DNA of 64,000 nt from Ministeria vibrans ATCC 50519 (lineage: Eukaryota > Protista > Filasterea): assembly GCA_943704425.1 (NCBI GenBank), contig CALSCP010000894.1:52671-116670 (forward strand), written 5' to 3'. Shown one piece after another: positions 1 through 64,000 of the stretch. The first letter of the stretch is position 1. Every line of letters starts with the position of its first letter. The position numbers and the translations under genes were made by a program. Under the pieces are notes generated by a model that ran no database searches, was not told where the DNA came from, and saw nothing but the letters and a program-made list of their open reading frames with translations.

Positions 1-684
1 CGGCGACGGCACAAGGAAAAAAAGCCACTGGACCACGGACTGGACCAGGTGGAGATGTATGGGTACCGGGGAAGCATCAGCCACTCTGCGGGTCTGGCGG
101 GCGGTGCGGGCATAGAAGCGAGTCGAGCGCGCCATCAGAGCACACGCAAACTGCCACCGGCACCTGCGGGTGGGCTGCCGGGGGCTGGAGGACCGCCACC
201 TGAGCCGACGCTGACGCCTGCGGAACTGCGCCAGCAGACGATGGACCGACTGTTTGTGGACCAGGACCTGGTGTACCGTGAGGCGGCTACCAGTCCTCTG
301 GGCTCGATTCCTTCGACAAACGACTTGGAGATGCGCGAGGGCGGTGAGGGTGTCGCTGCTAGTGCCCATCGAGCGCCCAGTCGCGAAGGCACTCTGAGCA
401 CACGAGAGGACGCGAGTCTCTATGAGTTTGAGCGACTGCGCACCAGCACAAGTCACTCGATGCGCTCAGTGCCCGACGACCGCGCGAAGCTAATGAGCGC
501 CGGCGGCATGTCTATGGCGACCCACGACATGCTTAACTACTCGACAACATCTGCTGCAGGTCCCATGGACATGAGTGAGCTGGAATCGGGCGATGAGATG
601 CGCTACGCAGCCGATCGCGAGCGATCAAGGCGTCCCTCGCTGAATCTCGGCCAGAATGTGTCTTATACCGAGGATTATGTCTAA
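1..684 (+). CDS. 3' end of an unknown protein, probably the cytoplasmic tail of a membrane protein (5' part lies outside the window)
   Basis: Frame is open from base 1 (RRRHKEKKPLDHG...), which resembles a basic stop-transfer cluster. The tail is Pro/Ser-rich, has several Tyr motifs and ends in SYTEDYV-TAA. Confidence 0.6.
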   Translation, partial: RRRHKEKKPLDHGLDQVEMYGYRGSISHSAGLAGGAGIEASRARHQSTRKLPPAPAGGLPGAGGPPPEPTLTPAELRQQTMDRLFVDQDLVYREAATSPLGSIPSTNDLEMREGGEGVAASAHRAPSREGTLSTREDASLYEFERLRTSTSHSMRSVPDDRAKLMSAGGMSMATHDMLNYSTTSAAGPMDMSELESGDEMRYAADRERSRRPSLNLGQNVSYTEDYV

Positions 685-1005
685 AAAAAAAGAGAGAGAC
701 GGAAAGAGAGAAAAAAAAAGAAAGATGGGGAGAGAGAGAGAGGGCGAAGTGATGTATCGATTGGATAGAGGAAAGGAAAAATATTATAATACATGAATTT
801 ATTATTCTTTGAACACATTACACTGGTCACTAGACACTAAGGAGATGATTAAAATATCATTACGAGCGAACCTTATAAAATAATAATAATAATTATTATT
901 ATATTAATAATAATTTATTTGATACCATTCCTATAATGATTAATGAATCTTACAATTTTAATTCTACTTTCGCTTCGACACACTCTCCCCATTTTCTCCC
1001 CAGCA

Positions 1006-4000
1006 ATGGTCAACCGGATTGCTGAAGCGTGTCGCCTACTCAATAGCTCGCGACAGGCTGAGCGCAAGGTGTGTGTGTGAGTGTGTGTGTGTGTGAGAGA
1101 GAGACGACAAAACACGTTTCGCTCTCGAACGCGCTATTGCGACCATCCGCGAGTGCAGAGCATGGCAAGCGGGGTGCAGCCATTGAGATCGCCCTCCTCT
1201 AGGACGCTCCCGTTCCTCCCCATCCACTTGTGTGTTTTCGCTCTTGTGTGTTTTGTGTTTTCGCGCCGTTTTATCGCGTTGGATTCAACTGAGCTTCTCC
1301 TCTCCGTTCCTCCCGCTATTTCCGCTTCGTAGAAGGGCTACAAGGAACTGGGAGACGCTCTTAAGTCCGAGGCTGATCGGTGCACGCTCTTCGAAAACAC
1401 TCTGGAGCTGCTCAGCGAGAGTCGCGTCCGAAACACGCCGCGCGTCTCCTGGATCACCGTGGTCGACGCCACGATCAGGTACGATGCAGATGCGCACAAC
1501 AAGATCCTCTCCGCCAAAGATGCGCTGGGAGCACGCAAGGTTCGCTGACAACTCCCCAATTTGAAGTGTCGTCCTGTCTTGTTTATGCGTCTGTCTCTCT
1601 TCTCTTTGCTGCTGTAGACGGCCGCCGAAGCCGGCAAACTCTTGATGGACGCGCTGGACAGGCTTATGAAGGCGGATCCGGTGGGTGTGCGCCTTCTGTG
1701 TGCGCGCTTTGGGCGAAGCGATTCGCGGTCGCTTCTGGTCGATGTTCTCGTGCATATCAGCGAAATGCTTCGCACACCAACTCTGCACCAATCTTGTGTG
1801 GGCAGCTACTGCGACATTATTAAGTTGTTTATGACGAATCGCGTGTGTGCATCTCAAAACCTACTGACAGATGCGGAGCCGACACGCGCTGGCAAGACAA
1901 AGCCTGCGCCTCTCACAGTTACGTCGCTCACCCTCGACTTGACGCTTAGTCTTCAGAAGAGATTTTGCCATATTCAGAAGTCAGAAATGTCATCAGTATC
2001 GTCTATGCCCGACGATGGTGTCTTTGTATTGCCGCGCATTGCGTCTGCCCTGCTTGCGCTTGTCCTCTCCGACAGCGTCAACCTCGAGCCTCTCACCGTC
2101 GACCTGCTCGACTTTGTGTGTGGGGCACTTGAAACGCGTAGTTCGACACAGTGTCGCGGGGCACTTGAAACGCCTAGTTTGACACAGTGTCGCGGGTACC
2201 TCGTCCAAGTTGCGGCGCATCTTGTACGCACCGCAGGTCTCGCGCATGTGTCATCGCTCGTATCTTTTGTCCGCGACATTCTCCCGCATCTGTTGCACAT
2301 CTTGTCGCAACGCAAACCCGCTGGACACACTGAGGCTGTTCAGTTGCTGCGCGCTCTCATGGCCCTTGACTGGCCCCACGACAACGCACCGCTCTTTAGT
2401 GTTCCTCAGCTCGTGAGCCTTCGCGACGTCCTCTTCAAGTACATCGCCGGTGCCAAGGCGCAAAATTTACCCGGCGACGCCAACTACGCCAACGACAACC
2501 TCAAAGCCACCGTGTTCCAGTACCCTCGCTTTGTGTTTGCCGATCTCACCGCTCATGTCATTCAACGTCTTGCCGTGCACGAGCAGCAGCAATGTCTGCC
2601 CCAACGGGATGCAGACATGGACATGGGTGGCACCGACGAGACGGGCGACCTGGGTGGTTCCGCGTTTCAGAGGGCGCGCACTGCCTCTCCCGCATCCACC
2701 TGGTCGTCTCTCTTGGGCGGTATCAATTCGGAAAATGACGCACCGCTCGTACTCTGGCTGCAGACTGCGATCGCCTACCTCGATCATCGTGTGGTGCGGG
2801 TGTCTTCCTTCGCTCACACAATCGCGCATCTCCATTTGAAGCTACTCGAGGAGCTCAAAGCGCGTCTTGAGCGCACTCTCAACGCCGACGTCTCCGCTTG
2901 GCTCTTGCGTGCTCTCACGGCGTTTGCATCGTCTGGCGCCGCTTCAGGTGTCGCGAACAGTCCTCATGCTAGCGCTTTTGCGCTGCTGTGGCGCCAAGTG
3001 TGGCGAGCGGTTGTGTCTCGCTTGCGTATCACTCCGGCCAACTCACAAAGCGTTCCCTTCTCGTGTGACCTTCTCAGACGTCTTCTTGATGAGCGCCGTG
3101 TCGATCGAGATGCGGCTGCCGACTGGCTTCGACGACCCGATGATTTTGTCAATCTCGTGCACGTCTTTTCCAACGGACGGGGCGGTCGTGTTGCGCCTGT
3201 TCTCTTGCTTTTGCGCTCCCTTTTGCAACATCAACTCATCGGAACTCCCAACGACCTTGTGAGTGGTGCCGGTGGGGACCATCACCACTCGTGGCGTCGA
3301 GATCTGCTGGAGAAGCTTCTCGAGAGCGACGCGACCCTCTACTTGGACAATCGCCTGTCGTATGCCTTTGAGCCCACCTCGTCGTGGCTATGTGCCGAGA
3401 CCCTCATGGCGCTAGCCTATCGTGGCGCCACCATTGCCACTGTGCCCATGCTACGCATTCCCGATACGCAGCCGGAGCCACTGCAACGCGACTGGCGCCC
3501 GTCCGAGCGTCAAATTGAACATGATCTGCGTGAACTGTCGGCGCGCGCTCGCCTCGTGGTCTTTGACGAGCCAGTCGACTGTGTCAGGCGTGTTCCCGAT
3601 GCCAGAGCTGCATTTGGGTCCTCCTCGGTCGCGGCGCCCTCGTCTCAGTCGACGGACCATTCTTCCTTTGCTACCCCCTTTGTGCACGAATTTATCGTGA
3701 CTTCCTCCGAGGGTGTCACCCGCTGTGCCGTTGTAACCCCACTTGATCAGCGTCTCTTTTCGCGCCTCAGCACCCTCAGTGAGATGCTTCGACGACAGCT
3801 TGAGTCAGAGAATGACATTGACGGTGGGCCCGCAAACGACTTGCCCAGCCTGGATTTAGTCCGCCAAGCGGTCTTTCTTGTGGCCGTCACATTTAAGACG
3901 CTCTTTTTGCACTCTCGTTTGCGCGTGCGTCAATCTCACGCGACGCTTCGCCGCAGCGCATTCCTCAACGCCGCTCAGTTGTTGCGTACGCTGGCTCGTC

Positions 4001-7000
4001 ATTTATCGACAGGAAATGAGGCGAATCCCGCCTATCGCGTCCTTGTTGAGTGTCTTACGGACGTGGCACTGCTTCAGCACGAGCCTCACTCACTCGCATC
4101 GTGGCATTCACTGATGTATGCACGCCTCCGCTTTGACGCCAACGAAGTCTATCAGGAGTTTTTGCGTGAAGTCGCTCGGTGCGGCTACGAGACGGACGAC
4201 GACGAGGAGGAGGAGGAGGAGGAGGAGGGGGAGGAGGGCACTCGAGCGGATGCGACCCCAAAGCTCACCGTGCTGAGCATGTTTGTGAAGATTCTGAAAC
4301 GTTTCAGGGCGGTCGCTCGCTCCGAGTGGACGCATCTGACCGCTCGTGGGGACTCCCTCAAGTTGCAAGTCTCCTTCTGGTTTGGTGGCAGTGCCGAGCA
4401 GGTGAGTGGTCGAGACTCGCCAGTGCGGTATCTCGCGAGTGACAGCTTTGAGGAAGACGCGTATGTGGGCGACAGTTCGATGGGCGCTGGTGGCAGTGGT
4501 GGCGGTGGTGGTGGTGGAGGAGGAGGCAACCACACAAGTGACAGCATGGGAGTCGCTGCGGGGAATGGCACTGCTCGCGTGGGTCGTGGGGTTCGAGGTG
4601 GTGGTGGTGATGGTGTGCACAATGAAAGCGGTGTGGACGGTCGCGACTTTGATGACGCTCAGCTCGCGCAAGTGATGCCCCTGTCTACACCAGTCACAAT
4701 ATTTCTGCGCAAGTTGCGACTCTTACACGCGTGGTATGGCGTCACGGACGAGGTGGGCGACACGAAAAAGCTTCGTACGAGCATCGAAGATCTCATGTTG
4801 CTGGTGTGTCATCACCGGGAGGCGTCAGAGCCCCAGCTGCTGTTTGAAGTGGCCGCCATGATCTCGCGCTGGCCCAACGCTTGTGATTTTGTGCTTGCCC
4901 GATTCAAGGCGACCGCCAAATACAAGCGATGCGGTGTCGGTCGCTCTCTTGGCTTTCGCATGTCCGTCATGCGTCTGCTAGCGCTTACTGCGCTTTCGCT
5001 GGACGAAATGAGTGGTAATCAGTGCACCTTGCTGGAGGAGGTCCCCGAGCGTGACCGGTTGTTTGACGACAGCTCGTTTGCGAGCCTTCAAATCTTTAAA
5101 GCCCTTCAGCGTGGCCTCGCCCCTTCTTGTCACTGGAAGGTTCAGCTGGAGGCGCTGTCGGCGTGCAGTCGACTCCTTGTTGCCTATCCGCCCGCACAGG
5201 CGCAGCTTCTTGGTGCGACCGACGTGATTTTTGACTTTATGCACTCCACCTCGTTTGTTGTGCGTTTCACGGCTGTCTCCCATGGCCTTCCGACCCTGTT
5301 GGCTCTGGCCCACGAGAATGCGTCTACTCACCACACACTCGCCCGGCTTGACGTGCTCTTTTACTTTCTCTGCGATGTCCTCCAAAATGAGTTGCTCTTT
5401 GTGCGTCGTCTGGACGGCCACATTGGCGACAACAGTGACGATGAAATTGACGACGAGGACGACGTCGATGATGACGGCCAGGATGATGTTGACAGTGATG
5501 ACAACGACGGAGACGACGATGGCAATCAAGCAGAGGCGATGGACACATTGATGAACGACAATCGACATCTCTTTGACTACAAGTTTCGCAGTGGCAAGCG
5601 CAAAGGTTGTCGTCGGCGTCGGCGGCATAGTCGTCACCTCACAACTACTTTTGCGTCGCACGCTTTTGCTCTCCGTGCGCTAGCCGAGTTTTTCAGTGCT
5701 ACAGTGCACACGGGTGGGTTTCGTGGTGACGATGTGCTTTTTTTGATGTGTCGTGAGGCGCACGACTCCCCCAGTGAAGCATCGTTGTGCAGTGCGCCGA
5801 CCTCTTCTCTCGGCCATGTCTCGGCTGCGCTTGATTGGCTCGCATTGCGTGCTGGCTACTTGAATGGCGTTGATTTGGTGGTGCACAGTTTGCCGGCGCT
5901 GATGGAGCGGTGGTACACGAACACGGGTGGGATTGGTGAAGTCGAATTTCCTGCGTCGCTCGCGGGCTGCACGACTCCCGAGACGTTTGTCCAAGCACAC
6001 TGCGCCGCGTTGATCACACCCATTGTGATGCGTTGCGACTGTGATCTGCTCGACAGAGTGACGCTGGCGTGCGAATTCGACTCGGTTGGGACTTTGTTGC
6101 AAGAGCACTTTGGAGTGCTTGTGGCTGCGTGGATACCGTTTCATCAGAGTGACAACGCTGTAGCCAATCGAGTGTTTGAGAAGCTTTTCATTGGGTGTAT
6201 TGGCAAGCATAACTATGGTGGGCTCTTTGCTACACACATCGAGGAGATTGTGGCACGTGTGGTGTACGGTTGTATGCCGGGTCACGAAGAAGTGCGTAAG
6301 CTGGTGATGGCACCGCGGTGGACCAAGGCACCGCAGCAGCATGATAAGCGCGGTGGTTGTTTTGTGCGCGAACCCGACTACCGAGTGGCGAGTACACGGG
6401 AAAATCTGAAACGAGCGTTGGAGAAATGTAATGGGCTTACCGAAAAGGCTACACTGCTGCTCAAAGTGCAACAGTGTGCTCGCGATGCGCGGCGCTCCAA
6501 TGATCGTATGCGTGCGTTGCAGGCGTACCGTGACTGTGTGCAGCGGATACAAAGACCCATGTCATTGTTTGTCATGAGCGATGTACTTGCGACCGCTGTG
6601 CGATTTATGGACGATCTCTGGCTGTATGAGGCTGTCTTGGATCTGCTCGAGGCGGGCTGTGATGCGTTTGTGGCGTGTCACGACGCCTTGCTCAAGCCCG
6701 AACTCATTCACCAGTGGTCCACCCTTATTGCGCTTCTCCGCGCCTACGAGCCGCCCAGTCGTGTTTTGGCTGCGATACGCATCTTTCAACAATCTCACAG
6801 TAGCGGCAGTGGCGCAAGTGACGCGCATTCCGAGTTGTTGTGCAATGCATTGGTGACTGCCTACAATCGCGATGTGGTGAACAGCGACAAAGACCTCCAC
6901 GACCGACTTTTGGTGGCGTTTTATGCGGTGCTCCAGCACGGCGGCACCGCCTGGCTGCTTTGGCGTCGACTGAGCGGTGTTGATGTGGACGTGGACGTGC

Positions 7001-10000
7001 GCAGGCGCTGTGCTGAACGTGCTCATAGGACATTGGCCACGAAAGTTACCGAGCTTGTGGACACCTTTGACATGAGTTTTGACAGTCATGTGGTGTCGGT
7101 GCTCAATTCGGATTACCTTGCGAAGCTAGAGTCGGTGTGGACCGACCTGTCGCCCAAGAGCAAGCGGCCAACGCAGCTGCGTGTGGCCGCTCTCAATGCA
7201 CTGCACGAGTCGCTCATGAATCCGAGCGAAGGTGATGCGTTCAAGCTCAGTGACGACGAAGAGCACGAGGACACGGACGACGATGATGACGATGGGGAGG
7301 GGGGTGGTGAAGGGAGTGACGCGAAAAAGAAGAGGAAGAATCGAGCATCGGCGCTGGTGCGTCTCTTGTTGGATGTGGCAACGAGTCATGCAGATGTGCG
7401 TGTGCGCTCTGCTGCTGGTGAATGCCTCGGTCACATTGGGGTGCGAACAGTGGCACTCGGAGGTGATGAAGTTCTGGATGACAAAGAGTCGCTCACGGCG
7501 CCCATTGCTACCGTGCCCAAGGTGTATCAGGTGGCCCTGGACAACAGCATGAAGCAACGCAACCTGCGGCTTATCGAGGCACTCGACAGCTATGCATTTG
7601 ATCGGGACATTCGCCTTGTTGAGCCGACACTGGTGTGTCTTGCGGCGGTACAGTCACACGAACATTGGCAGGCGGTGATGAAAATCAAGAGTCCCCTCGT
7701 GACTCTGTGGCGTCGACGCTATCAGTGGATGATGAAAAATAACGGGGGAGAAGTCTCTCCGCTTGAGCTTGACGGCCGCAGAGCTTTTACGAGCCACGAC
7801 TGTCTCAATCCCAGTCTGTGGACCACAACAACGGCAGCGACAGGCACAAGCGACGGCGACGAGACGGCGGTGTACGCCCAGTGGGTCTGCCGCTTAGCGT
7901 GCAGCATGATCTGGGGACAATGTCGTGTGGGCGATCGTGTGCTGTTGCGCCTGTTGGGTCCGTTGTGTCGCGAGAGCGCTCCATTTGCACGCACTGTGCT
8001 TCCTTGGCTGGTACACGAGCTCCTGATGAACGCTGTGGACACTGACGAGAAGCCGCTGTGCGCACATGAAGTGCGCCAAAAGTTGACTATTTGCGTGCAG
8101 GCGCTGCTGTCCGCCGATGGTGTGCATTCAGAAATGGTTGCGACCGCCATTGACGTAATTTTGTATCTACGCACCCAACGCCGTCCTGCCTTGGGCGACA
8201 ACCACAACTCCGTTGTTGGTGGCAGCTATGGCAAGAAGAAGCGAGCGGCCGCGACGGGTACGTCGTCGTCGTCGTTTGTGGATGAGACTGGATTCTACAG
8301 CATGTCGGGCTTTGATGACAACTTCTGGCTGGGCCTGGAGAAGAGTCTGGGCCGTGTGGCACGCAGTGCACACGAGACGTGCCGACGACACCACACGGCA
8401 CTGATGTTGGCGGAGCTTGCGTGGTACGAGCGATTTGAGGACGCGCCCACGTCGAGTGCTGTTGCGTCCGACGAGGAGATGCTCGAGCGTCGTGAGCAAC
8501 TTGAGTTGTTCTTGAGCATTTCGCAAAACTTGAGCGATCCGGATTTCTTCTATGGAGTCAATTTGGGCGATGACACACGCACGCTGTTGAACACGTATGA
8601 GCACGAGCGAAAGTGGCGATCCTCTGTGGGACTGTACGACATGCAGTGGCGCGTGGACCGGTCGCAGTCGTCGATGGACCGTGGTGTGGCCAACATGACT
8701 GGTCTGGCGCGTTCGCTGCACCAACTGAGCCACTATGGGCTGCTCGACATGCTCTTGAGTCAGACGTCGTTGGCCGAGTCGTCGTCGTCGTCGGCGGCAC
8801 TGCATGCCCTACAAGCAGAGACGTCGTGGCGTCAGACGATGTGGGAGCCACTGGAGACGGTGGACGGTTCGTTGGTGCACGACGAGACGACTTTGGGTGG
8901 TGGTGGACGACATTTGCTGTCGAACGTTGTATCCTTTCATGAGTCACTTCGACTGGGCTTGGCCTCACTGCGCACACACAATTACGGTGTGTTCCGGGAC
9001 GTGGTGGATCGAGCGCGGCTGTCGGTGGTGAGCGAGCTTGTTGCGTGCGAGCGTCAGTCGTCCAAGGCCACATGTGTGCTGTTGGGTCGGCTGCAGTGTT
9101 TGGTGGAGCTTGACGAAATGTGGGTGTATCGTGAGCAAAGTTTGGCTGCCCCAGGGGGAGGAGAAGGGGGAGGAGAAAGTGGTGGGGGTGATATGGCGTC
9201 GCTCATGGCGTTGGTGGGGCGCTGGGAGGCACGTCTGAGAGGATTGGATGCAGCGGGAGCCGACGATGCGACACTTTTTGATGTGTTCGATGTGATTTAT
9301 TCGTTGCGCACGTGCATGCTTCACGGTCTTGGTAAGGAGGGTATCAACGTGTTGCAGACACAGCTGTTGCTCTTTGCGCAGTCAGCGCGTGGCGCGGGTC
9401 GATACCATTTGGCGAGCAATTGTTTGGGGCGTCTTAAGGCGACGCTTGGCGCAGACTATGAGAAGCGCTACGGGGCGTGTGTATGGGCGCTCAAGCTTGA
9501 AGAGGCGCATCTTTTGTGGGATCAAGGGGAACGGGCTTTTGCCAAGCGCTCGCTCAAGGCTTACTTGCAACTGTACGATCTTGGAAAAGGGTGTACTGAA
9601 GGCGATGGAGGAGGAGGAAGACGAGGAGGAGGTGAGCGACGCGGGCGCACACGCGGACGGGCTGATGATGATGATGGGTGGATTGGAGGTGGAGGCGGAG
9701 GTGGAGGTGGGGGGCCTCGTCAGCTGTCATTGTTTCAGAGCAGTTTTGATTCTGAGCTGGAGTCGAGTGCGTTTGGTGTTGGTATTGGAGGAGGAGGAGG
9801 AGGAGGAGGAGGAGGGTATCTTCGACGAGGGCAGTCGACTGCTGGTGGTACAACTGGTGAACTGGCTGTGCCCATGACAGGATCATTTGGGGACTTTAGT
9901 GTTGACGGTGAGGATGCGGTCGTGCCCAGGCGGTCAGGTCTGACACGACGTGCGACGGATCCGTTTATTGCGTGGGCAAAGGGACTGCGTCTGTGTGCCG

Positions 10001-12526
10001 AGTGGTCTGCGGAGCTTCGCGATGAGTCGCCACATGTGATTATGTCACAATTGGAGCGTGCGGCGCGAGCGGTGCAGGAGGATGCGGAAGAGGATGGCGA
10101 CGAGGAAGGTGACGATGGAGGGGAAGGTGATGGAAAACGAGCGCTTGCGAGTGCTGCGTACCTGGCACTTGCGCGCTACACAGACCGTCACTTTCAGCAG
10201 CTGATTGAACTTGACCAGAGCGAACAGGACACGGAGTTACGCGACCGACTGCAAGCGGAGCAGCGTGAGATTGAGGTGATGAGGAAGCAGAAGGGAATGG
10301 ATGCGACGCGATCGACTGAGCTGCGGAGCCGTTCGAAAGATCTTGCTAATCAGATTGATGGGATGAATGAGCAGAGCAAGCGGGTGCGAGCGGATCGTGA
10401 GCGGTTCCTTAAGGAAGCACTGAAGAGTTACATTAATGTGTTGCGACTGAGTCGTCGTGGTACAAGTGTGAGTGGCTCTGGTGAAGGCGACAGTCCCATG
10501 CTCGCCATGTTGCGACTGTGTTCGCTGTGGCTTGAACATGGCGAGACGCATCCCGGAGCTTTGTCGGCAGTTAAGGAGCGTTTAGGCACGCTGCCTACGC
10601 ATCACTTTTTGCCTCTGATTCATCAGTTGACGGCGCGAATGGGATCAGCCACGACGTGCTTTCAAAAGACGGTGCAAGCGCTTGTACAGCGGGCCGCCGA
10701 AGACCATCCACACCATGTGCTGTTTAACCTGATGGCGTTGGCGGACGCCGAGAAGGAGATGGAGCAGCGTAAGCCGGAGTCGAGGAAGCTGATGTCGAGC
10801 AGTGCATTGTCGAGCAGTGGTGTTGGTGCGCGAGCGGGCAGTGTGGGGCAGGGTACGAGCCAAGACAGTGGGTCGGGGGGTGTGGGGGCGAGTTGCAAGA
10901 GTGAGGCGAGTGCGGTGGCAGCAGAGATGATTGCCAAGGTGGGAGCGGGGCCGCTGGCCGAGCTGGTAGCGCAGCAGCAGGCACTGGCGGACGCGTACTT
11001 TTGGCTGGCGTACCGCTCGAAGCCCAGCCAGGAGTATCCGACGACCACACCCATTCCCATGAAGGCCAGCGATCCTATCATGTCACTGCGCGGCCTCAAA
11101 TTGGTACCGGTGCCCACCAGTCACATTCCTGTGGACCCACAGTGTCGCTACACGAGTCTCGACACGGTGGTCTCCTTCAAACCGACTTTCTGGATTCCAG
11201 GTGGAATCAATGCGCCCAAAGTGGTGGAGTGCATCGGCTCGAGTGGGCGGGTGTACCAGCAGCTTGTCAAGGGGAAGGATGACATGCGCCAAGATGCAGT
11301 CATGCAGCAGGTAAATAATACGCTTTTGATTTGCTATTGTAATATTTTGCCTCGCTTTCTTTTACTTGTCCCTCACTTTTAATGTTTGATCTGCAGGTAG
11401 AATCCCTCTTGCTTTTTTCTTCCATTAATGTTTTTCTTCTTTTTTTGGTTGTTTTTTCTTCTAGGTATTCGGTTTGGTGAACACACTGCTGGAGCAGGAT
11501 GCGGGCACGCGACGACGTGGGCTGCACGTGCGACGGTACCGCGTGGTGCCGTTGACGCGCCGCAGTGGGCTGCTTGAGTGGGTGACCAACACGAAGACAC
11601 TTGGTGACTACCTAGTGGGCAAGACGGTTCGTGGTGTGTGCTTGCAGATGGGGGCGCACAAGCGGTACCGCCCGCGCGACTGGGAGGCGACTGATTGTCG
11701 CAAGAAGATGAAGGACCTGCAAAAGAGCGATGATCGGGCTCAAATTGCGTGTTACCGGGACATAATGGAGCACTTTCGACCGGTGATGCGGCACTTTTTC
11801 TTTGAGATGTTTCCCGATCCAAGTGAGTGGTACCGTCGACGACTGGCGTACACGCGCAGTGTGGCAACGAGCTCGGCTGTGGGCTACATTGTGGGACTGG
11901 GCGATCGTCATGTGAATAACATTTTGATTGACATGCGCACGGCGGAACTGGTGCACATTGATTTGGGCATGGCCTTTGAGCAGGGCAAGCGCCTGCTCTA
12001 CCCGGAGCTGGTGCCCTTCCGGCTGACACGGGACCTTGTGGACGGAATGGGAGTGACGGGTGTCGAAGGGGTGTTTCGCGGGTGCTTTGAACGGACGCTG
12101 CGGCGACTCCGGGAGGATCAGGACCCCCTTTTGACCGTGTTGGATGTATTGCTACACGATCCTATGTACCAGTGGACTCTGACGGCCGACCAGGCGATGA
12201 TTAAGCAGGCTGACGACGATGACAACGAGGGTGTTGAGGAGGTGGAACAGAAGCAAAAGCAAAAGCAGAAGCAGAAGCAGTCGTTGAAAGGATCTGGCGA
12301 GAGTCGTGCAAGCAGTGGAAAAGCGGCGAAGGGTGAGAAGCGTGAGGAGGAGGATCGGCGCAATCCACAGGCAATGCGCGTGTTGCAGCGACTGCGGCAG
12401 AAGTTGCATGGTGTGGAGAATGGCGTTGCACTCAGTGTGGAAGGCCAGACGGCGTACTTGGTCGAGGAGGCACGCAGTGTGAGCAATCTGGCCAAGATTT
12501 TCAATGGTTGGCAGGCATGGTTGTAA
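1006..12526 (+). CDS. ATM: ATM/Tel1 serine-protein kinase (PIKK family), 4 exons: 1006-1068, 1333-1539, 1618-11310, 11465-12526 (~3,670 aa)
   Basis: Exon 1 MVNRIAEACRLLNSSRQAERK matches the ATM TAN motif. Kinase motifs: GGINAPK, KGKDDMRQDAVMQQ|VF, GLLEWV, GLGDRHVNNIL, HIDLG, ELVPFRLTRD. FATC end GWQAWL. All three GT-AG introns are phase-consistent. Confidence 0.95.
2122..2196 (+). repeat. In-frame 36-bp tandem duplication within ATM (GALETRSSTQCR/GALETPSLTQCR)
   Basis: Two adjacent copies of ggggcacttgaaacgc(g/c)tagtt(c/t)gacacagtgtcgc differing at 2 positions. Confidence 0.9.
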
Positions 12527-12536
12527 AAGTATGCTA

Positions 12537-12711
12537 AGAGTTGTGTGTATTACAGTACAGCGAGAGACTTGTTGTGCAAGTGCGTTTGCCAAGTTGAAAA
12601 TGAGTTAGAGTTGTGTGTATTACAGTACAGCGAGAGACTTGTTGTGCAAGTGCGTTCGCTAAGTTGAAAATGAGTTAGAGAGTACAGTGCGAGACTTGTT
12701 GTCCAAGTGCG
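12537..12711. repeat. 70-bp tandem repeat (about 2.5 copies) immediately after the ATM stop codon
   Basis: ttgtgtgtattacagtacagcgagagacttgttgtgcaagtgcg... starts at 12541 and 12611; a degenerate third copy starts near 12681. Confidence 0.9.
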
Positions 12712-13277
12712 CGTGATAGGTTAATGGTCACGCCTTGCTCTGGATTCTGCAAGTCGCTCATCAGCAGATGCTGGGCTGGAGTCGTCTTCTGCGCGTCTTT
12801 TGGTGGGTGGTCGCGGATCAGTGACCATAACAACAGTCTGAAAATGCAAAGGGACCTAATTGAGTGTTTTGCCGGCGCTTTTGGGGCTTCTTCCATACAC
12901 GGTTGTCAATGTTGGTCAGGTTAGTGGCCATTCGGCGGGCCAGCTTGGTGAAGTCTGAAGCAGTGTGCGGCGCAGGAGAGTGAGGAGAGCTCATTTTGAA
13001 GATTGGACTGTTTCAGTTTGGCAATCAATTGACTGGTTGTCGACCTGTGTGATCCGCACCACTCACTTGCCGCTGACCAATAGACGTATTGAAAGAGAAG
13101 GAAAAGTCTGACACCTTGAGACACTTTCCGAGTGTGAAAGAAAGAAAGGAAACGAAGTTTTTTTTTTTTTGAAATGTTATTCATTCCATTTTCCAATTTT
13201 CAAAAGATCTGAGATTCCTCGAGGCGTGTGGGGGACAACAGCGAGGGTGTGTACAGCAGGAGAACAAGAAGGGAGTC

Positions 13278-15748
<2,471 letters not shown>

Positions 15749-15909
15749 GTCTCTTTCTCTCTCTCACACACACAGACACACAACTCAATCTAATTGAACA
15801 GCTAATCTCTTTCTTAAAACAAGGATTATTATTCACTCAATCTGATCTCTCTTTCTCTCTCTCTCTCTCTGTCTTGATTTTTTTCTCTCTGTCTCTCCGT
15901 GTGACACAA

Positions 15910-18900
15910 TCACTTTTTCGCTTTCTTCGCTTTCGTTGTCTTCTCCGTCTCCGTCTCCACCAGCGCTCTCTTTCCCTTTGTCTTCTTCGGCGTCTCCTTC
16001 TCCGTCTTGCTCCTCTTCCCTCCAGCGCCTTCCCCGTCCACTCCTGACGCTGCCTTGCGCTTGCCTCCACCTACCGCAGCCACCACCTCCCCCTTGACCT
16101 GTCGTGCCACCCGGCCCACTTTGGTCCCACCTTCGTGGCCCTCGACTGTCCCGTCCACCGCTTCCACCACCCGTGACCAGCTCGCCCCCGCCTCAATACC
16201 TCCCTTGCGCATCGACTGTGCCCACGCACGCACAAACTGGAGCACATCAATCAAGTGGGCACTCTTCATCTGCTGCGCTCCCTTCTTCTTCCCCTTTCCT
16301 TTTCCCTTGCTCTTCTCCTTCTCAGCGTCCTTCTCCTTCTCTGTCTCCGTCTCCGTCTCCCCCTCTTTCCTCTGTGTCTCTCGTTGCAGTGTCATTGCCA
16401 GTGCCTCGTGCATCGCATCGACTGTCTTCGCGTCAACCTTGACCCCATCCTTCACTGTGCCGCCCTTAACCAGTGCTTTGAGCAGTCGGAATGTCTGCGA
16501 CACAAGGAACCCTCTTCCGCCTCCTTCCCCAGCCGTCATACCCGCCAGCATGTGCGGCACAAGCACGTGCCATGCCAGTGCGCTCTGGCGTCGAATCAGC
16601 TCGCCGAAGAAATCCGCTTGCAATCGGGTGCCGCGACGTGCCAGAAAATGATCGTACGCCGTCTTGTACAGCTGCGACAGTCGCTCCTCGTCAAGACGAC
16701 CGCTCGCCTGCAGCGTGCGCACCAACACAATGACGCAACTGGCCACGAGACTCGAGTGCTGCATGTTGAGAATGCGAGTTGTCTCGCGGAACACTTCGTC
16801 CAGACTCGCATTGAGACGCTCCAGTCCCGCCGCCGAGTGCACCACCGGCACATGGCGCAGGTGACACACACGGTTGCGCAGGATTCCCGCCACCCGATCG
16901 TACAACATCTTCGCAGACTCGTTGGCTGCGTTGACACGCAGTGCATGCAGCAGCGGCACGATCAGATCGAGGCACAGCTCGGGACCCGTCACTGTCTCTG
17001 CGGCCGTTTCTACTTCTGCACTTGCAGTCGCCTTCTTCGCCTTCTTCGGAGTCTTCTTCTTGCTCGGCGTCACCGCCGCCACCGCTGCTGCTGCTGGCGC
17101 TGGGCGGTCCACTCGACGCACAAAAAGCGCAAGAAGCTGCAGGACGCGCATCTTGAAGTCGGCCGAGCGTCGCTGGGCGTTCTTGCGCTCCTGCTTGCGC
17201 TCACTCGTTGATCCCGCACCACTTCCACCCAACGCACGCGACTGTGCCTTGAATGCGGCCACGAGAAGCCCGTCAAGGCGCTCCATTGCATCATCGTCCA
17301 TCGATGACACGTCGCTCTCGTTGTCACTGTCGTCGTTGTCCTTCATCTCGTGCACAGCGGGTCCCAGTGCCAGCCGAATGCGCGCACGCAGATCCTCATC
17401 GACATCGGCTTTCTCATCCCCATCATCATCTTCCTCCTCCTCTTCCTCCTCCTCCTCTTCCTCATCGTCACTCGACGACTCCCCTCCACTCATCTTCTCC
17501 ATCTCATCATCATCCCCTTCCTCCTCCTCTTCCTCCTCCACGTCGTCGTCCTTGCCACTGTGCTCCTCCGGCAGTGCCGTCACCACATCCACCAGCAACT
17601 CCATGGCGGCGCGTGTCATCTTCGGTGCGAGCAACACAAATGCCTGCTCGACAATGTGACGCTGGCAGACGGACGCCTGTGCCAGCCAACTCAGCAGAAT
17701 ATCAACCAACACTGCAAAATTGTCGGGGCGCGACTGCTTTGCGTCCTCGCCTTCCCCCTCCTCCTTCTCCACACTCATGCTGCGCTGCTCAAACTCCACC
17801 TCGTAGCACGTCAGCAGCTCCTCACCCGACGCATCGGCATCGGTCGCAGTGCTCAACGCCAGCGCACACTCGAGCGACGCGTACGACAAGAGAAGCGCAT
17901 AGCCACGCGCAGTGGACCCTTGCGACTGCGACGCAAGCGCACGAGTCGCCGCCTGAAGTCGCTCTCGCACACTCTCCGGTGCTGTTTTCTTTGCCTTCTT
18001 TGCGCCCTTCTTACCGCTACTGCTACTACTCTTGCGTGCGTCAATCCACTCGTCCAAGAAAGTCACCCACAGCTGGCCGTCGTCGCGTTGTCCCGGAATC
18101 ACTCGTGTCTCCTCCGCTTCGCTTGTCGCCTCTTCCTTCTCCTCCTCATCTGTCACCTCCTTCTTCTTCGACTGAATCGTACACAGCTCGGCAAGAACCG
18201 ATCGGAATCGCTGCAGACACTTCTCGTGCGTCCACTGTCGCTTCTTCTTGTCCTCATCGTCATCATCATCGGCATCATTCTCCTGCGCCTTGGCATCGCC
18301 ACCAGTGGCCTCCTCTTCGACGTGCTTCTTGGCCTCGTCGAGGGCCAGTGCCAGCAAATGGGTTGCGGCGCGCTCGAGCCACACGTCCGAACGAGGCAAG
18401 TGAGGGTTGCGCACAAGGGCAACAAGCTGGTCGGCGGCCCAGTGGCGCGAGACTGACACGGTTGGGGTGGCAGTGGCAGAGGGGTCTCTCCTGGTCGCGT
18501 CGATGAGAAACTCGACGTAGTCGGTGACGCCCTGGGCCGACAGCTCGGCAACAATAGACTCGACAGTGCGTGTGCGAGTGCGATTGTCAAAGCGAGCAGC
18601 GCCATGGGGCCCCAGGAGATGTGTGACGGCGTGGATGCAGAGGACGTCGCTGCGGCGGGCGCGAACGGCGAGCACAATGGCCTTGGTGGCGTGTGCGGCG
18701 GCCGGGTGCAGGTTGTTGGTTGGCGCCGCGAGGTTGTTGACGAGGCAGCGCAGCAGATGCGGCGAGAAAATGACGTTGAGACGGTCGCTGGGCCAGTCGG
18801 GGTTGGCAAGGGCACGCTCAAAGAGCATCAGGCCCAACAGACGACGCTCGTGCGACGACTCAAACAGCTGCTGGTCCACTAAAGTCGCCCAAACGCGCTC

Positions 18901-19966
18901 GAGCAGCTCAGGAGCGCGCGTGAGCACGGCATGAAACAACGTGGTCCACGCAAAATGCACCTGGGGTGCCTGAATGTACTCGTTGCTGATGCGCATCACC
19001 TTGGCAATCGTCTCGAGGTTCTTCTCGTGCAAAGGGTTTCCCTTGCGCCATCCCGCAAACACACTCTTGTCCGGTTTGCCGCCCAGCAGTTCGTAGGCAA
19101 TCAGTGCCAGACCAATATGGGAGCCTGTAGTGTACATCTAAAGAACAAAAACGACAAAAAGTGTTTGAGAGAAAAGCGCACGTTACGATGGAAAGGGATG
19201 TGTCGTACGGGACGATTCAGTTCTTCGTCGTCTTCGTCGTCTTCTTTGGACTTGGAGACTTTGGTTGGGGCCGGGAGAAACTTGAAGAAGAGCGTGAAGG
19301 GCTCGGCCTTGAGCAAGTCGAGGGGAAAGGACGCCGAGCGCATGAGGTCGGCGAGGATGCCGAGTGCAATGGGCTCCATGTACGGCTTGAACTGCGCACA
19401 GGCGACGAGCTCGTTGGCCATGCGCAGCGCCTCGTTGCGCGTGAGCTTGCGGCCTGATCGCACAATGGAGGCAATGCAGAAGACTCGGCCGTAGCAGGTG
19501 TCGCGTGCCTCGCTTGGCTTGAGCGGCGCAAGGAACTGAAAAGTCGTCGCGACGGTCGAAATGTCTTCGTTTGCTGCAGCATCGCCATTGACGCCGTCTG
19601 CAGAGCCGTGGTACGGCGCATCAAGTCCGCCATTGCGGCCAAGGACATCGTCAAGGAGGAGGAGGACCTGGCGGACGCTGATGCGGGCGGGGAGGGCCTC
19701 GACAAGCATGGCGAGCGCAGACGCAAAGCCAGGACGCGCACCCGCATGCCCCGACGCCAGGCCGCGCACCAGCCGACGAAGCGAGTAGTCTACGTTCCCC
19801 GCGTCGTCTGACGCTTTGATATCCTGCAAAAGTGCCCTGTCAGTCTGAACGCGTGGGGGAAAAAAGTTTTTTGGCGTCGCACCTCAATGAGCGCATTGCA
19901 CGCCGCAACGCGCGACGACTGATCGACCTTGGCAAGGTTTCCAAAGTGTACAAGGATGTTGGCCAT
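15910..19966 (-). CDS. MYBBP1A: MYBBP1A / Pol5 ('DNA polymerase phi') nucleolar rRNA-biogenesis protein
   Basis: N-terminus FGNLA...RVAACNAL, YSLRRLVRGLAS...ARPGFASALA, SSHERRLLG, LVDILLSWL, MDDDAMERLDGLL, DFKMRVLQLL, acidic insert and Lys-rich C-terminus. ATG at 19966 with short introns. Confidence 0.88.
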
Positions 19967-20088
19967 CTCAGTCAAGAGTAATTGAAGTATTAAGAATGAA
20001 TTGAATTCAAATTTCAATTCACGAGTTGTGTTTCGATTGAAAGATTGAGAGATATTTTGTCATTGGAGTTCAGAACTTTTTTATTCAG
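19967..20088. promoter_or_regulatory. Putative compact bidirectional promoter (122 bp between divergent ATGs)
   Basis: AT-rich spacer between the MYBBP1A (-) and HEAT (+) start codons; inferred from geometry only. Confidence 0.5.
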
Positions 20089-23000
20089 ATGAGTACAGAA
20101 GTGAATGAAGCGTTCCAGTTGATCCGGGACAAGAAGAAGCTCTACCGAGACCGTGGGCTTGTCAAGCTGCAGGCGAGTGGCGACGAGAGAGCGGAAAGAA
20201 CGTTTTGACATTTGGATTGTGGAGTGTAGGATTTGGTTGTAGCTGCGGCTCGTGACGAGACGGCATGGCCTGCACACGCTGAGGTGGAGGAAGGTGAGAC
20301 ACGGTGTGAGGCGATTTGGTTTGTTACTTTTTCGGGTTTCTCTTTTTTTTTTATGTGTTTGAGTTTGGTCGACTGACCTTTTTTTTTTTCTCTCTTGTAG
20401 CGATTTTGGCTCTGCTTGAGAAGACGCACTGGGAGCCGGTGCACGGAGGGCTATCGGCGGCCAAGATTGTGATCTTGTACGCGGCGCAGGTAAGCGAGAG
20501 CGCGTGGAGAGAGAGAATGAGACTTTTGGTGTTTGACGATGGAAAGTGGTTTAGGTGTCAGCGCACTTTCGCGAATCGCTTGTGGATGCGGCTGTGCGGT
20601 TCCTCGACTACAACGAGTCTCGTGTGCGCACGGCTGCGGGCGAGACGACTGGTATGGAGCAGAGGGAGAGAGAGAGAGGGGAGAAAGAAAGAACGTTTGT
20701 GTGTGTGTGTGAGTGAGTGAGTGAGTGAGGGGAACAAAAGAGACAAAGATATTATTACATGTAGATGTAGAAACAAACGAGAGAGAACAAATGAGAGAGA
20801 TGTATTAAAGTGCTGGTTCCAACAGGTGCGCTGTGCAAACGATTTGGTGTGTCGATTTGGACGTCGCGTATTGGACCGGTGCTTATCCCTAAGATTGAGT
20901 CGAACCTCGAGAGAGATGCAGACCATTTGGTCTTTACGCCAGGTACGTAAGTGAATTGCAGCGGTGGTGGATTGACTTTTGTATTGTTGATAGAGGGAAT
21001 GAATTTGGTGCACAAAATTCTTGGGCCTGATTTTGTCGTTGTGCCTGACAGCGAAGCGGACACCATCATGGAAGACGTAAGGGAGGGCAAGGGACAGATA
21101 GGAGAGAAGGTGCTGAAAAATAGGTGTGTATTTGTGTGTGTGTGTGGTTATTAGGCGACACCGTCAGCAGTGCATCAGCCGCACTCACACTCGCACTCAC
21201 ATGGCGCTGAGGGGGACGCAGATGAAGCAGCGTCGATTGCAAGCATGTCGTCGACGGCGAGTTTGACTGCTGAGCAGATCTTCCACGACACAGCGGGATG
21301 GAAGTGCCTTGAGACAAGCATCAATTGTCTGGCGGAAGTTATTGTGGGGTGTGGAGGGGCGTTTTATGCGCAGCTGACGACGGATATACTTGATTTGGTG
21401 TACACTTCGATGATGCATGTGAATCGTTATGTGCGCGAGACGTGTGCGCGCATCTGTGGCACTGTTGCTGAGTGCTGTGCTGCCGCTGGAGAGGATGGTG
21501 AAGCAAGAATTGCCCTTTTGGCCGGTAATTCTTTTTTCTCTCGTCGCTGTTCATTTTCTTATTAATTGTCACTGGGGTGATGGTTACTACCTTATCTTTC
21601 CTTTTTTTTTTTTTAGTCTTTCACTCACTTTTTTTTCATCTACTTCATTTTGTCTCACTCTCACTCTTGTCTTTCTCTCTTTTGTGTGTGTGTGTGTGTA
21701 GGAGAAATGGCGCACCGTCTTGTGGCAGTGATGAGCGATGACTGGAGCCAAGTGCGTATGGCAGCGTGTGTAGCTGCGCGTCAGCTGCTAATGGCCCTCA
21801 AAGACGAGACAGTGCGTGAGACGCAGGTGTTTCCCGTTATTGTACCGCCACTGTGTCTTAACCGCCATTTTGTGGCCGAGGGAGTGCGTGTGTACAGTCA
21901 GGAGACGTGGCGTTGTGTCATGAAGACTAGTGGAGCGGCCACGGTGGCCCGTCTTATGGCTCAGACAGTTGATTATTACATTGCTCAGGCTGAGGTAGAT
22001 TTCATATGGGTAGTCCGGTGTCGTTTCATCTAATTTCTTTTTGTGCTACGTCTATCTCTCTTTATACTTTCAGGCAGACAACCATGAAATCCGCGAGTCT
22101 GCCTGTGCGTGCATTCTTGAGCTCGCGACCAAAATCCGTCCAGCGAGTGTCGTCGAACCTTTTGTTGCGCGCCTTGTCGACGCACTCATTGCGTGTCTGC
22201 GCGACGAATCATGGCCCGTGCGCGACACTGCCAGTGTAGCTATTGGCAATTTTGTCAAGGCCTTTGCTACGCTCTGCGAGTCTCGTCTCGAGACAGTGTT
22301 GGGGCTCATGTTTGACCATGTCTCTGACAATGTCCCAACGTACGTTTCGATTTCTTTCGCCATGCACAACTTTTTTTCTAACCCATCATTAATTACCCTT
22401 TGAATCACATCTCGTAATCCGTATTAGTGTGCGCAACAATACAGCCATCAGTCTTGCTCAAATCATCCGCGCCTATGGCCCGTCCGTCTTCTCTCGCGTT
22501 CACACATTTGCCACCGAGAAGATTCTCTCAGTCCAATCGCAGCCCAACGACGATCCATCGCTGTCGAACCTGTCTGACCCTGCTCAATACAACACAGCAA
22601 AACACAAGCGTGACAATGACGTTGCCCTCCACACCGGACAGGCGACCTTCAGCTGTTGCTCGCTCGGGCCCAAGATGAAGCGAGTCGGTGCCGACTGCGA
22701 TCATTCCTTTGTGAGGCCTCCTGTGCCGTGGGAGGTACGGGAGTGGAGAAAGAAGGGAGAAACAAAAGTGATAGAGAGAGGGCCCTTGAGAGTTGTGACC
22801 ATGTTGTGTTGTGTGAGAGGGATCTTGATTATAAATCCCATTTGCATGTGAAGAATGGCAGTGATCACCAGTTGTTTGGCCTGATATACCAAACTCTTGC
22901 GAAATGGACATTCGCCAATCTCAAATTATCAAACTTTTTACGCAGTTCTTTTTTCTCTTAATTTGCATTTTGTATTTTTCTTATGTAGGAGAGTGACGGG

Positions 23001-23619
23001 TGTGTACGACTCATTCGCGAACTGTCTTTCATTCAACCTGATTGTGTCTTCCCGTTTCTTCCAAAAATCGCAAAACTGTGCGACAAACGGTAAGGCAATT
23101 CACACAACGGGAAAAACTCATCATTACGTCTTTTGTGTTCATTTCTAGAAACTACACTCACCACTTTTCCCTGATGGAAACCATTTTTGAGTCTCTTCCG
23201 CGCATTGCGGAAGCTGTGACAGTCAAAAAGTTCAAAATGTATTTGGAGGTACACGTACCATCAATCAAATATCACAGTCAACTGAACTTTGTGTCTCTCG
23301 CTACTTCTCCACCAGTATTTCCTCGATGGACTGTTCTACGCTGTGCGCAGTGAGCATGCACTGTGTGCTGCTGCTGCCGGTGCTTGTCTGGCGGATTTTA
23401 GATCAAAGTTGGGTCCTACTATCATGCGGGGTCGCGTCGAGGTCAGTGAATTTGAAGAATAAGACGTGATTTTATCGAGTATTTTGCTTGTAGAATCACG
23501 ATCCGTCCTTTTTGCCAACCTACGACTCTTCTCCGCTGATCAACAACTCTCGGGCAGTTGTGACCAATTCGCCTGTGTTTTCGTCAGCGTTTCCTTCTCC
23601 TCAGATCAATCGTCATTGA
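20089..23619 (+). CDS. Uncharacterised HEAT/ARM-repeat protein (many exons)
   Basis: HEAT-type motifs HVNRYVRET, SDDWSQVRMAAC, ADNHEIRESAC, LRDESWPVRDTA and SDNVPTVRNNTA, plus IFHDTAGWKCLETS and FSCCSLGPKM. Checked junctions join in frame; stop TGA at 23617-23619. Confidence 0.75.
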
Positions 23620-23732
23620 AGATGAATAAATTTTTACTTCTTCGACTTCTTATTGTGAAAGAATTCTTTCTGAACATCAGATATGTATGAAGGTGCTTTA
23701 ACAGCAATGCAGCAGAGGTATGCTCGTTATTG

Positions 23733-24746
23733 TCACGGATGGTCACACAACAACTCATTGATCGCATCCGCAGCCGTCTGAGCGTCGTTCAAGAGCAAGT
23801 ACTGCTGATTGCGGTCACCGGGCGCACTCCAGTGGTTCGCGCCCGTGGTCCCATTGACCACATTGTGACCCAGCGACAAGCTTGTTTCGGTGCACCCGAC
23901 GGCCTGAGCGCCACGCACAGCGTACAACGTTGTCAGAGGATCCCACGAGTCGTGGTTGTTCCCTTTCCCTGCCAGGTCAATGTAGGCCCGACGACACGGG
24001 TTGGCGTCGGTTGCACATGAACTGAGAGGTGCAGCTGTGTGGACTTTGGAGCCGACTTCGAAGCCGGAGAAGACGAGGCGTACGGAGCGGGGCATGCGGT
24101 CGACAGCGACCTTGCTGGTCCCCAGGCAGTCGTCAGCGGGACCCATCAGATGTGCCGCACACGCAAAGTTGAACTCACCCTCGCTGGGGTCGCTGTGGGG
24201 GTACTGCCCGCCCATCCAGGCGACCATGCGGACCTTGGCGGCAACCAGGTCGTGCCCCGACAGCGGACTGTGGTGGTCGGGCGGTGACTCAAGCAGACGC
24301 GCCAGATTGGTCATGAAGCCAATGCTCGAGATGACCACGCTGTGGTCCGGTTGGCGGACCAGCACCGAGCGGTACACGTCGACGGCATCGGGTACTTGTG
24401 TGTAGTTTTTGATGGGTGAGGGATAGTTCTCAACGAGATCCAAAACATACTTGCCCGGCACATTTTTCGCAAATTCACCCTTAAACGCACCAATGGCAAC
24501 GCCGTCGTGCCCATAGAAGTGATTAAGAACACTGACAGCACCAACGCCCTGCGGCAGGCCCGTGTCGTGCACCACAGCGACGAGTTCCGTCTCGTTTCGG
24601 TGCATGAGCGCATTCGCAATGCACACCGCCCCCACGTCGTCCACATCGAACGCCATGTCCGTGTCGATGATCAATCGAACAAAGGGGTCGCTCACGGCAA
24701 GCGTGAAGAGTGCAGCAAGCACACAGCAGGTCAAGACACGTTGCAT
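23733..24746 (-). CDS. Secreted inosine/uridine-preferring nucleoside hydrolase family protein (intronless)
   Basis: Signal peptide MQRVLTCCVLAALFTLAVS; Ca-binding motif IIDTDMAFDVDD; SIGFMTNL, MGG, EFNF and SWDPLT. Confidence 0.88.
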   Translation of the reverse strand: MQRVLTCCVLAALFTLAVSDPFVRLIIDTDMAFDVDDVGAVCIANALMHRNETELVAVVHDTGLPQGVGAVSVLNHFYGHDGVAIGAFKGEFAKNVPGKYVLDLVENYPSPIKNYTQVPDAVDVYRSVLVRQPDHSVVISSIGFMTNLARLLESPPDHHSPLSGHDLVAAKVRMVAWMGGQYPHSDPSEGEFNFACAAHLMGPADDCLGTSKVAVDRMPRSVRLVFSGFEVGSKVHTAAPLSSCATDANPCRRAYIDLAGKGNNHDSWDPLTTLYAVRGAQAVGCTETSLSLGHNVVNGTTGANHWSAPGDRNQQYLLLNDAQTAADAINELLCDHP

Positions 24747-24825
24747 GAGCACACAATAAGTAGACCTAATTAACTAAATTTAACTTCAGTGAGTTCAGTC
24801 GTAACTTTTTTTTTGAAAGTTTGTA

Positions 24826-25231
24826 ATGGCCGACAAAGTACCTTCCCGAAACGAATCAATTGACTCGACCGCCGAGGAGGGCGCGTACGACGAAGAAGAG
24901 AGAGAGAGAGAGAGAGAGAGGGAGAATGTATATAGTTTTTGTTTTGCAATTGTTGTCCCATCCGGACGATTTGGACACATGCGCCGCCTACGCGCCCCTC
25001 CTGGCTCACACACATGTCTGCTCTGGCCGCTGCATGGCATCGTTGCGTAGGCGTCCCGAGTGGGAAGACTCCAAAACGGTGACACACTGTGGAAAGTGTC
25101 AGAAGAAGTTCACGACGACCAAGAGAAAGCATCACTGCCGCGCGTGCGGCCAGGTGCGCTGCAACGACTGCTCCAACAAACGCATTGAGGTATCCGTCTA
25201 TTTTTGGGACGAGGAGTGTCTTATTAGTGCG

Positions 25232-25267
<36 letters not shown>

Positions 25268-26771
25268 CTCTTTTTGTCTCTCTTCCGTTGATTTTTCTGA
25301 CTTATGATCTGATTTATGACGACGAGCAGCTGCCGGAAGAGTACGAGGCGGGGACTGGCAAGCAGCGGGTGTGCGACCCGTGCTACTTCTATGCGATTGA
25401 GATGGCTGCGTCGCAGAGTGTGATCGCTGTGGAGAAGCCCGACTACGCGCGCGTGCTGGCCGACCTCAAGGGCCGCGCCATGGACGTCATCACGTAAGCT
25501 GCCCTCCTCCTCTCGTCTCCCTCCCGGCAGCCCCGCTCGCTGACAGACTGAGCAACTCCCAACTGATAATTCCCAATGCGCCGTTTTTCTGCTCTTTCCT
25601 GTCATTGGGGCCGCCTGCTTGCTCCACCCCTGTGGCAAGCAGGCGTGTCGATCTGTTGAGTAGAACGGTGTCACATTTGTGCAGAGAACCTTTTTTTTTT
25701 TCTCTTTCTCTCTTTTGATTTGTGTGTTGACATTTTAAGTTTTTTTTCTCTTTCTTCTTTTTTGACACTCTGTGTGTGTTCAGGTGCCCTGAGAGCGAAT
25801 GGAAGCCATGGGTAGACAAGATGGGAGTGAATGTGTGTGCACGGAAACAGGAAAACTCCAGTTTGCTTCTGGTCCGCTCTAAATTCTTCATCAAAGCACC
25901 GCGTCCTAAGGTAGGGATTAGGTTGAGGAGAGCGACTGGGAGGGGAGGGGCGGCGATGCTCATGGTTCCATTGCGTAGGTTCTTGAAATGTACGAGGACA
26001 AAGCACTGTGGAAGAACTGGTCACCGTCACTGCTGGACTGCACGACACGCGAGGAGTTGGAGGCGCCGCCCAACTGCCGCCACGCCGAAGTCATGGTCGT
26101 GACGTACAAGGCGCCTGTTGTGTCCAACCGCGATCTTGCTGTGTTTTCTGTTGTTTTTGATGGCATGCTTCACGAGCCTGACAATGCCGACTCGACGACC
26201 ATTCTCGCTTGCTCTGTCAATCATCCTCTCATCCCCAAAGTGCGACAGAATCAACGAATCTTTTCATTTCATTTGTGGCTCTAACAGTATTGTTGTGTGC
26301 ATGTATAGAGCAAAGGAATTGTGCGTGCGTGGATTTCACTGTCGTGCACTCATTTCATTTCAGCGGACGGTGGCACATGGATTGTGTCGCACATTCACGC
26401 AGACCCCAAGGGACTCGTAAGGAACAGACTAAAAATTGATTTTTTTTTACTGTGCATGTCATTGTCCCATTTTTGCTCATTCCCAATGTTACTCTCACAT
26501 TCTCATTTTTCTTCTCACTCTTTTTCACACCCTCACTCATGCATTCTACCTGACTCTCTTTCTCTCGCTCTCAACTCACCACTCTCGTTCTTCCTGTTTT
26601 GCTCCCATTCACACACACACTCCTCCCATATCAATCTCTCTCCACTATTCTCACTTACACACTTTTTTCTGTCTTTTTCAGATCCCCAAGAAGGTGGTCA
26701 ATTTGGCCATTTCCAATGCAGTGGGCGACACTGCTAAAATGCGAGACTACTTTGAAAAACACGCTGAGTAA
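24826..26771 (+). CDS. FYVE zinc finger plus START lipid-transfer domain protein (multi-exon)
   Basis: FYVE: WEDSK..CGKC..RKHHCRACG..CNDCS..RVCDPC. START: WK..VDKMGVNV, WKNWSP, APVVSNRDL, SVNHPLIP, GIVRA, ADPKGLIPKKVVN. Confidence 0.85.
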
Positions 26772-26886
26772 AAATCCTGTTTATCTTTGTCATTCTCTAT
26801 AATATTGTTTTCTTTTATCGTGACTGTGCATGTTTTCAGCATGGAAAGTAAGGGTTTCTTTTTTATATAGCAAAGTAAGATTGGAA

Positions 26887-29886
<3,000 letters not shown>

Positions 29887-30078
29887 ACGATTAATAATAA
29901 TAATTGGTTTGGTAAATAAATCACTATTGGTAAGTCTGAAATTATGAGTCGATCGACAGTCCCTTTCTTCTACGTCGCCAAGCCGCTCAAAACTACTTTG
30001 AAAGCAAGGTGATAATTTAAAGGACGCGGTCACGGACTCACGAACAACGTAGTAAAAACAAACTGAAACACGATATTA

Positions 30079-32407
30079 TTACACACCACTGCCATCGCGA
30101 AAGAACAGAATGTCGCCCGCGTTGCGCGTCTCGTCCCAGTCATTCCAGATGCGCCCCACTAGCAGCCCTTGCCACTTGTTCTTCATCCGACGACACAACT
30201 CCACCGCACTAATCACCGTCTCGCCAGCACGGAACGCCTTCTTCTGCGCTCCCAGTGCCTCCACCAGCATCCGCGTCATCTGCGTCTCATCCTTCCATGC
30301 AAACGCCGACGCACTGTTCAGTGAGCTGGCCATCATCTGTCGCGCATAGTCCGGCACTGGCTTGACACTCGCGCGCATCGTCAGGTCCCCATCCGCACTC
30401 ACCAGTGCCCCCGCATTGCAGAAATCACACACCACCAGAATGTTGCACCCGCGCCAGTGTGCCTGCTCCTCTAACACCGCCGCCAGTGTCTTCAAACTAA
30501 ACCCCGACACAAGATCGTCGATCCAGCGTGCGTCGCTGAGAATCAGTCCACGGCTTCGGTCCTCCGCACCATGCCCAATCAGGTGCACCACCAGCAACGA
30601 CGCCTTGGACTTGCCACACGTCGCGCTGAGCTTCGCTGCAGCCTCCGCAATAGTATCCATGGTGACTCTCGCTGTGGTGACTTCGTCTGTGACCGCCTCG
30701 ACAGTAAAATCGCGGTCCTCCCACAGTGTCTTGAGCTTCGACACACTCTTAAGAACACCAGGTAAATCAGGACAGTTCGCCAACTGCGGGTTGCTCGACG
30801 ACTTGTACCGACTCACACCCACGATCAGTGCAGCTGCGTGCGTGTACGCCGATGTTCCTCCAGCACCTACAAACAAAACATAAACAATTGTCAGATTTAA
30901 ACTGAATAATGTTTCAGATTTGACCTGCGTGATTGCACCACCACAGCTCAAGACGTTCGTTGCACTGTCGTTCGCCAGCGTGCGTCATCAACTCCAAATT
31001 CACCCGCCCCACCTCACGGTACTCCTCAGGTGCCCCCGCCACGTGCTCAGCCTCAAACAACGGTCGCGTCATGTCAAACGGGTGCGCTGGCACGACCACT
31101 GCTCTCCCTCCACGCCATCCCCACCGCAGCGACACAGTCGACGAGCACACCCGCTCGATCAGTGCATCCACCGTGTCACGCACATTCTCCGCAGGTGTGT
31201 CCGCATACAGTTCCACACGCACAAACGCCTCGCCCGTGTTCAGTCGCAGTCGCACCGGCACCATCCCATTGCCCTTCATCAGAAGCACATTCGTGCACCG
31301 CTGAGTCGCTTGGATCGCCGCATTCCCCACACTCTGCCGCCACAGTGCAACCACCAGCAAATGGAAGGTCGCCAGTGACACCGGCAGCACCGCACCACCC
31401 ACCATTTGGTACAGCAACAACTGCGCCGGTCGATCGCCAGTCTGCTCGACAAACGGTGCGTCGTCGGGCAGCAGCATCGGCACAAGAAGTCGGTCGTCGT
31501 GTCGGAACACCAGACTCAAGTGCTCAAGGGTGCGCAGAAACGCCGCAGGATCAACCACATCGGCACCCGCCAGCAGTGGCTGTGTCTTGGCCAGTGGTGC
31601 AGCTGCCTCCCACACGAGCCACTGTGCCACGTCAAACGGGAATCCGGCTTCGGGGCGTCGTCGTGCAGCGTCCAGAGCAGTCAACAGACGTTCGGTGCGG
31701 TTGAGATCCTTTGCACACCCTGCCTCCTCCACCTGCGCCAGCATTCCGCGCGCCCGCTCGCTCTTCGCCCGTCCCCATCGTGCCATCACCACCGAACACA
31801 GCAGTTCAAGCGCCGCAATCAGTCGAGGCACATCAAACACAACCATGTCGGTGTCGGCGAGCGTCGCACGGTCCACACGACTCACCAGAACGTCCGCAGA
31901 GTTCTCCAGGTACGGAATCACTCCATCGTGCAGTGCCGTCGTGTCGGGCATCAGGTCTCCCAGTGTGATCCGTGGCGCGTCGTTGAGCTCAAGTGTTGGC
32001 AGCTCACGCACTGGACACATCAGCTGGACGTTGCCCATCCGCGCCCATCGTCCAATCAGGTCCTGTGCACACACGTACTCAAGCGGCACAGGTCGTGGAC
32101 GCACCGCCGAGTGCAGTGCCGTGCTGACCGCAGCGAGTCCCAGGCCCTTGGCACTGCCCACCTGGAAGAAGGGCACACTCGGTGTCGATGGCGGTCGGAT
32201 GAGGTGCGGCCCAAGCACGGGCACAACGAGACGACGCATCTCGCGCGCCACCAGTTGCAGCAGATCGCGCGGAACGGTGTCGTCAGTGAACGTGTCGATG
32301 TGTGTGCCCACAATGAGGACGCGAAAGTGCGATGACTGCGTGGTGGGCACTTGGTGCGCGATGAGGTGCGCCCATTTCGACACTGTGTCGTACTGGCGTT
32401 GAGCCGC
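30079..32407 (-). CDS. Roco protein: Roc GTPase (C-terminal half visible) - COR - caspase-like (peptidase C14) domain; 5' end lies in an assembly gap
   Basis: Roc G4 VLIVGTHID and G5 FQVGSAKGLGL. COR motifs PVPLEY, YLENSADVL, LEHLSLVF..LLVPMLLPD and FHLLVVAL. A 58-nt GT-AG intron (30867-30924, phase 1 on both sides) joins it to ALIVGVSRY..LIGHG..VCDFCNAG. Confidence 0.8.
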
Positions 32408-33392
32408 NNNNNNNNNNNNNNNNNNNNNNNNNNNNNNNNNNNNNNNNNNNNNNNNNNNNNNNNNNNNNNNNNNNNNNNNNNNNNNNNNNNNNNNNNNNNN
32501 NNNNNNNNNNNNNNNNNNNNNNNNNNNNNNNNNNNNNNNNNNNNNNNNNNNNNNNNNNNNNNNNNNNNNNNNNNNNNNNNNNNNNNNNNNNNNNNNNNNN
32601 NNNNNNNNNNNNNNNNNNNNNNNNNNNNNNNNNNNNNNNNNNNNNNNNNNNNNNNNNNNNNNNNNNNNNNNNNNNNNNNNNNNNNNNNNNNNNNNNNNNN
32701 NNNNNNNNNNNNNNNNNNNNNNNNNNNNNNNNNNNNNNNNNNNNNNNNNNNNNNNNNNNNNNNNNNNNNNNNNNNNNNNNNNNNNNNNNNNNNNNNNNNN
32801 NNNNNNNNNNNNNNNNNNNNNNNNNNNNNNNNNNNNNNNNNNNNNNNNNNNNNNNNNNNNNNNNNNNNNNNNNNNNNNNNNNNNNNNNNNNNNNNNNNNN
32901 NNNNNNNNNNNNNNNNNNNNNNNNNNNNNNNNNNNNNNNNNNNNNNNNNNNNNNNNNNNNNNNNNNNNNNNNNNNNNNNNNNNNNNNNNNNNNNNNNNNN
33001 NNNNNNNNNNNNNNNNNNNNNNNNNNNNNNNNNNNNNNNNNNNNNNNNNNNNNNNNNNNNNNNNNNNNNNNNNNNNNNNNNNNNNNNNNNNNNNNNNNNN
33101 NNNNNNNNNNNNNNNNNNNNNNNNNNNNNNNNNNNNNNNNNNNNNNNNNNNNNNNNNNNNNNNNNNNNNNNNNNNNNNNNNNNNNNNNNNNNNNNNNNNN
33201 NNNNNNNNNNNNNNNNNNNNNNNNNNNNNNNNNNNNNNNNNNNNNNNNNNNNNNNNNNNNNNNNNNNNNNNNNNNNNNNNNNNNNNNNNNNNNNNNNNNN
33301 NNNNNNNNNNNNNNNNNNNNNNNNNNNNNNNNNNNNNNNNNNNNNNNNNNNNNNNNNNNNNNNNNNNNNNNNNNNNNNNNNNNNNNNNNNNN
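32408..33392. other. Assembly gap of about 985 N, followed by a long (GA)n microsatellite to about 33553
   Basis: Run of N; hides the 5' coding part of the Roco gene. Confidence 0.99.
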
Positions 33393-33557
<165 letters not shown>

Positions 33558-34438
33558 TGACAACTGAATCATAGAATACATGCACAGTGGCGCTGGTTCT
33601 ACGACGCCTCAGTGGTCGACTGCAGCAGTCAATTTCTTTCGACCGATCAAACACTCAAAAGAAACAAAACAAAATGTCACACAAGCAATCGAATGGAAAC
33701 CAAAAAGGAAAGCCTCGTGAACACAAGAGACGACGTACACAATAAAACATTCTCTTCCGCAAAACAGCGCGAGCAATGTCGGGCGGATGTGATTATGAAG
33801 TGATTATCACAAACTCCTCACAAACAAGTCAAACTGAGTTGGTCGAACAGACAAAACAAATCCCATTGCGATTCCCAGACGAAGACCCACTGCGCCAATC
33901 AAACACACCACCCACCACATGCCACCGCCGCAGTACGACCCGCTCTACTTATTCTTTTTTTTCGTCCCAAATTGTTAATAAAAATTCGTCTCACGCGAAA
34001 AAGACACAAAAAAACGCCCGTCCCCGCACTCCCTGACATCATGCCATACCTGGATGTTCGTTTCTGCGCGCTGGGCCTGTTCGCTAGTGATAAAGTGATG
34101 AGAATTTCGGACTTTTTTTTTTCTCTAAAATCAGTCGAAAAACAACAAATGCGCTGTGAGTGCAATGGCGGAGTCAGGAGAGGTGCCACACAAGCCGTAA
34201 AAAGTGCTCAACACGTCTAATCAACAATAGAAAATTGTTAATTATTGTGAAATCAGAAATGTGATGAATAATTATTATTATTATATTTTTTTCGTAGCTT
34301 AGAAAGTGGTTCTGAGCTGTTTTCTCGTTGCCGCTTTTTGTATGGGCTCATTGTGCTCGGGGTAGCAGCAGATTTCTTTACTCATAAATTGGAAATGTCT
34401 TTTTATTGCCAAAAATTCAGTTTCATTTCACTCTCCTT

Positions 34439-37400
34439 TCACTCTGTCAACTCGGCGCGCACATCGCTGAACCGCATGTACTCGTCAAGTCCACGCGTCC
34501 GGTAGAGCGCGCTGGCAGCCTGCCGCAAGTACTTGTGCGCCCACACCAGCTTGAAGCGGTCTTGTTCGGCGGTGGTGTCCTCCTCTGCAAAGTAGAGTGC
34601 TCCGCTGAAGACAGTCAGCTGTGCGAGCGTGCGCGGAGGAATTGCATGGGCTGCGCCGTCGCCACGCACGCAGAACCACGCGTGTTTCTGGCCACGGCGC
34701 ACACGCGGCAGCAGTGCATACAGCACAACGTGCACATGCAGTTGCTTCAAGCACAGAATCGTATTCGCCTCTACGGGACTCACGAGCACCGACTGTCCCG
34801 TGTGTCCAAAGTGCACCAGCCAGTGCGCCGGACGCAGTGTCCGCATCAGTGAGCACCTCCCCGCGCCCGCAGAGCCCTTGACACTCTGCACATACGACTG
34901 CGTCATCAGAAGAGACACTTTCTCCTCTCGCATCGCAATCTCCATCCGCGTGTGATTATGCTTCACCTTCTTATCCCACGCGAGAATCGGTACAAGATGA
35001 AGCGCCTTCAGTGTAGCATTCACATCCGGCTCAAATAACGCCCAAGCACTCAGCACCTCTGGCTGCGCGTGCTCTGGCAGCTGCCCACGCACCACAGCCC
35101 CCAACAGCACACGACTGGGCGCCTCCTTCTTTGCCATCTGTCGCACGCTGCTCTTGCACTGCTGTCGCTCCACCTCAGGCTCTTCCTCAATCTCCCGCTC
35201 TTGCTCTTCGTCGGCCGTTGTCGCCAGACACTCCACTGTCTGCGCATAGTCGCGACACTGCTCCACCAGTGGCATGGCGTCCTCCGTGAGCGTGCATGCC
35301 GCAATGGCTCGCGCAATCACCTCGGGCAGAGGCGTGAGTACGCGCGAAGCGGCAAAAGACTCTCGCAAGGTAATAGCGTCGCGACGTGGTCGTTCCTGTG
35401 CCCTTTCCCGCAGCATTGCATAGTTTGTTGGAAACACGCGGTGACGTCTGCCCGACGACGTGGCGTCTGCCATAAGCGCCCGCTCGCGCAAAAACGCATG
35501 GCCGTGCAGCGCCCACGAAAGAAACCCGTCGCGCGTCGCCTTCACGCTCTGCCGTAGCGTCCACTCGAGCACGTCCACGTGAGCCGGCGTAACCGCCCCG
35601 TTGCGCATCACCTCATGATGCACATCGGATGCGACAAAGAATGACACGGTGTGGCCCTGACCCAGCTTGCGCATCCGCATGGCCGCCTGCAGCAGCTCGT
35701 CCTTGCGCACTCCCTTACCCACCGTCAGCGCCGCGTGCGTGGCCTGTGGCAGCCGCACGTCCGTCCCACGCGTGTGTCCATGGTCAATGTAGAGCAGACA
35801 GCGGCTCAGGTCGTTTGCGTACGTGCTCAGCACAAGCTCCACCTCACGTCCCTCTCGGTCGCGCACCAGCAGTGTGTTGTTTTCGTCAAAGAACACCACC
35901 GCACTCGCGTCCATCCGTTTCTCAAGCCACTGGTGCGCCAGTGAACGGTTGTCCAGATCCAACACAAGCGCACCACAGTCGATGAGCACCTGAAAGGGCA
36001 CATTGGGTCGCTTAGGGTCGGGTCGCAGCAGCTCCTGCAGCAGCTTCTCGCCCGTCACATTGGCTTCGAGCGCACGGTAGTTGTCGTTGTCGTGATGAAG
36101 CAGATTCGCACACACCTCGGCGTTGGTCTGGCGCAGTGTGTTGAGATCGCGCGCACGCACACCGCGCGGCATCAGCAGACGCGTGTCGTTGGTGCCGCTG
36201 AAGCCACTCACGGGGTGGACGCGCTCGCCCCGGCAGCCGCACAGGTGCCACGCACTCGTTGACATCTTCTTCTGAAACTGCCTGGCCTCGCGCGGAAAGA
36301 CAATTTCGCTCAGGTAAAAAGCAACCGTCTTGCTGTTGTGGCGCAAGTGAGGGAACAGGTCGTGCTGCAGACGCGGAAGGTCGCGCTCATTGAGACTCGT
36401 CACATCGCGTAGCGACGCCTCTACGTCAAGCCCGGCAATCCAGTTCGCATACACATGGTCACTGCCGGGCAGCTGCCGCAGTCGCCGTAGCACTTCCACC
36501 AGCTCGGGAAGGCGCAGGCCAGAGCGCAAATACGAGAGTGCAGTCAGTGTCAACGCCATGTCTGCATCGCCAAACTCGGTGCGCTCCACAGGCATGTCCT
36601 TGGCGCGATAAGGAACCGCCATCATGCGCAACTTTTCCGCTCTGACCGCTGGCACACCGTATTGCACACGCCACCGCTTGCTCAGTGCCAGGCGAAGGAC
36701 TCCCAGTGCCAATTGCCCACGTACGATCAGCAGCGCCGACACGAGCTCCTCGTTCCACCGCACTGCGTCATTGTCTGCGCCCAGCGGCTCATCGTCCTCC
36801 CCGGTCACATTCAGCAGCGTATCAAACCACTGTTCCGTCTCGCGCGAGAGCGTCTCGCTGAGAATCATCTCACGCATTGGTGCAGTGCACTCTAGTGCAA
36901 ACAAGCGCTGGACCGTCTCGTTGGCGTACGTCTGTGCGGTGCTCGAGAAGAGGTCGTCGACAAGCAGATGACCCAGTCTCTCAAACGCACGTGCCTCCAC
37001 CTCGGCACCACCCACAAGACGCACTACAGGGTACGTACCAGGAGCCATCGCGCGATACTCGAGGTCCGGGCACTGCGGCGCAACACGTGCGACACCGTCC
37101 AGAATCGCATGCATCACATGCCAGCGCAGTGGTCCACCCGCAATCTCCGCTCGTCCGCCTACCGAGTAAACCAACTCGCGTCGATGGTGAAGCACATCGT
37201 CAACCTCGTCAAAGAGATCGCGCGCCTCGCGATGCAACTGATTGTGCAGCTGGGCCAGTGCCACGCTCGTCTCCGACGAGCTGTCGTCGCGGAAGGCCAA
37301 ATCCCACAGACGCAGTCGGAGGCTCTGCAAATGCTCGGGTTGTGCAAGAATGACTCCCGACTCACGACGACACACGTCCATTGTCTTGCGCATGCGCTCT

Positions 37401-40400
37401 ACACTCTCTTGCGTCAGTGCGTGGTCGCGTCGAATGGGAAACTCAAACACCCGGCGCGCCAGAAAGCCACCCAGCTTGAATCGCAACACCTGCAGATTGG
37501 CTCGGTGCAACGACTGTGGCACTACAATGCGCACCAGTCGCTGCTCTCCATCGGCGAGCGTCGCACTCGTCAGCGGCATCGTCACCGACGTTTTGCCTTC
37601 GCCCATGTTTTGTTGCACCGTAGCTCCGCACTCGTCGTCGCCCAGCTCGGGATGCATCATACGCTGTGCCACATCCACCTGCAAAGGCCACACCGTCAGA
37701 TCGTTCTCCAGCTCAAACACAAGCAGTTCGGGCCAGCTGGCACAGCCGTTGTCAAGACGAACATGCGGAGGCGCCAACAACTCACGCTGCAGCATGTGCG
37801 CCTCGTCCGTCGCTCCCGCCGCGTACCACAAACACCGCCGGTACTTGCGCAGTCGCGACTGTGCCACCGCCATGCCGCCTGCCACCGCGAGCGCCCCCTT
37901 GGTTGGTGTCTTCCAGCCGCGTGTACGGTACCCCTGAGCACGCATGGCCGCCCCCGTCAGCCACATGAGATGCGTCTCAGGCACACACCGCGCCACAAGG
38001 CCCGCCTTGGCAAGCACGGCGTACGACGACGCAGAACTTGCCGCCTTGTGTAGCGCGCTAGCGCCCAATTGTGCCAGTTTCTCGTACTTGCGCATGGCCC
38101 ATTGGAGAAAGCCCAGGGGCACACTCGTCGGCATTGCCTCGTCTTGGGCCGTCTGCTGATCGCGCGTTTGCTCAAGCGCTTTCACACTCTCCGTCAAGTC
38201 ATCCATAAAATCCTTCTTGACAGGCTCCTCCTCCTCCCCCTCCTCCTCACCATTCATCTTGTCGAGGAAGGCCGAGAGGACCGTCAGGTCCACCTTGGCA
38301 CTTTGGGGCCATTCAAAGCATCGTTGTTCAAGTCCCTCCATCTGCGCGCGCTCCTTCTCATACTCCAACCACTCCTCGTAAAACGTCGGTCCTTGCGTGG
38401 TCCACAGCCGTGCCACACACTCTAAATTGACGTCAACGAGCGTCACAGGTGCGACAGGTTTGAGCTGTGGCTCCCCACTTGGCAGATACATGAGACGCGG
38501 CGGGAGCAAGGGTCGCCACTCGTTCATGGGCTCACCGTGAAAGGGACACCCACACGCGTACAAGACGCGCTTCACATACTCGTTGTACAGCTCAACAGCG
38601 TTGCGTTGTTGCAGCATCACTCGAAGTCGCTCTTCAAACTCGTACTTGCGGAGCAACGGCATTCCATTGACGGTGAGCGCAGCGATGGCGTCGCTCCGGT
38701 AAAACGCGTCGAGTTTATCGCGGCACAAGTCGACGCTCACCTTCCCGTCCCCTTCGTACGCAACAGGCCACGAAATTGCATTCCCCGTCAGCAGACGCCT
38801 GGCAAAGTGTACAGCTGCGTTGACACCTTTCTGTACCCGAGTTTCCAAATCCTCCTCCTCTTCCTCTTCCTCCTCCTCGCCGTCATCGTCATCATTAAAC
38901 AAGACCAAGTGGTTCGTCTGTGGCAGTACTTCGTTCGGGGGAACCAGCGACTCTCGGAACATGAATTGGATACTGTTGTTGAAGTCCTCGTCCAATTCGT
39001 TGCTCGCATCGGGTTTGGCCATGTCAAACTGCTCGAGGGGAGAGTCAGGGCGGATTGCGGGAGCGCACATCGCGAGACTCACAAGCGCGTCAATGGCCAC
39101 GCTATCCTCCAGCTTGTATGACAGATACGACAGCAGAAGAGCCACGTAGGGGCGGTCGTGGTCGCTGAAGGTGGACACAAAAAAGTGAAGGCCAGCAAAG
39201 TCGGCGGGCAGTTTGGCGCGCGAGAGAGCGGGGTTTGAGATTCGCAGAATGTCATAAAAGTCTTTGCAGCTGCTGGTGCACGGACCCGCTCCAATGGCAC
39301 TGCAAAGTTGTGTCATGGAGGGGGCGCGTGGGGGCTCGTCAAGTCTGCAAATACGGCGCACAGTGGACGTGACGCGAGCGTTGGGAACCCATTTGTGTGT
39401 AAGCACCATGCGCGTCTGACGCGTCACGGGTAGCGGAATTTCCATGAGAGTGGGCAGCGACGGAGCGTGATTCCAGTAGGCGCGCAGGTGCAAATTGTCT
39501 GGCTTGGGCGGGGCGGACGCCGTGGCGTCATCAAAGAGAAACGCCAAGGGAACGCTCTCGCTGCGCAGCGCGTGGCACTGCAGCTTGAGCACGACAGCGG
39601 CTGTGTGCGCTGGCACCTCCGCATTGTACCGGATGATCTCCATGGAACGTCGATTGGGCGGGTAGGCGTCTCGTGTGGGCACCAGGTTCTCAATGGAGTC
39701 GAGGAGCGCGAGGCATGCAGGAGAGTATGGACTCGCGGGACGGCAACGGCCAGACTGAAGCAGCGTGAGACACCGTTCGATGCCAGTAACACCGGTGAAG
39801 GGATCGGGCAGCAGTGACGAGGTGTGCGCGTGCAGAGCGGCCAGGTAGAGCCACGAGAGTGTGCTGTTTGCACCGCACAACAAATGGAGATCATCGTCAA
39901 GAGTATAGCGGAAAAACGACGGCTGCGAGTACAAATGGTCCAGATCCACGTGTGTCGAGTGGTGCGTGTCTGGCCGAGCCAGTGACTGCGACGTGATCGC
40001 AAGTAAGGCTGTGGTGGAGGCCAGTACATTTGAAATTTTGAGCTCACTCTTCACGTTGGTCTTGGCCGTCTCCTGGGCAACGAATGCAGTTGCGGCGACA
40101 GCTGAAGAGGCTTTTGCGCTGCGCGTGTACACATGTAGTGGACCATGGGGAACAAGCACGCAACGTTTCTTCAGGGCAAACGCACTCTCAGTCTGGCACA
40201 GCACAAGGCGATGCTCGAGTCCCACTAGGGTGTGCAGCGAGGCGTCCGTATCCACGGCCCAGCCCACAAACTCGCGCGAGTGGAATCGTTGGTCAGAGTG
40301 GGACCAGTGGAAGGTGAGAGCATAGCGCGGCATGTGAAGGGAAATATGGAACGGACTCGCGCTTGAACCTCCGTCCTTTTCTGCGTCTTCCTCTCTTGGC

Positions 40401-43400
40401 GACCTCCACCAGATGTGCAGATGACGATCGCGTTCGAGGCGCTCAAAGTGGCGTGCAACGCTGCGCCCGAGTCCCGCGTGAGCGTCCATCAGCTGGCCGA
40501 GTTGGTCGTGATGGAGGCGCCAGCCACCGGGACGCGACTCCGTCGCGTCCGAGTAGCATAGCTTGTGCGGTGCCTCGTCGACGTTGTGAAAGGACGTGTC
40601 AAGAAAGAAGACGGGGCGTAGGAAGACAATGCGCGCGTGGGGATCAAACCAGTGACTGTGATCTTCAATGAGCTTCTCCGGCAGATCCAACAGTGGTGGT
40701 GACTCCAAGGAGGCGTTGACCTTCGAGCCGTAGATGGATGGAGAGAGCAGCTCAAGGGTACGACCGTCGCGGCGATGTTCCACGATGCACAGTTGTGTCG
40801 TGTGAAGGCGACGCCCAAAGACAAAGCGAGATCCATTGGCGTCGGGACGTGTTGCCTGACGATGCGTGAGAAACCTGGTGGGTGGCTCCATGTGCACTTG
40901 AAAGACATGGGTGCCAAAGTGGCGTTTGAAAAACAATTGGCTGGTAATGGAGCGGGCAAGACGGGTGAGGGGCGCGCCGTTGACAAGGACATCCCCACGG
41001 AGTGGGTTGATGAAAACCTGGCTAGGCACGACTTGGGCTGCAGCGGTCTCCCTGTCGGACCATAAGCACGAGAGATGCAGTGACCCGTCAGGACAGTCGG
41101 ATACCTGAATTTGCGACGGCTCGCCCTCTTTGTAGTAGCGCGCGAGAAAGTGTACCAGACCCATGTGCGCCTTCAGGCGCTCGACAAGAGAAGAGCGGAG
41201 ACGCAGAGCTGTCGAGTGGACACGACGGAGAAGCACAGATTGTAGACCCTCGAGGGGTCGCGCGTCGTTGTTGAGCACGTAGTTGTCGTTGATGGACACG
41301 ACCGCCTGTAGCCAATGCGCCACGTCCTTGTCCGTGTCGAGCAGCGTACGGGTGTCTGTTCCGGCAAATGAGAGAGCCAGCGTCATCGCAATGTTGGTGC
41401 TCGTATTGTACAGGTCCTGACGCTCCGCGTCGTCTGTCGTTTGCTCTAGTGTAGCCTCGAGTGAGTTGAGCCACGAGATGGCGTTCTGGCGTGCGAGACG
41501 CACCAGCGAAGAGAGACGCTCAATCAGCGAGGAGTCTTCGTCTTTGTCTTGCGGTGATTTTGACGCGACGCCATGAAATACGTCCGAGACGTGCACAAGA
41601 GCAACGGTGACAAAGGTCAGTGTGCGATATGACTGCCAATTGCCCTCGAGTGTCTGGCGCAAGTTGTTAAGTTCCTCCATGAGAAGAGCGACAAAGGAGC
41701 GGTCGGCGAGAGGCGCGTGAGCGTCGCGTAGAAGGAGGTTTGTCGTGGACACCTTCGAAGTTGAAGGGCCACTCTGCAGCATGGCCTGCAGGAAGAGCTG
41801 CAACACCACCTCGCTCTGCGGCACAAGTACACGCTGATGACATACGCGCAGAATGTTGTGCCACTGAAGCGACGCACCCGCGCGCAGACTGCCAAATGCA
41901 ACCATTTCCGAATTGCTGAAGTCGTCAGGCTTGCGTTGATCATCAATAGCGACGACCGCCTCGGACTGGTCATGCGTGTACGAGTGGAGGTAGTGTGTCA
42001 AGAGGCGCTTGTGAGTGGGATCGTGAATCGCAAAGGAGCACCGCTCGCGATAGAGAGCGGACGGCTCTGTAAGTGGGGGAGGACACGGCGAATGTGATTC
42101 CCCGTACGCGAGCTCGCACGTGAGGTGATTCTCTTTGATGATTTCCGAGTAGTGCACATCTTCGCGCAAAGTGTGACTTTCCGGAGTTGGCTCAAAAGTT
42201 GCAGGGCCGCCCCGCGTTCGCTGACCGCGATTCATGTTGTACGGCTTCCTGCCATAGGCTGCGGCGACTTTGTAGTGACCAGCACCAAACGGCTTTGACT
42301 TGGATGCAAGGTACACGAGGCGTTTGGGCTGTGCGACAATCCAATGTTGAAGACGACGCTCATTCTGCCACGAGAAGCTGAAAGAGGAACGGGAAGCAGA
42401 CGCCGGCTTGAGCCGAGTGTCGAGTAAGGCATTAAGACGAAAGATACTGTCGCGCCAGTTGGCTACAAGTTCGGGCACACGTAACTCGAACACTACAGCC
42501 CACTGCATGTGCTCACGCTCAGGCAATAGACGCTCAAAGATCTCCACCTCCAAATTCTCCAACTGACGCTCAAGAGCACAGCGTTCGCAATCAAAATCGT
42601 GACGTTCCACCAAACTGTACGAGCGGTGCGAGCGAGCCATGGTCATTTCGTGTTGTAGTAGCTTTGCGCGGTTCAACAAATCACGGGCCTCAACCAGACG
42701 AGCTTCATACCTGGAGTGTCAAATTAGGCGCATTGTAAGTGAGTCAGTGCAAGATTGTATTACAGTGTGTGGTGATGTGAATACGCGGAGGGTTTAGAGG
42801 GGCTTATTTGACTGTACCTTTCAAGGTGCTGGAGTTCCAGCTGTTTGCTAACCGCCAGAATCTCTTTTCTTGCGACGCCCATCGACTCTGAATTCTCGGC
42901 AAAGCGCACTTCGAGGGAGTCGGCGGTGATCTTGTCGGACCGCATAGGTCCACTGGCGTACGTCGCAATTTCATTGCGCTGTGTGAAGTAGCGCTGTACG
43001 CGACGAAGATCAACGAGCATGGGGCGATCGGAGACGAGTATCGAGTCGAGGAAGGTTGTGTGGATGTCGGGAGGGTGTTGAAGAAGGATGGGGTGAGCAG
43101 AGACGGTTGCGTGATCAATGAGCATGACAGAAAGGAAGACGGTGAGAATGTGACGTGAGTAGAGGAACGGGTCGGATTGAACAAGGTCACAGTGGGAGTG
43201 CACGAGCTTCAGGTAGGTGTCGAGTCGTGCGTAGAGAGCGATGGCGTTTTCGGGAGTTCCGCCGGAGCGCAGTTTGCGGACACGACGTGGGAACTGGTCA
43301 AGCTCCCAGAAAATGGCAAGATGGTGACACTGCGACGAAAAGTCCCAGTCGTGGGGAATAGCACGCGCAAGGGAGTCCAATGTCTGTGGCGGTGTGGGGT

Positions 43401-44234
43401 CGCTGACGAGCGAGCGAGCCTCATTCATAGACGTGTTGAGCTCTTTGAGTGCTGAGGTCATTTGCATGACTGTGTCTGCTTCGGTGACGCACGTGGGCAT
43501 GTTCACCGGGGTGGGTTTTGGCTCGGCGGCGAGAAGAACGCGCGACCAATCGGCGTTGAGGGACTCTGCAAACAGAGACGAGGGTTATTCGAGAGGAACA
43601 TACGAGAGGGGCTACTCACCATTTGTCGCGTGATGTTGTTTCAACAGCTCGCCCATCGCCTTTTGAACACTGTTGCGGAGGCTCGCGTCGACGGAGTCAG
43701 TTTCAGGAGAGTTTTTGGTCTTGTCTGCGGCGAGGGCGAGGCGCTGGAGCTTGTCGAGCCGACGCGCCAGCTTGTTGTTCATCTCGAGAAGCGGAAGGGT
43801 CGTGAGACGATCGTTTTCGACTTGGCGACAGAGATGTCCAATGAAACAGGTGATGGCGGCTTTGTAGGCGAGTGGGCCGTTGGTGCCGCCCAGCTTGACG
43901 ATTAGGTGCACATGCAGGACTGTCTTGAGAGCGCACAGGAAGGTTGAGCGACGCCACGGCATCAGCTGATCCTTGGACTTGTTTCGACGAGAGCCAATGA
44001 GGTCAAAGACAACGTGATCGCGGATCTTTTTCACGACGACGGGGGCAGCTGGCAGGGGGTGGGCATCGAGGGCGCTCAGGAGCCACTCGAAGACCATCTG
44101 GGGCGCAGGCGGCTCTCGCGTCTCCGCCAGGTCGTGGTGGTCTGTTGATTGGTACGTCGTAGTCAGTGCCACTGCCTCCAGTTGGTGCGCAAATGCTTTC
44201 GTTTTGACCTATACAAAAAAAAATAATAATAATA

Positions 44235-44293
<59 letters not shown>

Positions 44294-44770
44294 TAGAAGA
44301 ATATGGAGTTGACTGGAGTTGATGATAAGGTGTTTTCTTTTGTGTTTTCTTTTTACGAGATCAAACGGTACTGCGACGGTGATGGAGGGCCATGTGGCGT
44401 TGAGGATGTCGGCAGAAAGAACGTCGAGCGTGGCGGGCTGGACGACAAAGACGCGGAGGTGGGCAATGGCGGGGGCGGGGCGGGTGAAGGAAAGGGCGGT
44501 GTTGGCGCCCTTGAGAAACAATGCCACGGGCGCACCGGCCACTGCGAGCCGCCCGAGCTGCTGTGACGCCTCGATGACATCAAAGCCGGTGATGTGGTTG
44601 TGGATGCGCCCAAAGCCGGCAATGGTGTGCGCCAGATCGCCGACAAAGGGGACTGCGGAGTCATGCAACGGAGTCAGCCAGTGCGGCAGAAGGGCCTCTT
44701 CGCCCGCGCTGCTTGGGACCGACGGGCTTTTCCGAAACAGAAACGCGTGTTCGCAGGCCTCTTGGAGCAT
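34439..44770 (-). CDS. Giant DUF6606-DUF3638-DUF3645 P-loop NTPase (SF2 helicase-like core), 4 exons: 44770-44357, 44208-43620, 43565-42818, 42710-34439 (~3,340 aa)
   Basis: N-terminal HAFLFRKSP and PWRRS; LYLAALHAHTSSLLPDPFTGVTG; FELENDL; Walker A QNMGEGKTSV; DEVDDVL; AVPYRAKDMP..EFG; GFSGTND; HTRGTD; QAAMRMRKLG; EEQERE. Splice phases are consistent. Confidence 0.85.
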
Positions 44771-45038
44771 AGCAAGTGACCAGAAGATGAGAAAGAAAAA
44801 AAGTGAATGATGAAAATAATTAATAGAAGGTAATTTAGGTATTCAATGTCAACACAAGATCGTGATGAGTACAATGAAGGAATAATAAAATCGCTTGAAG
44901 TTACCACACTATCAATAAAAAGACGTGGATTACTTATGCTTTATTGTGTATTGAAAAATTGTGGAGGAGACTGTTTTCTGGAAAGACTTGCTTGGTCGTT
45001 ATTATTGTTTGTTTACTATGTTTGTGTGTTTTTGTTTT

Positions 45039-46287
45039 TCACAATTGGCCCTTCGAGGCATTGCTATTGGCAAGAGTGCGTGCATGGAAGGCGTCCTGGG
45101 CGGCAGTGTGGTTGGCGTCGAGACCCTTCCAGGCGACGAGGCACGAGTGCTGGAGGGCGCGCCCAAAGCAGAAGGAGATGTGCCAGGGACACTTGGCGGT
45201 GCGCGCGCACTGGTTGAGGGCATTAAGGAAGGCACTGGCCTCGGATTCGGAAAGACCGCCGCTAAGGAAGAACACGCCGGGAACTGCGACGGGAACAGTG
45301 CGCTGGAGCACACGCAGAGTCGCCTGCGCGACACTCGTCGGGGTGTTGGGGGTGTCGGTGTGGGCCAGGCCGCACGTCACCAAGTTGGGCTTGAGCACTG
45401 TGCCTTCAAGGAAGGCGCCGTACGCATGTAGACGCGCATATATGGACTGCAGCACGCGCTCTGTCACCGATTCACACACCTGATTCAAATACGAACAGAG
45501 CAATGAGTACAAAATGTCGATTTTCGCTTTTTTTTTGTCTTGTTTCGCTGACTTCAATGCTGTGATTGCCTGCCATGGAAATATCTGGCTCGACAATGGG
45601 CACGAGGCCTGCTGCCTGACAAATGGTCACGTAGCGCGCAGTCGAGTGGGCGTGCTCCTCCAGTGCCTGCGCCGTGGGTGCGCCTGTGCTCGCGTCGATG
45701 ATGTAGGGACACCGCCACTTGGCAAACTGGCACCCGGCCTTGACTGCAAGCGCTGCGCGCGACTCCAGCGAGTCCAGTCCCGTCTGGCAGGCTACACATC
45801 AGGAGCGTAAGGAGGGAGGCTCACAATAATCACAACAATGCGTCTCCTTACTCTCTCCGGGCGCCCCTCCTCCCAGCGGCACCGTTGCAAGATCACTGTT
45901 GTCGACATTGACCCCCGGCAGGATGCCGCGGCCCAGCAGAATCTGAGGCAGCGTCACACCGGCGGTGTTTGTCTCGGTCAACGATTCGCGCCACAGAATC
46001 ACTCCGCTGAGGTGCTCTTCAACGCCGGGCGTCGTAAACACCATCTCGCGGTACTTGAAGGACGTCTCCGCCGTGGCTTCGACATTGATTTTGTCGAAGC
46101 GATTCTGCGCAGTTTTGAGGATTGTTTATTATGGTACTGTGTGTAGATGTGGGGTGTTTGCGAATTGTTGCCTTACCTGCAGAACCGCAGGCCATTCGTC
46201 GGCCGCGAGCAGTCCCTTTCCTGGTGACGCCAATCGTGAGGCTACAGCAGCGAGGTTGGCCCGTTGAGATGAGCTGAGGGATGACAT
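45039..46287 (-). CDS. Class I fructose-bisphosphate aldolase family protein, divergent (4 exons)
   Basis: GKGLLAADE, SGVIL, FAKWRC, VPIVEP, EGTVLKPNLV (Schiff-base Lys), FLSGGLSE and FGRALQ. Confidence 0.92.
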
Positions 46288-46464
46288 GGCGCAAAAATTG
46301 TATTATTGCAAAGCTCGATTTATTCTAATGTGTCCTACTGTTGAATTTTTGATCTCGGCAAAGAAAAAAACTCTTTTACTTTGAATTTAGAGGTAGTATA
46401 GAACATGCCAAACTGTCAAGTGACAAGCTGTTTTAGAAAGGGCTCTTTAGGCTATTACATAAAT

Positions 46465-47314
46465 TTACACATCCGTCTCGCTGTCAGTCGCATCATCGCC
46501 CGCCGTTGCCTCACGCTCACGCTCGTTGCTCTCGACAAGCGCCAGTTCATCGTCATCAGACACACAATCCTGCTCATCGCGCACTCTTACTTGTCCCACC
46601 ATCTTCTTGTGGCGACGCGCCAGCCAATCACTCGCTACCACGGCCACAACACACGACACACCGGCCACAAGAAACGCATAGCGATAGCACTCTGTGCCCA
46701 CGCAGTCAGCTTCATTTATCGGCTCAGTACCATTCACTGTGCTGTTGTTCGACACACTTGGGTGCTGACGCGCACTTTCCAGCGCAAACAAGGCATTGTA
46801 TATCTGCCCATAGGCCAATGTGAAACCCGCCGGCGCAAGCACAACCAATCCCCAGTTCATTCCAAAGTGCGCTCGCCCAAACAGCTCAGTCACAAGCACA
46901 GGTCCACACGCAAACAGTCCGCCAAAAGACAGTCCCAACAGCACCGACGCAAGAATGAGCTGCGACGGAGCGCTAAACACCGTCAGATGCGCAATCAGCG
47001 TAAACACAATCGTCACGAACAGCACGCGAGAGCACACAATAAACGCAGACACTCGATCAATCACCCTACACACACCAAAACATAAGACTTAAAGTCATGA
47101 CAGTGCAACTAATAAAGCTAAAAAAAATGATACCAGCCCCAAAATATCCTTCCTAGCATATTGGAGACAGCAAACACAATCGCAAGCGTTTCCTTCTCCA
47201 CATCGACGCCCGATGACTCCACCAGAGCTCCAATCTTCGCAAGATACATTGCAATTCCTCCGTCCTAATCGCATGCAAAGACAGAGTCAAAAAACGAAAG
47301 GAGAAAGAACGCAC

Positions 47315-47393
<79 letters not shown>

Positions 47394-48990
47394 NNNNNNN
47401 NNNNNNNNNNNNNNNNNNNNNNNNNNNNNNNNNNNNNNNNNNNNNNNNNNNNNNNNNNNNNNNNNNNGACGCTCCATTGCAATAATACTCAAACCCGCCT
47501 CATGTGCCAGTGAGAGAGAGAGAGAGGAGAAAGAAACAAAGTGATAGAGAGAGAGAGAGGGGGGGAGAAAGAAACAATAAAAAGAGCAAATGTAAGTGAG
47601 TGAGTGTGAGTGAGTGGGGTGTGCGAATGGGATGAAAATTTCAATTTTGAAATTTCCAAACAGTAAAGGGGGTCTCTCTCTTTCTCGAGTTCTTCTCGAC
47701 AAACCTGAATTCCCACTGCCACAAAAATGAGCCAGAAATTGAAATTGCGCAGCATTTGCACTCCATAGATGTCAATGTCGTCCGGAACTGTTTCAATAAT
47801 GGTAGCGTCCGGGTCTAAGGTCAGATTCTGTTCCTCTTCTGGCAACGACGAATGCCGTTCCGTCATAGCAATGTCGTTTAAGGAAGCACTTCCTTTGGAG
47901 GGTGCAGAGGTGAAGAAGGCGTCGCGATCGAGTCGACGCACAAAGATGGACGCAAGAATGCACACAGCAAGTGTTTCCAGTGCAAAGAACAAATAGTAGT
48001 AGTGCTGGATGGATTCAGACTCTTCAAAAGCCTCTAAGAAGAATCATATACAATGTCAGGCATCCAAGCACAAGACTGTTTGTGGGTCGTACTGAGAATG
48101 AGAGTGAAGAAGGCCACGCCAATGGCAAAACACGCCGACATGAACCCACCGACTTTGCCGCGTTGCGACGCAGGTGCATTGTGGAGGTTGACACCCATGC
48201 AGACAGTGTACATTGTGTCTGTAAGCAAAGGAGAGAGAGCCAGGAAAGAAAAAAAAAAGGTGATAGAGAGAGAAAGAGAAAGAGGAACATAGTCATAAAG
48301 AGAAGCAAAGTGAAAGAGAAAGGAGAGAGAAATAACAAAGTGATAGAGAGAAACATAGTGATAGAGAGAAAGAGAAACACAGTCATAAAGAGAGAAGCAA
48401 AGTGAAAGAGAAAGGAGAGAGAAACAACAAAGTGATAGAGAGAAACATAGTGATAGAGAGAAAGAGAAACACTCTCATAAAGAGAGACAGAGAAAGGAGA
48501 GCAAAGTGATTGAGAGATGATGAGGACTCGCTTGAGTCGTACGTGAGCCCTGGCCAATGCAGAAGAACAGGAAGCCCATGAGAGCAGCGGCTGCGTGGGT
48601 CGTAGCAAAGGCCATAAACACGCCAAAGTAGGCGAAGAACAGCACAGTGCCGCCAATGAGACTGTGGGACGAAAGAGCGGTGGGTCGGTCGAACGGATTG
48701 GATCTGCGGCCGTACCTGGTCCTCTTGGGGCCCAGCTGGTCGTACAGGATGCCGCCGAGGATGCCAAGGTAGAGCCCGACGGTGCCCATGGTCTCGACGG
48801 TCGTTGTCTAGCGAGGAGGAGGCGTGAGACGGGATTTGTGGCACAGTCGAAGGGCTACTTGTGACTCGGAAAAGCCCAGGACGTGCTTCAGGTCGGCGCC
48901 AGTCACGCCCAGCATGAACACAGCACCGGCACTCAAGTTGACCAGGCCCCCGATGATGATAGAGAGCAAGTGGGCGCGGGCGATCATCAT
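46465..48990 (-). CDS. MFS transporter, nodulin-like/Mch1-type (many exons; gap in one intron)
   Basis: N-terminal AGAVFMLG...LKHVLGFSESQ, GILYDQLGPK, NAPASQRGKV.G, NFNFWLIF, ELFGRAHFGMNWG and CVGTECYR. Confidence 0.8.
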
Positions 48991-49040
48991 TGAATAATTC
49001 TGTGTCGTCAAATTATTGTGTGTTTTTATTGCAGATCACT

Positions 49041-50100
49041 CTAAAACTGCCCAATGGTGGCGTACGATCTTCTCTTGCGCGACCTGATGTACACAACAAG
49101 GCCAATGAGAAGACATGCGCCAATGAGGCCGCCCATGATGCCGCCCACAATGGCTCCCTCGTTGCTCTTCTTCTTGTGCTCGGGCACGGGGTACTGCGAG
49201 GCAAGCAGGGGCGCACAGGGCACGGTGGCCAGGAACATCTGTGAGTCGAGGAAGTCGTTGGGGAGCACCTGGCACGACGCGAGGTCGCCTTCGAAAGTGT
49301 GCGATGGAGCTCCGGTGCAATTGGGATTGGGAAAGCCCGTGTACGAGACACTCGTGTCGGCGACGTTGAGAATGTGCTACGCAAAGAGACGAAACGGAGA
49401 GAAAGGCATGAATCAGAGGCACGCGGACTGAGGAGAATAGAGCGGTACGGAGAAGTTGTTGTAGGCGATGGTGACACAGGCGTCGGTGGTGGGGCTGATC
49501 GTCTTCAGAAGCTGTATGTAGTAACGATTGACTTTGGAATCGTCAAAGCCACATCCTGCGGTGGTAAGGCCCTCAACGAGACTCAGGGTGTCCGGTGCAA
49601 GCGTCGGGAGTTGCGCTTGGGAGACAGAGAGCGCACACGAGCCAGTGCGGTTCAGCAGCTGGAACATGCCGCCGTCTGCCGCAGCACAGCCGCCGTCTGC
49701 GATGGTCACGTTGCTCGAGCAAATCAGTTTTCCATCGGGCCCGCACGGGGGAGTGAGCAGGTCGGTGCAGCCGCAGCCGTACAGCAGACTGAAGGACTGC
49801 AGAGAGACGGACCGTTAGAACTTCGCTTGGCTGAAACACACTCTGTCTGCTTACGCCGGCTGTCTCGAGCGGCGACAGCTTGTAGAACACATTAGCAATG
49901 GGCGTTTGGACCGTCCACTCGCCGACAGCGTTGACCTGGCGCGACTGGATGCTGAAAATGTCGCGTGCGGAGAGAACGGCGGGTGGACAGGCGGTCGCAT
50001 TGCCCGCATACGTGTTCAGCGTGTACTCGTAGTCCTCCGCTGTGCATGCACCCACAAAGAAGGCCGCGGCTGTCGCCACAAGGAGTGTCAGGTGAACCAT
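49041..50100 (-). CDS. Unknown type I membrane protein with a Cys-rich ectodomain (3 exons)
   Basis: Signal peptide MVHLTLLVATAAAFFVGACTA; Cys-rich ectodomain with N-glycosylation sequons; TM GAIVGGIMGGLIGACLLIGLVVYI; stop-transfer RSRKRR; short tail SYATIGQF. Confidence 0.75.
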
Positions 50101-50248
50101 TGCACAAAATAATGATTAGTAAGTGAAGTAAGAAGTTTGAAATTGAATATCGGTATAACTTATGATTTTAGATTTTTCACTGATTTCTTGATTCTTCCAC
50201 GTTTTACGTTCTCTTCTGCCGACAAGCACTGGCGACTTGTATCCGACC

Positions 50249-53200
50249 ATGTCTGACGACGAAGCGCCTCCGTACAATCGATAATTGCGCATTTCATCCC
50301 TTTTTGACATTTTCTTCTTTCTCTCCGGGTTTTTGTCTAAGTGAAACCGCGCCACTGTTGCGTGCCGGGTCAAAGGTCATTACTATTGAGGTGAGATTGA
50401 GTCGTCTTTCTCCACTTTGTCTGTGTTCTATTTCTTTTGTTCTTTTTCAAAACACCAAATTCACTTATCGTCTCGTTGAGCGCAGGTCGACGACGACGAC
50501 ACGCCGGCCACCTCTGTTGCTGAAGATCCCGGATCATCCGTTCAGACCAAGAGCAAATGGAGCATTGTGCGGTACGCAGAAGCGATAAAAAGCAAATGAA
50601 TTCAAATGTTTGGCAAATGCCGTTGAAATGACTGCAACAGCGACATGACTCGCTCGTCTGGGCGACATGGGAGGGGGGGGGGGGGGGAGTGGTGGGGTTG
50701 TGTGGGGCGCCAGTGGTGATTATGCGCTTGGGATTGTGCGTACTGGCTGAGACTGTTTCCGCTGTGTTGACATTGTGTGTGTGTGTGTACATATAATATA
50801 ATAATAATAATTAATTATTATAATTAATTATTATAATAATAATAATAATTATAATTATATTGATATAATTATTATAATATATATAGACGGAAGAAGCGCG
50901 TAATCCAAGTGATTGCTATGATGGGCGAGCGCCTTCAAGTGATGCAGCGTGGTGCGTTGGCGACACAGCCTGAGTTGAAGAAGCGCACCGGCGGCTTTTG
51001 CGGTGGAATCATTCGGGACTTGAAGACGCGCTGGCCGCACTATGCGTCCGACTTCAAAGATGGCGTGACGGGCCCACGTACCATCTCGAGGCTGTGCTCG
51101 GCCATTGCCTTCCTCTACTTTGCCTGTCTTCTGCCTGCCATTGCCTTTGGCGTTCTCAACCAGACGGACACCGATGGCGCTATGAGTACGAGAAGATATA
51201 CAGTGTGAAGGGGAAGTTTGAAGGGGGGGAATAACCGCACTCCTGTTCCTACTGCAGCTGTCGAGAAGATCCTCTTCTCTCAAGCATTTGGTGGCATAGT
51301 TTTTGCTTTGATTGGTGGACAACCACTCATTGTGATGCTCTCAAGTAAGAACAAGAAGTGACAAACATTATATATCATATCCCTCATCCTGTGTCTCTAC
51401 CCTTTTCCCCCCTCAGCCGCTCCGCTCGCTCTGTTCATCAAGGTCATCTACGACGTTGCTTCCGCCAATCACGTTGATTTTCTTGGTTTCTATGCCTGGG
51501 TGGGTCTCTGGAACTGCTTCTTTCTCATCATTTACTCTGTCTTTGAGGTACTTTTTCCATTCTTTTTTTTTGCATTACTGTCTTTCTCACGTTTTCTTTT
51601 TTTGATGTAGTTGTCATTTTTAATGCATTTCTCTCGTCAGAGCACTGAAGAAACGTTTGCGTTTTTCATCACAATTGCCTTCATGAAAGTAATTCGATTC
51701 ATGTGAAATTGAGCAACAGAGTCAACTGAGACTGATTGAATATGTGGCAATTGTGCATAGGATGGAATCACTCCGCTTGTGAGCGAGTTTCAGTCTCACT
51801 GGTCCGATTCCCCGTCTCTTCCTCTTGCGTATATGATTTTGCTCTTTGGAACGGTAAAATTTGATTCATTAACATTGTAATTATAGTTTGATTCATTCAC
51901 AGCGTATCCCATTCACTGACTCACGCACTCTTTATCATTTTTTTCTCTTCTTATTAGGTTATTGTGGGTCTCTATTTGCTCTCCCTTCGCAGTTCCGTGA
52001 TGTTTGGCAAAACCATTCGCGAACTCATCAGTGACTATGCACTCCCTATTTCCGTCGTTTTTATGTCGTTTATTGGTTCGTATGCCTTCAGAGATATTCC
52101 GCGTAAGTGATTCAGTCAGTTTCATCTCATTCTCAACACTCCTTATGTGTGTGTGTGTGTGTTTTCAGTTGAGAAATTCACAGACGGACACGAAAGCCGA
52201 GTCAATATTTTCATATTAAGCAATCTTGGCTCTGTCTCTGTGGGTTACGTCTTTATTGCACTTCCCATTGGATTTGCGCTCTCTCTTTTGTTCTTTATGG
52301 ATCAGAACATTTCTTCTGCGATGGTTAATAACCCGAGAAACGAGCTCAAAGTAAGTACCTGATATCGTTACTTGGTTTACACATGTGACGTTTTATCCTT
52401 GTTCTGACGTTCTATCTCTTTGTGCTGATCATGTGAATGTAGAAAGGAGCATCGTTCCATTGGGATCTGTTTGTGGTAGCAATTATCAACATCTTCCTGT
52501 CACTGTTTGGTCTTCCGTGGGTGCATGCTGCGCTGCCGCACTCCCCACTCCACATGAAAGGTACTCGAAATGACACACACTCACTCTGGTTGTGCCGTTG
52601 GATTGTGTCTGCTCTCCAGTGTGTTATTCCGCGTCTCAACGCTTTCACTTACCATTGTCTCTCCCGTATAGCACTGGGGGATATCACTGAGGTGACAGTG
52701 GACGGCCAAGTGCACCCCAAAATGGTCAATGTGCGCGAGACCCGTCTAAGCGGTCTCATTTCCCATCTCCTTATCCTCTTTTCCATCTTTATGTATCCCA
52801 CTCCTCTCAAAGATATTCCAATGGCCGTAAGCTAATTGTGTTTGTTGAGAGAGGAAAACGAGACTCACTCTTTGGTTGTGTAGGTTCTCTACGGTCTGTT
52901 TGTGTATGTCGGTTGGACTGCCCGTAAGTTCTGAAATGTTACTGAAATGTTTCTGTCACTCGTTGACGCACTGTTTCTGTTACTCTTTGACTCACACTTT
53001 GAGTTCTACTCTGTCACTCATTGAGTTATGCTCTGTCACCTATTGAGTTGTACCCTGTCACGCTTTTTTTTGACTCACTGTCACTATTTTTAGTGGATGG
53101 AAATCAGTATTGGAACCGACTCTGTCTGATCTTTATGAGCAAAGTACCATTATAAAACACATTTGCTGCAGTATGTTCTAACTCCTTTTTCTCTCTATGT

Positions 53201-53673
53201 GCCGTATATGTTTCTGTGCTTATAGGATGACATTCCCTCTGATATGACATTTGTGAAGAAACTCCCGGCCAAGCAGATCCATATCTTCACACTGCTTCAG
53301 ACGATTGCATTGGTTGTGCTGTGTGTGATTGGGTTTGCACCGTCTGCGTATGTGGAGATGTGCATGCCTGTTGCTTTGGCGCTGATGCTGCCTCTCAGGT
53401 AGTGCAAGAGGGAGAACATACATATTATGCGTGTGTGTGTGCGACAGAGAGAGAGAGAGAGAGAGTGTGTGTGTGTGTGTGCTTGTGTGGGAGAATATGT
53501 GTGGTGAATGAGTGAGAGTGAGTGCGTCCTAGAGGGTGGTGGGTCGAAATCTCTCCCCTCTTTCATTACTTCTTTTTTTTAACTCATATTTTGGTTGTTG
53601 TAATTATAGACATTTGGTGTGGCCTAAGTTTGTGACTTCCGAAACACTCAAAGAGCTCGACGGAGAACCATAA
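50249..53673 (+). CDS. SLC4 family anion transporter, SLC4A11/BOR1-like (many short exons)
   Basis: DLKTRWPHYASDFKDG, FLYFACLLPAIAFG, GGQPLIV, STEETFAFFI, LFFMDQNISS, LFGLPWVHAALPHSPLH, VRETRLSG and DGNQYWNRL. Ends ELDGEP-TAA. Confidence 0.9.
52952..53092. repeat. Degenerate intronic repeat of about 21-25 bp (ctgtcactc.ttga)
   Basis: About six recurrences of ctgtcac/ctgttac followed by ttgag/ttgac within one SLC4 intron. Confidence 0.6.
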
Positions 53674-53742
53674 ACACAGAGAAGGAAAGAAAAATAAAGC
53701 AAAACTACAATAATTGATACAAAAAAAAGAAGAAATAGCCGA

Positions 53743-54621
53743 TTAATATTGGGAGCGCTGCAAGAGACGCTGCGCGTGTTTGTAGACGGGAGCATCGACA
53801 ACAATGCCTTCATAGTCGAATGCGCCGATTCCTTTACTTGCGTGCTCCTCAAACAGCCGAACAATCTCTTTAGCACGCGAAATTTCGGATGCGTTGGGCG
53901 CAAAGTGTGCTTGGACGATGGGGATCTGTCGGGGATGAATGGTTTGCTTGCCGCGGAAGCCCAGGGCAGCGCCATCGACACATTCGCGTGTGAGCTGTGA
54001 GTCGTCGCGGTAGTCAATGCACACCATGTCGATGGGCTGCAGACGCGCCGCGACGGCATGGAGGACAATGGAGGAGCGTGCAAAGGCCATTTCAGCACCA
54101 GCCGGGGTGCGAGTCGCTCCGACGTCGGCACAGTAGTCTTCGGAAGCGAAGATGAGAGCGTCGGCGAGCGGCGAGGCGTGTGCGATGCTGCCGAGCGCAA
54201 GAACACCCTTGGCAGACTCAATGGCGAGCAGCAGACGCGGCGGGGAAGTCGTTGCCTGGCGCAGTATCTTCTCCACGGCCAGCACGTCGTCGGCGCTCTC
54301 GATTTTGGGCAGGACAAGCGCGTCAATGGCGGACAGACTGTCGGGCGCCAGAATCGAATGCAAATCATGCTCACCGCCCTCCTCAAGCGCATTGATGCGC
54401 ACACACACCTCAAAGGCACGCTCCCCAGACGCAGCTGACATCTCGGCAAGCAGGGCGTGCGTCTGGCGCCTTGCTGTGTCCTTGGCGCCGGGTGGAACGC
54501 CGTCCTCCAGATCAAGCACCACGGCGTCTGCGCCCAAGCCGCCAATCTTGCTCAGTTTTCGAAGATCGTGAGCAGGAACGCTCATGAGTGCGCGTCTTGC
54601 TCTATTCAGTGTTCGAATCAT
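53743..54621 (-). CDS. CLYBL: Citrate lyase beta-like / citramalyl-CoA lyase (CitE/HpcH family), intronless
   Basis: RRALMSVP, LDLEDGV, VRIN, LPKIES, IESAKG, IFASEDYCAD, IDMVCIDY and GFRGKQTIHPRQI. Short Arg-rich N-terminus. Confidence 0.9.
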   Translation of the reverse strand: MIRTLNRARRALMSVPAHDLRKLSKIGGLGADAVVLDLEDGVPPGAKDTARRQTHALLAEMSAASGERAFEVCVRINALEEGGEHDLHSILAPDSLSAIDALVLPKIESADDVLAVEKILRQATTSPPRLLLAIESAKGVLALGSIAHASPLADALIFASEDYCADVGATRTPAGAEMAFARSSIVLHAVAARLQPIDMVCIDYRDDSQLTRECVDGAALGFRGKQTIHPRQIPIVQAHFAPNASEISRAKEIVRLFEEHASKGIGAFDYEGIVVDAPVYKHAQRLLQRSQY

Positions 54622-54891
54622 AGTAGGGTATAAATTAGATGAGAAGAAAATTGTGTGTAAACTGTAAAATAATGTTGATCACCAATCCGCATTCCGCAAG
54701 ACCTGATTCAGACTTTCTCCTGAGTCTTCCGCTGAAAAATCAAAACAATAGACTGCAGATTGATAGTTTGTCAGTGATGGAGCACCGGTAATTGTGTCAG
54801 TGGAAAATACCACAACAAAGTCTATTCGTTGACTTGATTTGATTTGCATTTTGATTTACAATTTCGTTGATGACTTGATCATTCATTTTCA

Positions 54892-55233
54892 ATGTCTTCT
54901 GCGTCCTCAATCTACCGCCACATCCTGCGTCTTCTCCGGTCCTCATCTGTCACGCCTGACGTCAAAGAGCGTGTTCGATTCATCTCCCGCGTTGCCCTTG
55001 AGGTAATCGTTTGCGCGTGATGTTAAAACAAAAAAATAGTCGCACGAGTTTCTGATTTTTCTGATATTTCTGATTTTTCACAGTCACCGCTTGCGCCGAA
55101 GCGCAGCGAGGCAGATATCCAGGCCATTCTACGAGGCCTTGAAGAGTCTCTGGGCATCTGCGTGAAGAACCCGCGTCCGCTGAATCCAACGGAAGAGAGC
55201 GCAAAGCGCAATGGCAAGCGCACGCAGCAGTGA
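54892..55233 (+). CDS. Small LYR-motif-like protein (86 aa, 2 exons: 54892-55002, 55084-55233), not in the ORF track
   Basis: MSSASSIYRHILRLLR resembles the LYRxLLR motif. Strong donor GAG|GTAATC and acceptor tttttcacag, both phase 0. Stop TGA at 55231-55233. Confidence 0.6.
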
Positions 55234-57363
55234 GGCGTCGCACGCCTCTGCAGCGCCCCCCTCCCCCTCCCCTGTACCACCATCCTCCCCTGTACCATCC
55301 ACCCCTCCCCTACCACCGTCTCCGCGGCCGCCCCAGTCGCGTTTCGCCGTCTTGTTCTGCTTCTGCTGTGTGTCCGTCAATCGCAACGCAGCGCTCATTC
55401 TTGCGTATGCCTTTCTCTTTGAGCTCGCTCGCTCCGTCTTCTTCATGGCCTTCCATTCCATCTTCGTCTCCATGCTCACCAACACGGCCACCGTCGGCTA
55501 CGTTGCCGGCGTCAACGGCCTCATGCAGATCGTCACAGCGCCCATTGTCGGCACTCTCAGCGACAAGTTCCCGCGCCAGCGCATCTGCTTCGCTGCCGCC
55601 CTCATCGGCCTCGCCGGCGCCTTTGTCAGCTCAGCTGCCTTTGTCACTCACAGCATTGCGCTTGTCTTTGTCGGTATTCCCTTTCGAGAACACCAAAAAG
55701 AAAAAGAACCGATCAAACTAAACGCTTCTGTCTCTATTCGCAGCGAGTGGCATATGGGGCACCTTCCAAGCGAGCTCCAACGCCTCTACAGACGCTCTCT
55801 TTGCCGACAGTGTCACGCATGGCTCTGCGCGCGCTCGCATGTTCTCGTACAAATCGGCGCTTATGCAATTGGGCATTGCCTTTGGTCCGCTCCTCTCCAT
55901 CTTTCTCTTTGCAGTGAGTTGAATTTTTATACCTATAATATTATTATGTGTTTGTGTGGTTTGAAACTGGTTTATGGTAGGGACTGGGTAATTCGTGGAC
56001 ATTGACCGAGCTTGAGATTGTCCTTCTAAGTGGCGTTGGGTTGGTGATTCCACCGTTGATTCTGCTGCTGTTTGTCAGTGACCGCCATGCACTCGTGGAG
56101 GAGACGGTCGTGTTGCCGGGGAATGAGACCAAGAGCGTAGGGCAGGGAGCGACGGGAGATGATGTGGAAGACTCATGCCTTGAGATGGCGCAACTGACTG
56201 CGAGTGAGGGCGAAGGTGCAAAGACACAGATCGATGAAGAAGAAGAAGAAGAAGAAGTAGAAGAAGAAGAAGAAGAAGAGGGAGAAGAAGAGGGAGAAGA
56301 AGAAGAAGAAGAAGAGGAAGAGGGACGAGTGGTGGAGGTGCAAAGTGAGAGTTCCTTTGTGTGTGTGCGATGGGCCATGCGACACATTGCGTTCATGTTA
56401 ACTCTCTCTGACTTTCTCATTGGTCTCGGGTACGACACGGGCACAATAGAAAAGTTGTTTTTAAATCGTCTTCTTTTTTGGGCTTAATAGAGCGGGAATG
56501 ACAATCAAGTTTTTCCCACTGTTTTTTGCGAGTGGCGGATTTGCATCGCCTCCACAGCCGATGAGCCCCATTGCTGTGAGCGCATTGTACTTTGGGACAG
56601 CTGTACTAGCCGCGGGCATGCAGACGCTCGTGGGGCGCGTGTCCGCTGTGCTGGGCCGCATAACGACCATGCTCATTGTCAAAGTGTCAGGAATCACTCG
56701 TAAGCACACTCACGCACACAGGCACACCGAATCACTCCTTATTTGTCACTTTTGACATTGTTGCACACTCATGCACACTGCCACACTCAATCACTCACCC
56801 GACTTTATAGTCATTCTCATTCATTCTTAATCATCACACGATCATAAAAATTACTCATAGTCGTTTGTCATTCACTCACAATCACACGATCATCAAAATA
56901 TTTACTCTTCATCACTCTAGTGCTTCTCATGATGTGCATTAGCATGCCGGTGGGTATTGCGGCGAGTCTGTATGCGTTTCGCACGGCCTTTATGAACAGC
57001 GCTCGGCCCCTCTCCAAGTCAGTCATTGCCGATTCGGTCGCGAAGAACAAGCGAGGTCGCTGGCTCAGTCTTGAGAGTCTCACGAGTGCCGGGTTTGCCG
57101 GGAGTGCTGTTGCGGGCGGTGCTATTTTGACTCATTTTGGCTATCGCGTGTGTTTCTTGGTGACGGCCGGTTTTTATGTGTGTGGTACTGCGTTGATTCT
57201 GCTGATGCTGCCGTTGGACCGCAGAGCAGGTGCGCGCAAGGGACTCGGTGCACTCAGAGACAGACTGCGACGCAACGTGAGTATGAAGAAGAGACGAAGA
57301 GGAGGTGGGAGGTTCGAAGGACTGGCGGATCACGATGAAATGGAAGAGGAAGATGAAGTGTAG
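55211..57363 (+). CDS. MFS transporter (about 12 TM, acidic central loop; multi-exon)
   Basis: Motif A-like GTLSDKFPRQ, ALFADS, poly-Glu central loop, RTAFMNSARPLSKSVIADSV and GGAILTHFGYRVCF. Confidence 0.85.
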
Positions 57364-57432
57364 TGTGGAGATATGTTACGAAAGTAAAAGTAAAATCGAA
57401 AATGTAATATAATTAAGAACGGGCCAATGCGT

Positions 57433-57704
57433 CTAGACTGTGGTGGACGCACGAGTTGATTCCGTGTCAATGAGGCCCGTTGAGTGAGCAGCAGAAGACG
57501 GATTCTGCGTGAAATGGAACAAGTGAGAAAAGAGACAACGAGAAAGAATGTTTACCTTTTGCCATGGCGGCCTGAATTCGTATCTAAGATTGTAGCCACA
57601 GCCGACAGGATTGCCATTGACAAGGCGAAAGACCTCAGAGCCAATGGCTGCAACCACATTGCGCGCCTCACTCAGAACAATGCTCAGTGCAACGTACTCC
57701 TAAG

Positions 57705-57782
<78 letters not shown>

Positions 57783-60700
57783 AAGAAGAAGAAGAAGAAG
57801 AAGAAGAGAAAGGAAAAGGAAAAGAAAAAACAACGTGATGGAAGGAGAGAGTGAGTAAGTGTAAGAAGACGGTATGAGAAAAATGTGAGGGTGCATTACG
57901 CGAGGCAATTGCTGGTGGATGGACGACTCGTGGGAGGCAGCTTCAAAAGCGCGGTCGGAGAACATCTCCTGGACTGTCTGCTGGGCGAGCATAGTAGCGC
58001 GTCGTCCTCTGGAGTCGGCTCGCTCGTCCGACTCGCGCAGTCGCACGACGCGGAAGAAACTGAGCACGCGAGGGAATCGCACCCAAATGTCAGTTGTCTC
58101 CTCGATCTTATCTGCTTCGAGGCCACCGCACGACAGACCGTGGAACGACGCACATAGGTACATCAGGCCAAGAAAGTACCCTTCAAACATGTGGCTAAAA
58201 AACAGTATAATTATAATAATATGCGCGAGTGAGTACCAAGACACATACACTTAAACATGCTATGCCACATACGCATCATCATCATACACATTTACAAACA
58301 AGAACAAAAACACCCCTTTGTCAATGGGTCGCGTACCATCCGTCTTGCGCCGCCTTCATGTGATGGCAGATGTGCATTTTGCGGGAGATGGTGTCAACAA
58401 AGGCAACAATCTTGTTGTTGTTGATGTGGGCGCGCAGCTCAAGCAGGCGGTAGTTGACGTCGGTGGAGCTGGCGCCACTCAACGCCTGTACTACAAGCGG
58501 GACGACCACATGGCATGCCTCGCGGTTCACTAGTCGAATTTGGATGTCTGCCCAGGTGCCAAAGCGACTGCGGTCAACACGATGCGCCGTCGCAAGGCCC
58601 GCATGCCACAGCCACACCATGAACCGAGAGCTGAACGAAAGGAGGATAATTGTCATTAAACGGTAAAGCAAAAATGGGTGGGAGGAAAATTTTCGTACTT
58701 TGCGTCGTCCCATTCACCGTGAAGAGGCACCGAGTGTGAGACGAGGACTGGCTTCGTGTCGAGCACATTGTCCAGGGCTTGTTGCTGCTGCGGAGCCATT
58801 TCGCCACGGACGTCGGGGGTCTCGGCACACTCGGCGACGGCAGCAGCAAAGAGGGAGTTCTGCACGACGTCCTCGGTGAAGAATGATGCGTTGGAGAGCA
58901 CCGGGTTGAGGTTGGGCTCTTCGACAACCGACTCGGCGCTCGGGCGATACTTACGACCCCGGCCCCACGTATCAAATGCGGAACGACGGCGTTTCTTGAG
59001 TGCCGCCGGATCAAACGAGTCCGATTTCTTCACTGCCTTGTTACCACCACCACTGCTACTGCTAGCACTGGCGTCGCTAGACGACGAACGACGGCCTGCA
59101 CCCGAGGTCGCTGTCACCGTGGTACTGGTGGAGCTCACGGGTCTACCTTGAGGGTGATCGGGAGGCGGCGAGTTGAAGACGGTCTCGTCGAGGTAGAAGG
59201 TGGGCATGTGGGGCACTTGGTGGGTGGCGGGTTCGTGGTAGAAGAGATGGTCGTGCAACACTTGGGGGAGGTCGGACAGGGCAACGCGACGGCCGGCCGC
59301 CAGAGCTGCAATCTGGCGAGGATCCACGGCCGACATGAACGAGCGTCGCTGAGGCACACTCGCCATGAGAGTGTGTGAACGAAACTCGGCGGTGCGCAGT
59401 AGACGCACAAAAGACGTGGGTGCAATAATGGCCTCGAGACCACCAAAGCGGTAGCCGCCAAACCATCGCTCGACAGTGCGCTCAATGGTCTCCTCGTTGA
59501 CCTGACAGCGCTGGCGCAGCTCAGCCACCTCAACACCAAATGACTCCATGCACTCCTCCCACGAAAAGCCACATACATCGCTGAAGACAGGATCCACCGA
59601 GTAGTCGCGCAGCTCAAAGAGCGACGGTGCATGAGCGGCCACACTGGTACGACCCATCAGCATGAACAGGCGCAGGTGCGAGTCGACGACCGACACCGCC
59701 TCGAGCAGCTGCGAGAGCACATTGAAGTTGGCGCGCGCACGCTCGGTCTGCCGCTGGATGGTTTGGTGCTCGATGGAGGTGACGGTCGTCGACGAACTCG
59801 CGTCGGCGAACAGGGCCTGCTCGTCACCCGGCACACCTGCCAGCTGCGACACCACCGCCAAGTCGTAGTCGTCAATGAGAACCACAACCTTGCCCCACGA
59901 GTTGAGCGGGTGCTCGGCCAGAGCGCACACCAGCTCAACCATGGCCTCCTTCATCGCCTTGGCACGCAGACGAAGACCATACTCGGATGCAATGGCGAAG
60001 AGACGGTCGAGGAGAGCTCGCTCAAAGGAGCGTCCTGTGCTGCCGTACGAGATCATAGCCATGGGAATGTGCACCACAGGGTACGCGGGTGTCGATGCGC
60101 TCCAGTGGTAGCCGTCATCGAGCACGGGTGGATTTCTCATGACCGACAGTCCCTCAAAGAGCTTCGTCTTGCAGCGAAAGAACGCGTCCATCATGCTCAT
60201 GATGATGGTGCGACCAAAGCCGCGCGGTCGTGACAGGAGCACACGTCGAGCATTCAGAATCGGAGTGATAAATTGCGACTTGTCGACAAACGGCCGTTTC
60301 TAGAAGAGCGAGTGTGAGCGAAGCTGCCACGGAAAGAAAGTGCACTAACCTCGGTTCGCAGGCGCTCAAAGGACAGCGCATGCACTCTAGCGCCCACCTG
60401 TCGCTTGTACAGATCCTCCATGTCGGCGGGCGACCCGCTCGAGCGCTGGGCCTCGGGCACGGGCGGAGGAGCGACAGTTGGCGCATCGCCTACACACACA
60501 CCATTGGACCACACCGCAGAGCAGAGGGCCGTGTCACTCACCCGTCGCATTGTCCCTTTTGGCCTTACCTCGGCGTGCGCTCGAAGGCGACACGGGCGCA
60601 GCAGATGCTTTGAGGTCCGGTCTGAGCGAAGGTTTCGCCAATTTCGTTGGGGGCGTCGTTGTCTACGAGAGAGACAAGTTAGGACGACGACCACAGAAAA

Positions 60701-60895
60701 CGTCTAAACGACTGTACAATCTTCGTTCTGGGCCCATCGGGCAAGACGCGCACGACGTTGCCTCCTCCTCCACCGTTACTTCTATAGGAGGGAGAGAGAG
60801 AGAGAGTTTGAGAGAGTTTGAGAGAGTTTTTGAGAGAAAGAGAGAGAGAGGGAGATAAGAAGGACGGAGACGGGTCTAATCGCTCACCTTGACAT
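57433..60895 (-). CDS. Bacterial-type AAA-ATPase-like (PF09820-like) protein with a possible degenerate PD-(D/E)xK C-terminal domain; start approximate
   Basis: SFERLR..FVDKS..LSRPRGFGRT..SMMDAFF, VVVLIDDYD, FMLMG, VCGFS and WFGGYRF parallel the family motifs YVDKT, RPRRFGKS, LIDEYD, CGFT and WYDGY.F. Confidence 0.75.
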
Positions 60896-61141
60896 TGGAA
60901 AGAACGAGAGAGAGAGACAGACAGAGAGGGAGAGAGAACAAGAAGAGAAAGAGAAGTGAGAAACGATTAACGATTAACGAGGGCGAAACAAACGATCTCC
61001 GATCTGTTAAATAAATCGAGTAGTGATTATTATTTTGACTCTTGTGGTGAATTATTTTTGTGTACGCATCTCTCTCTCCCTCTCTCGCTCACTCATTATC
61101 TTTTCTCGATACCACACTGTCCACTGTAGTCTGTAGGCACC

Positions 61142-62623
61142 ATGTGTGACATAATACATGCGTTGGCGTGTCCCGTGTGTCTCACTGTTTCAAATGACAC
61201 AAGTCAGTCAATTCGACCCAAGAATTAATTTTTCCCTCTCTCGACCAAATCTCTTAAACACACTTTCCACACAGTCCTTCTGAGTCCATGTGGACACCAT
61301 TTATGCACGGAGTGCTTATCATCGATACGGGGCGCTAAGGGAGAGCACCGGCTTGCCGTAGCGGGCAAAGAGGTTGTTTGCCCGACGTGTCGGTCGACGT
61401 CGACGGCCCTTCCGGCGTATGCGCTGCGCAGCGTGATTGATGCGCTCCGGCACAGTGAGTCGCACCATGGCCTTTTTGAGCAGCATGAGAAGGAAATGCG
61501 AGACGAAATGAGGACAAACGACGCGATTGAGTTTCGGTCGACGCGACAAAGTTTATCCGGCGCATCCCGAGTTTCTGTGGGTTGCAGCAAACGCATGCTG
61601 GACGCTACCATTCACACAGGACGACTGACGTTTGCCGATGAGACGTTTGAGACCATTGCTTTGGGGTTGTTGCGACTGGACGCGCACGGGCGAAACGACG
61701 AGCGGGTGTTTCGCCTTGAAGACGAACTGGGGGTCTCCATTACCATTGAGAACGATGCCGTTCTAATCAAAGGCATTGCCTCAAATGTGATGGCAGCACG
61801 CGACCGCATTACCAACACCATTCTAAATATTCGCCGTGAGCAACCGACCGTGGATTGCGACGATGGTTGCAACTCCACCTGGTCCTCAGACGAATTAGAA
61901 GAAGACGAAGCACTGCAAGAGTCCTTCCAGATCCATTCCTCTTATACGCCACCCACGGTCGGTGCACGTGGCATTCCGCAGATGACACCACCCAGTGGTA
62001 TTCCGCAGACGCCACTGGGCGAGGTTGCTCATGATCAAGATTCCTTCCGGCGTTCGCTACCTTTTGACATTACCCGCCTTTCTGATGTGTATGCGGCCAT
62101 TGAAGAAGTGGCGGGGGACGAACCTCTGCAAAGCCTTCGACGTCAGCAACTACGCAATTTGACAACAGATGCGACTTATACTTATAGTTCCGCGACCGCT
62201 GAAGTTGACGGCTCCGCCGCGGATGACCGCTCTAGCCGTGTGGCGCTGAGTGACTTCTACGATGAAGTCGAAGGTTATGCTTTCACTTCGAGCTCCGCCG
62301 ATCATGATCAAGCGGAGGTGCTCAGCGAATTCTACGACGAGCCAGAGGGTACTGCTGTAGCTGACCTTGCTGGCGACGACGTCGTCGTCGAAGATGATGA
62401 TCATGAAGAAGGCATTCTGGTGTTTGACGCGGATGTATTCTCTCACCGTGGCAGCGACGATCGCTACGCGTACCTCCCTGGCGAAGACGAGGAGTCTGAT
62501 TCACCCCCAAGCGAAATATCAACGTCAAGGGCTTATCGTTGGCGAGATCGGACAAACAGACGTGCCTCCCACTTGAGCTGGTCGGCGTTCCGTCGACGAA
62601 TATCCCAACTCATGCCTGTCTAG
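61142..62623 (+). CDS. C3HC4 RING finger protein with a KH-like domain and acidic tail (exons 61142-61202, 61275-62623)
   Basis: CPVC...PCGHHLCTEC...CPTCR spans a phase-1 intron and is in frame with ORF 61433-62623. KH-like segment RVFRLEDELGVSITIENDAVLIKG..NVMAARDRI. Confidence 0.8.
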
Positions 62624-63028
62624 ATTTTTCATCAATACATTTATTTTCATGTCTCCGCGACCAGTAATGACAGTAATGTCACTTAATAGTTCATACCAGT
62701 CAGCAAAACACTCACAGCCAAATAAGCCAATGGTCATTACTGCTCAGCTGATCTCCACCCTAAAATCTCCGCAAAAGACAGACTTCGATTTGCCGTCGTA
62801 CAAGTCCATTGGAAGTCCATTGTCTCACACTCTCATCGGGGTATAAGAATTAAGAAAGTGTAAAGACTAATGCTACTGATGTAGTTATTGTAGACTTGAG
62901 GATCACGTCAATGGAGTGATTGTATTTCTATATTAATAATATATTATTATAATTATAATAATAAATTATTATTATTATTATTATTATTATTAATTTGAAT
63001 ACGACGAGTAATGATTACTTTTTTTGCC

Positions 63029-63613
63029 ATGATCACGCTGCTCCGACAGCAAGTCACCCGCCGGCTATGGTCCGTGCCGCTGCGCCCGGCGTTGCATCCA
63101 ACAGCCGCCGTGACGCCTGTCCGATCCATGTCGATCATGCTGCGTCGACGACGAAGCGAGGAATACGAGAAGGCGAAGCGCGCAGCCCAACTGGCCGAGA
63201 AGCTCAAAGAAGCTCGCTTGGTCCGCGAGAAGGCGCTTGCCGAGGCCGCTGCGGCGGCTGCCGTTGCTGAACCATCGCCTGTGGCCACCCCCGCAGATGC
63301 GTCTGGGCAGTCGGAAGCAGGTAGGTGACTCAATCGCGTGTGTTGCATTGACACCGTTGCGTTGCGTTGCAGTGGCGGCCATGAGCGCAGCAGGGTCGGC
63401 GGTGGCCCAGGGCGAGACGGAGGGTGAGGAGGATGACGGTGAGATGCAGTCCAACTGGCTTTCGGAGACGGCCGTGCCGGAGAAGCAGCAGGAGCAGGCG
63501 CTGAGGCGCGTCAAGGCAAAGCGGAAGCGCAGTCGACGCGACACACGACGCCAACTCAGCAAGCTGGCACGCGTCGATCGGCTGCCCTACTGTCCCATGT
63601 TCTTTCCTATCGG
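63029..63613 (+). CDS. 5' part of an unknown protein with a mitochondrial-targeting-like N-terminus (continues past the window)
   Basis: MITLLRQQVTRRLWSVPLRP..VRSMS is Arg-rich with no acidic residues. GCAG|GTAGG donor near 63321; the next exon runs to FFPIG before a GA-repeat intron. Confidence 0.5.
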
Positions 63614-63636
63614 TGTGAAGTGCAGAGACACGTGCA

Positions 63637-63645
63637 GAGAGAGAG

Positions 63646-63681
<36 letters not shown>

Positions 63682-63910
63682 AGAGAGAGAGAGTTTGAGA
63701 GTTTGAGAGAGAGAGAGTTTGAGAGAGAGTTTGAGATATATATATATATAGAGTTTGAAAGAGAGATAGAGTTTGAGATAGAGTTTGAGAGAGAGTTTGA
63801 GAGAGAGAGAGTTTGAGAGAGAGAGAGTTTGAGAGAGAGAGAGAGAGTTTGAGAGTTTGAGAGAGAGAGAGTTTGAGAGAGAGAGAGAGAGTTTGAGAGA
63901 GAGAGAGAGA

Positions 63911-64000
<90 letters not shown>
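63637..64000. repeat. (GA)n microsatellite interrupted by recurring GTTT
   Basis: Repeated gagagagagttt units running to the window end. Confidence 0.95.

Follow-up and report, generated by a model that had tools for sequence, protein, structure and literature searches.

In the window, by which we mean the whole 64,000-nucleotide stretch of DNA analysed here, the minus strand of positions 30079 to 32407 holds the 3' two-thirds of a single gene that is spliced and expressed and whose product links a Roc-COR switch to a caspase-like protease. The complete protein is very probably organized as the P-loop half of Roc, concealed in an assembly gap and probably preceded by a WD40 propeller, followed by the C-terminal half of Roc, COR-A, COR-B and Peptidase_C14. 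Taken as a whole, the observations are best explained, with a confidence that we would place somewhat above even, by a spliced Roc-COR-C14 gene encoding a sensor-switch-protease dedicated to cell death or defence. The motifs quoted in the original prediction were all found where it had placed them, and the gene comprises the following features:

30079 to 30081, minus strand: stop codon TAA, read from the sequence.
30082 to 30866, minus strand: exon B, the last exon, encoding Peptidase_C14 (261 codons and the last two bases of a split Gly codon).
30409 to 30429, minus strand: CDFCNAG, with the catalytic Cys (C149) and the invariant D147 ahead of it.
30568 to 30582, minus strand: LIGHG, with the catalytic His (H98 of exon B).
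30745 to 30762, minus strand: PGVLKS, at the position of the metacaspase GC.ND motif.
30867 to 30924, minus strand: intron of 58 nt, GT..AG, phase 1, established from the sequence and from contigs of runs X2 and X3.
30925 to 32407, minus strand: visible part of exon A, encoding Roc-COR (494 codons) and truncated by the assembly gap.
30926 to 31465, minus strand: COR-B-like region, boundaries approximate, from the alignment of a paralogue model.
31466 to 32104, minus strand: COR-A-like region, boundaries approximate, from the same alignment.
32105 to 32407, minus strand: C-terminal half of the Roc GTPase, boundaries approximate, from the paralogue model.
32147 to 32161, minus strand: G5, VGSAK.
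32294 to 32311, minus strand: G4, VGTHID.
32408 to 33392, no strand: assembly gap of 985 N, concealing the start of exon A, the exon bearing the P-loop, G2 and G3, and any WD40 exons.

Regarding the upstream exon, its assignment to a Roc-type GTPase, of which the window holds the C-terminal half, followed by a COR-like module is supported by predicted structure. Only G4 (THID) and G5 (SAK) are visible within the window, G1 to G3 being in the gap. Exons were searched one by one, while full-span analyses were carried out on the open frames of five paralogues (L010, L015, L025, L028 and L030), with in-frame introns read through. Pfam returned no Roc, COR-A or COR-B match for exon A of the window, the COR profiles PF16095 and PF25497 gave no match at E<=1 with either the window exon or the paralogue frames, and the Roc profile PF08477 stayed under threshold (19.1 and 20.7 bits versus a cut-off of 27) in paralogue frames reaching further 5'. 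Searched against PDB sequences, a family profile retrieved LRRK2 Roc domains only, weakly (E 0.03-0.13), with the region from switch II to THLD aligned. The structural evidence comes from an AF2 model (pTM 0.71) of a paralogue and not of the window copy, namely L010:727-2985 with two in-frame introns read through, which is 58% identical to exon A and has exon A as a row of its alignment. By Foldseek, 31 of the 31 PDB matches of this model at E<=1e-3 are Roco proteins, matched across Roc and COR, including LRRK1 (E 1.8e-8), CtRoco (4.8e-8), LRRK2, MbRoco2 and the COR-only structure 3dpt (9.4e-4). VIA superimposed it on LRRK1 628-1224 with a Z of 15.2 over 450 residues and on the RocCOR of CtRoco (437-938) with a Z of 14.2 over 429 residues, both alignments extending to the last residue of the model. 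Exon A of the window itself was compared to the ESM Atlas by a protein-language-model search, in which the best ten clusters were all COR-A, COR-B or Roc (score 0.96), and a HMMER search of 1.84 billion representatives with the same exon gave four matches, all of them family fragments from metagenomes. A complex prediction for two copies of COR-B (exon A residues 300-494) scored 0.00, the fold of the partner being uncertain and the alignment not used, and speaks neither for nor against a dimer. The GTPase anticipated from VGTHID and VGSAK is supported, with both motifs in place and a paralogue model that matches Roco proteins only at E<=1e-3; the accompanying COR call holds for predicted structure and language-model features, but not for sequence profiles.

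The source genome, 29.7 Mb from a marine microbial eukaryote, holds at least 50 loci of the lineage-restricted family to which the gene belongs, and young duplicates among them share 93-97% identity. The order P-loop exon, Roc-COR exon and C14 exon recurs, with conserved spacing, in about 25 paralogous loci and is thus more than chance (the loci read are those outside contigs C2434, C425 and C85 and outside the longer flanks of L003-L009). Motifs G1 to G5 are conserved across paralogues: the P-loop GAxxAGK[ST] and DFAG do not vary among 20 of them, including a twin on contig C2206 that is 96% identical to the window copy, the switch I Thr is conserved, and a Glu comes after DFAG. Between switch I/beta2 and beta3, the Roc domain of the family contains an insert of 60-130 residues rich in P, S and T. 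The part running from the P-loop to G3 is present in the twin and in about 25 collinear paralogues, and WD40 repeats forming an N-terminal propeller lie upstream in the twin and in at least 12 of 21 paralogues; in the twin, the last WD40 blade and the P-loop share one open frame. This propeller of the twin and of most paralogues was out of sight for the original prediction. According to Pfam, NB-ARC and NACHT ATPases are absent from every exon of the gene and its paralogues. Comparison with the twin gives a dN/dS of 0.19 for exon A and 0.30 for exon B (dS about 0.09), and these substitution ratios show that the window copy is under purifying selection.

The WD40 propeller would sense a ligand whose binding would alter the Roc-COR switch in its nucleotide or oligomeric state. 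This change would bring together or free the C-terminal caspase-like domains, which, once active, would cleave substrates, probably not after Asp, with cell death or defence as the outcome, as in bacterial Roc-COR-caspase/CHAT proteins and, by analogy, in NLR or apoptosome receptors. Such an immune or death switch is a serious, albeit still tentative, possibility. The Roco protein of C. tepidum is a dimer without GTP and a monomer with GTP; since it is monomeric with GTP, a scheme in which GTP makes dimers and dimers activate the protease may be reversed. A slightly bolder proposal, to which we give correspondingly less credence, is that the family may constitute an NLR-like repertoire of about 50 innate immune or allorecognition receptors in which a Roco GTPase takes the place of a STAND ATPase. 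A WD40 sensor, a Roc-COR switch and a caspase-like executioner would be combined in cis in each receptor, which would amount to a one-chain "apoptosome". This would be an independent solution on the eukaryotic side, with bacterial Roc-COR-caspase conflict systems as its possible origin.

The same protein might instead act as a Roco signalling scaffold, with roles like those of LRRK and of the Dictyostelium Roco kinases, the protease performing limited regulatory processing in stress, development, the cytoskeleton or membrane traffic and the size of the family reflecting ordinary paralogue expansion. Indeed, eukaryotic Roco proteins of known function are mostly signalling kinases, purifying selection bears on both Roc-COR and C14, and the Gasdermin profile PF04598 found no candidate substrate in the genome, the control genomes being silent too. 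However, at least 50 loci with duplicates as close as 93-97%, together with repeat sensors and a caspase-fold effector, fit NLR-like repertoires and bacterial conflict systems (PMC8195603), and we regard a purely regulatory role as unlikely, if worth keeping in mind, in comparison with the sensor-switch-protease.

Because the assembly gap conceals the 5' third of the gene, the copy in the window serves less well as an example of the family than its paralogues do. The frame of exon A is still open where the N run 32408-33392 begins. Runs of (CT)n/(GA)n, a common cause of assembly breaks, flank both this gap and the N run at 28635-28668. The copy could accordingly be thought no more than the 3' fragment of a gene, produced by partial duplication or by mis-scaffolding, with the C2206 twin as the working gene: the 3.8-kb piece carrying it sits between these two N runs, its similarity to C2206 is confined to 30080-32407, bounded by the stop codon and by the gap, and the interval from the gap to the next gene, at 34439, shows no WD40 or P-loop exon. 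Moreover, the 985-N gap, if correctly sized, is too short for G1-G3 and the WD40 part, for which the twin has about 2.5 kb. Against this, both exons are open and carry the low dN/dS values given above, while contigs matching exactly the window alleles at the sites distinguishing it from the twin occur in runs X1, X2 and X3, that is, in three studies. Eight sites that tell the two copies apart lie at 30983-31072. In addition, a contig of X2 extends in frame for 1005 letters past position 32405 (...DLSVMGFSCQ-AQRQY) with a continuation that has no counterpart elsewhere in the assembly and differs from the twin, and the repeats beside both gaps offer a usual cause for the breaks. A mere fragment is thus quite improbable. 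The twin was also considered as a haplotig of the window copy, which is ruled out by flanks that are unrelated past the stop codon and by the co-occurrence of both types in three studies.

Downstream of the intron, the Peptidase_C14 domain with an intact dyad that had been predicted is well established. Exon B matches PF00656 above the gathering score (E 2.8e-7, 30.9 bits; cut-off 21.4) and, in NCBIfam, its nearest curated subfamily is caspase_w_EACC1 (NF047832; 47.1 bits, E 2e-12, positions 2-206 of 211), of which it is not a member, its score being under the curated cut-off of 140 bits. An AF2 model (pLDDT 88, pTM 0.90) predicts a complete caspase fold, and Foldseek relates it to 266 PDB entries at E<=1e-3, with MALT1 (2.5e-8), Yca1 (1.4e-7), caspase-8 and GSU0716 at the top. 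Residues H98, G99, D147, F148, C149 and G152 do not vary in any of the 24 paralogues; LIGHG aligns with the GHG of Arabidopsis metacaspase-4 and CDFCNAG with its DSCHSG, which places C149 in a D-x-C context as in meta- and paracaspases. The suggestion that the domain is closer to bacterial caspases and metacaspases than to animal caspases stands for the sequence, which is nearest to the EACC1-type bacterial caspase, Arabidopsis metacaspase-4 and Geobacter GSU0716 and carries D-x-C, but not for the fold, which is about equally near MALT1, Yca1 and caspase-8. PADLOC returned only a marginal "caspase" match (0.0031), and Pfam a weak CHAT match for the family (0.047). A profile search of 5.8 billion proteins with the C14 alignment gave 20 matches, all family members from metagenomes, and an outgroup for the domain is absent among them.

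The replacement of the metacaspase GC.ND Asp, noticed earlier in GVLKS, is real: the position is occupied by S40, and this Ser is invariant in 24 paralogues. We take the Asp residues of GC.ND and D-x-C to line the S1 pocket and to underlie Arg/Lys specificity at P1, as in TbMCA2 and MALT1; of these acidic residues D147 is kept and the other is Ser40, and the P1 specificity is not readable from the sequence. The missing first Asp of the pocket could point to a non-catalytic pseudo-protease serving only as an interaction or oligomerization module, but the invariance of His98, Cys149 and Asp147 across all 24 paralogues and the complete caspase fold predicted at pLDDT 88 render this very improbable.

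The ORF list shows two minus-strand ORFs (30914-32383 and 30079-30951), which had been proposed to be one gene joined by an intron of 58 nt, and this proposal proved correct. The junction on the minus strand reads ...cacgcag/gtcaaatc...ttgtag/gtgctgga: the intron is AT-rich and splits a Gly codon as g/gt, and the frames join as ...WCNHAG-AGGTSAYTH. When contigs of public runs were aligned to the window, the sole joint found for the gene was 30864->30923, with 58 bases skipped and CT..AC on the plus strand, which with a cut of +2 corresponds to 30867-30924; it is present in one contig of X2 and three contigs of X3, from two studies. Runs X1 to X3 are presumed, as a guess, to be RNA, and two of the run labels are marine or seawater metagenome. 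The displayed spliced X2 contig bears the alleles of the twin, so that the junction is proven for the gene pair and not base by base for the window copy; between the two copies, 2 of the 58 intron bases differ and both splice sites are identical, and the position of the intron is conserved in paralogues. Two separate neighbouring genes, one for a GTPase and one for a caspase, as the two ORFs with a stop between them might suggest, are scarcely credible in view of the exact skipping of an AT-rich GT..AG intron, the joined frames and an order and spacing kept in about 25 loci.

In animals, plants and fungi, STAND ATPases that either recruit effectors or carry them underlie regulated cell death and innate immunity. 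The proposal of Roco GTPases as a parallel switch comes almost only from the analysis of bacterial genomes and from a single bacterial protease, in which Roc-COR has not been studied. An expressed eukaryotic chain that unites a sensor, a LRRK2-type switch and a protease of caspase fold would render the effect of Roc-COR on its output domain testable by proteolysis, a read-out that would also bear on the mechanism of LRRK2. The family is, moreover, a candidate for the machinery by which marine protists undergo programmed death or defend themselves against viruses, and would shed light on how conflict modules of bacteria came to eukaryotes.

The original prediction knew of no characterized protein with this architecture, which is not borne out: bacterial LRR-Roc-COR-caspase proteins have been described computationally (PMC8195603) and a Roc-COR-CHAT protease from Runella zeae was shown to cleave a gasdermin (Johnson et al., bioRxiv 10.1101/2021.06.07.447441). 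In the Runella system, as here, a single chain carries Roc-COR and, at its C-terminal end, a protease of caspase fold (clan CD) with a His/Cys dyad; the activity of the Runella protease triggers cell death, and the best named ESM Atlas cluster for a whole paralogue is a bacterial COR-A+COR-B+CHAT protein (score 0.84), a lead only. It differs by being bacterial, by its operon containing its own gasdermin substrate and by a protease of the CHAT type instead of Peptidase_C14, while the present family has a WD40 propeller, a long disordered Roc insert, introns and at least 50 paralogues, gasdermin being undetected with PF04598. Bacterial conflict proteins of the LRR-AP-GTPase(Roc)-COR-effector type, with caspase among the effectors, were predicted computationally, with several paralogues per genome and a predicted counter-invader role (Kaur, Iyer, Burroughs and Aravind, 2021, PMC8195603). 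They likewise place sensor repeats before Roc-COR and an effector after it; however, they are known by prediction only, use LRR sensors and vary their effectors between paralogues, whereas here the C14 effector is constant, WD40 is the usual sensor and the host is a eukaryote.

With LRRK1/LRRK2, DAPK1 and the Roco proteins of C. tepidum and M. barkeri, the family shares the Roc-COR tandem fold (Foldseek E 1e-8 to 1e-4; VIA Z 13-15 over 430-470 residues), the LRRK-type G4 THxD and a region from switch II to G4 that aligns with LRRK2 Roc, but sequence identity is 10-18% and the output is a protease, not a kinase. With metacaspases, orthocaspases and the paracaspase (C14B), it has in common the caspase fold, p20 and p10 arranged in a single chain, and the catalytic motifs His-Gly and D-x-C-x-x-G, but carries Ser for the GC.ND Asp and is devoid of type I prodomain and type II linker. 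Apaf-1 and NLRs (STAND), and the fungal NACHT-WD40 or NB-ARC-WD40 NLRs, obey a similar logic of repeat sensor, NTP switch and death effector, and the present family likewise forms a large paralogous repertoire with WD40 sensors. In contrast to these receptors, the sensor here is N-terminal and the protease lies in cis and is not recruited; since its switch consists of a COR-bearing Ras-like GTPase and not of a STAND ATPase, the family is an analogue and not a member. Its novelty is to be a eukaryotic, WD40-headed, expanded and expressed family of a design so far known only from bacteria.

On the minus strand at 30079-32407, a Roc-COR exon (exon A) and a Peptidase_C14 exon (exon B) form one gene, with the following features:

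30914-32407, minus strand: open frame on the exon A side, from 32407 (edge of the N gap) to 30914 (ORF listing)
32294-32311, minus strand: VGTHID, exon A
32147-32161, minus strand: VGSAK, exon A
30867-30924, minus strand: intron, 58 nt, GT..AG, AT-rich, ...cacgcag/gtcaaatc...ttgtag/gtgctgga
30079-30951, minus strand: open frame on the exon B side, from 30951 to the stop at 30079-30081 (ORF listing)
30745-30762, minus strand: PGVLKS, exon B
30568-30582, minus strand: LIGHG, exon B
30409-30429, minus strand: CDFCNAG, exon B

Direct reading placed all five motifs exactly where the original prediction had put them, and the intron it had proposed between the two ORFs is real, being legible in the sequence and skipped by contigs of two public sequencing runs (X2 and X3). 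The intron interrupts a Gly codon between its first and second bases (phase 1), and its removal gives the reading ...WCNHAG-AGGTSAYTH.... Among the public-run contigs mapped on 29900-32407 for splice evidence, the sole joint found (30864 to 30923) omits 58 bases bounded by CT..AC on the plus strand and, once the cut is shifted by 2, coincides with the intron 30867-30924. It is seen in one X2 contig and three X3 contigs, from two different studies; lacking the intron, these must derive from RNA, the runs being labelled merely 'RNA?'. Of note, 31 of the 40 listed contig differences from the window are alleles of a near-identical gene copy on contig C2206 (the twin), and the displayed spliced X2 contig is itself of twin type, with 19 differences where the copies differ at 21 sites. 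X2, X3 and a further run, X1, also hold contigs exactly matching the window alleles at discriminating sites (for example 30953-31101, with 0 differences to the window versus 8 to the twin), and the material of all three studies thus contained both copies. Their introns share both splice sites and are identical at all but 2 of 58 bases. For the gene pair as such the junction is proven; for the window copy itself it is very likely.

The two exons were searched separately (exon A, 30926-32407; exon B, 30082-30864; both minus strand). Exon B matches Pfam Peptidase_C14 at 30.9 bits (cut-off 21.4), and His98-Gly99, Asp147-Phe148-Cys149 and Gly152 show no variation among 24 aligned paralogues, so that the intact catalytic dyad of the original prediction is borne out. 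The C14 family profile aligns these residues to GHG and DSCHSG of Arabidopsis metacaspase-4 (E 0.0016). The AF2 model (pLDDT 88, pTM 0.90) matches MALT1, yeast Yca1, caspase-8, caspase-9 and Geobacter GSU0716 over the whole domain (E 1e-8 to 1e-6). Because profile, invariant residues and model matches concur, exon B is predicted to be a complete p20-p10-type caspase fold. The proposed likeness to bacterial ortho/metacaspases stands by sequence, which leans to the meta/ortho/paracaspase side (D-x-C, not Q-A-C); the sole NCBIfam match is the bacterial 'caspase, EACC1-associated type' (2e-12, nearly the whole profile, far below the model cut-off). By modelled fold, however, no caspase subfamily is clearly nearest. 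As had also been noticed, the Asp of the metacaspase GC.ND motif is missing, its position being an invariant Ser in the family; the second S1 Asp (D147) is retained. Read in the light of the TbMCA2 and MALT1 pockets, on which the roles of the S1 Asp residues are based, this argues against P1 specificity for Asp in the predicted protease, the specificity itself not being fixed by the pocket residues. A bacterial enzyme from Runella cuts after Leu (bioRxiv 10.1101/2021.06.07.447441).

Exon A found nothing in Pfam or NCBIfam, and HMMER over 1.84 billion representative proteins returned 4 matches, all fragments of the same family. A family profile built from 23 sequences of loci in the same genome matched LRRK2 Roc domains in 7 of 8 hits among PDB sequences (E 0.03-0.13) and no other domain, the alignment running from switch II to the G4 motif THLD, which is of LRRK type. 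For structure, we modelled paralogue L010, which is 58% identical to exon A and whose frame reads through two in-frame introns and holds the full GTPase domain; alongside L010, the alignment (A4) contained four further frames of this read-through kind and 19 exon-A sequences, the window's among them. In the AF2 model (pTM 0.71; COR region pLDDT 80-95), all 31 Foldseek matches in the PDB with E<=1e-3 are Roco proteins, aligned over 430-590 columns: LRRK1 (1.8e-8), C. tepidum Roco (4.8e-8), LRRK2, M. barkeri Roco2 and an isolated COR (3dpt). VIA-align likewise gave LRRK1 628-1224 (Z 15.2, 450 residues), CtRoco 437-938 (Z 14.2, 429 residues) and LRRK2 1328-1861 (Z 13-14); small GTPases reached Z 12 over just ~150 residues. 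Independently of this model, when exon A of the window itself was the query of a protein-language-model search, COR-A, COR-B or Roc appeared in 10 of the 10 best clusters (score 0.96, 198 of 256 features shared). Exon A thus reads, by predicted fold and not by Pfam, as the C-terminal half of Roc followed by COR. The COR call of the original prediction, unsupported by any Pfam or NCBIfam match, is nevertheless right because of the fold matches of the paralogue and the language-model clusters; the family has diverged beyond what the Pfam models detect.

The order P-loop exon, intron, Roc-COR exon, intron, C14 exon is kept in about 25 loci. In the P-loop exon GAxxAGK[ST] is invariant and DRSVATR (switch I) conserved, and the exon ends in an invariant DFAG, the following intron splitting its Gly codon. 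First-intron lengths modulo 3 are evenly spread (9, 11 and 9 loci), as expected for real introns. In all paralogues (e.g. L002:3151-3708, minus strand) a P/S/T-rich insert of about 60-130 residues, variable in length and modelled as disordered (AF2 pLDDT below 50), lies in Roc between switch I/beta2 and beta3; no comparable insert is known from the Roc domains of LRRK or CtRoco. A role in regulation, or as a site of cleavage, is conceivable for this loop.

The twin carries the P-loop exon, whose open frame also takes in the eighth and final WD40-like blade; most of the blades occupy one small exon each (Pfam WD40 1.9e-19). At least 12 of 21 loci have strict WD40 signatures in the 1.7 kb preceding the P-loop exon; of the others, 4 have gaps upstream, 1 has LRR-like repeats and 1 is preceded by an LRR and NB-ARC gene. 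The LRR-like repeats (L015:4997-5476, minus strand; LRR_1 3e-4, at its cut-off) replace WD40, which hints at an exchangeable sensor module. At L014:4300-6200 and L016:4300-6200, staggered blastn matches reveal a tandem array of period ~88 nt in place of the WD40 exons, with an F-box/TPR gene (TPR_12 2e-69) further upstream of L014. Directly upstream of L010, at L012:4489-9431 (G000:C2822:44488-49430), lies a 685-aa frame with LRR_8 (1.3e-6), followed by a 958-aa frame with NB-ARC (1.2e-8, above cut-off), DUF7779 and a weak Roc match; these frames are a STAND-type NTPase gene or an N-terminal extension adjoining L010.

The window copy is 5'-truncated by the assembly, and complete paralogues are better exemplars. 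An X2 contig extends 1005 letters past 32405; its first 30 letters continue in frame (...DLSVMGFSCQ, then AQRQY...) and fit the VFDLSVM strand of the family. Found nowhere else in the assembly and different from the twin, this extension most simply belongs in the gap at 32408-33392. As sized (985 N), the gap could not hold all that the twin has at this place, and neither a WD40 nor a P-loop exon lies between it and the next gene (34439). The true gap must then exceed its stated length, or else the propeller is absent from this copy. Both gaps bounding the 3.8-kb piece (28635-28668 and 32408-33392) sit in (CT)n/(GA)n runs, and these microsatellites, long ones of which flank the gaps at 28385-28732 and 33393-33560, likely caused the breaks. 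The neighbours are ordinary eukaryotic genes:

1642-11382, plus strand: FAT-domain giant (PIKK/TRRAP-like), 3246-aa open frame with FAT domain
15910-19137, minus strand: DNA polymerase phi homologue, 1075-aa open frame
34439-42679, minus strand: DUF3638/DUF3645 giant, intron-free 2746-aa frame (DUF3638 4e-58), directly upstream of the gap and on the strand of the gene

At least 50 loci of the genome match exon A. The twin, a full WD40-Roc-COR-C14 gene (G000:C2206:10933-15600; loci L002 and L013), is 96.4% identical over exactly 30080-32407, ending at the stop codon; its unrelated flanks rule out a haplotig, and the two copies are paralogues. A third near-identical copy lies on C2434 (G000:C2434:6584-10406; pieces of 95-99%). 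Between window copy and twin, dS is 0.084-0.093 and dN/dS 0.19 in exon A and 0.30 in exon B, hence both have been under purifying selection since duplication. Other young pairs (93-97% identity, >5 kb) indicate ongoing growth of the family by segmental duplication. Two members stand in tandem at L019 (G000:C1339:24670-33624; C14 exons at locus positions 608-1417 and 7690-8508), three lie on C1441 and two on C883.

Regarding function, a ligand at the propeller might change the nucleotide or oligomeric state of Roc-COR, which would activate the protease in cis by proximity or release, and the active protease would cut substrates, leading to death or defence. Such a switch could run in either direction: C. 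tepidum Roco forms dimers when GTP is absent and is monomeric in its presence. Gasdermin was not detected in the genome, in a search whose controls were silent too.

Among known systems, the family belongs to the Roco proteins by fold and motif logic, although Pfam models do not recognise it, and to the C14 peptidases by profile, dyad and fold; STAND NLRs are analogues only. The best named Atlas cluster for a whole paralogue, cyanobacterial COR-A+COR-B+CHAT (score 0.84), is a lead only. Full-text literature searches gave no case of a eukaryotic Roco/Roc-COR protein with metacaspase, caspase or gasdermin. The original prediction was thus right in its Roc-COR plus C14 architecture and overstated its novelty: that no characterised protein is so built is contradicted by bacterial precedents. 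Kaur et al. 2021 (PMC8195603) describe, from computational analysis, bacterial LRR-AP-GTPase(Roc)-COR proteins, with up to 11 paralogues per genome, in which at least 24 effector domains, caspase among them, occupy the C-terminal slot, and the gasdermin-activating protease of Runella, labelled 'Roc-COR-CHAT', needs its His/Cys dyad for gasdermin cleavage after Leu247 and for cell killing (Johnson et al., bioRxiv 10.1101/2021.06.07.447441). What is new here is a eukaryotic, WD40-headed, intron-bearing Roc-COR-caspase family of about 50 members.
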